Positions 1-64,000 of a stretch of 64,000 bases of DNA are shown here, in pieces. Both the position numbers and the translations under genes were made by a program. The DNA lies in NCBI GenBank assembly GCA_973895155.1, contig OZ316891.1, positions 4,371,508-4,435,507 on the forward strand, given 5' to 3'. Source of the DNA: Marsupella aquatica (lineage: Eukaryota > Plantae > Marchantiophyta). Each line of letters opens with the position of its first letter. Position 1 is the stretch's first letter. Below the pieces are notes generated by a model. The model saw only the letters and a program-made list of their open reading frames with translations, ran no database searches and was not told where the DNA came from.

Positions 1-1190
1 CAGGCTGAAACCGTTGCACCAAGTTTAGGGTTTAAGACTTTATCAACCAAAATGTTAGCCTACATACATGGACAGACCGGACACTTTCTCGAGCTTCCTG
101 GACAGAAGTTTTCCAGAAATGGTCAGCAGGAAGGACTTACAGCGGATCGTCCTGCAGACCGTCCTCAATTGCACCGTCAACAGCAAGTCTACAGAAGTTG
201 TTTTATCCGCAGCAGTTGTTTTGTTTCGAGTTCGGTTCCTAACAGCACGTATAAGGGTTACCCGCTGTAGGTGAAAGTTATGCTACTCCCTTGAGATTAG
301 CAAATGCACCGAGTGATATAGGGTAATTGCAAGAGTTGAGGCTAAAATAGGACAGTACGATTAGTTCTGCAGTAAAACTTGACAAAGTCATTATGTCAAG
401 ATGAGCCACTGATAACACATAGTACCCAAAGTGCTAGACGTCTAACCAACAACGAAATCAAATACGCACCTTGAGCACGTGCCTCGCCTCGCCTCGACTA
501 GCACCAGATGAAATGAAATAACCCACAGCGCAGGCCCTTATAGGAGTGCTGTCGACTTACAGACTCTAAAGAAGCACTCGTATCCACTCTAAAGAAGCAC
601 CTGCAGCATCAGCACCTGCATCAAATCGTCAGAAACTATGCTCAGTCAGGCTGAAAAACGTTGAACGAACTTTAGGGTTTCAGACTTGATCCAACTAAAG
701 TGGTAGCGCACATACATGGACAGACCAAACACTTTCTCGAGCCTCAAATGGTAGCGCACAGACATGGACACACCAGACACTTTCTCGAGCTTCATGGACA
801 GAAGTCCGTCCTTCTACTATGAAATGGTCAGCAGAAAGGACTTACTGCGGATCTTCCTGCAGGCCGCCCTCAATTGCACCGTCAACAGCAAGTTTGCAGA
901 AGTCGTTTTATCCGCAGCAATTGCTTTGTTTCAAGTTCTGTTCCTAACAGTACAAGGGTTACCCGCTGTAAGTGAAGGTTATCCTACTCCCTTGAGATTA
1001 GCAAATGCACCGATACTGTTGTACAGCAATTGCAAGGGTTGAGGCTAAAACCGGACACTAGCACAGTAAAACTTGGCAAGGGGATTGTCAGAGCTACTTT
1101 CAATGAATAAAGGCCTCAGGTTTGGAAGGATAATGTAAGAAATGTCGCCAAGCTGACTCAAAACTTACAAGGAAATCAAATACGCACACC
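1..1190. repeat. Degenerate tandem duplication, period about 650-720 bp (two copies visible)
   Basis: The block CAGGCTGAAA...TTTAGGGTTT...CATGGACAGACC...CACTTTCTCGAGC...CTCAATTGCACCGTCAACAGCAAG...CCCTTGAGATTAGCAAATGCACCGA starts at 1 and again at 648. GAAATCAAATACGCAC occurs near 455 and near 1172. ORFs 68..274 and 764..1042 are similar only because of this repeat. Confidence 0.75.
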
Positions 1191-2557
1191 CTAAACCCTA
1201 AACTTCTAAACAATGAGAACGGAACAAAGAAGTTTGGTATGAAAAAATTTCCCTTGATCGAATCACCTCACCTTTGCTAGCTAGCATTAAAGATGGCCGG
1301 GTGCTCTAATTCTCATTCATCCATGACCAGCTCGTCTATGAAGCGGATCAGGTATTCTAATGACCTGGGACTTGCAAAAGCTCTACGCTTAAGAACAAGC
1401 AAGATTTGACGGTTTGATATTCTCCCCTGAATCAAGCTGGTTATCGCTGGCTGGATAGAGACCTTAAAAAGAGTCCGAAATAGAGTCATCTTCAGACCGA
1501 GTCCATCATGACTTAACCTGGGCACATTTGCCTACACAGTCACTCGCCACTCAAAATGCTCCTTTTCTTTGTCCCTGTCCCTGTGGGAAAAGCATTCTGG
1601 CCTCATCTCCCACACTCAAATTTCTCCCTCCCGGGCTCCCTCCTCTCCAACGGCCTTGAACCAAAGGGTAGTATGGTTACAGATCAGATAATTAGAGTAA
1701 TCATGTTAAATATTCGTGACAAACACAACAAACATTTTGAACTCATTTGGGCGAATAGTATTGAAGTACATTAGAGCTGCCATTTAAGTGGAGCTCTTTG
1801 ATGCTTAAACGAGCCAGCCATGTCCATGCTTTGCATGAAAGATATCGAGGAGAGGAGAAGATATCAAGGGGAGTAAAACATGTCAAGGAGAGAAAAAGAT
1901 GTAGAATTAAATGAGAAAAAAATGAGACAAACATGTGGAAGCCAGTAAAAGGGCCATGGGAGGAAAACATGATGAAGATAAAATACACAAGATGCAAAAC
2001 ATGATGAAGATAAAATACCCAAGATACAAATATGAGAACATTTCTTCTACTTCAGTTGGCACATATGGCAGTTGTAGGAACCACGGGCCCCAACTATGGG
2101 TGTTGAGGCCAGGCTGAATTAATGGGAGTCTGTGCATTGGGGCTTGGAGGGGAGTGAGGGCAAGTAGGGCAAAATGGTGGGAGTTGGCAGGGGTGCATCT
2201 AGTTCCCAATGGATTTAGGCCATAGGGCAGGGCTAGTACCACCTTGTCCTTCCAAGAAAGAGGGCTTGTGTCAGGCCTGACACCCAGTTTTAGCAGCAAG
2301 GAGAGGAAGCCTTTGGTCATGGGATGGCAGGAGGGAGAAAGGGAAGGAGGGAGAGAGAAATTTGGAAAATAACCAATAATTGAGAGGTGGATCCAACCCT
2401 GATGAGAGGGTGGTGAGATTTCAAGGGGTTCAACATTTTAAAAAAAACCTCCAACCCCATACATGCACACAACCAACCCAAAACACATCCCAAATTGTTT
2501 TCCTCGTTTCCTAAAAAATTCCCCTTCCTTCCTCCCTCCGTCAATTCAAGGAGTATC

Positions 2558-2865
2558 CTTAGGGATTTCACTTCCACAAAATTGGCATCATATGCAACAA
2601 AGAACATGGTCATTTTACTAATTCTAAGCAAAAGCTTAGAAAACCTTGTAGAAGAACATTGCCCACGGTCTTTTAAATACAATTGTTAATCTTGTAAGTG
2701 CCCAGGCTTGTAAGAACATTAAGGTCCTTTTAGTCAAACTTTTGGAATATTCTAGAAATATCTCAAATTATGGTGAAAGAATAAAATGCAGTCTTATGTT
2801 TTAGGGGGCCTAAGGCTTAAAAATGTTGGAGTTGATGGGGCTTCTCTATATGGGAGAACCTTGAG
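2558..2865. mobile_element. MITE / non-autonomous TIR element (CTY...RAG family, 8-bp TSD), copy 1
   Basis: Left end CTTAGGGATTTCACTTCCAC, right end GGGAGAACCTTGAG. Flanks are GGAGTATC (2550-2557) and GGAGTACC (2866-2873). Internal sequence is similar to 21945-22208. Confidence 0.7.
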
Positions 2866-4077
2866 GGAGTACCTCCTACTTGCAGGGATTCTGATGGATG
2901 GCAACCTTCAGGGGTACCAAATGCGCAAAACGAATTGGCTAAAAAAGGGGAGAGAAATAACAAAAAATGTCATTATGATTTGGTTAAGTACACTTCTCAA
3001 AATACTGGACACATTTCCAACTGAAGAATGTTGTGCATGCTTCTTAAGAGATTGGGACTTCCAAAAAAAATGGACACACTTCCAAAGACTTGGCATGCAA
3101 GAGGTGGATTGCATGATTGAGGACTACCAAAGGAGGCAAAAAAGTCTCCAGTCCTTTCACTAATCCAAGGACTGTCAACGGCCAAGATTAGCACATCTTA
3201 GGTAAAAAATACTTCATGACACACTTCCACAAATGTTGGGCACACTTCCAAGAGGTAAGGACGTTCGAAAAGTGTGGACACACTTCCAAAAGACTTGACA
3301 TGCAAGATCTAACCTTTCAATCTCAACTACTCAATCCTAGCCATCAAGGGATATATGGCACATTCAGTGCTCATGGACTCCTATTAAGTGCTCATGGAAT
3401 CCTTTCTTATGGAGAAAAAAAGACTAAAATGGTAGTCCTCAATCGTGTAATCCACCAAGATCTAACCTTTCAATCTCAACCAAACAATCATAGCCATCAC
3501 ATGTAACAATTGGGTCACTCTTTGTAAATTTCTTACAATAATTCCTTGCACATGTACTTTTGGAGGAGAAAAAGATTTTCCTTTTGATCATCAGTACCCC
3601 TCAATCTTACCATCCAAATTTGATATAGTGAGCGGGATAGTGAGAGCCGTGACAAAATCCAAGGTCTGCAGGTTGAGAAGTACCTCCTTTCCTCTTTGGT
3701 TTCCTCCTCCTCAATCTGAGAGGTTGAGGGAGTCCTCCTCCATGAGGTCGAGGGAGGGGTTGAGAAGTACCTCTTGACCTCATTGATTCCCTATGCAACC
3801 CCCAGTCTGCAAAAGGGTGTAAGGTTGGCACAATCCTGTAAGGTTGGCCCCAGGTTGGCGCAATCCAAGAAGGGACCAACAGGGGTAGGAATGACTACTT
3901 TTTTATCAAATTGTGCTGAAAATAACCCATTTGGAATCATTTGAACAGACCCAATAGAGTCCCACCCATTTCTTATTTTGTGAGTAGAGGATTCTGAAAA
4001 GAAGTGGGATTGCATATATGGTATGTTGATAGGCTAGGTTTTAACTTGAGATTTGCTTGAGAAAATATAATTGATTC

Positions 4078-4451
4078 CTCAGGTGGGTCACTATATGGAG
4101 AGCCATACATCACCTGTGATATTTGGAGGTTTGACCCCCCTAATTTAGAAGTAATTTATTTATCCCCAAACCCTTTCCTTCTTTAAATTTTATCATTTTA
4201 CTTATAAAAAACCCTAAAATGTTTAAAGAAAGTAAGTTTTACAATTAAATAAGTTTATTTGTTCTTTAAAATTGACCAGTCAATAAAATATGTCATTTTG
4301 GTTCTTCTGCAAAACTTTGGAAGCTTTTAGTCACACCCATTTAAATGAACATATAATTCATTGCACATGATGTATCATTTCTGTGGAAGTGACCGCCCCC
4401 CCCCCCCCCCCATGATGTGTCATTTGTGTGGAAGTGACCCCCCTCCTTGAG
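4078..4451. mobile_element. MITE of the same family, copy 2, opposite orientation
   Basis: The start CTCAGGTGGGTCACTATATGGAGAGCCATACATCACCTGTGA is a reverse-complement homolog of 22150-22208. The end is GTGGAAGTGACCCCCCTCCTTGAG, with that terminal segment locally duplicated around a poly-C run. Flanks ATTGATTC and GCTGATTC match at 6 of 8 positions. Confidence 0.65.
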
Positions 4452-5269
4452 GCTGATTCAATTCTATAAAAAATCAAGTAGTCACCAAGAGCTTGGACCA
4501 TCTCCACCTTATCAAAAATTTCATCCATAAATGCCAATATTTAGAATGGCAATCAAATTTGGAAGCTACACCTCCTAGGATTGGTTGCTTCGCCCATAAA
4601 TATCCCCAAAAGCCCTAGCAACTAACTCACCAAATTAGGTGGCTATACTAACTGCCACATTTTAGAACATGGGCGGTTGCAATACCAACGCGTCACAATC
4701 TGCAAGTGACCCTCTCCATGTTAACCATGCGCAGTGCCAATTTCAAAATGTATGAAGCAGATCACCATGCATCACATTCAGCAAATTCAACATATGTTTG
4801 TCAGGCGTATGCATCTTGTGTGATTTTGATATTATGATAATAGATATTGCTTCCCAGGGAGGCATCTCAACATCATGTGACCCGGTATTCTTTGAGATCA
4901 ATATATCAATCTAGTTTCTAGTCAAAATTTGTCATGTCTTATGGAAGTGGCAGAAGCAAATACGTCGAATGAGACAAAGATTGCAAACGCTTGTATATTA
5001 ATGACCTGAAAATTGCAAGGAGTTTATATGATACTATTTGATGGGATGCGGGGATTAGTATCATAGAAACTATTTATAGGCACTGCCCTATGTATTATGG
5101 TCACAGAAAGTAGATTGTGTGAGAGAAAATACCGTAAAGAGTATAATTCATTTTGAAAGTAGCTTGCAATACAACAAAAACGGACTCCTCTCAAAAACCA
5201 AGATAGCATTCTCTTGGGGAACAAATTAATCCTTGACAGTCTCTCCGTGTATGCATCCGGAGATGCATC

Positions 5270-7650
5270 CTCCCCTGCGGATGTGGCAGCTTACAATTGG
5301 GAACAAAAACAATTCTTTCTTTCAAGCTGCTAGCTGGTGTATCATACCCTCTCATCTACCCCAAAGCATGGAGAAAATGGCATGTTAACGCACCTAATTC
5401 TATCGGAAGAGGATCCATTTTCCTAGGGGTACACATTCATTCAGACCTGCATGAGTTCCCCAGCAGACTTTGTGTCATGAGGGCTCTAGTGAGGTTAAGG
5501 GTTACCTTGAGTTTCCAGTGGCTTAAGCGTACAATCCAACCAAGAACCCTCTTATATATCGAACAACTAAAATACCATTCAATGGGGACTAAACTCGTGG
5601 CTTAGTTTCTCTGCTTGTGCCATTCTCCGCTGCTGCGGCTGTGGCAGCAGGCCATTGGCAAGCAAACAGGGTTTATGTAGAGCGCACTAATACGTGGTAA
5701 GTGCAACCGCTCGTCTACCCCAATGCCTGGAGCAAATACCGTGTTAACATATGAGCACCTATCAGAAGAGGGCCCATTTACCCTTTTACTTAGGGGCATT
5801 CATGCAGACTGAGCCACGCCCCCAGCAGACCGTATGCCATGAGGGCTCTAGTTAGGTTAGGACTTACATTGAGTTTAGAGTGGCTTAAGTATTCAATTCA
5901 ACCAAGCAACCTCCTATCAAAAACAAAAATTAATTAATTACCAATAAGGACGAAATTCATGGTTTAGTTTCTCTGCCGTTCTCCGGCAGATTACCATCGG
6001 GCAAACAAACAGGTCTTCCTTAATTTAGACCTGCTAGCTGGTGCATCCGACGCTCTCATCTACCCAAAAGTGTGGAGAAAATAGCGTTAACGACATGAAC
6101 ATATCGGGGAACATATACAAAAGAGAGCCCGGTTAGCCAGAGTTTTGATGCAGACTTGCGTGATTTCCTCAACACATTGTGTTGTAATATGAAGGCTCCA
6201 GTACGTTGGGTTAGGGGTTACCCATTGAGTTTAGAGGCTAGGGACTAGCTTAAGCATCCGATCCAACCAAGCAATCTCCTTCGAAACCTTCAAAAGCATC
6301 CATGGGCCTCGGCCAGGTTCATGGCTGACATTCTCCCTTGCGGACGTGGCAGCCTGCCATTGGATACACAAACAGGCCTTCATTTGCATCGGGCTGCTAG
6401 CTGGTGCGGGCAGCCTGCCATTGGATACACAAACAGGCCTTCATTTGGACCGGGCTGCTAGCTGGTACGGGCAGCCTGCCATTGGATGCACAAACAGGCC
6501 TTCATTTGCATCGGGCTGCTAGCTGGTGCGGGCAGCCTGCCATTGGATGCACAAACAGGCTTTCATTTGCATCGGGGTGCTAGCTGGTGCGGGCAGCCTG
6601 CCATTGGATGCACAAACAGGCCTTCATTTGGACCGGGCTGCTAGCTGGTGCGGGCAGCCTGCCATTGGATGCACAAACAGGCCTTCATTTGGACCGGGCT
6701 GCTAGCTGGTGCGGGCAGCCTGCCATTGGATACACAAACAGGCCTTCATTTGGACCGGGCTGCTAGCTGGTGCGGGCAGCCTGCCATTGGATGCACAAAC
6801 AGGCCTTCATTTGCATCGGGCTGCTAGCTGGTGCGGGCAGCCTGCCATTGGATGCACAAACAGGCCTTCATTTGGATCGGGCTGCTAGCTGGTGCGGGCA
6901 GCCTGCCATTGGATACACAAACAGGCCTTCATTTGGATCGGGCTGCTAGCTGGTGCGCGCAGCCCTCTCATTTACCCCAAAGCTTGGGGCAAATAGCATG
7001 ACACCACATGGACATCTATGAGGAGAGGGCCTGTTTACGTAGGGACATTCATGCAGACCTGCGTGACTTCTCCAGCAGACGTTCTGCCCTTGAGTTAGGT
7101 TAGTGAATTCCTTGAGTTTAGAGTGGCTGAAGCTTCTCATCCAACCAGGCAACCTCCTATCAAAGAAGCATTCTTGCACTCTGACTATACCAACAGCGGG
7201 CTGCAAGTTGCATGTTGCTGTGTGGACATCTGTCACGTAAGAGACCCTTCAAGTGTAGACCAAGGTGACTTCTCAGGAGATGTTCCGCCCTTGAGTTAGG
7301 TTAGGGATTTCCTTGAGTTTAGAGTGGCTGAAGCGTCGAATCCAACCAAGCAACCTCCCATCGAAGACAAAATAGCAGCGAACCAGATTTGCTTACATCA
7401 TTTGATGACGGCATTCTACTCTGTATCCACGTGGCACCTTCCTATTGGGAAAACAAGCACTACAGCAATAGCCGGGCTGCGAGTCGCGTGTTGCTGTGTG
7501 GACATCTGTCACGCAAGAGACCCTTCAAGTGGCGCATCCAATCAGCACTGTCTAATTTCTTGAGGACTAGTAAGGCATTCATGGAGACCCGAGGCTCACT
7601 TGTCCTGGAGATCGTCTGCGGGGAAGAGTCTGGAGTGGCTTAAGCATCGC
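5270..7650. repeat. Degenerate tandem repeat of about 345 bp (about 4 full and 2 partial units)
   Basis: The motifs GCTGCTAGCTGGTG, CTCTCATCTACCCCAAAGC, CATTCATGCAGAC, GAGGGCTCTAGT.AGGTTAGG, TTGAGTTTAGAGTGGCTTAAGC and CAACCAAGCAACCTCC recur in order, with unit starts near 5270, 5620, 5970 and 6340 and partial units near 7280 and 7560. Confidence 0.75.
6348..6957. repeat. Minisatellite, 10 x 61 bp, nearly perfect
   Basis: Unit GGCAGCCTGCCATTGGATRCACAAACAGGCCTTCATTTGSAYCGGGCTGCTAGCTGGTGCG starts at 6348, 6409, 6470 and so on to 6897. There are no unique spacers, so it is not a CRISPR array. Confidence 0.95.
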
Positions 7651-8300
7651 TCCAGTTCTTTGGAAGCTTTTGCCGCAGGAGGTAAAGTGTTATACATGTG
7701 CACGAGGAAATCCGCTACTTGTTGATGGGCCTTGGTCAGCTCTCAAGGTCTGCCATTTTTAGGTCTTGGCTGCATCGCATTCGATTCTGTGTCTAGATTC
7801 CCTAGCTTTCCCACATGCTTCTGTTGCAGAGTCGGTTTGCATCCCGTTGTGTCACAAAATTTGCCGCCTTTCGATCTCTGAAACACAGCGTTTATGCATT
7901 CCATGTTTGTTTGCTGGCAAATTAAAACCATGAATTCAAACACACAGATCCCATTGTCATCGACAGACTTATGAATACACCAGACAGATGCCATTGTCTT
8001 CGTTGGACCATTTCTCACACTTGTGTTTCCTCTTTGCAGGTTGGCTGCTGGTTTGCTTCTCTCTTTTGCTCCTCCTTTCGCTCCTTGGTGTCAATTCTCT
8101 GTCACATCTCTGTCACATCTCTTATGCTGCGCTTAGCTTGTAAAGTTTATTACATTTAGGAGATTTAGCAAGTGCTCATTGGGCAGATGCTTGTTTCGAA
8201 GAGTTGAGAGTCATATTTCAATATTTTTGTTCTTTGCCCTACGTCAGGTGGGGCGACTTAGCGGACTATATCTGGCTGTCAAAAACTTACAGATTCAGTG

Positions 8301-8858
8301 TGGTCCACCGAAGCTTGCTTCCCAATTAGGATGTAGTACGTAGGGGTATCTTGCAAAGTTGTAGAGTCCAGCCAAAAGAGTGCAGGGCACCTGGACTCAA
8401 GAAAAGGTTGTCGAACTGTTAGAAATCTTATAGCCAACGCTACGACTCGACTCCTGGAGTCTACCCGGAGCCCCTCGGCTACACAAGTAAATTTCTTAGA
8501 AAACGTGGAAGATCGGAAAGTTCACACTATATATATGTGACTCCACCACCCCGTGTACCCACCCGAAGTCTGGATGCAGTTTACTGAGGACTGACTACCT
8601 TCTTTATCCAATCCTCACCTGTGACAATATAGCTACTGATCTAATCCCCGTAGGAAAGGTCTGAGGCCTTCACTAATTCAGTCTCCGCATTCTCAATCCT
8701 TAGACTACCTGATCGGTGGACTAGCTGAATACTTGCTTCCCTTTTTAGAATCTTAGGCTCGACTCATTTTGTTCACTCCTTCTTCAAATGGTTTAACTGT
8801 CTTCATTTGCAGCCTGCAGTAGTTATTGCACATAAGCTCCTTAGGAACGATATATTCA
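8301..8858. mobile_element. Candidate solo LTR (558 bp)
   Basis: TG...CA ends are flanked by the 5-bp direct repeat CAGTG (8296-8300 and 8859-8863), and there is an internal TATATATA near 8528. The terminal inverted repeat is only 2 bp, so chance cannot be excluded. Confidence 0.35.
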
Positions 8859-9810
8859 CAGTGTGTTGTATCGGTGTATGTTAGGGATAGGTTCGGGATA
8901 ACATATGTGATGAAGACCACAAAACTGTAGCAAATCTCACACCTCTAGCAGAGTCGTTATTGTCGTCTGTCCTCTTTTGTGAAAAGAGGAGGCAGTGGTA
9001 AGATTAGGCAGACGAAGCTCTGCTCTTGTGATTAAGTTTTGTGATTTAAGCATATATTGGTCTATGTATTCACAAGTGGTAACACAGTGTTTGTGTTTTT
9101 GTGTATATCCTGTTTAATTTCATATGTCCAGTTTGGGTGAGCATCGTGCATCTCCGCTAGCTCTCCTCTTTGGCGCACTGTGATCATTCCTGGGTTAGCA
9201 CTCAAATGCCTGTGGTCTTCTAATTTTTCCCACTGAAGTTTCTTTCGATAGGATTATTATCTAGGCTTCTTGGAACCACTCAATCGGGCAGATTCGTGTT
9301 TCGAAGAATCCACTAATTTTAGTTGGCTTATGTCTCAAAATGTTCTTGCTCTCAGTGCTCGCCTTGTAATTCGCAAGTTCTGTTTTAAAGCAGAAAAGCT
9401 TTGCAGGAAGGATGCAAAGGAGTGATCTGAGTATCAGTCTTTGTATGCATAAGATGTGAATTATTGTTTGGATGTTTGGGCTCAAGAATCTTATATATTT
9501 CCTGTCTGCAGTTTGGCTAAGTCTACTGCTTCCGCTCTTGTCTTTAGCGCCTTTTTGTCATTTTGAGGTGAGATATTAAGGTGTATGCACAAGCTGTGAA
9601 TTATTGGTTGGAAGTGCTCAGATGCTTGCTTTGAAAAGTCAGTGCTTGCTGGGTTATTTCTCGATACATGGTTCCCTAGGTCTTAGTGGTTTCATGCATG
9701 GCTTGATGTATTTATCTTGCATGTTTGAACCGATTCTTAAACGGTTGGGTTTCTCTTGGCAGTTTGGCTTATGAGTCTACTTCTGTTGCTCTTGACAGGT
9801 TTCAGGCCCG

Positions 9811-11350
9811 ATGGACGTCATTGAGTCAGTTGTTTCGTCCCTCCCTGAGGATTCGAGTCCGGTGATTATAGTTGGAGCTGGCCCTTCTGGTCTAGCCACG
9901 GCTGCAGCACTCAAGGTGAAGGGGATATCCAGCATTATCATCGAAAGGGAAGACTGTATTGGATCTCTGTGGAAGAAAAAAACTTATGATCGCCTACACT
10001 TTCATATCCCGAAGAAGTTCTGTTCGCTCCCTCATTTCAAGTTTCCCTCTCATTTCCCTGAATACCCAAGCAGGGATCAGGTCGTAGAGTACCTGGACGA
10101 ATATGCCAAAAACTTCCAGCTCCGTCCCCTTTTGAACCATACGGTAGTGGCTTCTAGTTATGATGACGTCATCGGGGCCTGGAAAGTTTCTGTTGTTCAT
10201 GCCAGTAAACCAGAGTGTCCTTTGGGGTTTGTGAGCAAGTGGCTAGTCGTTGCTTCGGGAGAGAATTGCGAACCTATGTTCCCTCAGGTTCCAGGAATTG
10301 AGAATTTCAAAGGGCCAATCCTCCACTCCAGTCAGTACAAGAATGGATCTGCATACTGTGACCGGAGAGTGCTGGTTGTGGGAAGTGGAAACTCAGGGAT
10401 GGAGATTGCTTTGGATCTTGCAAATCATGGTGCTCACCCCTTTCTGGCAGTCCGTGGCGAGGTAAGTTTCTGTAATTACTTCAACATATGAATAGAAGTC
10501 TGTTTTCTATTGCATGTAACAGTAGGTTGTTGTAGTCAACTGACACGAGGTGCATTGATTTTTTCTTGCAGGTACACATCTTACCAAGAGATATCTTTTG
10601 TATCTCAACATTTTCCCTCACAACCACACTTCTTGGACTCGGATTTCCTATATGGTTTATTGATGGTATATTCCTGTTCTACTCTTGGGCCCTATACGGG
10701 AACCTCTCAAGCTTAGGATTTTCTAGGCCAAAAGAAGGGCCCATGGAGGTAAAACTGAAGGTGGGAAAGACACCTGTTCTTGATGTGGGAGCGCTTAGCA
10801 AGATCAAAAGTGGTCACATCAAGGTAATTACTCTGCTTAGTCAACTCTAGGTCAATGGTCTTTTCTTGCTTCTAGAATATATATATCAAAGACATCAATT
10901 CCTTACTGACTCAGGGTTTTACTTTCCATTATTTTGCCTGAACAGGTTGTGCCTGGTGTTAAGAGTTTTTGTGATCTTGGAGCCACTTTCGAGAACGAGG
11001 AAAATTTGTCTTTTGATGCAATAATCATGGCAACAGGTTACAAAAGCAACGTGTGTATATGGTTGCAGGTAAATCTTGGACAAGTTTTTTCCTTGTGTTT
11101 AATTCAACAATCTGTGTAATGGTTAGTATATCTAGACTCTCTACCAAGAGAATCATATCTACTGTTTTTATCATTTCAGGGAGGAGACGATTTTTTCAAT
11201 GTATCCGGACATCCCAAGGCTGCATACCCAGGAGGATGGAAAGGTGAGAGGGGACTGTTTGCCGCAGGGCTCACCAGGAGAGGATTTCAGGGAGCTTGTC
11301 ACGATGCTGAGGAAATAGCTGATTTTATCGACAAACAGCAGTCCAACTGA
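9811..11350 (+). CDS. YUC: YUCCA-family flavin monooxygenase (indole-3-pyruvate monooxygenase, auxin biosynthesis), about 398 aa, 4 exons: 9811-10461, 10572-10823, 10946-11068, 11180-11350
   Basis: Motifs: FAD-binding GAGPSG, LWKKKTYDRL, ASGEN, FMO motif LHSSQYKNG, NADPH-binding GSGNSG, GKTPVLDVG, ATGYKSNV and C-terminal WKGERGLFAAGLTRRG. Three phase-0 GT-AG introns give an open frame to TGA at 11348-11350. Confidence 0.95.
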
Positions 11351-13334
11351 TACCGTAGTGTTGTTAACACAGAAGCACTAAAGGTTCGGTAGCTGAGGGG
11401 AACAAAGTATTTCTTGTAGAAGAGTAAGGAAAGTGTTCCCAGGGTGGAATGACATTTTTCAGAATAAGTTAGTTGTATCTGGTAGCTTTGCATGCATCAG
11501 ATATGATTCCAGATACCAGAGAATGTTGAATAAAGCCTAAGTTATCCCTAACTTTTAACACTAGTGACATATATAATGGTGGAATTGGGATAGGCAATTA
11601 ATCTGACTACCTGATGAGATACATACCAAGCTAACACGCTCCTTTTTACTGATAGCCTCAGTAGTTACCTGTCACTGAAATAAACAGTTGTATACATGTT
11701 CTCTAATATGATTACATTGTAGACCATTTGCTTCAATCCGATTATGTATCGACTTTTTAGGCATTTCCTTCAGAAAGTAGCCTTGACATGTCCTTACCCC
11801 AAACCCTAATCCAATTTAATCCGGATAACCTTGCTGCCATTGCATCCTGGAGTTCGCACTCCAAGATACCTGAATGAGTTCTTCCCGCGCACCTACCAAG
11901 GGTTGTAAACTATATATTATCACAAAACAACCAAACTCAACAAACTCCCATTGGAATTTTTAACTAAAACTCTCTTGATGGCGCCTTCAACCAAAATCTC
12001 CCTACAATGCATGCAACACACATTCTCTTCCTTAGGCTCATCCGGATCCAAAAGAGAGTGGTCGTGTCTTTGGTCGCCTATAACCTCAGCGTCCTACCTT
12101 TGCAACTGGCCTTTCAGGTTAGTATTTCTGCTCAGGTACGTGGTGCTCCCTTTCTCTAGTTTAGTGCTCCCTATGAGCCTCAGCGTTTCCCCGCTCCTTA
12201 AAGATTTAGTAAGCCCCATACTTATCATGTAAGTTTAGTTTACTCATCCATATATTTAATTACAACGCGAAACCAGAGTACTATGTCAGTTGGGTATTGG
12301 AACCAGCTTCACACCTCTCAACTCAGGGAATCATTTATAGATGTAACACATATTATATGGTGTTTTATTATAGCCTGGATCTACCGGAAAATCAGCAAAC
12401 ACCTCAGCCAGCATTTAAAAAGTTTGATTAAAATTTAATGAAACTTTTCATAAAAAGGACAAGTTCTAGGGGTTCAGATATAGGTCGGTGCATACTTATT
12501 GCCTTTAAGTTCCCAAACTCCGCCCAAACTGTACCATCTAATTAAATACCCTTTGCTGGTGTCATCAATGGCACCCAAAAAGATGCAAACTTTGACTTAT
12601 CACCATCAGACATGGCTTCCATGAACTTCAGCTTCCACCACCTTACCTTCTTAATAAGGTGGATGCTCTCTAGTATTCCACAACCAACCACTTCCCCACT
12701 CTACTGCCCCGTATATTGACCAATTTATCCGCGACTCTCACTTGCAATTCTGCCAAAGTGGGCTTGAAGGCATAAGCACAAAGTTCCGCCGAATACTCGA
12801 GGTATGACTGTCCATACTTAATGGCCAGAACCTCATCTTCATCTGCCTGTACCTTCATTTTTTTGAAGTCATCATCACCTCTTTTGCCCCGCTTTTCACA
12901 AGGAAGATCTGCAAGGTTAGGAGTTTGAAAGAGGGGAATATAGGGGGTAAGTAGGGAAATTAACCCCAAAGTACCCCATGCTCCCCCCCCCCCCCCCTTA
13001 GTATTGGGGGTAATTTCCATAAGAGGAGTCGGGAATTCATTCCCCTCTTATCAAAGCAATTCATGGTAAGGTATTTGTCCCATATTTAGTAGGGAACCAA
13101 TTCTCCTTGTAGTGGATGGGCTGCTATGCTTGTAAATTACCTATGTACCAAGGGTAATGATTCGGTGTGTCTTGCAAGTGCATTTAACCTAAACCCTAAA
13201 CACACACAAAAGAACACAAGAAAGAATACCAAAGAAACAGTGGACATGAGAAACAATGGACATGATTCAAAGATGAAGTGTTCAATTCATAATGCTCCCG
13301 CAGGAGGCTCGCACAAGTACATATGTGGCAAGGA

Positions 13335-14038
13335 CTATGAAAAATGACACTCATCCAGGACTAATCTAAGCCAATTAATCTTAAACAGTGGACCTGCAAG
13401 TCTAGGTTTTTTTACAGGTCTCTTCATACTCCATTTTGGCACGCTGAACGTCTTTGGAGCAATGGATGACTCCCCTGTCATGATTGAGTACGTAGTGACA
13501 ACCACGTCATGGCTTGAAATAAAGTCAATGTCTTTATTCCTCTTGTTGTGGTAGAGGAGGACCTTCACTTTTGCTATCTTGGAGGTTCTGGCAGCTATTT
13601 CTTGGCCCCATTGAATCGCCACGCTAGCTGGACAAACAAACTAGAGTTGGCCCACACTTATGAGGGCAATTCGCAAGAAATAGCGCTATGACATGCATGG
13701 TTTTCCCCATTCCCTACAAAAATCCAAGCCAAGAAAACGGTCAGGGGTCCACTCACTTGCAGACAAGGTGCGCACGTACCCCTAACATACTCCAAAAATA
13801 CCCCCAAAGTATCCCGCTGAATGAAAATAATGAGTGCGACTTTAGCTTAATTTGGGGGCTTTTGTACCTGTTCATCCGCCAACATCCCACCAATTGGAGA
13901 GCTTTTTCCGGATTCGCGTTCCAACATCCATGCAAGACCAATCCGCTGGTGTGGATATAGAGCTGTAGTCATTGTACCAGGTGGAGGGCATGCCTCCTCT
14001 ATCAAGTGAGACCCTTGGATATCAATCTACGGATCCCG
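13335..14038 (-). pseudogene. SNF2-family ATPase N-terminal fragment (RAD5/RAD16/Ris1-like, resembling plant CHR27/CHR28), frameshifted and truncated
   Basis: Exon 14038-13868 encodes EEACPPPGTMTTALYPHQRIGLAWMLERESGKSSPIGGMLADEQ. A GT-AG intron spans 13867-13714. The next exon encodes GMGKT, then GPTLV, a +1 frameshift, CPASVAIQW, VLLYH, HDVVVTTYSIM and LAGPLFKINWLRLVLDECH, followed by a stop. No helicase C-terminal domain is present. Confidence 0.85.
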
Positions 14039-14118
14039 CTTATAGCAAAGTTAAATATGCTTGAACATTGTTTCTGAAAAAACAGTAATCACACAACAAA
14101 GGAAACAAAATTGCTAAC

Positions 14119-16046
14119 CTTTCCACTCTCTGTGGCACACTCTTCCCAGTGAATGTCTTGTTCTGAATGCTCGTCATCCTCTTCTTCTTCTTCTTCTTCT
14201 TCTTCCTCTTCCTCTACCTCTTCCTCCACTTTGATAGCCCTCCTCTTTGCTGGTGAGTGACTGCCACTCGGAATAGAGTCCTCTCGCCCTCTCTTTGAAG
14301 CACAAGGAAAATTTGGTTGTCGTGAAATGTGACTCGTCCTAGCCTCCCATCCCGGAATCTTAGTTGGAACATGAAATAGAACAGAAATTGGAGGTGACCC
14401 TGGTATTTCTGATGCAATTGCACTCAACGATTTGTCCTCCTCTGTAGCTGAGACCTCTACTTTTGATGTTGGTGCAGCATTTGGTGCCTCTCCTTCTAAA
14501 AGTCACATCTCTTCTTCTGATGCCGGTATTTCTGCCAGTACTGGTGGTGCAGCTGCCTATAACTCTACCAAAACTGGTGAGTCACCTCCACTCAAAATAG
14601 ACTCCTCTCGCTATATCTTTGGAGCAGGATAATGAATTGGGAAAGTACTTGCTTCTGCTGGTGCTGCTGCTGGTACCTCTACTATAGCTGGAACACCAGG
14701 ATAATAAATTGGGAAAGTACCTGCTTCTGCTGGTGTTGTTGCTTGTACCTCTACTATAGCTGGAACACCAGAAACTGGCGGTAACTCTGAAATTGGGCTA
14801 TGCTATGATGCCTTTGCATCATAATTTGCATGTACCCTGGCACCAAGACCTACCAAAACCTCACAACATCTCTCGTCACCTCCACTCTCACCTTCTCCAC
14901 TCGATGTCTCACTGCCAACTTGTTCAGAATGCAACCCAACCTGCCTTTCCAATTCTAATATGCGGACTCTCTGTCTATTGTTTTCTTTCATCAAATCGAG
15001 GACCAATTTTTTATGATTCTCCGCTGCTTCTCATAGCATGTCCGATTTTTCTGCAAGATCAACCTCTAGCGCACGTATGTGCTGTGATAGAACACGCATG
15101 CACTCTGGAATAGAGGGCGGCGATTTGTGCTCACCTTGAGGAGATTTCTGTTCATCCCTGGAGAATTGGGGCGCAACCTCCGATGGTTGCCCCTCACCGT
15201 CAGACACACCATCCCCTTCCTCGTCCTCTCGTGAGCCATCTTCTCCTTCCTCGTCCTCTCGTGATTAGTCATCCCCTTCCTCGTCCTCCTGTGAGCCACT
15301 ATCCCTGTCCTTGTCCTCTTCTGAGCCAGCCTCCCCTTCCTCATCCTCTTGTGAGCCATTGTCCCCTTCCTCCTCCTCGTCCTCCTCATGATCATCTTCG
15401 TGTTGTTCGACCATAAGCTCCTCCAGCGAATACCCGTAGTGTACAAGAATCTGCGTTATAGCAGTGCCACAGTAGCAAGGAAGTCATTTTTCTATGACAC
15501 CATTCTTCGATAAGTGTGACTTTAACCTGAGGATCTCACTCGTCAGATTATTGTACACCAAATATGCCCAATCAGGCTTCACCACGGGAGTTTCAGCTCC
15601 TCTAAAACGATCACGTACCCTAATCGTATCCCACCAATACGGTTAGTATACCCACATGTCTTTTGAGGTGACTTGAGTGGGTTTGCTCTTGCCTGGGAGC
15701 AATTCAAAAATTGCCCTGATTATCCCACAGCACTGCATATATGGCGCAGTGATTTTGTCTAGACTGTATGGGTTGCCTTTCGTCTTGGCAGAAAACATGG
15801 AATTTAGTTGACCTTGGACCAACCCAGGTTTAAATCGGGCCCATTCTCCAGATGGAAAAGCAAATACAGCTCGCAATACCTCTCTGTTGAATGTGTGAGT
15901 TGCACCCGGAATGACACACAGTTTTGACCTTGATCATACCCTACTGCGAACTCCTTTACAACAGGAATTGCAACTCTGGGCCAGTCGAGTTGAAAACATG
16001 TAACCAAACCAGATTTTCTAGCTAAATTATGGTCTGTAGGGGCCAT
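14119..16046 (-). pseudogene. Decayed transposon accessory ORF: plant-transposon (Transposase_32/PMD-like) domain, acidic repeats, coiled coil and Pro/Ala-rich region
   Basis: Pieced-together frames read SGLVTCFQLDWPRVAIPVVKEFAVGYD, VLRAVFAFPSG, DWAYLVYNNLTSEI and YCGTAITQILVHYG, then EDEEGD-type repeats (about 15190-15400), a heptad-rich segment and PAIVEV repeats. There are several stops and frameshifts. Confidence 0.6.
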
Positions 16047-16096
16047 CCCTAGATAATGTCATATTACCCTCCCCGAGCATGACTTCCAAATTGTCT

Positions 16097-16318
16097 CCGT
16101 CGCGACCCCTAGGCCCTCAGTCTTAACTAATATGTGGAGGACGTGCGAACGCTCAAAGGGTGGTTTTTATTCATTTTGAACTAATAATTATAATTATTAC
16201 CGGTAATAAGGGAACTTTTAATGGTAAAATGGAAATAACAAGGGGCAAACATGAAAAGGGCCCGATCATAGGGGGTCCACTTCTTTTACATGGAGTGAGG
16301 GCCTAGGGGTCACGACTG
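16097..16318. mobile_element. MITE-like element with 21-bp terminal inverted repeats
   Basis: GTCGCGACCCCTAGGCCCTCA (16099-16119) and TGAGGGCCTAGGGGTCACGAC (16296-16316) pair with 1 mismatch around an AT-rich interior. The TSD is not clean (TA on the right only). Confidence 0.6.
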
Positions 16319-17147
16319 TACAAACAATGTAGGCCTTAGTTGCGCCATTCTAACAATCGATCAATATACTTCATGCGAAATTAAGAACCAAAGGAGTTGA
16401 GTGAACAAGGGGTACATACAATCTATGATATCCTCGTCGCTTTGCATCAACAATGCGACCGGCGCTGGACGATCATGTCGACGAACCATACTTTCACCAA
16501 TCCTCCAACGTCACCCCGCGCTCGTCGATACTTGCTTCTGTTGCTAACACCCAAAGTGTAATCCAATGGCAGACTTGTCAGCCACAAAGATTTATGAAAC
16601 CTACACAATCAAAGAGTGGAGCTCAGGAGCTCGCACCATTGCCCAAAGCTTATAAGGAATTCCTCATAGGGCGTTCATGTGTGCAGTGGCATGCATCATT
16701 CAGTCACTGCAATTTTAGTAGTAGATCTCACAACAAAGATTCTGTCTCCGATCGGTGGCACCGACCGCCCTTTCACTCCTCAACGTACATTTTATCACGT
16801 TCCCAAGTAACACTAGTACATATTTAGCTGATTTCCGATGCTCAATTTTTGCAAACAATCGGCGTCCGATTCTTTTAGAATCGGAAATTCCCATTATCAC
16901 AAAATGGCAATATGCCATACTCTTGGCTTTGGATATCTTCATTTCCGATGTAATTAACAACGGAACCTTTCCGATGCGGTAAAAAACGGATCATATCCGT
17001 TACAAAATACATCGGATCCCCTAACAAAAAATTTGATTGATATGTCCGATGTTTTTTGTAACGGAAATGATGTGCGTTTCAATATTGATCGGAAAAGTTC
17101 CGTAGTTGATAAGAACAGATATTATATCCGATTGTGGTAAAATAACA

Positions 17148-17267
17148 AAGTCCGATGTTGAGAGAATGGGAAAGTCCGATGCTGAGAGAATGGGAAAGTC
17201 CGATGCTAGGAGAATGGGAAAGTCCGATGCTAGTAGAATGGGAAAGTCCGATGCTGGGAGAATGGGA
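17148..17267 (+). repeat. 24-bp subterminal tandem array of the CACTA element (about 5 units)
   Basis: Unit AAGTCCGATGCTRRGAGAATGGGA, with an inverted counterpart at 18552-18719. Confidence 0.85.
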
Positions 17268-18551
17268 AATTTTCATTTTGGCAAAATGACAAATTCCTAT
17301 TGTGTTAGATGGGGCATGTAGTTGCATCGACATACTCTTCCTAGAAAAGAGGATACAATCATTCTTGCATGTTTGAATGACTTCATACTTGAGGCAAATG
17401 AACTTAATTGAATGTTGTTCTTGCCTCCTTCCAAGACCCCAAAATATTGTTCCATTTTGGCAATATTTTCTCAACATGCAAAATCAAAAATTTATCATCT
17501 AAAAGGAGATTGCTTGTCCCATGTAGTCTTTGTTGCAAGTCCAACAACAACATAGTTGATGAAAGATGAGACAATCGGGAGCTGCCCTTGACGCCAAGGC
17601 TTTGGAAGGACCAAAATATTAATCTTCCATAACTAATAAACTATAATGATCTCATGTCAAGTTGGATGGAGGAGGGCTTTACTATTCACGAATGACCCCA
17701 AATTTTTATTGATTGCTCCAAGGGAATGTAAGAGGGTAATCGTAATTATAGATCACTCGATGCAAACATGCAATATCATGATAGAGCAAAACTGGGATTT
17801 ATTAGTCTAATGCCACACTTTTGTGGCATAATCACTACATTGCCACTCTTTTTCTTGTATTTATCAGTCTGCCACTCGTTTGAGTCATTGGTTAAGAAAA
17901 GTAACTCAGGTTAACTACCTAAGATCCGTCATTGAGATTTCTTTTGGTCTTCCCATTGGATAGGTCGTCGCTTCCCTCACGGTTACATTTTGAACCCTTA
18001 GTATAGTTTGCGGAGGGGTGGGTCGGCTAATCCATTTCTCCTCCCCTCCATTTCTCTATCACCATAGTCGAGGCGCACTGGCTGCGTCTTTGCTCCACCC
18101 TTGCCACTATCGTTGCATCCTCGGTTGCGTCCTCATTTCCCCGGCCCGGGCTGTGTTGTCATTGACCCTAGCTGCCTCTAGCTTGGCTGGGGTTGCATTG
18201 TTGCATGTTTCCTATCGGCCTCTCTCGACTCTGCCCAGCTTAGGTCCAAATTATGGGTCTTAATAAATTTAGAAGTGTATAAAATCCCTAAACACTCCAA
18301 GTCAAACAATAAAAGTGTTAAGCTTGCATGTACATTGTGAGGGATAAGAACCACAAAGTTAAGCTCATGTTGGAGGAATAGCAATTGGGATGGGTGACCA
18401 CTTAGTTGAGGAATGAAGAGTTGAAATGTCAAAGGAGATGGGCACCTCGCTCATGGTTGCAAAATGAAAGTAAATATACAAAGGAAGAGATGGGTGACCT
18501 GAGCACCCCGCGTCCACTCCAATGTGTATCCCATTTTCATTGTTTTGCTCT

Positions 18552-18719
18552 TTCCCATTCTCCCAGCATCGGACTTTCTCATTCTCCCAACATCGGACTT
18601 TCCCATTCTCTTAGCATCGGACTTTCCCATTCTCTTAGCATCGGACTTTCCCATTCTCTTAGCATCGGACTTTCCCATTCTCTTAGCATCGGACTTTCCC
18701 ATTCTTTCAGCATCGGACT
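18552..18719 (-). repeat. 24-bp subterminal tandem array of the CACTA element (about 7 units), inverted relative to 17148-17267
   Basis: Unit TTCCCATTCTCTTAGCATCGGACT. It accounts for the spurious IGLSHSLS and MGKSDAKR ORFs. Confidence 0.85.
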
Positions 18720-19128
18720 TTCCGATTTAAGTTCGATTGTCGATATCCGATACTTTTATCATGGCATGTTACGATGTCGGCAGAATCAGATGTATGGTTT
18801 TTTCATATTGTTTTTTATAAAGATGTCCGATGTGGAGAGAATCGGAAAAAGGAGGTAAAATGTACTAGTGTAACCTGGTAATACCTGTCCATTATGTCAC
18901 GTCCAACCCAGAATCCAATGATATTCGTGACCCGTGCCATCCCCAATCATACCCCGTGCGAAGCACCATAGTGTCACCATCACAAGCTCACGTCTGACCT
19001 GCATCTCACACATCCTACGGTCTGCGTCCTGGTCAGTATTCAGTTATTGACAAAACGGCGCCTCTCAAGTGTTGTCATATCTCATAGTATCTTTCTTTTT
19101 GTCGTACTTGGGACTTTCCATGGTATTA

Positions 19129-21125
19129 CTATACGGTATTCCACCGTACAGGGATACCATGGTGAAGTCCAATTGCACGAAAATCAAGCCTCAATGCAAC
19201 TAATCTTTGAAAGGTGATGTGTTCCTCAATTTGTGACGCTGCCTTGTAGATTGGGCAACTTGACCAAGAACCCTTTATAGACAACCAGCTCACACCAACC
19301 TTCCCGAGGTCCTTCTCAGTACCATTTGCATTGTGCGATTCTGCCATGTCGTCCCCTCCCTCCTCCTCCTCCTCCTCCCCATCAGAAGCACCGTCCACTC
19401 CTACATCCCCCGCTTGCATTTCTATTGCCGCATCGCGCCTGGGAAGGAGTACTTCCCTTACAACACACAGGTCAGGGACGGAAAGTGAGTCCGCTATTGC
19501 AGTCATTATGTCCCCTACCTCTGGGAAAGGACCCGGGCAGTTTGCAATTGTGGTAGGGAGTTCCCGTACTAAAGTATCTCCAATCTCCAAGGCCACAACC
19601 TCCCTCCCGCCTCTTCAAATTGGGAAGAACATGTGTAGAATTCTTGACATAGGCCTACAGTTGTTGCCATGTGCGTGATATACTTTTGGTTCAAAAAGAG
19701 AAAACAGGGAATACTCATCTCGTTCCCAAGATAGTAAATTTTGCCAAGGATCCTGTGTATACTATTGTTTATACCAATCCGCCTCAAAGAATATGTCCAT
19801 GTGGCCATCGAATTTGTGCATGAAAATCTTTTGGAGTACTGCTCTCCAGTTTTGAGGATGTGTTCAAAGCATCTGTACTCCCATCTACCAGTACAACAAT
19901 GTGATCGCCAGGCCTGTACACTTCAACTCTCCACATAGCTGATCGCAATGGAGTGCAAGATTCACTAATTTCGTGGTCCTCACTGATGTTGAATACTCCA
20001 ACATCTGTCCAATGCTTCTTCAATGACATCCTGGCGGACAGCCCTAGTTTCTTTGTCAGCTTCCTGTTTGAGCCTATGCCAACCCCTTTGCTCAACAACA
20101 TGTGCTTGCAACCATATGACTCCACAGAGGATATCATACTATCCCACAATTCCATCGCTAGAATTTGACTTGAAACTATTGGCACCAAATTCCCGTGCCA
20201 GTGTGGGCATTCAGATGGTGGTACAGTGACTCTACACTTGTGCTCCTTACGATGCTCCGCAGGGACACGCAGGGATGCATGAACTTTCTCCAAAGCCCTC
20301 TGATGAGGGAAAAGTCCATCGTCATCTTCCTAAATGTACGACGATATTTTTGTGAAAAAGCATCGTGCAAATGAAGAGAATAAGTGACTTCCTGGTCCTT
20401 CTGATTTGTTCTGGTGCATCCATAGTCTGATACCATCCTCTCGAAGCGGTAGCACCAATAAACATAGTGTGGGTCATGTCGTTCTATCCCATCAAACATG
20501 TCACCGCTCCCTAAAAATTGGGATCAAAACACATTGGGATTAGAACATCACCTCGATCAGTGCAATGATGGATCGACCAACAACGAATACCCATTGTCAT
20601 CATGGTCATGTAGCAAGTGTAAACAAAATGACTCACCAGCAACATGCTCTAGAATTGCTCCATTTGGGCCCCAAGCCTCTTCTGAGCGAACTCTCCAAGA
20701 AGCCAGTAGAGACCTGCCTTTTTTCAATGTGGCTGTAGTCCAACCCTCTTGTCTACTTCTGATATAAAAGAGCCGTGCAATCTCTACCAAAAGAATCCCA
20801 AGCGTCCCAAGGTCAGAGCGGACACTAATGTCCATCTGTTGGAGGATATGAGGTAGACAATACAATATGAATCACGTGAACTCTTCAGCCTTGAAGTATC
20901 CCAATCTTTCAAAAGGTTGTTTCGGCCACCTTCCATCAAAACCTCTTGGTTTCCTAGCAGTAACCTCCTCCAAAGCATCTTCAAACTGTTTTTGATGTTG
21001 ACGGGGAACACTCAAAACTAGAAGCTCGCAGTATTTCTTGAAAAGGCACAAGGCAAGGATATGCATTGTATCATACACCAGATCCTTGCTCAAACAAAAT
21101 CCAGTAAGCTCATGTAGTCGCCAAG
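19129..21125 (-). pseudogene. Decayed CMC-superfamily (CACTA/Mirage/Chapaev-like) transposase, C-terminal part, cut at its 5' side by the LTR at 21126
   Basis: Fragments LVYDTMHILALCLFKKY, RLGYFKAEEF, CLPHIL and FDGIERHDPHYVYWCYRFERMV match the DxMH / K(A/S)xE / W...FER signature. The region contains frameshifts and probable introns. Confidence 0.6.
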
Positions 21126-21944
21126 TGTGACACGGGTAACGTGTCACTTAACCGAACCCCAGTCGTAGATTAGGTCTTATACGGTCGTTAGGACCGTAGC
21201 CGTAGTGTAGGATAGCACGTATAAGCCGTCTGTTGCCTTTATGAATAGATTAGGAGTAGGTTAAGTTGACCGAATGATTACGAGTTGAGGAGGAGGATTA
21301 TTACGCACGACCGAGGTACGGTGGCGGCGGCGGAGTAAAAATCCGTTAGAAGAATCACGATTGGACCGAGGCGCCGACTTCAGCTCATTATCAACGACCA
21401 AAACGGCCTGGCCTTCTCACGCTCGGGCTCCTCCTGGCACCTCCATAAGAGAGGAGCCGATGGCACTATGGGCCATTTGCTCATTTCTACCTTTTGGAAT
21501 TCGCGGACGCTGCCATTCACTCGCCTTTTTGGCTCGAATCAAACTGACCTTTACAAGGAGATTATCGAGGGATAAGAGCAGAATGTGGCAAGATTTAGTC
21601 AGGACGAGCAAGGCCTCCACAAGCACGAGGACCAGCCGGGTGGGAACGCGGACTCGACGAACCGGACTACAAGGTTAGTATGACCCTTACAGCCTTGGGA
21701 TTTTGGACCTTGTTTGGCGAGGTAGGTGCTAAGTTCTCCGAGACTGACTGGTACTCTTGTCCCGAGAAAGCCGCTTACGAACGAAGATACGCAAAGCTGG
21801 TGGCCAAGGTAGCACTGGTTAATTGCGAGAAGACAGCCATCATCAGGGATTCCAGCTACAACGAGCTGCGAGACTACATCACCGAGCTATATCTCAGCGA
21901 GGAAGGGCTTAGATCGGTAGTAGAGGCGATTCTTGAGGTCCCAG

Positions 21945-22208
21945 CTCGGGGGTTTCACTTCCACAAAAATGGCATATCATGTGCGACGAAGGATAGGATC
22001 ATTTTATTGGTTGTAAGAAAAGACTTAAGAATTTTTGTAGAAGAACAATAGGGTCTTTTAAATTCAATTTTGAGACTTATAAGAACATTAGGGCCTTTTC
22101 AACTTTATAGGGGTTAGAAAATAATAATTTTTTCTTACATTTTAGGGGGTCCGAGGCCTAAAAACGTCACAGGTGATGGGGAGGTCCCCATATAGTGAGA
22201 CCCCCGAG
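21945..22208. mobile_element. MITE of the CTC...GAG family, copy 3 (264 bp)
   Basis: 15-bp TIR CTCGGGGGTTTCACT / AGTGAGACCCCCGAG with 1 mismatch and a perfect 8-bp TSD GGTCCCAG (21937-21944 and 22209-22216). Excision restores the host reading frame. Confidence 0.9.
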
Positions 22209-23166
22209 GGTCCCAGCAAAGTTCTTTAGGCTGAAGGGTAGCCAGCTGCTTACTCAAGCGGAGTTCGACAAGATTTTGGGGTACCTAGACCAGTAGATCG
22301 CAGCCAAAAAGCGCCAAGAAGACATCAGCAGACAACGGGAAGCGGCGCGTAATCTTACTTTCCTCGGGGAAAGTTCCAACGCCTTCGACTGGGATATGGC
22401 CACCCCAACACCACCAGCACCTCAGCCGATGACCATCGGCATACCTCTGAACCGGTCCCAAGTCCGTCCAGTGATCAACATAGAGTGTTCTTCAGGTTCC
22501 GAGCGAGTTAGTCCGCAACTCGAGCAGCGTTCTCGTAAGCGGGCAAGGACGACGCCGGCCCCCGAATCAACAATGCAAACCATCGCCGCGCCTGCGTCTG
22601 CCCTGACAAACCCCCCGGCCAACCAGACCCGACGGCCCCCTGATAACCCAAAGTCCAACTTATTACAGGTAATCTGCGTCCCCGAAGTAGTCTGGATCGC
22701 GATCAAGAAACTCGACCATGCGGACTATCTCAAGGAGCATCAGTTGGAGTAGTTCGCCCACTTGCTATGGAGGCCGTGCGCCGCCGGGCCAAAGGAAATT
22801 TGTGAGTTCATCTCCAATTTTGACACGGACGCATCAACCACCAAGGTTTCGGGATAGGTTTTATCACTCACGGAGCATCGGTTAAGGCAAATCTTTTGCC
22901 TACCAACCGGGCCGATGCCGGTTGAACTCCGAATTCGGGATAAGGAGTATACACCTTAGCACTTCAAACCCGAGGGTAAGACGGACAACGGATACAAGCA
23001 GGGGTCGTGCACCAACTTAATCTGCATGGAGCGGCTTAACTTCATACGGACTACCCTACACATGATTGAGCCACGATCCGAGATCTCCCTCTGCACGATC
23101 GTGCAGGTGGAATAGTACAAACGGCGGAACTGGGCCCAATTCTTGTACCGAAGATTCTCGGGGGAG

Positions 23167-23498
23167 TGTTGAACTATTACGTCATTCGCAACGACCATAC
23201 AACCATGACTCATTCCATGCACACGTAGTCGACACAATCTCTACGTGGTTCACCTCTTCTCCAAGGCTACGTCCACACAAACACTCAAGCTTTACTTCAA
23301 GAGTAGACGAACACACATGCTCTTCCTCTTTCTCAAGTTGCTCCGTTACAATGAGTAAGCACACCACACCAGCGGCTTACACTAGCCCTGGTATATACAA
23401 GGTCACACACGACTAACCTAACCTTAGTTAAGATCCTAACTGTGGTTAGCCTAAGTGCCGTAACCTATGAGTCACAAGACTAAGAACAATCCTTAACA
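23167..23498 (-). repeat. Copia 3' LTR (332 bp)
   Basis: Direct repeat of 29874-30204, preceded on the minus strand by the PPT. Confidence 0.95.
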
Positions 23499-23705
23499 AA
23501 CTCCCCCTTGACTCTAGTCTTGGGGACTGCAATTTCTGCTGTCCATATGAGATACTCAGCGGGAAATTCTAGACAATCACCTAAAACCATAGGTGTCCCC
23601 CTAAAAACCATTTCAGGTTAACTAAGGGTTAACTAGAATTAAGCCGTAGCCATAACAGGATTGAGTAACCCATATACAAAAATTAAATATTGTTAAGTTA
23701 CTCTC

Positions 23706-26700
23706 CTAGTGCTGCAAATGTAAAATTTGCAAAGTAGCACGGTGCCTTGAGTAACTCTCCAAAGGAATCACTTTGGTAAAAGCATCAGCCGGGTTGAGCT
23801 TTCCATCAATCTTGACTAGCTCAAACATTTTATCAAACACTGTTTGTCTAATAAAATGGTACCTGATGTCAATGTGCTTCACCCTGCTATCCATCACCTG
23901 GTTAATAGCTAGGTGAAGCGCGCTCTGGCTGTCACAATGAAGAGCCATTTTTCCATGCTGCAATCCCATCTCAGTGACCAGCTTATCCAACCAAATTGCT
24001 TCCTTTGCTGCTTCTGCTGCTGCAACATATTCTGCTTCTGTAGTGGACTGAGATACACACTTCTACAAGGTAGATCTCCAACTTATGCATCCTCTTCCAA
24101 GAGTAAACACATACCCAGTCGTTGACCTCCTTGTTTCCAGACAGCCTCCGTAGTCAGAATCTACATAGCCAACCAAAGATTTAGTTTTGTTTGATCTACT
24201 ATCAAACAACAAACCATAGTTTATTGTGCCCTTAAGATACCTGAGAATCCATTTCACAGCCTCCCAATGTATCTTCCCTGGATTTGACATGAATCTACTC
24301 ACTTTGCCCATTGCTAGGGCTAGATCAGGCCTGGTACATGTCATCAAATACATTAGACTGCCCACTGCCTTCTCATAAGGAACCTTAGTCATCAAGCCTC
24401 TCTCCACTGGATCCGTGGGGCAGAAAGCCGATGATAACTTGAAATGTGGAGCCAAAGGAATACTTACTGGCTTACAATTTTCCATGTTGAATCTTGCAAG
24501 TACCTTTTCAGCATACTTGCCTTGATTTAGCCACAACTGTCTAGTTTCAAAGTTCCTCGTAATCTCCATACCTAAGATCCTCTTGGCTTTCCCAAGATCC
24601 TTCATTCGGAATTCAGAACTCAATTTTGCTTTGAGTTTGTCAACCTCAGTTTGATCCTTAACCGCAATCAACATGTCATCCACATAGAGCACCAGAATGA
24701 GCAAACCAAACACACCATTCTTGACTTATTTCGTATACACACAAGGGTCATACACCATCCTGGTGAATCCTTGTGCAAGCATGAAATTATCAAATCGCTT
24801 GTTCCACTGTCGAGGAGCTTGCTTCAATCCATACAAGGACTTAAGTAACCTGCAAACTAAACTCTCTTGGCCCTTCTTCACAAAGCCCAGTGGTTGCCTC
24901 ATGAAAATTTGTTCCTCCAAGGTGCCATAGAGAAAAGCAGTAACAACATCCATTTGATCTAACACCAGATCAAAAAACACAACAAGTTGACACAAAATTT
25001 GTATTGTGGAATACTTGGCAACTGGAGAGAAGACCTCATTGTAATCCACTCCCTTCTCCTGAGTGAATCCTTTGGCAACAAGCCTTGCCTTGTATATCTT
25101 GCCTCCTCCATCTGAAGAGTTGTCCTTCAGCTTGTAAATCCACTTGCTATCCACAACTTGTTGATCACTTGGCAGCTGCACCAACTCCCATGTTTTGTTG
25201 TCACTTAAAGATTGCAACTCCCTCTGCATCGCTACATTCCATTCATCTTTCTCGTCTGAAATGCACGCCTCATGATATGAAGACGGTTCTCCTTCTTCCA
25301 AGATCAGTGCTCTGTCATCAACATCAGGTGCAATGTCAGCATCATCTAACCTTGATGAATCTATCCATTGTCCATACCTTGTAGGAGCTTGAGTAGTTCG
25401 CCTTGATTTTCTAGCTGATGATTCTGGCTGATCTTGCTCTGTTGGTTGATTTTGAGGTATTCCAACAACAACCTGCTCCTCTTGTTCCATCATCGGAACC
25501 AGCTCCATTATCGGAGCACCTCCTTCAACTATGTCATAAAAACCCTCATGACCAATCTCCCCCTCAACATGGTCCAGGATAGGAGATTTACCTTTGTCAG
25601 TACGGGAAGTCTGAGCATTCTCCCCCTTCTTTGATGATCTGGTTTCATTAAAGGATACATCTCTACTGACAAGCAAGGGGGTATTTAAAAACGACAGGAA
25701 ACAACAAACAGTAACTGGAAACAGAAACTGGTAACAGGAAATGAGTGGTAATTTTTTTGGAAATTTTTTTGAAATTTTTTTTGAATTTTTTTTTTGATAT
25801 TTTTTTTTTGGAAAAAAAAGTTTTTTTTTCCGAAATTTTGAATTTTTTTTGCTAGCGCCCGGCGCTGGTAATGCTAGCGCCCAAAGCTAGCCAAAAAATG
25901 TTATAATTTAATTTTTTTTGGAAAATTTGACATTTTAGAAAATATTTTGACATTGTTATTTTTCCTGGTAACAGTAAATTTTTGCTGGTAACAGGAAAAT
26001 TTTTATTGGTACCAGTAAACCTGTTTCCTGTTTACTGTCACGCATGCCATACCCCAAGCAAGGTACGAGCTTCTAGATCCCATAGCCTGTAACCTTTCAC
26101 ACTTGATTGATAACCAAGAAAAAGACACTTCTTGGAAGTAGAATCTAGTTTAGATCAATTATGCTTAGGTGTGAGAGCATATGCATCACTTCCAAAGACT
26201 CTCAAAACTTGATAGTCTGCGTGCCGTCGATAACTCATTTCAAACGGCGTCTTGAAATTGATTGCACTTGAAGGAGAAAGATTTTCCAAATAAGTGGCCG
26301 TATTTACAGCTTCAGCCCAAAATTCATTCAGTAAACCTGATTGGCTCAACATACTCCTCGATCGCTCCAATAGTGTTCGGTTCAGCCGCTCATAAACACC
26401 ATTCTGTTGAGGAGTATAAACTATCGTGAGATGACGAGTAATCCCTTGCTCTGCACAATATAGTTCAAATTCACTTGAACTATACTCCCCACCGTTATCT
26501 GATCGCAGATATCTCACCTTGGATCCAGTCTGATTCTCAATTTGGGCTTTCCACTTCTTAAAAGTGCCAAAAACTTCAGACTTGGCGTGTAGAAATGTGA
26601 TCCATACATACCTTGAGTAATCATCAATGAACATGACAGTACAATTTTCCAGAAAGTGAGGGAGTTGGGGTTGGACCCCACACATCACTATGTACATACT

Positions 26701-28240
26701 CAAGTATAGCTTTGGTATTATGAGTTCCAACACCAAAGGTTCTCCTGTGCTGCTTCCCAAGCACACAGTGTTCATAAAAATCTAGCTTAGTAGATTCCAA
26801 ATTAGAAAGAAGTCCGTTCCTGCGAAGTACCGCCAAACCCTTTTCACTCATGTGTCCCAATCTGCAGTGCCACAACTGAGTCATCTCGCATTGAGATCTA
26901 GTTACATTGGCTTCTTCACAAATCACGTTGCCCTCCAACAAGTATAGATTCATGTGCCGCTTACCCTTCATGACAACCTTGCCTCCGGTTGACACTTGAA
27001 GAATACCATCAGCAGAACTCCACCAACATCCATTTGCTTCCAGCATTCCAAGAGAAATCAAGTTCTTTTTCATGTCAGGTATGTGCCTGACATTACTCAC
27101 TGTTCGCACAGCTCCATCAAACATCCAAATTTTCACGGATCCAATTCCAATAATTTGACAAGGATGATCATTCCCCATCAACACAAAACCGGTTGATACT
27201 GAGTAAGAACTAAAAAACTCTTTCATACAACAAATATGATAGGTACAGGCACAGTCTAAAATCCATTCATCACCGTTGTTACTGGATGAAATTCAAAGGG
27301 CAACATCTTGACTTCACAAGATTTCATCATCAAGCAAGTCAATCATATCAACATCAGTGGCTGTGTTCGCTGATGGTTGATGAGTCTGCTTGACTCGACA
27401 GTCTCGTTTCATGTGACCAAGCTTGTTACATTTCCAGCATATAATTGGTTTCCTTTCTAGAGATTTCTCTCTAGACCTGGATCTAGACTTAGACCGAGCC
27501 TTCTCCTTGCCTCTATTCCGTGAGGGGTACGTTTGTGAAAAGGACCTATTTTTGCCAGTCATCCGCTGTTGAGTCCTCCCACGATTCACATTCAATGCAC
27601 TGCCAGATGAAGATGGTGTCTGGGCATGACCCAGTTTCTTCTGTGCATCATCTGACAGCAAAGAGCTTACCACCTCATCATATGAAATGGTTTTGAGGTC
27701 TCTATACAAGAGAACCTGCTTCAAACCTTGATACGATGGGGGTAAGGAACTGAGAAGAAGCAATGCCTTATCTTCATCTTCCACTCCCTTGCCAAGATTT
27801 GATAAATCTACAGCTAGGCTGTTGAATTCATCCAAATGATCTCAAAACTTGCCTCCTTCTTTTAGCCTCAAGCTCATCAAGAGAGACTTCTTGTACAACC
27901 GATCTGAGGCATCCTCTCGGTAGTACTTCTCTCTAAGGGCCTTGAATAAGGATATGCAATCCTTGTAATCGTCCAGCTTCTTAATGATATGCGGCTTCAG
28001 ATACAGCATAACTGCATTCACAACGATCACTTGCTCCTGCCTCCATTTCCTCAACGAGATCTCTTCCTCACTGCTAGACTCCTCCCGAGTCGATAGCAAA
28101 TGATCTAGGCCCATAGCACGAAGAATTCCCTTAACCTGCTTCTTCCATAGCAAATAATCCGTGCGCCCATCATACTTTTCTACCTCAAACTTGACACCTC
28201 CAAACTTGGATGCCATTGTTGTCCTCCCAATGTTCTCCAC
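23706..28240 (-). pseudogene. Copia gag-PR-IN-RT-RNaseH polyprotein, broken by frameshifts, stops and a DNA-element insertion
   Basis: Gag KFEVEKYDG and zinc knuckle CWKCNKLGHMKRDC. GAG-pre-integrase LWHCRLGH. IN motifs HSDVWGP, LRSDNGGEY and TPQQNG. RT motifs YKARLVAKGF, LYGLKQAPRQW and LYVDDML. RNaseH motifs CDSQSA and KHIDIRYHFIR. Confidence 0.93.
25678..26055. mobile_element. 378-bp non-autonomous DNA transposon inserted in the copia integrase region
   Basis: Ends GGGGTAT...ATACCCC, 7-bp TSD AAGCAAG (25671-25677 and 26056-26062), subterminal CTGGTAACAG/AAACAGG repeats and a T-rich interior. Removal restores YRLWDLEARTLLVSRDV. Confidence 0.85.
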
Positions 28241-29873
28241 GTGCTATTGCTGTGCTGCTCCCTATATTCTTTTGTCGCTTTTTCCTTCCTTCCTTCTCGT
28301 TGACTCAAAATTCAAATTATGAAAAAATATCGTTTTTTTTGCAACTTTCCAAAAAACTTGAAACTTGTCACCGCCACTTAGCCCACCAACCTAGCAAGCC
28401 AACGCTGAAATCCGAAATAGAAACTGAGTTCTGACGAAAAACTTTTTCACGTTTTGGTCAAGGTGGGTAAAACTCAAAAATTCTCCCCCGTTTTGACCAC
28501 CTCGGGGAATAAGAAAAATTCCAAGTACCACCCGTCGTCAAAAATGCAAATCGAGTGGTGCACCGCGTTGCTAGCTTCAGGGGCTACGTTCTCACCAAAA
28601 AAGATCCGAAAAAATTTATCGTTCGGACCTTGGAATCTTCGACTAAAGGCCAAAAAACAGCTCTCAATTTTTTTTGGAATATTCCTTGGACTGTGCAACA
28701 GGTCTCATAGGGGGCCGTTCCCCCTGTCCAAGCGGTTAATTTGGTGGGTCACCGGGCCCAGGTTGTCGCTTAACCAATGAGGAGCCTGGAAAGGATTAAA
28801 AAACCGGGCCTAAGGGGGTTTAAGCCCCTTAACACCAAAATATTGTCTTAAAAAAGGCGCCAAGCAGTGCACGGGGAGTAAAAAACCAAAATCGAGTCGG
28901 AATGGACAGGGATGGAGCTGCGACAGCCAGGACGGTCAGGACGTCTGGGACGTCCGTGCTGGCTGCGATGTCCGCACCGGCCGTGACATCCGGGATGTCT
29001 GGGACGTCCGCGATGGGAGTATTAGCGAGGAGGAGGAGAGGGTCGCCGACGGGGTATTGACAGGGGTGCAAGGGTCGGGAGGGTGTGTATACACACCAGG
29101 AAAAAGGCCCTATTCTAAGGCAAAATGTGCACAAAAAATAATTTTGTTGGGTTACTCACACTACCGTTATCACTTTACACCAGATAAAGACTAGTTGTCG
29201 ATGGGAAATAATATCGAATTGCACCGGCACCATTTGCAACTCTAGCAGAGTAAAAAAAATCCTGTCACGACTCCTTCACTCCCCGTCAAGTGTCAATCTT
29301 GGACTCAAAATGACCACTGCACCGCGATCTCTCCGTTGAGCCGTTGCACTTCTCGTTTCTTCCTCCGAGTCGGACGCAACGACAAGAAACCCCGCTTCAG
29401 TCAAAAGAAGACTCTATAGCCAGTCAGAAACTCAGAATGGCTCTTTTGCTTGGTACATCGCACTCACTACACCCTCGATAGCAAACCAGCTATCGAAATG
29501 ATCAACTTTGCCCGATCTACGATTTGAGCTAAAGGTTGTGACGCCTCGTGCACCACAAAGCTCACACCGTTGGGAAAACGATCTCAGTTCCCCCCCAAAA
29601 GAACCGTCGAAGAAAACCGTCGAACACAAATCACAAAAAATCCAGAACAACGGAAACGTGAATTCCTCCGCACCACGAACTCCGTTCAGAGATTTCTTTG
29701 CACCGTCGGAAAGCCCTTTCCCCGATCTATCCGTTGAGCCCAACACCTCCAAGTTCCATGCGACAGAACTCCATGAAATCCACCGACTCTAACCGCTGGG
29801 AAAACTATCACCAACACGTCATGAAAATTTTGATCACCTCAACGTCACCTCCCAGGCTTGCTCTGATACCAAT

Positions 29874-30204
29874 TGTTAAACTATTACGTCATTCGCAATG
29901 ACCATACAACCATGACTCATTCTATGCACACGAGTCGACACAATCTCTACGTGGTTCACCTCTTCTCCAAGGCTACGTCCACACAAACACTCAAGCTTTA
30001 CTTCAAGAGTAGACGAACACACATGCTCTTCCTCGTCCTCAAGTTGCTCCGTTACAATGAGTAAGCACACCACACCAACGGCTTACACTAGCCCTGGTAT
30101 ATACAAGGTCACACACGACTAACCTAACCTCAGTTAAGATCCTAACTGTGGTTAGCCTAAGTGCCGTAACCTATGAGTCACAAGACTAAGAGCAATCCTT
30201 AACA
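29874..30204 (-). repeat. Copia 5' LTR (331 bp)
   Basis: Direct repeat of 23167-23498, followed on the minus strand by 2 nt and the tRNA-iMet PBS. Confidence 0.95.
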
Positions 30205-31783
30205 GGGAGCTGAAGCGGGCTCAGGGTGGTATGGCTATTGGGGGGAAGGCTTAGTTATCTCGGCAGAAGAAAAGGCAAGACACGGGGAGTCCCGGCCTGA
30301 GTAGGGTCAGAGCGCACCAAGGAGTGAGAGCCAGAGTCGAGCTTGCTGGGCAAGTGCGAGGCGGGGCCTCGTAGAGACTGGGCATCGACTGCCGTTGGGC
30401 CTGCTGACCCCCTTAGAAGTCGAGTCAACCATGTAAACTGATGCTTCGCTGAGTAAATATAGTCTTTTCCCTCTAATGTTTCCGTGAGTAACTGGTGTTG
30501 TGTGTATGCTTTGTCTAGGCAAAGGCGCCATTTCAAGGGACGTATCGGGTGCGGACTAATGGTAGGGATTGCCACCCATCGCATGTCACAAGGTTCTATC
30601 GCATCGATGGCTTGAAAGCCCCAAGCCGGGAGTTAGTCCGAGTCACTAACTAAGGGAAAATTCCAGCGGTGGTGTCACTTGCCTCTCCAACGGTTAATAC
30701 GTGCAAACCGCACTTTTCTTCGCTTAAACCGTTGGTATCGTATTACGGGGTCGTGGAGGGACGCTATTTGGATTCTTTTCACACCAGGATGAGTATTTTG
30801 GTTTCCGCTCCCGGAAATGTAGGTTTTGATCAAGTCTACCGACTACCCTCACCCCACAGCTTTTGATCAAGTCCTGCCGACTACCCCACTACACCTTCAC
30901 TCGGAGTCACCCAAAGAGTGCTGTCACCACCCCTACTCACAAGGCCGACTCAAACCAAGCAAGTTTCTTCAAATCATAGAACGGGAGAACACAATTCGGA
31001 AAGCGAAAAAGGGAGAAGGAACACACAACAAAAGCCCATCAAGTCAAATGTACAGATCCATATCTCTTGGGAAAAACGATACACATTGCATGAGTAACCC
31101 GGCCTCCTGCCGTCTACTCAACTCCTGCCTCTCCGGACAATGAGTATGGCTCCCCCTCACTACTCTGAACACGCTTTCAAACTCCTCAGGCTCCACTCTA
31201 TCCCTCCTTGCTAACTTCACACTGAGTCCCCCTAACTACTTCGGGGCTATCCCCCTAAATACTGAAAAATCACACCAAAGCACCCCTCACAGGGTCACAA
31301 CGGTGGCGGCTACCCTAGCGGCGCCGCTAAAACCTTGCACTAAGAGAAATCCTTAAACTGAAGAGGAGCATGCGGCACACACATGCTGCTAAAACCCTAA
31401 ACCCAAAACAAGGGGGCCGACGGTGCCTTCGACGGCGCCCCAACAGTACACGTGAACCCTGAAAGTGAGAGGCACCCCAAAATGGCCGAAACTAGGTGCC
31501 CTTCCAAGTGCACACCTGAGCTCACCCCTGGATAGCTCTTCTTTTCCTGCTTCCGAATCACTAAGTCGCTCCCTCAACGGACTTCAGACGCCTGAGTTAT
31601 GGCCGTTTCCGTACCGCAAAAACATAAGTTCTCCAGGCCATAACTTGCTCATCCTGGCTCCGTTTGAGGAGCGCCGCCTCTTGTTGGAATCAGCTCCGCG
31701 AGCTCATCCCAACAAGCCCATGAGTGACCCCCCACTAAAATGTTGGAAATCTGGAGGCCGTACACCCACGTCCGTACGCCTAT

Positions 31784-33640
31784 CTAATCCTCCTCTTCTT
31801 CTTCGCTCTCGGTGCCCGGACTTGTGCCCCGTGAGTGGTCCTCCTCCTCATCACTCACGGGAGTGAGTGCCACCGTACTTTTCTTCTTCTTCGACGGAGT
31901 ACTCTTAGTGCTGCTGCTCCCGCGCTTCCTCAAAGCAGCCAAGGCCTGCCACGCCTTGATGTACCCCTCACCAATTGTGTCCTTCCAGAGGGTAGCCTCT
32001 TCTCCGGACCGCAACTCCAACGGTAGAACTTGCCCCGTGGCCATGGGAGTCCCGGGGGTGACAGACCTGGGTGGCATCCCCGTACTGACCTGAGCCTCCC
32101 GTAACGATTTCCGTACCTCCCGGAGCTTCTTCTCCAAGCTCTTACTCTTCTCCTGACTCTTCTTGGCTCCATCCAACAAGGGTCCATACTTCCCACTAAC
32201 CTCCTTCACCACCATCTCGATAGCTTGGGAGATCACATCCGGGGAAAGTGTGGAGCCAGGTGTGCCGGGACTCTTCCGTTTCCCTAGACTCAGGGCCTCA
32301 CTTCTCTTCGCTCGTGTCTCAAAGGCTGCCACCTGACTCCGTAGTGCTCCCACCTGGTTCCTCCACTCCATCACTTCTCCAGAATTTTGCTTCTCTTTGG
32401 CCAATGCTTGCCTCAACGCTCCTACTTCTTCTGCTTCCTTGGCCTTGGTGGACAAAGCTCCCTTCAAGTTGGTGATCTCTACGTGAGCTGCATTGATGTG
32501 CCTGACCTTCTCATGAATGGTCTGCTCCTTGGTCTTGATCACCTCCTTCAGTGACAGGATGCTCTGCTCTAACGTCTCTACTTTGACTGTGGCGTGCTTG
32601 AGAGACTCCCTCAATGCGTGGACTAGCTTGAGTCCCTCGTGGACTCCCTCTCTGAAATCCCGTAGCTCTGCCAAGTAAACATCCGGAATGTTGTATTCCA
32701 GAGGCTGTTTCGGATCTCCCACGAGTGATTCAAGCCACTCCAATGTGCAATCATCCTCCTGGTTCTCTTCTTCTCTATTATCCTCCCCACCAGCAGACAA
32801 TGATTCCTCCGTGAGCTTCCCTAAAACGGTAGTGGCAATACTCCGGATCTCCGTGGTGAGAGATGATCCCGTGTCTTCATGCCCCGGAGAACCAATCAAC
32901 CCTTCTGCCCTGGCCAATACAAATGACCCCATCAAATGTACAGCCCCACCTGGTTTCACACTCCCGGGCTCAGCGGCCAATAGCTTCTTCAATCCGTAGC
33001 ACCACCATCCGTACACATGGGCTGGGTAGTTCTTGATGTCCATAGCTACCACGAAATGCTCCTCATTCAGCACTCCGGATTGCACGTTGCCAAGAACCCG
33101 TTGATGCACCTTGGCCAGGAAGCCCTTATACTCAACATCCTTGACAGCAGAAAGAGGGATGGCGGTGGTGGAGGTAGGATTGGTCACCCAAGTGGCCACC
33201 ATTTTCAACGTGAGTTCTCCCCTGATATTCCGAGGTGTGAATGAGAATTTCTGATTCTCAAGAAACAATAGCTTAGCCAACTCCACATGGGGCACTACAC
33301 GTTTGAGACATTCAAAGTAGATTCCCTCCGTTCGGAACTCCATCCCGGCCTCAATGTCCCAGCTCTTCCCTGAAGGGATGGTAATCTCCACCTTCATGAA
33401 TTCTGTAAGCCCGGTGGCTTGGAAAATGTTCCGACAATCCTCCATCACCTTGGTGGAGGTCTTGGGATAAATTCGACGAAAAATCTTCCTACCCACCGGT
33501 GAGGAACCCGCTGCCAATCCCGTGCTCATCATAACTTCTCTCTCTTCCCTTTCCCGTGTAATCCGAGTCTCCACGTAGTCACGGTAAGCAGCCTTGTATC
33601 TCCGAATGCGTGACGCACTAAACTCTGGTTGATCTAGCAT
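31784..33640 (-). CDS. LTR-encoded accessory protein, 618 aa (globular N-terminal domain, acidic linker, coiled coil, basic NLS-like tail), 3' LTR copy
   Basis: Uninterrupted ATG-TAG ORF wholly within the LTR. RNIFQATGLTEFM resembles the start of the domain in the other accessory ORFs. It has a long heptad region, KKKK and a terminal acidic tract. Confidence 0.85.
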   Translation of the reverse strand: MLDQPEFSASRIRRYKAAYRDYVETRITREREEREVMMSTGLAAGSSPVGRKIFRRIYPKTSTKVMEDCRNIFQATGLTEFMKVEITIPSGKSWDIEAGMEFRTEGIYFECLKRVVPHVELAKLLFLENQKFSFTPRNIRGELTLKMVATWVTNPTSTTAIPLSAVKDVEYKGFLAKVHQRVLGNVQSGVLNEEHFVVAMDIKNYPAHVYGWWCYGLKKLLAAEPGSVKPGGAVHLMGSFVLARAEGLIGSPGHEDTGSSLTTEIRSIATTVLGKLTEESLSAGGEDNREEENQEDDCTLEWLESLVGDPKQPLEYNIPDVYLAELRDFREGVHEGLKLVHALRESLKHATVKVETLEQSILSLKEVIKTKEQTIHEKVRHINAAHVEITNLKGALSTKAKEAEEVGALRQALAKEKQNSGEVMEWRNQVGALRSQVAAFETRAKRSEALSLGKRKSPGTPGSTLSPDVISQAIEMVVKEVSGKYGPLLDGAKKSQEKSKSLEKKLREVRKSLREAQVSTGMPPRSVTPGTPMATGQVLPLELRSGEEATLWKDTIGEGYIKAWQALAALRKRGSSSTKSTPSKKKKSTVALTPVSDEEEDHSRGTSPGTESEEEEED

Positions 33641-34100
33641 CCATGCATCCCGAAATCAATTTCTCAATCACCAATCCCGTCACCCGTGGCAATGTCAATT
33701 CCCTGGCCCGAAACAGCCCCCGTAGCCCGATCACTTAAATTCTCTCAATTTCCCGTCACTACTCCGTGCGGCCGCCACTAATGCCTGGAAGAATGACGCC
33801 AGCAAGCCCCACTAATCCACCATGAAAGAGAGAGCTTCAAAAATAATTAGAATCTGGAGAGAGCTTCCGGCAAGAGAGAGAAGAACCCCGTTTTTGCTTT
33901 CGGCAATGAGAGGGTCGTGCAAAAGGAAGAGGGAAAGAAAAAGGAAGGAAAAAAAAATAGAACCGAAAAAACTCCTGGCGCCTTCGCCATGCGCCCCGGC
34001 CCATTTCTCGGGCCTTACCCTTGCGTCCTCCTGCGCGCGGCCCTATGCAGGGCGCGCGGCCATTCCTCCCGGCTCGCGGGAGGCCCTTCAACTCCCCCCC

Positions 34101-34386
34101 GCTCGCGTGATCCTCCCAGCTCGCGGGAGGCCCTTTAACTCCCCCCCGCTCGCGTGATCCTCCCAGCTCGCGGGAGGCCCTTTAACTCCCCCCCGCTCGC
34201 GTGATCCTCCCAGCTCGCGGGAGGCCCTTTAACTCCCCCCCGCTCGCGTGATCCTCCCAGCTCGCGGGAGGCCCTTTAACTCCCCCCCGCTCGCGTGATC
34301 CTCCCAGCTCGCGGGAGGCCCTTTAACTCCCCCCCGCTCGCGTGATCCTCCCAGCTCGCGGGAGGCCCTTTAACTCCCCCCCCCCC
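34101..34386. repeat. 47-bp GC-rich VNTR in the 3' LTR (6 units)
   Basis: GCTCGCGTGATCCTCCCAGCTCGCGGGAGGCCCTTTAACTCCCCCCC starts at 34101, 34148, 34195, 34242, 34289 and 34336. Confidence 0.95.
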
Positions 34387-34856
34387 GCTCGCTTGCTCTC
34401 CTTCAGCTCGCGGAGCCTCATTAATTGCCCGGGCACGCAGCCCTATGGGCTCGCGAGGCAGCCCCTTCAGCTCGCGGAGCCCCATTAATCGCCCGGGCAC
34501 GCAGCCCTATGGGCTCGCGAGGCAGCCCCTCTTTCTCTCGGACGGCCACTAATGGGACTCGCCCTCCTGAGGAGGGATTTATTTAAAAAAAAACCCCCCC
34601 CTCTCCTGACTTTGCAATGGGGGTCTCAACAATAGCTCTTGAAGCAAAACGGTAAGTCCTATGGGGCTGGTCCTGGCTAGTTTCAAGGTCCCAAAATATT
34701 TGCCCACTTAGGTCGCCGCAAATCTTAGAACTATTATGAGAGAAAGAATATAAAGTCACCTGGGGCATCATCAACCTATAATGACGGAATTAACTAAAAA
34801 TTAAAAAATGGCTTATTTACATTGACTATTAACAAGGTATCGGCCTTTGCAACCAG

Positions 34857-37800
34857 TTATGTGTGACTTCCCGTGACGGGGTACCCGTCACATAGCTCCT
34901 CTCTTAATTGCGAAGCGCCCCCGCGAGCACCATACTCTTCCTCCGTGTAGTACTTCTTTAGGCGCTCTTGATTGATCCGTGTGTTGAGTAGTTGCCCCTC
35001 CAATGTCTTGAGTTGAACCGAGCCGTTGGAGTAGACGGCATCCACTACGTAGGGTCCCATCCACCGTGTATGCAACTTCCCGGGGAAATGCATGAAGCGG
35101 CTATCGTAGAGGAGCACCAAATCTCCCTCCTCAATGGACACACGACGGAGACGGGAATCGTAATGTGACTTGCGTTTGCCTTGCTCCTGCTCCGTATGTG
35201 TCAAAGCCTCTTCTCGTGTCTCCGTGAGTTGCTCCAACTGTTGGATCCGTGAAGCGACACTTTCTTCTGCCCCTTCCCTTTCCCGTGTTAGGATTCGAAT
35301 GGTTGGAACCTCAAATTCCACCGGCACAAGAGAGTGTTGTCCAAACACAAGGAAATAGGGGCTGTGGCCCGTGGTAGTCTTGTGAGCCAGGTTGTAAGCG
35401 TAAGTGGCAGCCAACAACTTCAAATCCCAATCGGTCTTGTGAGCGGATACCGTTTTGTTGAGGATCTTGCCCATGATCCCGTTGGCTCTCTCAGTGAGCC
35501 CGTTGGCTCGAGGGTGGTACGGAGTGGTCTTCCTATGTGAGATCAAGTAGTTCTCCGTCAAACGTTCAATCGTATGATTGAGGAAGTGAGTACCCCTGTC
35601 ACTTACCAACTCCAATGGTGGACCAAATCGTGTAAAAATCTGCTCATACAAAAAACGTGCCGTGGTGTTGGCATCATCCTTGGCAGTAGCTCGGGCCTCC
35701 ACCCACTTGGTGGCATAGTCCGTTGCAAGAATGATGTAGCGCTTCCTCCCTCTTCGTGTGATGGGAGTGAAAGGGCCAATGAAGTCCACCCCCCACTTCT
35801 CAAAGGGTGCAAGAGGAAGTATGGGCACCAATGGGTGTCGTGAGGAGGGCCCTGGTTTGCCTTGACGCTGGCACGGATCACATCGCTGGATGTACCGGTG
35901 TACATCCCGAAAGAGAGTTGGCCACCAATATCCAGCATCTAGTATTTTCCTTGCGGTGGTCTCCCGTGCAAAGTGGCCACCAGCTTCCTCCTCATGTAAT
36001 GCTGCCATGACTGTACGTATCTCCGCTTCCTCCAAACAACGACGAAGTCGGCCATCCATGCCGTACTTGTGAAGTACTCCCTTCACAAGCAAGTAGGGAC
36101 CTGTCTTACGCAAAAACACTGCTGCTCTCTCCGGGCCCAAACGTGAGGGAACTCTAGCCGTGCGGAGAAATTCCAAAATTTCTCCATACCAAGTAGTGGC
36201 CTCTGTATTCACGCTGAACACTTCCTCATCCGGGAACCGATCATCAATCTCCTGGGAGTCAGATGCTCCCTCAATACGGGAGAAGAAGTCTGCATTGCTA
36301 TGACTCTTCCCCGATCTTACTCTCACCTCATAGTTGAACTCTTGTAGCAACAAAACCCAACGTGCAATTCTCCCGGACAGATCTGGCTTGTTGACCATGT
36401 ATTTCAAGCTGTTGTGATCCGTGTGGAACACAACCTTGTACCCCAACAAATAATGACGATACTTCTTACAAGCGTAGATGATACCAAGTGCCTCCCTATC
36501 GGTGGGTGAGTAGTTTTTCTCTGCCGGGGCCAACTGCCTACTGGCAAAGTAGATGGGATGGTCTCTTCCATCATCATCTAACTGACTCAAAACGGCACCG
36601 ATGCAAAATCCTGATACGTCTACGTAAACATGGAATTCCTTATTCCAATTGGGCGTAATGAGCACGGGGGCCTCTAGCAATCGTTTCTTCAATTCATCAA
36701 AAGCAGCCTGACGGGAAGGAGTAGGTTCAAACTCACTTCCTTTTTTCAACATGGAAGTGAGTGGCATGGCTACCTTGGCAAAGTCTTTGATGAAGCGTCG
36801 GTAGTAGCCAACACACCCCAAGAACCCTCTCACTTCCTTCACATTCTTGGGAAATGAGACTGCTACCCACACGGCGACCTTCTCACGATCAACTTCAATC
36901 CCTCGTGCAGACACTTTGTGGCCCAATAGGATTCCCTCCTCAATTCCAAAGAAACATTTCTCCGGATGCAGCTTCAGGCAAGTCTCCCGGCACCGCTGAA
37001 AAGTCAACCGTAAGTGTTCCGGATGCTTGACTCGTTTGCCGTAGACAGCAAAGTCATCAATAAAGATCTCCAAGAACCTGCGTAAAAAGTCATGAAATAT
37101 ATTCATCATGAGCCGTTGGAACATGCCAGGGGCATTGCACAACCCAAAAGGCATTCTCCGGAATGCAAAAATCCCCCACTCTGTTGTGAAAGCCGTCTTG
37201 AGTTGGTCCTCCTCCCGTATCCAGATTTGGTTGTACCCAGAGTAGCCATCCAAGAAGCTGTATATCTCCCAACCTGCTACCATGTCCAACACGATATCCG
37301 TGAACGGTAGCGGGTAGTGATCCTTCTTGGTCGCATCATTCAACTTTCGAAAATCTTGGCACACCCGTATTTTCACCTTCCCGTCTGGCCCCTTTTTCTT
37401 GGGCACGATTACGATGGGTGACACCCACTCACTATGCATGACCGGATAAATGAATCCTGCATCCAACAAACGGTCAATCTCCTCCTTCACCATGAGTGAG
37501 TATTTGGGGTTGAGGCGGTATTGGCGTTGCCTCACAGGTCGTGCTCCTGACATCAGGTCAATGCTGTGCTCACCAAACTCAGGTGGCACTCCTTTCAAAT
37601 CTTGGTGGCTCCACGCAAATACGTCTTGGTACTCTTTCAACAATTCCTGAATCGTGCGTTGCTCCGTAGCATCCAACTTACTACCAATGTTGAGTGTCTT
37701 GCCCTCACCCACTTCCACCTTTGTGTACTGCTCCGGCCTGATCACGTCCAACTTGTTGCGTGTCTCCTCATCAAAGGTTTCTTCCAACCGTGCGAGCCTC

Positions 37801-40800
37801 ATCCCTCCATACACCGGTGCATCACTCTCCTCCTGGTCTGGTCGGGATGGAGGTGGATCCTTTGTCACATGGGCCATTATTTCTTCAACGTCAGATTCTT
37901 TGTAATGTGACAATAGCTCCTCTCTAAAGTCATCATCCAGGATGTCATTCAAAAACTGCTCTCTTTGCTCATCATCAAACATGATCGTGTGGGCTTGCAT
38001 TTCCACCTCCTCGGGGTGATCCTCTGCCTCCCTATCATGAATCTCTAGAGGTTCAGCCTCCACAATTTTGCTTCGCTCGTCTTCCATCTCTTCTAGAACA
38101 GCGTGCACTTGGCTAACTGATTCCTCTACTGCATGCTCTTGAGTAGCAACTCCGGGGCCAAAAACATCTTCCTCCGTGAGGTGAGAAATCAGTTTCACCA
38201 TGTATACTTCATCCTCGTCTTCATCTGAGGTGACCTCTGAATCATATTCCTCCTCCATAGTCGTAGTCTCCCCGTGAGGTGACTCCGCTGACCATGGAAT
38301 AGTGATAGTGGGGATACCAAACCGAAACTGCCGTTTGCCCCAATCACTTGTGACCTTGGCCACATACAACCATGGCCTGCCAATTAAAATGGGAAAACCG
38401 TACGGCCGAACGGGTCGCATCACCAAATAGTTGAGGGGGAAAGATTTTCCCCCAATCATTGTTGGAATCTTGGTGAGACACCCCAACGGCACCACCCGTG
38501 CACCATCAGCCAACCTCATGGCACGTGCCGGTGGTTCTAACTCTGTATACCCCAACCGGTTTGCCGTCTCCTCAGTCATGATGTTGACTCCCGAGCCCCC
38601 GTCCACCGGTACAAACCGTATTGCACATCCATTGATGTCCACCGTGAGTTCTGGGGCACCCAAATCCTCCGTGACCCAGTTGACTTGTATGGGGTCAGCC
38701 CCAACTTTGGGTAACCTTCTTCTACGTCTCCTCCTCATGAGAATCTCCTTGACTTGGCGACGGTATAGGGAGCTATCCCGTAATAGTTGACCAATTGTGG
38801 CACTGACTGGGCAATCCAGAATGTCTTGAGCAATGTTGTACGCGGTTGCAGGAGGTATGGGTGGGATGACCTCTTCTCCCGGTTTCCAACGAACAACCCT
38901 CTCCTCCGCTTTCTTTCTGGCCTTTGCCTCCTCCATGTCTTTGTCAATGGCCGCTTGCATGGCTTGTGCTTCTAGCTCCTCCAACTGCTTACGTACCTCT
39001 TCTCCCACCTTCGGATAGAACAACTTGGGGTTGTCCCGATCAAAGTCACTATCCTCCATGGGTGGCACCTCCGGTTCGTGTGAGGTACCCGATGTGGAAG
39101 CTTGATGCACCTCCTTGTACTTCTGCTTGAGCTCGGACTTGCCCTTCTTTTTGCCGGATCGAGTGGAGACTCGGTAACAAGAGTAATGCCTTCTCTCCTC
39201 GTCGCTGTCTTCCTCCGGTAGATTCTCAGCATGAGTCCACTCATGACTTGGGGGTGAGGGGTTAGCAACTTCAACTTCCGTAGATGTTGCAACAACAACC
39301 ACCGGTATCTCAACAACTGGAGATACTACAACGACTAGCGGTACCACCTCCTCCGTTATGGTGGTCATCCTTTGCTTGGGAATGTTCACTACGGTTTCTT
39401 CTCTTCTAGTGATTAGAGGGGTGTCGACTGCTTCCGTGGTGAGAAAGTTGACGCTAGCTTCTTTCAGAGGAGGTGGCGGCCCCTTCTTCTCTTGTGCCCC
39501 AATCGGTTGAGCCTTGAACGCCTCCAAGGTTGGGCAGTGTGGTGCAAGATGACCCTCCCCCTTGCATAGTTGACACAGCCGGGCAAAATCTCCATTGCCT
39601 TGACGGGTGGGCTCTGGGCACACATTAGCGTAGTGGCCCGCCACTCTACAATTGTAACAAATAGGGATCTTCCTCACTCCAGGGTACGGTGGTCGATTCC
39701 CTGGGTTAGCGTTGGGATAGTTGGAGTATGCGGGTGCTCCGGCGTTTGTTGAAACTCCATGAATGCTCCGTGGTCCCGGGTTGAGAGGTTGTACACTATA
39801 CACGTTGGCCTCTGGTGGCTCCTCCATGAAGTACTCTATTGGCCCTTCCGCTGCATATGAAGGATTTGAGTAGCTTGCCCCCTCAACATCCTCCTCCCGT
39901 ACTTGGAAAACCTTGGCTGGTTCTCCCGCTGGGCACTCCTTCGGGGCATGACCAAACTTCATGCACTTGGTGCACCACACATTGGCTCTCTCCACCGGAA
40001 CTTTTCTCCTCTCAGGTTTGAGTCCGGCAAAATGTACTTTCAACGCTTTCATTTGCTCCGTCAGCTCATCATATCTGGCCTCTTGCTCCTTCAGGCGTCT
40101 TGCCGTAGACAATGGTGTAACGGCCACCGTGGGTAGTATCACTTCACGGTGAGAGGACTTCTTGACTTTCTTTGACAACTTCTTCTTCTTCCTCCTTCGT
40201 CTTTCAGCTTCTGACTCCGTAGTGTCTGACTCTGTAGTACTCTCAGAATCCTCAGATTCATCACTACTATCTGAATCAGATCCACTCGACTCCTCACTGG
40301 AGGAACTGTCAACCGGCTTCAGCTTCTTTCTTCGGCAACGCTTGCTTGTGGCATCAGCTGCGGTGTATGACTCCGCTGCTGCAATAGCTTCAGCCAATGT
40401 GGTTGGCTTGGCTTGACGTACAAAGAACCCCATCTTGCTTGGTAGGGCAGCCACAAACCAGGCTTGACGCATAGCATCATCGGTACGGGCTTGGATCCGA
40501 CGTACCAGCTTTTGGAACCTTTGCAAAAACCTCCGTAATGACTCCTTCTTCTTCATCCTGAGTTGGCCCACCTTTAATAGTGAGGTGGCCTCCACTCCTA
40601 TGGATCTGAACTCCTTCAAGAAGGCTTGCTTGAACAGAGCCCAATCAGCTTTCACGTTGGCCAACAACGAAATGAACCATGGACCTGCCTCCCCTCTCAT
40701 CATTCCAGGAATGATAGTGAGCTTATGTGCAGACTCCCCATTAGCTTCGGCAATCCCTTCAAACTCCTCAATCCATTCGTCTGGATCATCCTTTGGTCTC

Positions 40801-41255
40801 CCCTTGAAGGGTACGTACTGAACACGGGTACGTTGTGCAGCTGCCATCGGTGCAGCCGGTGCCTGTATCAACACAGGTGGTAATGGCGCTTGTTGGGCCA
40901 CCGGTAACAGCACCGATGATAGGTGTGAGATGATTTGTGGCAATGCAGTGAGCTCTGGGATCAGATTTTGTAACTCAGACTGCACCAACACAAAGGGCTC
41001 TCCTTCTTCTCGCTCGTGATCTATGTCTGGCTCTTCGTCTGGGCATATGGCCTCATTACGTTGAGCCTCTTCCTGTTGCACACCAACTTGTTCTTCCAGC
41101 ACCAGTGGCAACCTCCTCTCTTCTGCAAGCCGTAAGCGTTCTTCGGCAGCAACTCGTCGTCTGGTCCCAATCCAAGAGGGCCCCCCTTCTAGCTCTGATC
41201 TTGGGGTACGTGTGTGTTGGGGACTTCCTCTACCTCCCCTTCTCCCTCTCGGCAT
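34857..41255 (-). CDS. Gag-Pol polyprotein, 2132 aa (Gag with 3 CCHC knuckles, PR, RT, RNaseH, IN)
   Basis: Gag FKGRPKDDPDEWIEEF and three CX2CX4HX4C motifs. PR VDGGSG. RT FLDGYSGYNQI, MPFGLCNAP and FIDDF. RH VDVSG, EALGII and TDH. IN GGHF..CDPCQ, WGVDFIGP, SDRGTHF, ANGLTE and GPY. The ORF runs 36 nt into the 3' LTR. Confidence 0.97.
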   Translation of the reverse strand: MPRGRRGGRGSPQHTRTPRSELEGGPSWIGTRRRVAAEERLRLAEERRLPLVLEEQVGVQQEEAQRNEAICPDEEPDIDHEREEGEPFVLVQSELQNLIPELTALPQIISHLSSVLLPVAQQAPLPPVLIQAPAAPMAAAQRTRVQYVPFKGRPKDDPDEWIEEFEGIAEANGESAHKLTIIPGMMRGEAGPWFISLLANVKADWALFKQAFLKEFRSIGVEATSLLKVGQLRMKKKESLRRFLQRFQKLVRRIQARTDDAMRQAWFVAALPSKMGFFVRQAKPTTLAEAIAAAESYTAADATSKRCRRKKLKPVDSSSSEESSGSDSDSSDESEDSESTTESDTTESEAERRRRKKKKLSKKVKKSSHREVILPTVAVTPLSTARRLKEQEARYDELTEQMKALKVHFAGLKPERRKVPVERANVWCTKCMKFGHAPKECPAGEPAKVFQVREEDVEGASYSNPSYAAEGPIEYFMEEPPEANVYSVQPLNPGPRSIHGVSTNAGAPAYSNYPNANPGNRPPYPGVRKIPICYNCRVAGHYANVCPEPTRQGNGDFARLCQLCKGEGHLAPHCPTLEAFKAQPIGAQEKKGPPPPLKEASVNFLTTEAVDTPLITRREETVVNIPKQRMTTITEEVVPLVVVVSPVVEIPVVVVATSTEVEVANPSPPSHEWTHAENLPEEDSDEERRHYSCYRVSTRSGKKKGKSELKQKYKEVHQASTSGTSHEPEVPPMEDSDFDRDNPKLFYPKVGEEVRKQLEELEAQAMQAAIDKDMEEAKARKKAEERVVRWKPGEEVIPPIPPATAYNIAQDILDCPVSATIGQLLRDSSLYRRQVKEILMRRRRRRRLPKVGADPIQVNWVTEDLGAPELTVDINGCAIRFVPVDGGSGVNIMTEETANRLGYTELEPPARAMRLADGARVVPLGCLTKIPTMIGGKSFPLNYLVMRPVRPYGFPILIGRPWLYVAKVTSDWGKRQFRFGIPTITIPWSAESPHGETTTMEEEYDSEVTSDEDEDEVYMVKLISHLTEEDVFGPGVATQEHAVEESVSQVHAVLEEMEDERSKIVEAEPLEIHDREAEDHPEEVEMQAHTIMFDDEQREQFLNDILDDDFREELLSHYKESDVEEIMAHVTKDPPPSRPDQEESDAPVYGGMRLARLEETFDEETRNKLDVIRPEQYTKVEVGEGKTLNIGSKLDATEQRTIQELLKEYQDVFAWSHQDLKGVPPEFGEHSIDLMSGARPVRQRQYRLNPKYSLMVKEEIDRLLDAGFIYPVMHSEWVSPIVIVPKKKGPDGKVKIRVCQDFRKLNDATKKDHYPLPFTDIVLDMVAGWEIYSFLDGYSGYNQIWIREEDQLKTAFTTEWGIFAFRRMPFGLCNAPGMFQRLMMNIFHDFLRRFLEIFIDDFAVYGKRVKHPEHLRLTFQRCRETCLKLHPEKCFFGIEEGILLGHKVSARGIEVDREKVAVWVAVSFPKNVKEVRGFLGCVGYYRRFIKDFAKVAMPLTSMLKKGSEFEPTPSRQAAFDELKKRLLEAPVLITPNWNKEFHVYVDVSGFCIGAVLSQLDDDGRDHPIYFASRQLAPAEKNYSPTDREALGIIYACKKYRHYLLGYKVVFHTDHNSLKYMVNKPDLSGRIARWVLLLQEFNYEVRVRSGKSHSNADFFSRIEGASDSQEIDDRFPDEEVFSVNTEATTWYGEILEFLRTARVPSRLGPERAAVFLRKTGPYLLVKGVLHKYGMDGRLRRCLEEAEIRTVMAALHEEEAGGHFARETTARKILDAGYWWPTLFRDVHRYIQRCDPCQRQGKPGPSSRHPLVPILPLAPFEKWGVDFIGPFTPITRRGRKRYIILATDYATKWVEARATAKDDANTTARFLYEQIFTRFGPPLELVSDRGTHFLNHTIERLTENYLISHRKTTPYHPRANGLTERANGIMGKILNKTVSAHKTDWDLKLLAATYAYNLAHKTTTGHSPYFLVFGQHSLVPVEFEVPTIRILTREREGAEESVASRIQQLEQLTETREEALTHTEQEQGKRKSHYDSRLRRVSIEEGDLVLLYDSRFMHFPGKLHTRWMGPYVVDAVYSNGSVQLKTLEGQLLNTRINQERLKKYYTEEEYGARGGASQLREELCDGYPVTGSHT
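34893..34905 (-). other. Polypurine tract of family A (AAGAGAGGAGCTA), inside the last pol codons
   Basis: Immediately 5' of the TGTGAC LTR start on the minus strand, and homologous to AAGTGGGGAGCTA at 52412-52424. Confidence 0.8.
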
Positions 41256-41470
41256 CCCATTGAGACCTGCATTCCAAACTTACACCAATGTCTCAGAAAG
41301 CAATATTTGTAAACATCAACCGTCGCACGATGCGTTGTGGTTGACGTACAATAACAAAGTAACCAACAAACTTCTCACGTATCAACCGTCGCAAGTTGCG
41401 TTGTGGTTGATAGGTTTGAACTCCCAATAGACGTAGCTCCCCTCCTTCGTGTCGTCAAACAAGAAGAAGG

Positions 41471-41490
41471 ATTCCCCGGCAGCGGCGCCA
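41471..41490 (-). other. Primer binding site, tRNA-Asp type (TGGCGCCGCTGCCGGGGAAT)
   Basis: Resembles the Athila-type PBS TGGCGCCGTTGCCGGGGA and lies 20 nt downstream of the 5' LTR end at 41511. Confidence 0.8.
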
Positions 41491-42621
41491 AAAACAAAAG
41501 ACCACACTTATGTCACTTGCCTCTCCAACGGTTAATACGTGCAAACCGCACTTTTCTTCGCTTAAACCGTTGGTATCGTATTACGGGGTCGTGGAGGGAC
41601 GCTATTTGGATTCTTTTCACACCAGGATGAGTATTTTGGTTTCCGCTCCCGGAAATGTAGGTTTTGATCAAGTCTACCGACTACCCTCACCCCACAGCTT
41701 TTGATCAAGTCCTGCCGACTACCCCACTACACCTTCACTCGGAGTCACCCAAAGAGTGCTGTCACCACCCCTACTCACAAGGCCGACTCAAACCAAGCAA
41801 GTTTCTTCAAATCATAGAACGGGAGAACACAATTCGGAAAGCGAAAAAGGGAGAAGGAACACACAACAAAAGCCCATCAAGTCAAATGTACAGATCCATA
41901 TCTCTTGGGAAAAACGATACACATTGCATGAGTAACCCGGCCTCCTGCCGTCTACTCAACTCCTGCCTCTCCGGACAATGAGTATGGCTCCCCCTCACTA
42001 CTCTGAACACGCTTTCAAACTCCTCAGGCTCCACTCTATCCCTCCTTGCTAACTTCACACTGAGTCCCCCTAACTACTTCGGGGCTATCCCCCTAAATAC
42101 TGAAAAATCACACCAAAGCACCCCTCACAGGGTCACAACGGTGGCGGCTACCCTAGCGGCGCCGCTAAAACCTTGCACTAAGAGAAATCCTTAAACTGAA
42201 GAGGAGCATGCGGCACACACATGCTGCTAAAACCCTAAACCCAAAACAAGGGGGCCGACGGTGCCTTCGACGGCGCCCCAACAGTACACGTGAACCCTGA
42301 AAGTGAGAGGCACCCCAAAATGGCCGAAACTAGGTGCCCTTCCAAGTGCACACCTGAGCTCACCCCTGGATAGCTCTTCTTTTCCTGCTTCCGAATCACT
42401 AAGTCGCTCCCTCAACGGACTTCAGACGCCTGAGTTATGGCCGTTTCCGTACCGCAAAAACATAAGTTCTCCAGGCCATAACTTGCTCATCCTGGCTCCG
42501 TTTGAGGAGCGCCGCCTCTTGTTGGAATCAGCTCCGCGAGCTCATCCCAACAAGCCCATGAGTGACCCCCCACTAAAATGTTGGAAATCTGGAGGCCGTA
42601 CACCCACGTCCGTACGCCTAT

Positions 42622-44478
42622 CTAATCCTCCTCTTCTTCTTCGCTCTCGGTGCCCGGACTTGTGCCCCGTGAGTGGTCCTCCTCCTCATCACTCACGGGA
42701 GTGAGTGCCACCGTACTTTTCTTCTTCTTCGACGGAGTACTCTTAGTGCTGCTGCTCCCGCGCTTCCTCAAAGCAGCCAAGGCCTGCCACGCCTTGATGT
42801 ACCCCTCACCAATTGTGTCCTTCCAGAGGGTAGCCTCTTCTCCGGACCGCAACTCCAACGGTAGAACTTGCCCCGTGGCCATGGGAGTCCCGGGGGTGAC
42901 AGACCTGGGTGGCATCCCCGTACTGACCTGAGCCTCCCGTAACGATTTCCGTACCTCCCGGAGCTTCTTCTCCAAGCTCTTACTCTTCTCCTGACTCTTC
43001 TTGGCTCCATCCAACAAGGGTCCATACTTCCCACTAACCTCCTTCACCACCATCTCGATAGCTTGGGAGATCACATCCGGGGAAAGTGTGGAGCCAGGTG
43101 TGCCGGGACTCTTCCGTTTCCCTAGACTCAGGGCCTCACTTCTCTTCGCTCGTGTCTCAAAGGCTGCCACCTGACTCCGTAGTGCTCCCACCTGGTTCCT
43201 CCACTCCATCACTTCTCCAGAATTTTGCTTCTCTTTGGCCAATGCTTGCCTCAACGCTCCTACTTCTTCTGCTTCCTTGGCCTTGGTGGACAAAGCTCCC
43301 TTCAAGTTGGTGATCTCTACGTGAGCTGCATTGATGTGCCTGACCTTCTCATGAATGGTCTGCTCCTTGGTCTTGATCACCTCCTTCAGTGACAGGATGC
43401 TCTGCTCTAACGTCTCTACTTTGACTGTGGCGTGCTTGAGAGACTCCCTCAATGCGTGGACTAGCTTGAGTCCCTCGTGGACTCCCTCTCTGAAATCCCG
43501 TAGCTCTGCCAAGTAAACATCCGGAATGTTGTATTCCAGAGGCTGTTTCGGATCTCCCACGAGTGATTCAAGCCACTCCAATGTGCAATCATCCTCCTGG
43601 TTCTCTTCTTCTCTATTATCCTCCCCACCAGCAGACAATGATTCCTCCGTGAGCTTCCCTAAAATGGTAGTGGCAATACTCCGGATCTCCGTGGTGAGAG
43701 ATGATCCCGTGTCTTCATGCCCCGGAGAACCAATCAACCCTTCTGCCCTGGCCAATACAAATGACCCCATCAAATGTACAGCCCCACCTGGTTTCACACT
43801 CCCGGGCTCAGCGGCCAATAGCTTCTTCAATCCGTAGCACCACCATCCGTACACATGGGCTGGGTAGTTCTTGATGTCCATAGCTACCACGAAATGCTCC
43901 TCATTCAGCACTCCGGATTGCACGTTGCCAAGAACCCGTTGATGCACCTTGGCCAGGAAGCCCTTATACTCAACATCCTTGACAGCAGAAAGAGGGATGG
44001 CGGTGGTGGAGGTAGGATTGGTCACCCAAGTGGCCACCATTTTCAACGTGAGTTCTCCCCTGATATTCCGAGGTGTGAATGAGAATTTCTGATTCTCAAG
44101 AAACAATAGCTTAGCCAACTCCACATGGGGCACTACACGTTTGAGACATTCAAAGTAGATTCCCTCCGTTCGGAACTCCATCCCGGCCTCAATGTCCCAG
44201 CTCTTCCCTGAAGGGATGGTAATCTCCACCTTCATGAATTCTGTAAGCCCGGTGGCTTGGAAAATGTTCCGACAATCCTCCATCACCTTGGTGGAGGTCT
44301 TGGGATAAATTCGACGAAAAATCTTCCTACCCACCGGTGAGGAACCCGCTGCCAATCCCGTGCTCATCATAACTTCTCTCTCTTCCCTTTCCCGTGTAAT
44401 CCGAGTCTCCACGTAGTCACGGTAAGCAGCCTTGTATCTCCGAATGCGTGACGCACTAAACTCTGGTTGATCTAGCAT
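42622..44478 (-). CDS. LTR-encoded accessory protein, 618 aa, 5' LTR copy
   Basis: Matches 31784..33640 except one V/I change (TTVLG vs TTILG). Confidence 0.85.
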   Translation of the reverse strand: MLDQPEFSASRIRRYKAAYRDYVETRITREREEREVMMSTGLAAGSSPVGRKIFRRIYPKTSTKVMEDCRNIFQATGLTEFMKVEITIPSGKSWDIEAGMEFRTEGIYFECLKRVVPHVELAKLLFLENQKFSFTPRNIRGELTLKMVATWVTNPTSTTAIPLSAVKDVEYKGFLAKVHQRVLGNVQSGVLNEEHFVVAMDIKNYPAHVYGWWCYGLKKLLAAEPGSVKPGGAVHLMGSFVLARAEGLIGSPGHEDTGSSLTTEIRSIATTILGKLTEESLSAGGEDNREEENQEDDCTLEWLESLVGDPKQPLEYNIPDVYLAELRDFREGVHEGLKLVHALRESLKHATVKVETLEQSILSLKEVIKTKEQTIHEKVRHINAAHVEITNLKGALSTKAKEAEEVGALRQALAKEKQNSGEVMEWRNQVGALRSQVAAFETRAKRSEALSLGKRKSPGTPGSTLSPDVISQAIEMVVKEVSGKYGPLLDGAKKSQEKSKSLEKKLREVRKSLREAQVSTGMPPRSVTPGTPMATGQVLPLELRSGEEATLWKDTIGEGYIKAWQALAALRKRGSSSTKSTPSKKKKSTVALTPVSDEEEDHSRGTSPGTESEEEEED

Positions 44479-44938
44479 CCATGCATCCCGAAATCAATTT
44501 CTCAATCACCAATCCCGTCACCCGTGGCAATGTCAATTCCCTGGCCCGAAACAGCCCCCGTAGCCCGATCACTTAAATTCTCTCAATTTCCCGTCACTAC
44601 TCCGTGCGGCCGCCACTAATGCCTGGAAGAATGACGCCAGCAAGCCCCACTAATCCACCATGAAAGAGAGAGCTTCAAAAATAATTAGAATCTGGAGAGA
44701 GCTTCCGGCAAGAGAGAGAAGAACCCCGTTTTTGCTTTCGGCAATGAGAGGGTCGTGCAAAAGGAAGAGGGAAAGAAAAAGGAAGGAAAAAAAAATAGAA
44801 CCGAAAAAACTCCTGGCGCCTTCGCCATGCGCCCCGGCCCATTTCTCGGGCCTTACCCTTGCGTCCTCCTGCGCGCGGCCCTATGCAGGGCGCGCGGCCA
44901 TTCCTCCCGGCTCGCGGGAGGCCCTTCAACTCCCCCCC

Positions 44939-45083
44939 GCTCGCGTGATCCTCCCAGCTCGCGGGAGGCCCTTTAACTCCCCCCCGCTCGCGTGATCCTC
45001 CCAGCTCGCGGGAGGCCCTTTAACTCCCCCCCGCTCGCGTGATCCTCCCAGCTCGCGGGAGGCCCTTTAACTCCCCCCCCCCC
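44939..45083. repeat. 47-bp GC-rich VNTR in the 5' LTR (3 units)
   Basis: Units start at 44939, 44986 and 45033. The missing 3 x 47 = 141 bp accounts exactly for the LTR length difference. Confidence 0.95.
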
Positions 45084-45589
45084 GCTCGCTTGCGCTCCTT
45101 CAGCTCGCGGAGCCTCATTAATTGCCCGGGCACGCAGCCCTATGGGCTCGCGAGGCAGCCCCTTCAGCTCGCGGAGCCCCATTAATCGCCCGGGCACGCA
45201 GCCCTATGGGCTCGCGAGGCAGCCCCTCTTTCTCTCGGACGGCCACTAATGGGACTCGCCCTCCTGAGGAGGGATTTATTTAAAAAAAAACCCCCCCCTC
45301 TCCTGACTTTGCAATGGGGGTCTCAACAATAGCTCTTGAAGCAAAACGGTAAGTCCTATGGGGCTGGTCCTGGCTAGTTTCAAGGTCCCAAAATATTTGC
45401 CCACTTAGGTCGCCGCAAATCTTAGAACTATTATGAGAGAAAGAATATAAAGTCACCTGGGGCATCATCAACCTATAATGACGGAATTAACTAAAAATTA
45501 AAAAATGGCTTATTTACATTGACTATTAACAAGGTATCGGCCTTTGCAACCAGTTATGTGTGACTTCCCGTGACGGGGTACCCGTCACA

Positions 45590-46200
45590 GGCCTCTTCTT
45601 TAGCAAGTTTTTAGTTTGCACCAGCCGGGCTGGGATCAAGTAGTACGAGAAGCTCTCGGTTAGTCATACAGTGACCCTTGTGTATATTCATGTTTCCTCA
45701 TGCCTAAGAGCTGAATAGAGTTGGCCTCACGGCTTAGTTCGCAGAACTTGTGTATGAGATGTACTGTTTGTATGGCAAGTGCATGGTATGACTCAGTCAG
45801 AATGAGTCATTTTGCTATTTGTGTGTCGCATTAACTTGTGTGAAGAGTGCCCACATCAACAGAAGGAAGGAAAGTAAGCAGGGGAGTGAGAGTTGGATGT
45901 GTCGAGCTGAGAGAGGTCTTAGCGGCTTAACCAAGCCTATTGGGGATCATTCCGGCGGCGGAATCCAAACATACCTAACAGGAAGACAGGGGAAGGCCTA
46001 TATTAGGCCGGCTACGTATCTCATGACCCGATGAAGGATCTGTCCAGTATATGTGTGTAAAATGTTAATAGTAGTAGTAGAAGGTTAGCAGCGTCCCATG
46101 CCGCTAAGCCGCGGAAACGGCCTCGCCAAGCACGAAACCTGCGGGAATCGGCTTGAGCTGGGGGGTTTCTTGGGTTTAGGGAGCCATGGGATGCACCACA
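45590..46200 (+). repeat. Remnant (3' 611 bp) of the family B 5' LTR
   Basis: Near-identical to 56431-57051. It starts at GGCCT (not TG) directly against the family A LTR end. Confidence 0.9.
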
Positions 46201-46204
46201 TTTT

Positions 46205-46222
46205 TGGCGCTAGATGGAGGGG
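46205..46222 (+). other. Primer binding site, tRNA-Asn type (TGGCGCTAGATGGAGGGG)
   Basis: Lies 4 nt (TTTT) after the LTR end and matches the complement of the plant tRNA-Asn(GTT) 3' end as I recall it (TGGCGCTAGAAGGAGGGG) with one mismatch. Confidence 0.75.
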
Positions 46223-46269
46223 GCATTTCTTAAGCCGTGAGATATGAAGTTAGAACGGAAGCATAGGTA

Positions 46270-49200
46270 ATGACTGACCTTACGCCGAGGGAAGAAAGAG
46301 TGATTCAACGGGAGAGAGCTCGACTGCAGCAGCTCGCCGGGTGGCATGATACACAGCGACTGAGAGGGGCAGAAAGAGCTGGTAGCTCCGAAACTGGAAG
46401 TGGCGTCGAAGAAGACATACCAGAAGAAGAGTCGGTAAGGAGAAGTGAGTCTCCAACCGACATGGGGGAACCAGAGGCACGGCCAGACGAGAGGCCAGGG
46501 ACCAGATTGAGCCAGCGGTCGCGCATACATTACAAGGCATTTCATGGGAGAGGAGATGAGGATCCGGACGAATGGTTGGATGATTTCGAGGGAACCGCTG
46601 CAGCAAATGGAGAATCGGCCATCAAGATGCAGATTCTTCCCGGCCTGTTCAAGGGTGAGGCTAGGCCTTGGTACAGAGCATTATATGTGGAAGATCAAGC
46701 CATCTGGGATATCTTCAAAACACTCTTTGTTAAGGAGTTTCGACCCATTGGAACTTCAGAACTAGCAGTGCTGAAGTTGGGACAACTTCGGTTCAAGGAG
46801 AACAAATCCTTCAGGAAGTTCTTGCAACGCTTTCAGAAACTGGTAAGACGTACAAAGACCAATGCATCTGAAGGTATGCAACTTCAATGGTTGGTGAATG
46901 CTTTGCCACAGAAGATGAGTTTTGCAATTAGGAAGGAGAACCCGGAGACTTTAGCCGAAGCAATTAAGGATATTCAATTATACATTAATGCAGATATCAC
47001 AAGCCGGAAGAAACAGCTTAAGTCTGAGAGTTCCTCATCAGAGGAGGGATCACCCCATAAGAAAAAAGATAAGAAGAAGAAACATTCCAAGAAGTCTAGA
47101 AGTGATAAGTCAAGCTCGGATAGTGGGAGTAGCAAGAGTGAGTCATCTTCTAGTTCTGAAGAAGAAAAAACTAGGAAAAGGAAGGGCAGAAGGAGAGGGA
47201 AGACGAAAGTCAAGATGGAGGCTAAGCCACCAGATAACATCGTAGCCCTTACCAAGCAACTTAAGGCTATCATTGCAGAGGTAAAACCAAAGAAGAAGGT
47301 AGTACAGGAGGATAGCTCTGTATGGTGTGCCTTATGTTATAAAACCGGACACCATAAAGATGCGTGTCCTAAGCTTAATACTAATCATGTTCGGCATGTG
47401 GCCGAGATCAGACCATGTCAGGGAGAAGTAGAGTACTTTTTGGGAGATGCCGCTGATAGTGTTTTCGGCATCAGTGAGACTGGAGCACGAGACCTATCCA
47501 ACAGACCTGCATCTCTGTGGTCAGGGTTAAGGAACAATCCAGGAGAGATGTATCCTCGGATTATTCAGAACCCGTCAGTACCTCCTAGGCCGAATGTGCA
47601 AAGATTTGCGGCGTGCTATAATTGTGGTCAACCTGGCCATTTTGCTAGAGAATGCCCGAATGCACGCAAACAGGGTGATGGACAACCAGCTCAGCTATGT
47701 ATGGGATGCCGACAGGAAGGTCATATGCTAGGGCAATGTCCTACTTGGTTGGCAGGCCTGGCCGCAAATCATAAGCTTTTGCCGATCAAGATCTTACCGC
47801 CAGGTACTACCCCCGGAGGAGTTCAAATCAACCACATCGAACTAGGATGGCAAGAGGATGCCGAGGCAGAGTTCGTACCATCTGATGATGAGGCCGAAGC
47901 CCTATCAACCTTCTCAGAGGAGGATTTAGATCATGATTGCTACCGGGTCTCTACTCGATCTACCAGAAGGAAGGAAAGGTGGGATGGGTTGGCCAAAAAT
48001 AAAGGGAAGGTTACGGAGGAAAGGATCGACTCTTCGTCAACATCAACAGAAGGAGAAGGGAGGGCTCCGGCAATACAGGTAAGCCATGAGCCCACCAGTG
48101 AAACCAATCCTTCACGAGATAGCGACTTCAATCGAGATCATCCTAAGTTGTTCTACCCCTCTGTTACGGCTAGTGTTAAGGAACAACTAAGAGAATTAGA
48201 AACCCTGGAGAATACCAAAGCCATTGCCAAGGATGTAAAACGAGCAAAAGCATTGTTTGCTTCGGAAGACCCAACAGCTGTGGAGACTAGCGTGGCAAAA
48301 CTGGCCGAATCCAAGACGGAAACACCACCAGAAGAGAAGCCGATTGTTCCCTATGACCTGGCTAAAGATGTACTAGAATCTAGAGTCTCGGCAACAGTAG
48401 GTCAACTATTGAAAAATAGCCCGTACTTCCGGAAGCAATTAAGGAAGGCTATTCTTGGCAAGCCGAGATTACCCAAGGTAGCAACCAGATCCGACGTACT
48501 AATGATAGAAGAAGATCAAGGAGCCCCAGCATTACCATTAATGATTCAAGGAGAATTATTACTACGGGTACCCATCGATGGAGGATCAGGGGTATGTATT
48601 ATGATTGATTCAACAGCAAAAGGGTGGGGTCTAACACCGGAGATGACTGGAAGAGTGTTGAACATGGCCAATGGATATCAGGTCATTCCGACGGGAGTGT
48701 TAACCGGCATCAAGACAGAGATAGGAGGTATCTTCTTTAGCATTAACTATGTAGTAATGAAGCCGGTAAATCCTACGTCATTCCGGCTATTGATTGGTAG
48801 GCCATGGCTGTACCTAGCCGAGGTAATAGAAGATTGGGGTAAAAAGCAGTTCACTTTCGGGACCCCCTCTATCACGGTATCCTGGGACACTAAGGATGAC
48901 CGTAGGAAAAGCATAAGGGAAGTAGATGGGTACGACAGTGGACTGGAGTCAGCCGATGAAGTACGTTGGTTAGAATGCCTCACTAACCTAACCGAAGAAG
49001 GTGTCTTTGGACCAGAGGTACCCCCCAGCGGATTATGGCAAGAACCAATGGAAGGTGACTTGGAAGAAGAAGACGAAGAGGTCGAGGACTGCTTTACAAT
49101 AGAATCCACCTTTTTAGCTGCAATTCCGGAGGAAGTAAAGGATGTAGACCAATTGGATGAAACGGCTAAGTGGGGAGCAATAGCAGGGACAGTGGATTTT

Positions 49201-52200
49201 CTGCAGGCGTTGTGGCAGAGCCGACGGGGTCCACAACGCCATCGATCATCGGCAAGGAATTAAATACCAAGGGATCGGCATACAAGCCGATTACGAGGGC
49301 AGAACAAATTGAGGCCCTATTAGAAGCCGAGAGAGCATAGCGGCCTAACTCTCAGGAGCAAGAGGTGGATGAGATGGACAGACACGATCTAGAGCCAAGG
49401 CAGGAAGGGGAGCCGACCACTAATTCAAAACCGAATAGACCGGTAAGGGGACAATCTATGGACACCAAGGAAGGGACCGACTCGGCTAGTCCAGCCGAGA
49501 TCCCAGTTTATGGAGGTATGAGATTAGAGAGACTGGAAGCTGAACTGGACCCGAATTTGAAGAAGCAGATTAATATGATCCAAGCACGGCAATATCGGAA
49601 GCTCGACTTAGGAGAGGGAAGAGAACTGAACTTAGGGAGAAACCTAGCACCTGAGCTCGAGAAAGAGATCAGTGACTTATTGATTGAATTTCAGGATGTG
49701 TTTGCATGGAGTCACCAAGATCTAAAGGGAGTAGATCCAACACTAGGGGAACATCGAATTGATCTCATGTTAGGAGCCAAATCATTTCGACAACCAATTC
49801 GAAGGATGAACCCGAAGTATTCCCTGCTGGTCAAAACAGAAATCGACAAACTAGTGGAAGCTGGATTCATCACTCCAGTCCTGCATTCAGACTGGGTGTC
49901 TCCAATTGTGATAGTTCCCAAGAAAGCTGGACCCGATGGTAAACCCAAGATCCGGGTTTGTCAGGATTACAGGAAGCTGAATGAAGCAACATTAAAAGAC
50001 CATTTTCCTTTACCGTTTACTGATATGGTACTAGACATGGTAGCCAGTCATGAACTATATTCATTCATGGATGGATACTCTGGTTATAACCAAATCAGGA
50101 TTCGGCAGGAAGACCAAATCAAGACGGCCTTCATCACGGAATGGGGGATCTATGTCTTCAATCGTATGCCGTTTGGACTCTGCAACGCACCAGCTATGTT
50201 CCAACGATTAATGGTGAACATTTTTCATGATTACTTGAGAAAGTTCATGGAAATCTTCATTGATGACTTTGCAGTATTCGGGAAGGCATCGAAACATGCT
50301 AAATACCTCAGGAAAACCTTCATGAGATGTAGAGAGGTGGGTCTCAAGTTACGCCCAGATAAATGTTTTTTTGCAGTAACCGAGGGGGTGCTACTAGGTC
50401 ACAAGGTATCAAGGAAGGGCATTGAGATTGACAAAGGTAAGCTAGCAGTATGGCTAGATATCATGCAACCTAAGAACATAAAGGATGTAAGATCCTTCTT
50501 GGGATGCATTGGTTACTATCGCCGGTTCATCAAGGATTTTGCCAAGCTGGCTTTACCATTAACCAATATGCTCAAGGCAGGAGCAGACTTCGAACCCACA
50601 CCCGAACGAGTCACAGCGGTGGTAGAATTGAAGCAGATGTTAGTAGAGGCCCCAGTCATGATAGCACCGGACTGGAACAAAGATTTTCATGTTTTTGTAG
50701 ATGTCTCAGGCTTCTGTATTGGCTCAGTACTAAGTTAGTTGGATGAGAAAGGAAGGGACCATCCCATATACTTCGCAAGCCGTCAGCTTGCCGATGCCAA
50801 ACGGAACTACTCTACCACGGAAAGAGAAGCATTAGGAGTCATTTATTCTTGTAAAAAGTTTAGGCATTATTTACTAGGGTACAAGGTAATCTTTCATACT
50901 GATCATGAAAGTTTGAAGTACCTAGTCAATAAGCCGGACCTTACAGGCAGAGTAGCAAGATGGATTTTGCTATTACAGGAGTTTGACTATGAGCTGAGGA
51001 TCAAGCCGGGAAAGTTACATGCCAATGCCGACTTCTTTTCAAGGATCACAGGTAAACCTGCCACGGATTGCATCGATGATCGATTCCCCGACGAGGAGCT
51101 ATTCGTTGTGGAAATAGCTGGTACATGGTACCCTAAGATTTTACAATTTCTCAGCACTTCCAGATTACAGCCAGGATTAAGCCGAGAGCAAGCCGCAGTC
51201 TTTGTGCGGAAGGTCAGACAGTATCAGTGCATTAAAGGCATACTGCACAAGCATGGAATCAACGGCACGATTCAAAGGTGTTTGGAAAAGAGAGAGGTAA
51301 AACGAGTCCTACGGGCCATGCATGGAGAGGAGGCCGGAGGACATTTTGCCCCAGTAACCACGTCTAAGAAGATATTAAATGCCGGTTACTGGTGGCCCAC
51401 CTTGCACAAAGATGTCTATCAGTTTATCAAACAATGCGATCCTTGTCAACGAGCGGGAGGACCAAGGGCGTCCACCAGGCATCCACTGCACCCTATTCTA
51501 CCTCTGGCACCATTCGAGAAGTGGGGTATTGATTACATTGGACCTCTGAAACCACTGACCCACCCTCGACGGAACAAGTACATAATCCTGGCTACGGATT
51601 ATGCAACTAAATGGGTAGAGGCCAGACCAACAACGAAGGATGATGCAATTACTACGGCTAGATTCATGTATGAGCAGATCTTCACCAGGTATGGAGCACC
51701 CCTAGAATTAGTTAGTGATAGAGGAACCCATTTTTTGAATGATATAATTAGTCGTTTAATTGAGCAGTATTTAGTTAAACATAGGCCTACTACTCCCTAC
51801 CATCCAAAGGCAAACGGGTTGACAGAACGAGCAAACGGGATCATAGGAAAGATATTGAACAAGACAGTAGCTCAGAACAAACTCGATTGGGATGATAAAT
51901 TGTTTGCTGCTGTTTTTGCTTACAATCTTGCCTATAAATCCACTACTGGTCATACACCCTTCTTCTTAACCTTTGGACAAGAAGCCCTGGTACCCATGCA
52001 ACTTGAGATACCGACATTTCAAGTTACAATTGAGGAAAGAGCCTCAGCGGAGGAGAGCCTAAAGGAGCGAGAATATAGGTTAGAAGCTTTAGAGGAAGCG
52101 AGAATGATTTCAGCCGAGAGAGTAGAATATAGACAGAATATCATGAAGCAGCAGTATGATAAAAGGTTAAAAGTAGTTAGTATTCATACCGGTGATCTTG

Positions 52201-52436
52201 TGCTACTTTATGACAGTAGGTATAGTAGGTTTCCAGGAAAGCTTTACACTCGCTGGTTAGGACCCTTTAGAGTAACCATGATGTTCCCCAATGGCTCCGT
52301 ACAATTGGCCAACATTACGGGAGAGGTATATCCAGTTCGCATCCATTATGACCGCCTCAAGAAATACTATATGGACGAAGATGAAGTTGTTCGCGAGGAC
52401 GCTTCACAATTAAGTGGGGAGCTATGTGATGCCTAG
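46270..52436 (+). pseudogene. Gag-Pol of family B, disrupted (frame change near 49170-49263, in-frame TAG near 49338 and at 50736-50738)
   Basis: ORF 46270..49263 holds Gag, 3 CCHC and PR IDGGSG. ORF 49365..50738 holds RT FMDGYSGYNQI and FIDDF. ORF 50739..52436 holds RH and IN. All are collinear with the 2132-aa ORF, and SVLS*LDEKG corresponds to AVLSQLDDDG. Confidence 0.92.
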
Positions 52437-55400
52437 ATAGGAATCACTCGGCTGGTTAAGTGGGTAAAGCAGGAAGGCACCCTAGGAACACCTTAGTATA
52501 GTGACAAAACAAGGAAAATATAAACAATTAGGGGCAACCATGGAACCCGGGCAGAGGCCGGAGGTAAGGCTAAGGGTGAAAACCCGATTAGGGTTAGGGC
52601 GCGTTAAGCGTCGGCGGCTAGGAAGGATCAACGGGAAGAAGGACCGGCAGAGGAGAGGGGTAAGGAGCGCTTGCAGGAGATGGTGGCTCATTTGCGAGCA
52701 CGAACTAGGCAGACGACTACGGGAGGCCAACTACTGTCAGCTGCTTAGGCAAGCACTCGGGGAGAGAGTAGATACCGACGATCAACCTAAGGAGGGTATG
52801 AGCAACGTCAATCAAGCGGCACATTTCTGGGGATGCCTGTTCGAACGGGCAACTGAGTACATCAAGACTTACGAGGACGAGGAGTCAGAAAGGGCAGCTC
52901 GAGAACGGCAGGAGCTCGCTCGATTGTGGGAGCTGCAGAAGACGGCTTTCTTAGGAGGCGAACTCATCAAGGACGAGTTCCTGTGGACGCCTACTTCCAA
53001 TCAACTCGACGATCTTCTGTTTTGCAAAGACAGCGTCGTCGGCATCCGAGAGGCCATCAAGAACTGCAACGACATACACTGGGAATTAAAGGGTAGCACG
53101 GAAAGGTGGACCCAGGCAACGGTGCTAGGAGAAACCTCCACGGCAGCAGAGATGAAGAGGAAGGGAGCCGTCAACGATGAAGCCACCCCGGCAAAAAGAA
53201 CGAGGTCGGCGGCACCAAAGAAGCCAGCCGAGCAGCAGAGCAGGAGGCAGGGAGAAGCCGAAGAGGAGGAGGTCGATCCCATCAAGGCCATTCCAACCAG
53301 GGATGACACCTGGAAGGGCTGGGCGGCAACCCTACCGGTGGAGGTGCAACTACATTTTGCACGAGAGGAGGATGCATGCTTTACGGCCATGCAGACCAAG
53401 AAGTACCAAGGCTTCATGGCCGGATCCGGCTTGGAGGCCTTTGTAAGATTACCATGGCTGAAGCCGGAGGTACTGGAGTCAGACCTATTAGAATTCGTGG
53501 GGTCATGGGAACCCGAGACCAATTGCACGAGGATATATGGGAAGGATTTCTATCTTACTCCCAAGGTAATTGCCGAAGTGTTTGGCCTGCCGATAGGCAA
53601 TAAGACCAAAGTTGATACCAGGAAGACCTTGCCTGACAAGGAGTTCCGGTCGTTCCCCGGGCCATCAACGAAGAATGGCTTCTTCCGGAACACCTGCACC
53701 AACCCGCACATAGGAGAGATGATCGACTTCTTGCGGGTGACCATGCATTGTAACTTACCGAGGGCAGAGATCGGCAAGGCACAGGTCTATCTGGCAGAAA
53801 GGCCAGACCCAAGCCGGGACTACAACGGGTACCTCCTCAACCAATTGAAGAAGATCTTAAAGGAGGAGCAGCAGGTAATCGGCATGGGGAGCGTGTCGCG
53901 GCTTGGCTATCACATGCCGCTGTTGTGCCGGTATGCCAGAAGTCAGACTTTTGCCCCGGTACTTCCCCTGCAGGTAAGGGCACCCGAGGAAGCTCCAACG
54001 CCGAGGCCGTTGGCTGAGAAGCCTCAACCACCTGTTAGTCCTACGATCGAGCAGGTGTTTAGGCCCAGGAAGGAAGACTTGCCAATGCAGCAACCAGGCA
54101 TGCAGAGTCTGCTGAAACTACTGGAGAAAGAAAAGAAATCGGCATCGGCAACAACAACGGCAACGGCAACAATGCAGGACACTACTACAGAGGTAGGCCT
54201 ACACCGGCTCACAAGAGAAAACCCCTTTGCTGGAGACAAGGAGAGAATCAGGCCGGAATCCAAGCCAGGTGTTCGAATGTACGTGGGAACCTCAAGCTCC
54301 GAATCTGAGGCAGAATTGCCTGAAGCTCCTACCGACGAAGAGGAGAGGGAGAAGCCGGACATCCAAGAGGTAGAGGAGGCAGTGGAGGACTGCAGCCATG
54401 ATAATTCCGGCTATGGGTCGGACCATCACGTTCCAGGAGTAAGGACCTGTGGCCGGTTTGTCCCCACACTTCCAAGGGTAGTGCGAGGGGACCCCAACCA
54501 GCAGAGTAGCCCTGAGTCTCCCCCACCAGATGTTGCTCCCCCGAGCTTCGACGGCATAAAACAGACGGTGCAGGAATTTCAGGAGCGAATCAAGCAGGAG
54601 GAAGAGGTCGCCCTGGCTAAGGAAAAGGATTTACCAGGAGGAGATTGGCCGGAGGACATCAGGCGGCTAGCCGAAAAAGGAAGCAAACCTCTAGCCACGA
54701 TTGAAGAGATCCGCAGGACGGCTTGGGAGCAGAGGCCACGATGGGCGATGCCGATCACTTCTACTTACTCCACCTACGCTAAGAATAGAGCCATGGAGTA
54801 TGGTGAGATGTGTGGGGAACTTGCGCTCGGCATCTTTGGAGAGGAGTTGGAGATAGGACCCTTTTTCCATAGGGAGCAGTTGGAGAAGCACCAATTAGAA
54901 GAAGCGGTGGCTTTAGAGAGAAGCAAGAAGGACGAGGTCATTCGGCGGCTTAGGAGGATGGGAGCCGAGATTGAAGATCTAAGGGCGGCCAAGAAAGCCC
55001 AAGATGAACTGCGGATTAAACGACATGAGCTGAACATCATGCAGGGGCAGTTGGACACCGCGCAGGCTGATAATCAGAATATCAAGGATAAACTGACTCA
55101 GACGCAGGAAGAGTTGGCCGACACGATCAAAGAGAGGGAGAAGTGGAAGCAAGAACTGAAGAATACAGAGGAGGCCCACATAACAGCCAACAGCCGGGCC
55201 ATGGCGGAGACCCAAAGAAAGGAATGGGCGTTGAAAGGGGAGCTCGAGAAAATCCGCGGAGCCCTTGAGCAGAAGGAGGTCGAGTTAGGGAAATCCTATC
55301 AAGGGATTATGGCGCTGCAGCAGGAGCTTGCGTCCCTGACGGCCAGCTTCAAGGCCGACCTAAGGGAGAAGGACGAGATGCTCGAACAGACTTACGCCAA

Positions 55401-57051
55401 GATGAACCAGATGGAGTCTGTCATCATTGCAGAGCTCGACAAGGAGCTAAGAGCAACCCAGGAGGAGAGGGCTACCTTGAAGAAGGAATTGGAGGAAGCC
55501 CACAGGGAGCAGGAGGAGGCCAAAAACGAGCTGGAGGGGGCACGTAAGGACCTGGATGAAACCCAAGAGGAGTTGGAGGAAATCACGAGGAAGATGGAGA
55601 ACCTACAGCGGCGGGCCGACAACCAAACAGAGCGGCTGAAGAAACAAGCCGCAGTATTTAAATGCTTAGCTGCAGCAGGTCCATCTCCCGTTGGGACAAA
55701 CCAGTTACCAGGGGTGGTAATTGCCGAAGGACAAGCCGCGTCAACTGCACCAGTGCCGGAAGTAAGTGGGAAGGGGAAGGGACCAGCTGCCGAGCCACCA
55801 ACGAAGAAGAAGCGGAAACCTCCAGGGTCAAGGAGTAATACGACTTCACAGGCCGTGGTGATCAAGGAGGTAGACCCAGCACCGACCCCAGACAGGGTCA
55901 CGGCTAAGGATCCAACTACCCTAGGGGAAGGGGAGGCCGAAGCCGTGGGAGTGGCTGAGGCCGAAGCCGTGGGTATTGCCGAGGCCGGTGTCGAGGTTGA
56001 AGCCGAAGGTGGACCCAGTCAGGCCGATGGAGAGTTGACTCGGTCAAGGGCAGGTAATCTGTCAGTAGGCGGGCCAACGGCAGTGGCTGAGGAGGAAGTG
56101 TTGGGGGCGTCCATTGAGGATCCACCACCGGTGTCATGACGGTGCAAGGGCGCCGTTCCTTTTAGGGAGGGCGGACGTGGAGGGAGGAGGCGTGAGTGGG
56201 CAGGGCGGGCGCGGATCTCCACGTTTAGGATTAGGATCAGAACCAGGAGCGGCCCTGACACTTAGCTTAGTGGGATTGCGGTCCCACTGGTAGGAGCAAC
56301 ACTTGTGCTCCTGCCTTGCTGTACATAGGTAGATTCGGGCAAGTAGATTACTGTCAGGTAGATTAGGCTTACGATGCAAAGAATGGCGGATCCACTACCA
56401 GGATAAGTACCTGGGCAGCGGGGAGCTCAGGGCCTCTTCTTTAGCAAGTTTTTAGTTTGCACCAGCCGGGCTGGGATCAAGTAGTACGAGAAGCTCTCGG
56501 TTAGTCATACAGTGACCCTTGTGTATATTCATGTTTCCTCATGCCTAAGAGCTGAATAGAGTTGGCCTCACGGCTTAGTTCGCAGAACTTGTGTATGAGA
56601 TGTACTGTTTGTATGGCAAGTGCATGGTATGACTCAGTCAGAATGAGTCATTTTGCTATTTGTGTGTCGCATTAACTTGTGTGAAGAGTGCCCACATCAA
56701 CAGAAGGAAGGAAAGTAAGCAGGGGAGTGAGAGTTGGATGTGTCGAGCTGAGAGAGGTCTTAGCGGCTTAACCAAGCCTATTGGGGATCATTCCGGCGGC
56801 GGAATCCAAACATACCTAACAGGAAGACAGGGGAAGACAGGGGAAGGCCTATATTAGGCCGGCTACGTATCTCATGACCCGATGAAGGATCTGTCCAGTA
56901 TATGTGTGTAAAATGTTAATAGTAGTAGTAGAAGGTTAGCAGCGTCCCATGCCGCTAAGCCGCGGAAACGGCCTCGCCAAGCACGAAACCTGCGGGAATC
57001 GGCTTGAGCTGGGGGGTTTCTTGGGTTTAGGGAGCCATGGGACGCACCACA
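52425..57051 (+). repeat. Inferred 3' LTR of family B (4627 bp) containing the accessory ORF
   Basis: Starts TGTGAT right after GGGGAGCTA, at the same position in the pol C-terminus (ELCD) as the proven LTR start of family A. Only the last 621 bp can be confirmed as repeated in this window. Confidence 0.7.
52501..56139 (+). CDS. Accessory protein of family B (open frame 1212 codons, likely ATG at 52798 giving 1113 aa): plant-transposon domain, Pro/acidic linker, long coiled coil, NLS-like KKKRK
   Basis: Uninterrupted 3.6-kb frame containing SGLEAFVRLPW...LLEFVGSW...IYGKDFYLTPKVIAEVFGLP and a heptad region at about 54880-55650. Homologs lie at 21680 and 63018. ATG 52798 aligns with ATG 21680. 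Confidence 0.85.
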   Translation: MTKQGKYKQLGATMEPGQRPEVRLRVKTRLGLGRVKRRRLGRINGKKDRQRRGVRSACRRWWLICEHELGRRLREANYCQLLRQALGERVDTDDQPKEGMSNVNQAAHFWGCLFERATEYIKTYEDEESERAARERQELARLWELQKTAFLGGELIKDEFLWTPTSNQLDDLLFCKDSVVGIREAIKNCNDIHWELKGSTERWTQATVLGETSTAAEMKRKGAVNDEATPAKRTRSAAPKKPAEQQSRRQGEAEEEEVDPIKAIPTRDDTWKGWAATLPVEVQLHFAREEDACFTAMQTKKYQGFMAGSGLEAFVRLPWLKPEVLESDLLEFVGSWEPETNCTRIYGKDFYLTPKVIAEVFGLPIGNKTKVDTRKTLPDKEFRSFPGPSTKNGFFRNTCTNPHIGEMIDFLRVTMHCNLPRAEIGKAQVYLAERPDPSRDYNGYLLNQLKKILKEEQQVIGMGSVSRLGYHMPLLCRYARSQTFAPVLPLQVRAPEEAPTPRPLAEKPQPPVSPTIEQVFRPRKEDLPMQQPGMQSLLKLLEKEKKSASATTTATATMQDTTTEVGLHRLTRENPFAGDKERIRPESKPGVRMYVGTSSSESEAELPEAPTDEEEREKPDIQEVEEAVEDCSHDNSGYGSDHHVPGVRTCGRFVPTLPRVVRGDPNQQSSPESPPPDVAPPSFDGIKQTVQEFQERIKQEEEVALAKEKDLPGGDWPEDIRRLAEKGSKPLATIEEIRRTAWEQRPRWAMPITSTYSTYAKNRAMEYGEMCGELALGIFGEELEIGPFFHREQLEKHQLEEAVALERSKKDEVIRRLRRMGAEIEDLRAAKKAQDELRIKRHELNIMQGQLDTAQADNQNIKDKLTQTQEELADTIKEREKWKQELKNTEEAHITANSRAMAETQRKEWALKGELEKIRGALEQKEVELGKSYQGIMALQQELASLTASFKADLREKDEMLEQTYAKMNQMESVIIAELDKELRATQEERATLKKELEEAHREQEEAKNELEGARKDLDETQEELEEITRKMENLQRRADNQTERLKKQAAVFKCLAAAGPSPVGTNQLPGVVIAEGQAASTAPVPEVSGKGKGPAAEPPTKKKRKPPGSRSNTTSQAVVIKEVDPAPTPDRVTAKDPTTLGEGEAEAVGVAEAEAVGIAEAGVEVEAEGGPSQADGELTRSRAGNLSVGGPTAVAEEEVLGASIEDPPPVS

Positions 57052-59065
57052 ACTCCATACTACTACAATGAATTTTTGCAATCTCTTCATATGACTTTGA
57101 AATGTGTTTACTTCTTGTAGCCCAAATTTTGTAATTGTTGTATTCAATGCCCTAATTTCTGAATTGTGTGTCCACTGCAGGAACTACTCATTAACCATTG
57201 TCTAGATCCCATGCACTGTGAGAAGAATCTTGCACACAACATTGTGCACACTATCATTGGGACCAAGGACACTCCTTCTGTGCGAGAAGACCTGAAGCTC
57301 TTACAGGTGCGCCAACACCTATGGCTTGTACCCAATCCAGCTCCCAAGCGTAACGATGACAAATTGTTGATGCCCCCAGCCCCATATTGCCTGAGCAAGA
57401 AGGAAAGAACAAGGTTCTTGGAGGTGTTATTGACCTTAAAAGGACCCACTGGTTTTTCAAGTTCTTTGGCAAAGTGTGTTACAAATCCAAGAAACTCTCT
57501 GGGTTGAAATCACATGATTTCCACCAACTCATGCAACAGATTCTCCCTCTGGCAACAATGGGATTACTTGATGAAGGGGTTTGCTTGGCCATAGCTGGGA
57601 TGAGCAATATCTATCGCCAGATATGTACGAAGGTGTGGGACCCTTCAATGTATGAGAATTTGATGATGGATGTTGCATTCCCTCTCTGCATTGTGGAAAT
57701 CCATTTTCCACCAAGCTTCTTTGATGTCATGACCCATTTAATGATTCACCTAGTGGAGGAATTAGACTTGTGTGGCCCAGTTACAGGCAGATGGATGTAC
57801 CCAATAGAGAGGAACCTGAAGGTATTGAAGGGTTATGTACGAAACAAGGCACGTCCAGAGGCTTCTATGGCTGAAGGCTATGTTTTAGATGAGTCTTTGG
57901 GATTCCTTTCTGAATACATGATTGATGCTAAGGGAGAGGGAAAACAAACCCGGGAGTTGGAGGAGGATGCTGGCGTTGCAAGCATTGTCTTGGAAGGGGC
58001 TGCAAAGGAGATAACTTTGAATTGGTCTGAAATGATGGCCATGCATCATTATATATTGGAGAATGAAGAGACAGTGGCTCCATGGTATGTCAGGTATGTA
58101 AACCCTGTACCATATGGATCATAAGTATGCTGCCCCATTGTGTTTGTATATTCATGGTGGATCATGCACTAATGTCTTGAGTGTTGTTGTTGCCATGTAG
58201 GATATATGATGCTACCAATGAGACTGTTACCAAACGAAGAGTGGATTTCCGGAAGGAATGGATGAGGAAGCCTGCCAATCGAAGAAAACCAGTGGAATTT
58301 CCCCTTGACTGCCAAGAATTGCCACCTTTCAGGGAATGGTTTCAAACATTAGTCAATACCCATAATTTTGAGACAGAGTCTGAGCGGTCATTACTATCTG
58401 CATACTCCACACCACCTAGTTTGAAGGCACGACTGTATAGGGCATGTAGAGCCTATGGGCATCACTGGAGGACTATTCCATCCTTGGGGTGTTTGAGTGA
58501 TTGTGATTCTGGTGCATTCAACACTTTTGATTCTGGGATGGCTTCGACGTTCACTGAGAAGCGGGTGGACAGGTCTGGCGCAACTAGAGAAGAATCTGTA
58601 CAGTATGTAGGGGCCTTGACAGATATCTTAGTACTAAATTACGACAGCTTGAGGAAAGAGGTGATTCTTTTCAAAGGGAAATGGGCAGATCCATCATGGA
58701 CTCCTAAATCCTCTGCCAGTATGAGGTATTCTGAGTCTGGTCTTTGGCAGGTGAATTTCCATAGAGAATTGGGTGTGTCCAAGAAAATGGATTACGTTTT
58801 CCCAAAGCAAGTGGAGCAAGTTTTCTTCCACCCCAATGAGAAGGGGATAGCATGGAGAACAATCCTCCACAAAGAATCCAGGTCCACAAGGGTGTTAGGT
58901 GATTACACAGATGTTGATTTCCATGCTACAATGGAAAACAATGCCAAATTACACATTGAATTGGCTAAAGCCTGTAGGACTAGAGCAAATCCAGGACCAA
59001 GTACTGGTCCCAAACGAGGTAGAGATGCAGAGGGATCTGCAAGAAAGGGTAGGCCTAAGCAGTGA
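57052..59065 (+). pseudogene. CACTA (En/Spm) Tnp2/TnpD transposase, 3' part, frameshifted, 5' part missing
   Basis: HCLDPMHCEKN, LSGLKSHDFHQLMQQILP, FPPSFFDVMTHLMIHLVEE, GPVTGRWMYPIER, NKARPEASMAEGY and YVFPKQVEQVFF (DUF4218/DUF4216-type). There is a frame change near 57490 and probable introns. Confidence 0.9.
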
Positions 59066-59149
59066 ATAGGTTTTAGGTGTGTGAAGTCCATAGATGGACT
59101 ACATGTATGGACTATATATGAAATCAGACTAATGTTTTGCCCATTTGTG

Positions 59150-62110
59150 CAGTTGGTGAATGCAGCCTGTGAAAGGAAGATTGCAGGGGTTGTCACATCC
59201 TGTGAATGCTTATGAGAAGGCCCGAAAGCGGAACATAGAGCATAATGTCAGCATTATGCGTGATCTAGGACTGGGGCCAGATTGCATGCTGATGTGTGTG
59301 TTAAAATGTTTGTTGCAAATTTGATTCAGTAGATATATGGAGTTGTCAGGTTCATGTTCTGTTTTCATATTCCAGATTGGTCTCATACTAGTATGGAACC
59401 TGTACATAAGTACCATTATTACTGTGTTGTAGATTCTGCTTGCATGTATGTTTGATCTGCATTGGTGTATGTTGATGATTGCTTTGTTCCTTAGAGACCC
59501 AACCACACATGTACAACGACAGAGAGAAAAGCCTGCATTGGTGAAAGGTACTTCAACTGGAACATTGCCAAAGAGGAGGAGCTCTAGACTATCACAAGTT
59601 ACGGAGGTGAACATGGCAGAGTCTGGTGATGATGGCTATGCCAGTGCTGGGTATGACACTGAGGATTCTGACATTGGAGGGTCAGAACCTAAGAGTGAAC
59701 AACAGGTAATGCTTGAACTTCATCATCCTAAACCCTAAATCCTTGTCCTTGTTTCAAAGTATTTGTTAATATGCCTACGTTGTCCATGATGTAGGTACAG
59801 AAACAAAATTGTGGTCCTAAGAAGACTGGGCCTGGTAGAGGTGGGCTGGTGAGATGTTGGAAAGACCCAAACACTTGACTGTTATATGAAAGTGAGTGGA
59901 TTGTACTGATATACCTTTTCAGTGTGTTTGGAAGTTGATATTCTACATTTTCCTAAAATTCATTGAAGTGCTTGGCGGTGTGTGTTTGTTTAGTGGTTCC
60001 ATCAACATCTGAAGGCAGATCAGGTCAATTTGACGTACTATATTCCAGAGGATCTTCAGGTAATACAAATCTGCTCGTCATGCATATGCAAGTGCATTTG
60101 CTCAACTTTTCAATGCACATATTTTCTGAGTGAAAGCATGTGTGTGCATTGCAGGCGGGGCCTCTGAGATGCGCAGGGAATGAAGGCATGCTAAGAAGAT
60201 GTTTGATAATGCTGCCAAAGTACGAAGGAATCAGGGAGATTTGCCCAAACACATTAAAGTGAGTATTGTACTTTTTTTGAATGTAGATTTAGACATAGAT
60301 CCTCTCTGTTTTTGTGTGTATAAAACCTGGACTATGCATAAATTCCAGAGTTATGAATTGACATTGCACGTGAAATGCAGATTTATGACAATGATATTGA
60401 TGATTCTGATCCCAACAAACAGTACTGGTTGGAGGAACTTCGTGGCAATGTACTCAGAATCTTTGATGTATCAAAGCCAAAATGGACTGATCATCCACGA
60501 GTTCATATAACCAGTGTGTGGAAGAACATGGCAGCTGAGTGGAAGTACGTGGGTGGGGAATTTATTGACAACAAATTCCAGAGTCATTGTCGTGGCATAT
60601 TGAAGAGAGAGCGCCATAAATGCATGTTTACTGGAAGAAAGTTTGCAATGAGGATCCAACCAAACCTGGGCCATCTGGTGTTGATCCAAAGAAATGGGCA
60701 GCTTTGGTATCTCATTTCACCAGTCCAGCATTGATATCTTTGAGTAAACAGATGACTGATAAAAGAGCATGAGTGCAAGATACCAATCACTTTGGTAGAG
60801 GAGGGCATGCTGCAGCAGCAAAGAGAATGGTAAGCTGTCTATATCATTTTCACTATCAATTCTGTCTTGTTTGTGAATCTTGATAAAAACAGACTTTGAG
60901 TTTCTCATTCATTGTGTGTTTGAACAGAAGCAAAAGAGAGGATCAAGCCCAGGTATATCTGACCTGAAAGAAAACCTTGGTAGTCAGGGTTCATTGCCAA
61001 AGGTGACAATGAGCCCATCATTGGCAAGTGCAGAAGGTCAGACTGGTAGTTTTTTGGTGAGCAAAGGTGAGTCATTGGCAAGTGGGGAGGGTAAAAGTGC
61101 TAGCTTACTGGGGCAAGGATACAGACATGGATCAGCTGTGAGTATTGCCATTCCAATCTGATTTGTACATCATTTTCCATTTGATAGAGTGTTGTGTCGT
61201 TTGTTAGTTTGACAATGAGAATGTTGTGTTGGTTTGTGGTTCATTTACAGACCCCACATTCAAAAGAAGAGATCACTACCATTGGGGCTGTCAAATTGGA
61301 TGTCGATGAGTTGAAAGGCATTGTGAAGGAGTTGACAAACATGATGACTATATGGATGGCACATCACTCCAGTAATGCACAAGTTCCAACATTTGTTCCT
61401 AGTCACAGTAAGTTGACTACAGCTACCAAAGAAGGTAGTAGAAAACGATCTCTTACTTTTTCAGGTGATAATGGAGGTAAAATTCTCTATCATCTATTCA
61501 CTGTCCATTCAATGTAATTATTGTGGTGTATATATGTCATTGTATGTTTATAATGTTCTTGCATGTTCTAGTGTGATTATATGTTGCTGGTGTATACATG
61601 TTTGTTTATGCATTTCTCTTGTGTGTGTTTTATGACAGCATCTTTAGGGGAGCCTCCAGTGTCGCAAGGAAGACCAACTGACACAGCTAACAGTACTCTG
61701 AAGCAAACTGAATTGGAAGTGAACCTTTTGCCATCTAAGTTGCCCAAAGAAGCCATTTTAGATGCCTTTCAGTTGCCAGAGGATAAGTCGACTCAGTTGA
61801 CACCAAATGTAACCCCAGAATCATCTGAGTTGCCAAAAGAAACTCCTGTTCCAAGTGAGCATGATGACACTCCATCAACTAGAAAGGGAAAGAAGAAAAG
61901 GAAGAAAGGATCTTCAGCAAATGCATCACCTGCATAGAAAAAACCAATGCAGTCTCCTAACCCCATTGCAAAGGTAAATGTGTGTTTGATTTGAGTGTTC
62001 TTCTATCTTTCAATTTCTGTTTATTGCATTTTTAACAAAATGTGTTGTTCACAGTTTGCAAGAGGAGATTTGGTGAAGATGAAGAGCGTTGTGGACAATT
62101 CCATGATAGT
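59150..62110 (+). pseudogene. Probable second, intron-rich gene of the CACTA element (TnpA-like / unknown), interrupted at 62111
   Basis: Short exon-like blocks (AYEKARKRNIEHN, WLEELRGNVLRIFDVSKPKW, GILKRERHK, VKLDVDELKGIVKEL) are separated by T-rich GT-AG intron-like stretches directly downstream of the transposase. Confidence 0.5.
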
Positions 62111-64000
62111 TGTGGCACGTTTCCCAAGACCTCTAACCCCAAGAACTACCCTCAACCGATCGTAAACCACTTGTTTATGTCCGTCCTCTTGCCTTATGGC
62201 AGCTATTCGGCTTGGAAATGTGATACTCTCCTTCGATCCACACTTACCGGACCGATTCTTTCACTGGGCTTGTGAATTGTGCACAACTGAGACACCTAAT
62301 TCCTCTTTAACTTCTTCAGGTATATTTGTATTCCGCCCCCGGAATGTACCTCTACAACTTAATTTCTTAAGCCGGCTGAAGGTCTTTTTCAGACTGACTC
62401 AACCCACACTTCACCGACTAGCACTCTCAATCCTCACTTTTCTCTCAGAGTTTGATTGGGCAGTCTCCAATCAGGACAATGCAATTGTATTTTGCTCAAC
62501 AGTTCACCCTATCTGACTTAAATCGATCAAGCAACAGATATCATAACACTCAATTTCTTGGATGGCAAGAATCTGCGAACTATGCAACGAGGCCAACTCA
62601 ATTCAAACAATTGCTCAAAAATCCAAGGGAACTGGTGGTTTACTGATACCCTGCGGTCTAGATTTAGCCGAGAGCTTCCTATGCTCACAACAATACAGAT
62701 TAACACTAAAGCCTTGACTAAGAAAAAGCCCTCGAAGCCACGCTACCCAGGTTTTTATCCTTGCAGCGCGTCCAGGGACAAACAACGGAAATCCTAACCA
62801 CCACACACGGCCTTCCACCGCGATAATCCTACCAAAAAACTATCACCTCAAAACTTGAATAGCCCGGAACCCTGTGTGAACCGAGCATCTACTACTACCT
62901 AAGCCGACAGGGCGCTACTTGCCCTGTCCCATCCTACAACGGCCGCGCCCTTCTGGCCCAAGCCCTTCTCCTACCGCCACGTCCTCCTTCCAACCGATGA
63001 CTGGCCCTCCTTAATTGTCAGATGACCGGGTGTAAGTCCGAATCTTCCGACTCTGCACCTTCTCCTGCCATCGGCCCCAGCCTGACCCCTTCGGCTTCCT
63101 CGACTTTGGGTTCTGGTTTGTCGGCCCCGGCCTCGGCCTCAGTCTCGGCATCCGCATCCTCCTGGGAAACGGCTTGGAGAGCCTTTGCCTTAACTTCCTC
63201 AATCCAAGCCTTTTCCCCGATGTGCTCGGTCTCGATAACCCATGGTTTCACGTTCTGTGCGTCCATAGAAGCAGTACCATCATCTAAACCTGTTACTGCA
63301 GCTCCAAGTTGATCCACAGTACTTACCTCTACCACTGCTGCCTTCAGGGCCACAGTACCACAAATGTGAGCGGCCATACTCTCAACTTCCTCCGGAGTGG
63401 CTTTAAGGGCCTTAACTTTATTATCGCTTGGCCCCATGAACGTCTTTGCCAAGTTTGCCACCAACTGCATGGCTTTGCCCTCAGTCACGCTTGTCAACAG
63501 GGAGCTTGGCTTCGGCTTCGGCTTCACTATATTTCTACCTACCATACTACTGACGGGAAGCCTTTCAGTTGGTGACCCATATCCCGCTTTGGCATACTTC
63601 TTTAATTTCTGCGTTTGATTGTCGGCACGCCTCTGCAACCCGATCATCTTATCCTTGGCCTCCTCCAGTTCCTGAGATACGTCTTCAACTTCATCGTTAA
63701 GCCATAGTATTTCGGCCCTGGCCATCTTCAACTCCTCATTTAAGATCTGCACGATCTCCAACTCTTGCTTATCTCCAGCTGCTTTCAAGGAGTCGTTGAT
63801 ACCTTTCAGTTTTGTAACCTCGTTCGTCCATGCCTGCTTTGTCCTGGTTAGCTCCTCCTGAAGCTCCTTGCGTATCTGTTGAACCCGGTTTAGGTGATCA
63901 TTGGCCACTGTGCACATGGCGTCATCATGCTTCTCACGCATGGCCTCCAACCGGTCGAGTAACTTATCATACTTCCTTTGGGCTTATGCCAAGGCCTTTG
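62111..64000 (-). mobile_element. 3' portion of an LTR of a further family related to B, continuing beyond the window
   Basis: TGTGGCACGTTTCCCAAGACCTCTAACCCCAAGAACTACCCTCAACCGAT resembles the reverse complement of the family B LTR end (TGTGGTGCGTCCCATGGCTCCCTAAACCCAAGAAACCCCCCAGCTCAAGCCGAT). A homologous ORF ends about 0.9 kb inside, as in family B. Confidence 0.75.
63018..63950 (-). pseudogene. C-terminal coiled-coil part of the accessory ORF homologous to 52501..56139
   Basis: EDVSQELEEAKDKMIGLQRRADNQTQKLKK aligns with DETQEELEEITRKMENLQRRADNQTERLKK. An in-frame TAA lies just upstream near 63985. Confidence 0.75.

What the first reader, a model, noticed from the sequence alone, without database searches (positions are those of the whole stretch)
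30673..45589. Ty3 retrotransposon whose two 4-kb LTRs each encode a complete 618-aa protein
Seen: an intact element with near-identical LTRs (4220 and 4079 bp), each holding an uninterrupted sense-strand 1857-nt ORF that ends 1.1 kb before the LTR end. The internal region is only PBS, leader and gag-pol. Established: extra ORFs of Athila, SIRE, Ogre and Retand normally lie in the internal region, while U3-encoded genes are known from retroviruses (MMTV sag, and HIV nef partly). Inference: the plus-strand primer site lies upstream of the accessory gene, so reverse transcription duplicates the gene into both LTRs and any solo LTR would remain a complete gene cassette. The coiled-coil, NLS-bearing product is a candidate trans-activator, anti-silencing or targeting factor. 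I know of no description of this layout in plants but cannot check the literature.
Basis: partly seen in the sequence, partly recalled or inferred. Interest (0 to 1): 0.92.

Follow-up and report, generated by a model that had tools for sequence, protein, structure and literature searches.

The report
Retrotransposon LTRs carrying a whole gene
A very young jumping gene, probably from a liverwort, carries a complete 618-amino-acid gene inside each of its two 4-kb terminal repeats, likely because plus-strand priming lies upstream of that gene, so even a left-over lone repeat would still hold a predicted regulatory gene.

Summary
Confirmed. The element (E1, minus strand) has 4079/4220-bp LTRs differing by 2 substitutions, each holding the same 618-codon ORF; inside lie only a tRNA-Asp primer site, leader and gag-pol. 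The LTR starts TGTGAC right after a purine-tract block at the integrase end; no such block follows the ORF. In 2 of 4 public runs laid, exact-match contigs over the ORF have 2.2 times the depth of gag-pol, so the layout looks family-wide. A sister family in the window shows it independently: an LTR starting inside a CACTA gene holds a decayed accessory ORF. One relative has the same block after an internal ORF with a 991-bp LTR, the likely ancestral state. Correction: there is no target-site duplication; the flanks are LTRs of two different families, so this copy is recombinant or mis-joined. The protein has 14 homologues (named ones: liverwort Calypogeia fissa), no Pfam match, a coiled coil and no membrane helix; a Transposase_32/PMD-like nuclear regulator is inferred, not shown. 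U3 versus R and expression are untested. My paper searches found no plant precedent; the scan noted LTR-borne genes before in moss and fungal DNA.

The parts
41511..45589 (-). E1 5' LTR, 4079 bp, TGTGAC...GTGACA
42622..44478 (-). Accessory ORF in 5' LTR, 618 aa: N-terminal alpha/beta domain (about 45-255), acidic linker, coiled coil (about 320-520), conserved C-terminal block, basic/acidic tail
44902..45227 (.). GC-rich tandem repeats upstream of the ORF (47-mer x3.8, 64-mer x2); candidate promoter/enhancer (inferred)
41641..41654 (-). Hairpin TTCCG-N4-CGGAA near the LTR end, shared with E2 and E3 LTRs
41473..41490 (-). Primer-binding site, tRNA-Asp type, 20 nt downstream of the LTR end
   Evidence: 17 of 18 nt equal to the tRNA-Asp PBS printed for FIDEL in PMC2844528
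34857..41255 (-). gag-pol, 2132 aa: Gag, CCHC knuckles, protease, RT, RNase H, integrase; no aRH or chromodomain hit; ends 36 nt inside the 3' LTR
34893..34933 (-). Conserved purine-tract block ending GAGGAGCTA|TG, overlapping the integrase C-terminus; likely plus-strand primer site
30673..34892 (-). E1 3' LTR, 4220 bp (three extra 47-mer units)
31784..33640 (-). Accessory ORF in 3' LTR, 618 aa
45590..46200 (+). Right flank: last 611 bp of the 5' LTR of sister element E2, cut by E1
46270..52436 (+). E2 gag-protease ORF (997 aa) and pol (one in-frame stop at 50736); 63% identical to E1 pol
52425..57051 (+). E2 predicted 3' LTR, 4627 bp, after the same purine block; ends TGTGATGC / GCACCACA
52540..56139 (+). 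E2 accessory ORF, 1199 aa, Transposase_32/ATHILA-like domain (lead) plus coiled coil; not detectably related to the E1 ORF
21126..30672 (+). Left flank E4: older LTR starting TGTGAC directly after CACTA transposase coding DNA, holding a decayed homologue of the E2 ORF, split by a copia element (about 23167-30204, TSD GGGAG) and cut by E1
62113..64000 (-). E3: LTR end with C-terminal part of an E2-type ORF; runs off the window

Best explanation
E1 is a very young Ty3 retrotransposon, likely from a liverwort, whose two 4-kb LTRs each contain a complete, conserved 618-codon gene, likely because plus-strand priming occurs at the end of integrase, upstream of a formerly internal extra ORF. Shown: LTR ends, PBS, purine block, ORF identity, homologues. 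Inferred (standard reverse transcription): everything from the plus-strand primer to the RNA 3' end is copied into both LTRs, so the gene doubles at each transposition and would stay behind in a solo LTR. Inferred origin: an Athila-like ancestor had pol - eORF - purine block - short LTR (as in L001); the working block came to lie before the eORF and the downstream one was lost. Predicted: the ORF lies in U3 with its own promoter in the GC-rich first 1.1 kb, and the genomic RNA starts downstream of it (about 65%; long R 35%). Predicted product: a soluble nuclear coiled-coil protein with a highly diverged Transposase_32/PMD/TRP28-type domain (about 50%) that promotes the family's transcription or counters silencing in trans (about 40%; targeting or RNA handling are the alternatives). 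This copy itself is likely a recombinant of two near-identical insertions, or an assembly join between them.
For: LTR begins TG exactly after the purine block and ends CA before a tRNA-Asp PBS. A profile built only from 5 foreign loci hits the window at just two places with E<0.01, the integrase ends of E1 and E2, and not after either ORF; no purine run of 10 or more followed by TG lies after the E1 ORF. Depth of the listed exact-match contigs, LTR/ORF over internal: 1586/708 = 2.24 in X1, 6220/2806 = 2.22 in X2; in X1 the ORF contig (1599) equals the LTR-end contig (1572). E4 starts TGTGAC straight after CACTA coding DNA, no pol upstream, and holds an E2-ORF homologue 1.57 kb in (27% over 143 aa, E 1e-11). 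L001: block after a 745-aa ORF, 991-bp LTR, same PBS; L030 also internal ORF with short LTR. Protein: 13 hits in 1.84 billion representatives plus 1 more, 27-62% identical, blocks along the whole length, same start in P0121; 3 named ones are Calypogeia fissa. The 2 listed indels inside the ORF are 3 nt, the 10 listed outside are 1-2 nt (12 of 33 shown). No membrane helix (max KD19 1.09); basic clusters at 454, 504, 571, 584. Atlas leads: PMD and Transposase_28 for E1 (0.77), Transposase_32/ATHILA for the E2 domain (0.90).
Against: No TSD at this locus, so this copy alone does not prove the ends. Runs X3 and X7 gave low, uneven depth with no twofold step; run types are not on record and the tool warns that depth is no copy number. 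None of the 24 loose ends shown (of 969) lay at an LTR end. Minor contigs skip 64 and 385 nt within the ORF, and most homologues are fragments. The E1 protein is not linked to the E2/L001 accessory family by HMM or hhalign (scores below shuffled controls), so L001 is an analogue for layout, not a proven ancestor of this gene. The tree backbone is unresolved, so the direction of the shift is parsimony only. The Atlas score for E1 is at a level that shuffled proteins often reach.
Confidence: 0.75

Rival explanations
1. The gene is in the LTR but in a long R region: one promoter near the LTR start makes an RNA that either stops at the poly(A) site in the 5' LTR (accessory mRNA) or reads through (genomic RNA, accessory ORF first).
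For: The first 1.1 kb of the LTR has GC-rich tandem repeats and a pyrimidine-rich tract, and no clear TATA box was seen by eye after the ORF. In E2 the ORF starts only 115 bp after the predicted LTR start, little room for a separate promoter.
Against: It needs a minus strong-stop DNA above 3 kb and Gag translation behind a 618-codon ORF (inference). In L001 a 991-bp LTR wholly downstream of the ORF must hold promoter and R; E1, E2 and E3 share motifs just after the ORF and near the LTR end.
Confidence: 0.25
2. The true LTR is short; the 4-kb repeat is a local tandem, recombinant or mis-assembly of a family with one internal ORF.
For: No TSD; flanks from two different families; relatives L001 and L030 do have internal ORFs and short LTRs; two of four runs were uninformative.
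Against: A chance break would not fall exactly on TG after the conserved block; no block after the ORF; ORF depth equals LTR-end depth and is 2.2 times gag-pol in X1 and X2; E4 shows a gene-bearing LTR with a foreign 5' flank.
Confidence: 0.06
3. The ORF is a neutral passenger swept into the LTR and intact only because the family is young.
For: LTRs 99.95% identical; many homologues are fragments; deletions in minor contigs; expression untested.
Against: Homologues at 27-62% identity keep motif blocks over the whole protein, up to Calypogeia; coding-frame codon use; in-frame indels only among those listed.
Confidence: 0.08
4. The protein is an env-like or particle-movement factor rather than a nuclear regulator.
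For: Sense 3' aORFs of Athila/SIRE are called env-like (PMC7264820); long coiled coil.
Against: No transmembrane segment in E1 or E2 ORFs; basic clusters in the tail.
Confidence: 0.1

Closest known systems
Athila (Ty3, non-chromovirus, OTA) with 3' extra ORF (PMC6317226, PMC7264820)
   Same: No aRH, no chromodomain, tRNA-Asp PBS, single gag-pol, sense extra ORF downstream of pol; the sister element's ORF resembles Transposase_32/ATHILA (lead), a domain reported in an Athila aORF (PMC11728184).
   Different: [quoted passage not shown]
aRH-less Tat Z1/Z2 of liverworts and mosses (PMC10508981); Phygy and Selgy (PMC6317226)
   Same: Bryophyte non-chromoviruses without aRH; in Phygy/Selgy the polyprotein fills the internal region, as here.
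   Different: Phygy uses tRNA-Trp, Selgy tRNA-Ala, no eORFs listed; Z1/Z2 representatives have LTRs of 108-2672 nt and no LTR ORF is annotated in Table S3. Placement not testable without reference sequences.
Ogre, Retand, Grande aORFs (PMD, TRP28; PMC11963269, PMC7264820)
   Same: Family-wide accessory gene, predicted nuclear/DNA-binding domain plus coiled coil; Ogre-type elements reach 5-kb LTRs.
   Different: Those have aRH and internal, mostly antisense aORFs; their long LTRs are not described as coding in the passages read.
MMTV sag/naf in U3 (PMC9412291, passages)
   Same: ORF inside the LTR, present twice in the integrated form, reported to use a U3 promoter.
   Different: Animal retrovirus, unrelated protein; here U3 position and promoter are predicted only.

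Membership tests
Ty3 LTR retrotransposon | Gag-PR-RT-RH-INT order between TG...CA repeats with PBS and PPT | tested here: met
Ty3 LTR retrotransposon | Target-site duplication | tested here: not met
   No match at 4, 5 or 6 bp at this copy; other copies not seen
Athila | No aRH, no chromodomain | tested here: met
   Pfam scan and RH-INT junction
Athila | tRNA-Asp PBS (72% of members, PMC6317226 file 3) | tested here: met
   17 of 18 nt equal to the FIDEL tRNA-Asp PBS
Athila | Extra ORF in the internal region 3' of pol | tested here: not met
   ORF lies inside both LTRs
Athila | RT/INT clade membership | tested here: inconclusive
   E1, E2, P0001, P0003 form a clade (100/99) apart from 8 angiosperm rows; backbone open; rows carry no lineage labels
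Phygy | tRNA-Trp PBS | tested here: not met
   PBS is tRNA-Asp type
Phygy | Polyprotein spans nearly the whole internal region | tested here: met
   gag-pol covers all but 255 nt of the internal region
Tat Z1/Z2 (aRH-less) | No aRH, native RNase H not degraded | tested here: met
   No aRH hit; acidic residues at the expected RNase H positions by eye
Tat Z1/Z2 (aRH-less) | Clusters with Z1/Z2 references | not testable with these tools
   Supplement gives names and LTR lengths, no sequences seen
Ogre/Retand (Tat with aRH) | aRH between RH and INT | tested here: not met
Transposase_32/PMD/TRP28-type accessory protein (E1 ORF) | Profile match to PF20167, PF10536, PF04195 or PF03078 | tested here: inconclusive
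   No Pfam hit; Atlas 0.77 lead; no link to E2-type family; model pLDDT 52, best Z 4.3
MMTV-type LTR-encoded accessory gene | Whole ORF inside the LTR, duplicated in the integrated copy | tested here: met
MMTV-type LTR-encoded accessory gene | ORF in U3, expressed from an LTR promoter | not testable with these tools
   No raw RNA reads available for start or end mapping

The most novel reading that the evidence does not exclude
A bryophyte lineage of Ty3 elements has moved its accessory gene into the LTR so that solo LTRs, the usual dead end of host purging, stay behind as self-contained cassettes expressing a trans-acting anti-silencing or activating protein; different families load different genes into this slot.
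Probability: 0.2. Interest if true: 0.87.

Novelty: new variant of a known kind. Interest (0 to 1): 0.68.

Why it matters
Plant LTRs are treated as non-coding, and extra ORFs as internal; both reviews read say so. A clade with 4-4.6-kb coding LTRs would be mis-delimited by LTR finders with usual size limits, and its ORFs would enter gene catalogues as orphan genes (the named homologues are 'unnamed protein product'). The pair L001 (block after the ORF) and E1 (block before it) shows how an LTR boundary can jump over a gene. A young, nearly clonal family with an intact gene is a good substrate for testing what plant retrotransposon accessory proteins do, which is an open question, and whether solo LTRs keep regulating their family.

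Tried and rejected
No genome is held for the window, so full copies, solo LTRs and TSDs could not be counted. No RNA holder listed; no statement on expression follows. Loose ends shown (24 of 969) gave no insertion junctions. Word-based search with the ORF alone found nothing; the profile search found 2 proteins. Viral contigs: no relative. BLASTP E1 ORF against E2 ORF: no real match. HMM and hhalign tests of kinship between the E1 ORF and the E2/L001-type family failed although a pattern looked alike by eye: rejected as evidence. AlphaFold single-sequence pLDDT 44.5; domain with 9 sequences pLDDT 52; Foldseek viral no E<=0.001; VIA-align best Z 4.3: no fold assigned. A purine run plus TG after the E2 ORF (about 56180) was considered as an alternative E2 LTR start; it lacks the conserved block and gives a poorer terminal repeat, but is not excluded. 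For L003, L004, L006, L008, L010 the block follows integrase; only L006 has enough DNA (876 bp) after its ORF to show no second block, so they are suggestive only. DNA-level dN/dS of the ORF could not be computed: no ORF variant was among the 40 of 933 variant rows shown. Paper searches for a plant LTR-encoded gene gave no precedent; three hits checked were false; some searches found the reviews; (two purine tracts in Athila) found nothing, so that point is recalled only and not used. Subscription papers (e.g. Steinbauerova 2011) and Neumann's per-element file 1 were not seen and may hold a precedent.
Full report
Observation. Self-comparison gives a direct repeat at 30673-34892 and 41511-45589. 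On the minus strand both copies start TGTGAC and end GTGACA; they differ by 2 substitutions in 4079 aligned columns and by three units of a 47-bp tandem repeat. Each holds a 618-codon ORF at LTR positions 1112-2968. The frame is far longer than in 300 Markov resamples (623 against at most 310 codons) and its codon use follows gag-pol (r 0.87; other frames 0.26 or less). Between the repeats lie a 20-nt spacer, a PBS (41490-41473; 17 of 18 nt equal to the tRNA-Asp PBS printed in PMC2844528), a 217-nt leader and one 2132-aa Gag-PR-RT-RH-INT ORF without aRH or chromodomain hits, ending 36 nt inside the 3' repeat.

A correction. There is no target-site duplication. The right flank is the last 611 bp of the 5' LTR of a sister element, E2; the left flank continues an older LTR, E4, of another family. 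The simplest reading is recombination, or an assembly join, between two near-identical E1 insertions (inference). LTR identity therefore dates the family's burst, not this insertion, and the LTR ends had to be tested by other means.

Are the 4-kb repeats true LTRs? Four lines say yes. (1) The repeat begins on the TG that follows a purine-tract block at the end of integrase. The same block occurs at the integrase end of E2 and in metagenomic relatives; a profile built from five foreign loci alone finds only these two window sites with E<0.01 (7e-6, 1e-3) and nothing after either ORF. No purine run of 10 or more followed by TG lies after the E1 ORF. (2) Eight of 12 listed runs hold the stretch or part of it. 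Of four laid, X1 and X2 gave even, high depth: listed contigs with at most one other letter average 708 (6 internal) against 1586 (2 in the LTR) in X1, and 2806 (3; one diverged contig dropped) against 6220 (4) in X2, ratios 2.24 and 2.22. In X1 a contig inside the ORF (1599) equals one near the LTR end (1572). This fits two ORFs per element plus few solo LTRs and does not fit one internal ORF. X3 and X7 were shallow and uneven; run types are not on record, one run may be the window's source, and the tool cautions against reading depth as copy number. (3) E4 starts TGTGAC at 21126 directly after CACTA transposase coding sequence, with no pol upstream, and 1.57 kb inside carries a decayed homologue of the E2 accessory protein (27% over 143 aa, E 1e-11): a gene inside an LTR whose 5' end is fixed by foreign DNA. 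(4) E2's block-defined 3' LTR would be 4627 bp with ends TGTGATGC/GCACCACA and contain a 1199-aa ORF; this is predicted, since its 5' LTR is cut.

Relatives and origin. The closest named pol sequences are Riccia sorocarpa (55-58%) and Marchantia (47%), ahead of angiosperms (about 43%); E1 and E2 share a clade (100/99) on an integrase tree with an open backbone. Of 80 loci fetched, many with enough downstream DNA carry a long sense ORF after integrase. L001, a circular contig, runs pol - partial purine tract - 745-aa ORF - full block|TGTGATG - 991-bp LTR - the same PBS as E1. L030 also has an internal ORF and a short LTR fixed by a flank. In L003, L004, L006, L008 and L010 the block follows integrase as in E1. 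Since angiosperm Athila and these relatives have internal ORFs, the likely history is a shift of the working primer block to the front of the ORF; direction rests on parsimony only.

The protein. No Pfam family. HMMER over 1.84 billion representatives found 13 relatives (27-62% identity), a profile search one more; three carry names, all Calypogeia fissa, which points to a liverwort host (inference). Conserved blocks cover the N-terminal domain, a W-x-x-x-L-x-G-D motif, the coiled coil and a C-terminal LWK...GY...AW block. Of 12 indels shown (33 in all), the 2 in the ORF are 3 nt and the 10 outside are 1-2 nt; minor contigs skip 64 and 385 nt in the ORF. There is no membrane helix; basic clusters lie in the tail. 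The E2 protein belongs weakly to the L001-L006 family (12.6 bits, best of 300 shuffles 3.5) and its domain is nearest to Transposase_32/ATHILA clusters (0.90). The E1 protein could not be tied to that family; its Atlas neighbours PMD and Transposase_28 score only 0.77, and folds were too weak to search usefully.

How it most likely works. Shown: anatomy above. From established reverse transcription: DNA from the plus-strand primer to the RNA 3' end becomes U3-R and is copied to both ends, so the gene is doubled and survives solo-LTR formation. Predicted: ORF in U3, own promoter in the repeat-rich first 1.1 kb, genomic RNA starting downstream (65%), as reported for MMTV sag with its U3 promoter (PMC9412291, passages); a long R is the rival. 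Predicted function: nuclear trans-regulator. Basis: architecture, Grande's nuclear aORF protein and predicted DNA binding of TRP28 (PMC7264820 parts 1-2 of 3; PMC11963269 passages), and silencing roles of host PMD proteins (PMC5418596 abstract and opening). None of this was tested on this protein.

Novelty. PMC7264820 and PMC6317226 (passages and supplementary file 3) describe plant extra ORFs as internal and long LTRs up to about 5 kb without mention of coding; PMC10508981 (parts 1-2 of 3, supplement part 3) lists aRH-less liverwort elements with LTRs up to 2672 nt and no LTR ORF; PMC11728184, PMC13468544 and PMC12885004 were seen as passages or term counts only. Six targeted searches found no plant case; the library lacks most subscription papers. 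The scan's own unchecked notes report LTR-borne genes in moss and fungal elements, none on this sequence, so the layout may recur widely. Verdict: real, family-wide, apparently undescribed in plants; a new variant of accessory-gene-bearing Ty3 elements that works like MMTV's LTR gene in layout; function open.

Noticed in passing
window 41491-41510 (-): The PBS lies 20 nt from the LTR end (4 nt in E2, about 11 in L001); integrase would have to trim an unusually long cDNA end.
   Followed up: partly
window 45589, 52425, 21126: All three LTR starts begin TGTGA and fold into a hairpin within the first 22 nt, with different stem sequences.
   Followed up: partly
window 41641-41654, 56791-56804, 62331-62344: Hairpin TTCCG-N4-CGGAA followed by CAAA-ATAC 140-260 nt before the LTR end in E1, E2 and E3, whose LTRs are otherwise hardly alignable.
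   Followed up: partly
window 42611 (-), 56173 (+), 62984 (-): GGACGTGG (G-box-like, label recalled) 10-35 nt after the accessory ORF stop in all three families; possible promoter element of the genomic RNA.
   Followed up: no
window 30672/30673 and 45589/45590: Both E1 junctions lie in the post-ORF part of LTRs of sister families, and E2 and E4 both sit in CACTA transposase genes; possible nesting preference.
   Followed up: no
window 46270-57051 (+): E2 is young (1 substitution in 611 bp of LTR) yet has one in-frame stop in pol at 50736 and gag-protease separate from pol.
   Followed up: partly
window 23167-30204 (-): Copia element with 332-bp LTRs (8 differences in 331), TSD GGGAG, broken ORFs, inserted in E4.
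   Followed up: partly
L014, L015, L017, L020, L021, L026, L028, L030, L046, L067: A second clade with 600-1200-aa sense ORFs after pol, sharing a domain distantly related to the L001-L006 family (hhalign 77%); no Pfam name for the three scanned beyond a chance-level hit.
   Followed up: partly
L012:1483-9234: Integrase continues for over 430 codons into a coiled-coil-rich extension; accessory part possibly fused to pol.
   Followed up: no
window 9811-10491 (+): Exon of a flavin monooxygenase (FMO-like, YUCCA-type by recall) host gene.
   Followed up: no
window 6348-6964; 17127-17297 and 18550-18727: 61-bp tandem array (10 copies, 96%) and two inverted arrays of a 24-bp unit, probably transposon subterminal repeats.
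   Followed up: no

Follow-up and report, generated by a model that had tools for sequence, protein, structure and literature searches.

Can a plant LTR retrotransposon carry a protein-coding gene inside its long terminal repeats, and what would such a protein do for the element? The question is raised by an element (family B) in the window, i.e. the whole 64-kb stretch of DNA analysed here, which is a nest of plant transposons. The family B copy at 45590-57051 (all its features lie on the + strand) has the domain order GAG-PR-RT-RH-INT (Pfam) of Ty3/gypsy LTR retrotransposons, together with TG...CA LTRs (the 5' LTR as a 611-bp remnant only), a primer binding site and a polypurine tract (PPT), and its pol shares 65% identity with that of family A, another Ty3/gypsy element of the window. 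No Pfam row for a chromodomain after the integrase appears at E <= 0.1, a domain whose absence at this place defines the non-chromovirus lineage (PMC6317226), and from these sequence features family B is classified as a non-chromovirus Ty3/gypsy. No Pfam row for a second (archaeal-type) RNase H is present in family B either; part of PMC10508981 describes Tat lineages that do without it. The last 621 bp of the copy (56431-57051) differ from the 5' LTR remnant (45590-46200, the 3' 611 bp of that LTR) by one substitution and one 10-bp duplication, the LTR divergence being 0.16%, and the copy is young.

The original prediction had described a PPT and a TGTGAT hairpin at the end of pol, then a 3.6-kb open frame for about 1100-1200 aa, then 0.9 kb ending in CACCACA with a 621-bp LTR match, and all of this was recovered. 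The PPT lies at 52407..52424 and is followed at 52425..52447 by a terminal hairpin in which TGTGAT pairs with ATCAC, a form common to families A, B and C; the frame (52486..56139) is open throughout, and 912 bp separate its stop from the terminal GCACCACA at 57051. Was the whole segment 52425..57051 (4627 bp, TGTGATGC...GCACCACA) also rightly proposed to be the 3' LTR? The 23-nt PPT-LTR pattern running through TGTGA (52407-52429) occurs in the window only here and at the proven junction of family A, with none expected by chance. Of the eight bases of TGTGATGC at 52425, seven agree with the inverted LTR end; a second site with the same score, 53921, has no purine tract upstream. The TGTGA...TCAC hairpin is found four times in the 64-kb window (21126, 52425 and, at the starts of both family A LTRs, 34892 and 45589) against a mean of 0.57 under shuffling, four being reached in 2 of 200 shuffles, a statistic that is flattering because the pattern was defined only after families A, B and C had been inspected.

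Contigs from public sequencing runs bear on the same boundary. In one contig of run X6 the match starts exactly at 52425, preceded by 106 foreign letters that terminate in a purine run, and one contig of run X4 starts at 52425. The segment 52388-52433 is common to other families, which diverge afterwards, and in run X3 this PPT core exceeds the surrounding family B about 200-fold in summed depth; this excess, together with the many different continuations after TGTGA, indicates that many families have this junction. Median contig depth of the open frame relative to gag-pol is 3.4, 4.1, 2.6 and 3.0x in four runs, where summed contig depth is not copy number; at the 10-bp scale there is no clean step at the LTR start, and five internal depth bins in run X3 are raised by other families. 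A metagenome scan with the PPT pattern gave no match, and neither did an Rfam search of 45500-57200.

Were the LTR only 0.6-0.9 kb long and primed at the purine tract after the stop of the frame, the gene would be an ordinary extra ORF at the 3' side of the internal region, and the purines at 52407 would be an upstream or relic PPT. Such a layout would agree with the published extra ORFs, which are located in the internal region, and with the 5' remnant, which matches 621 bp only; the depth ratio between the tail and the open frame reaches 3.0 in run X4, and a purine-rich tract follows the stop of the frame in family B as well as in family D, where it starts CAATTAAGGAGGG. However, the ratio is below 1.5 in the three other runs (1.4, 0.9 and 1.3), and 56140-56430 offers two TG starts preceded by purines, neither of which matches the LTR end. 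Moreover, the remnant stops exactly at the terminal CA of family A, so its 611-bp length was set by the insertion of family A. In family C, finally, foreign sequence borders an LTR-type start and the domain follows inside, and we regard the short LTR as improbable.

Family A (30673..45589, - strand) has two LTRs of 4220 and 4079 bp, with two mismatches over 4079 aligned bases, and each of them holds a 623-codon frame behind GC-rich tandem repeats that come in a different number of copies in each LTR. Its gag-pol is a single 2140-codon frame, unlike the split gag and pol of family B. Its flanks, GGTGG (30668-30672) and GGCCT (45590-45594), form no target-site duplication, the left one belonging to family C and the right one to family B, which points to recombination of one A copy with another or to a false join in the assembly. 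From the missing duplication and the family C flank it follows that one of these two events, recombination or misassembly, removed the remainder of the family B 5' LTR. Family C (21126..30672, + strand, TGTGAC..GTCAC), also cut by family A, is decayed, with four stops, all TAG, in the 165 codons read. Its domain (22672-23166) matches the profile of the family B domain with an E value of 1e-34 and is located 1.5 kb inside the LTR. The flank upstream of its start is not a PPT and no pol match exists in 1-21125, which, with the B-type domain inside, identifies family C as a 5' or solo LTR containing the gene. A Ty1/copia element (23167..30204, - strand; 332-bp LTRs 97.3% alike, duplication GGGAG) sits inside the open frame of family C.

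A coding frame is thus present between the PPT and the LTR end in family B, in decayed form in the 5' or solo LTR of family C and in both LTRs of family A; for family B this comparison is made on the 3' LTR, the 5' LTR being known only as its 611-bp remnant. Junction homology to family A, the terminal inverted repeat, the sister family C and the contig depths and breakpoints are the four kinds of evidence for the predicted 4.6-kb LTR, and it is highly probable from the sequence that 52425-57051 is such an LTR with a gene inside, belonging to an abundant family. The architecture was also predicted to be the same as that of family A: this holds for the position of the gene, whereas homology between the A and B proteins was undetected at the sequence level, the family A frame scoring within the shuffles (rank 4 of 502) against the profile of the B domain.

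Family D (62111..64000, - strand) is an LTR end related to family B in which a related accessory frame survives as its C-terminal 321 codons, terminating 907 bp before the LTR end. Its tail aligns with that of family B with a score of 162, against 27.6 +/- 3.4 for shuffles, while in the same comparison 19 and 23 of 200 shuffles scored as well as the tails of family C (the remainder) and family A, respectively. The PPT-like CAATTAAGGAGGG tract behind its stop is not followed by TG and is possibly the relic of an older, shorter LTR. Families B and D are both inserted in one CACTA-type DNA transposon (57052..62110; DUF4218, DUF4216). The window also contains a YUCCA-like flavin monooxygenase exon at 9796-10491 (+ strand), whose closest relatives are 78% and 71% identical and whose named relatives reach at most 57% among the 120 listed, and an SNF2-related domain fragment at 13338-13640 (- strand). 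In addition, there are a tandem array of ~61-bp units, ~96% alike, at 6348-6964, and a long inverted arrangement at 16865-18727 with short tandem units on both arms, which is foldback- or MITE-like.

Upstream of the LTR gene, family B has a primer binding site (46205..46222, TGGCGC...) starting four T after the LTR end, and in contigs of two runs the LTR end is continuous with 46201. No tRNA gene was found in the 64-kb window, so the primer tRNA has no match there. A gag-protease frame of 998 codons (46267..49263; Pfam Retrotrans_gag and zf-CCHC, protease motif aligned to family A) is followed by an RT-RNase H-integrase frame (49170..52436; RVT_1, RT_RNaseH, Integrase_H2C2 and rve) with in-frame stops at 49338 and 50736. 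The original prediction counted at least three gag-pol lesions. The two stops are real, and this copy is disabled by two point changes, whereas the shift of frame from protease to RT is probably no lesion: it is kept in gap-free contigs of two other runs (X3, 48816-49580; X4, 49052-49326, depth 4072) and is accompanied by a slippery site and a hairpin.

Programmed -1 frameshift sites have a spacer of 5-9 nt. The candidate here (49194..49240) consists of the heptamer G GAU UUU, a 5-nt spacer and a 10-bp stem (49206-49215 / 49231-49240; z -3.0, 1 of 200 shuffles). The heptamer is in phase with the gag frame and has the most stable downstream fold among four candidate heptamers. The gag and pol frames overlap solely in 49170-49263, the -1 frame being open from 49170. 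An in-phase slippery heptamer, a spacer, a downstream structure, a -1 overlap and conservation among copies are thus all present. G_GAU_UUU is given as a shift site of pea enation mosaic virus in PMC5009743, a review in which, as of a survey from 2003, the only arrangements known from plant elements are of the +1 type, and the candidate -1 shift between protease and RT is of separate interest in this respect. From these sequence signals, family B is probably autonomous and uses a programmed -1 shift.

It had further been suggested that the accessory gene may be retained in a non-autonomous subfamily whose gag-pol decays, and whether the pol stops are common to copies was named as a check. In this copy the frame is indeed open and pol has two stops; the depth of the frame exceeds that of gag-pol, an excess that deletion derivatives could also give, and the X6 contig could derive from an element with a different interior. 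However, in all four runs letters other than that of the stop account for at least 98.9% of the summed contig depth at both positions (49338 and 50736), and the other contigs do not share the stops, so both are private to this copy. Furthermore, gag-pol makes up 60% of the sites at which one transition gives a stop, so that the chance of two random nonsense changes both hitting gag-pol, and not the accessory frame, is 0.36. The third break is common to copies and carries frameshift signals. Retention in a non-autonomous subfamily is thus very unlikely, and an autonomous family B carrying the LTR gene is the preferred reading.

The accessory frame runs for 1217 codons from stop to stop, which base composition alone would produce with a chance of ~1e-23, and the remaining five frames are rich in stops. 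Contigs of the runs gave nine differences in this frame among the 40 listed of 1079, several private to this copy and too few for dN/dS. It is almost certainly a real gene under selection. The protein would count 1199 aa from the ATG at 52540 or 1113 aa from that at 52798. A candidate promoter, TATAAA, occurs by pattern match at 52519..52524 (LTR position +95), and family C has TATAAG at the same LTR position in surrounding DNA that does not align; in the promoter regions of families A, B and C, TGTGA alone is conserved. If this box is used, the ATG at 52798 is the likelier start, as that at 52540 lies only 16 bases behind it. N-terminal homology of the B or C proteins to their relatives gave no significant result in a start-codon test. 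A candidate promoter of the genomic RNA, TATATT (pattern match only), is located at 56850..56855, 200 bp before the LTR end. Among the public runs listed as containing the sequence none was of RNA, an outcome that carries no information on expression.

Coiled coil and low-complexity sequence make up more than half of the protein. A long coiled coil is predicted at residues ~780-1047 (54877..55680) by a heptad scan, with a weak coiled-coil row only in Pfam, and shares 45% identity over 60 aa with family D; an NLS-like motif, PTKKKRKPP, matches at 55801..55827 by pattern only. The long heptad region, together with the sense orientation downstream of pol, as in plant env-like ORFs (PMC7264820), might recall an Env-like protein aiding cell-to-cell spread. 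This is extremely unlikely: the highest 19-residue hydropathy is 1.11, so the protein has no membrane segment, NLS-like motifs are present and the fold leads indicate a DNA-binding domain.

The protein also contains a conserved globular domain of ~210 aa (53320..53946), for which 19 relatives were found; a helicase-repeat protein (P0020) among the 20 matches was dropped as spurious. The domain profile was built from 18 of the 20 rows, P0011 and P0018 being left out. Four of the 19 relative clusters carry an organism name, in every case the liverwort Calypogeia fissa, in which they are annotated as unnamed host proteins; the host of family B, a land plant, is therefore likely to be seedless. 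A Pfam search with the domain and its 19 relatives returned no row at E <= 1, and the domain fell short of the Pfam cut-off for Athila ORF1, Transposase_32, PMD and DUF1985. The Atlas leads for the domain are PF03078 (Athila ORF1) and PF20167 (Transposase_32), the family A frame yields leads to the same families (0.79-0.81), and the top fold match over the whole domain is to VANC21/PMD-type proteins, at a sequence identity of 6-12%. In other searches, none of the 26 Foldseek rows for the family B model was meaningful, the PDB sequence search gave weak hemerythrin rows only, word-index protein searches retained 0 of 7980 candidates with residues 1-560 and 2 of 7995 with alignment A1, and none of 49 pattern matches in a metagenome scan for the domain was confirmed. 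The modelled domain likely has a VANC/PMD/Athila-ORF1-like fold, with the VANC-like fold as a moderate lead.

Priming at a PPT at the end of pol copies everything downstream into both LTRs. If plus-strand synthesis of family B is primed at the PPT before the gene, the whole gene would be copied into both LTRs in each round and left in solo LTRs. It would probably be transcribed from the promoter at the 5' end of the LTR (TATA +95), with the transcript ending in the 3' part of the LTR, while the genomic RNA would start near the LTR 3' end. The protein would then enter the nucleus, oligomerise through its coiled coil, bind motifs in related LTRs of its own family and counteract in trans their silencing by DNA methylation or Polycomb, with solo LTRs also supplying it in trans. 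No tandem motif array was found as an obvious target in the family B LTR.

By analogy, the chances are about even that the protein is a nuclear DNA-binding factor with an anti-silencing or activating role for its own LTRs. With the same LTR and fold, the protein could instead serve to target integration, to bring the pre-integration complex into the nucleus, to export RNA or to build the particle, a reading that we consider possible though rather doubtful. A fold match by itself shows no function, more than half of the protein is of the coiled-coil or low-complexity kind described above, and a review of plant extra ORFs leaves both nuclear import and regulation as options (PMC7264820). Contigs also join the LTR end at 57051 to 53921, 54488 and 56206, which suggests that family B inserted into its own LTRs, and insertion into copies with the same LTR would fit targeting. 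On the other hand, the relative with a solved structure and those PMD relatives that have been studied regulate chromatin while bound to DNA, and location in the LTR with its own candidate promoter fits a factor made before the genomic RNA. The overall explanation, a 4.6-kb coding LTR with a VANC/PMD/Athila-ORF1-like protein acting as anti-silencing or activating factor, may be right about as readily as wrong.

What extra ORFs do for plant LTR retrotransposons is a long-standing question, and sequence-specific anti-silencing is established, in the literature found, for VANDAL DNA transposons only. A VANC-like domain in an LTR would bring the protein and its likely target together in one 4.6-kb unit, making function directly testable. 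If true, solo LTRs, usually deemed dead ends, stay protein-coding with a likely self-activating gene, and LTR finders with short length limits, as well as gene annotators, misread such families, as perhaps in the case of the Calypogeia fissa proteins.

The literature, consulted mostly as open-access main text, yielded no plant retrotransposon described as having a protein gene inside its LTR, and LTR genes go unmentioned in the accessible parts of papers on liverwort and Tat elements (PMC12885004, PMC10508981). The known plant extra ORFs are Athila ORF1 (PF03078), Transposase_32 (PF20167), the Ogre plant mobile domain (PF10536) and Retand TRP28 (PF04195). Like them, family B is a non-chromovirus element with a non-Env gene coding for a globular domain and a coiled coil; whereas their published place is the internal region, either before gag or in the stretch from pol to the 3' LTR, and their orientation often antisense, the gene of family B is located behind the PPT, in sense orientation, and matches no Pfam model. 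The LTRs of Ogre and Retrosat2/RIRE3 measure 3-6.5 kb, so that the 4-5 kb of family B are within the known range, but the long LTRs of those elements are treated as non-coding, their extra ORF being placed after the 5' LTR and ahead of gag.

The fold points to VANC21 of VANDAL21 (MuDR) and to the PMD proteins MAIN/MAIL1. VANC21, like the family B protein, is transposon-encoded and combines a domain with a coiled coil, and VANC opposes the silencing of VANDALs according to part of PMC5735166. VANC genes, however, belong to DNA transposons and are described as restricted to dicots (PMC13547354); the family B protein is not VANC by origin, yet, by analogy, probably works like VANC. For the layout, the closest parallel is MMTV sag, a gene inside the LTR (PMC4667437, in part), which, with related betaretroviral LTR genes, lies mostly in U3, is copied to both LTRs and is kept in solo LTRs, as proposed here for family B. 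MMTV also has a frameshift between protease and pol (PMC5009743, in part), like the family B candidate, although family B, unlike MMTV, has gag and protease in one frame. MMTV is a mammalian retrovirus with an immune function, and homology to family B is not expected. Tentatively, and at somewhat less than even chances, a Ty3/gypsy clade of seedless plants may have moved a VANC-like anti-silencing gene into its LTR as an entire expression cassette, with thousands of solo LTRs serving as scattered genes that keep the family active in trans; the element would also have converged on the MMTV layout, a gene in the LTR plus a frameshift from protease to RT. Its domain would then be related to VANC, PMD and Athila ORF1, but borne by a retrotransposon of non-flowering plants, and would hint at a single ancient family of counter-silencing proteins from transposons.
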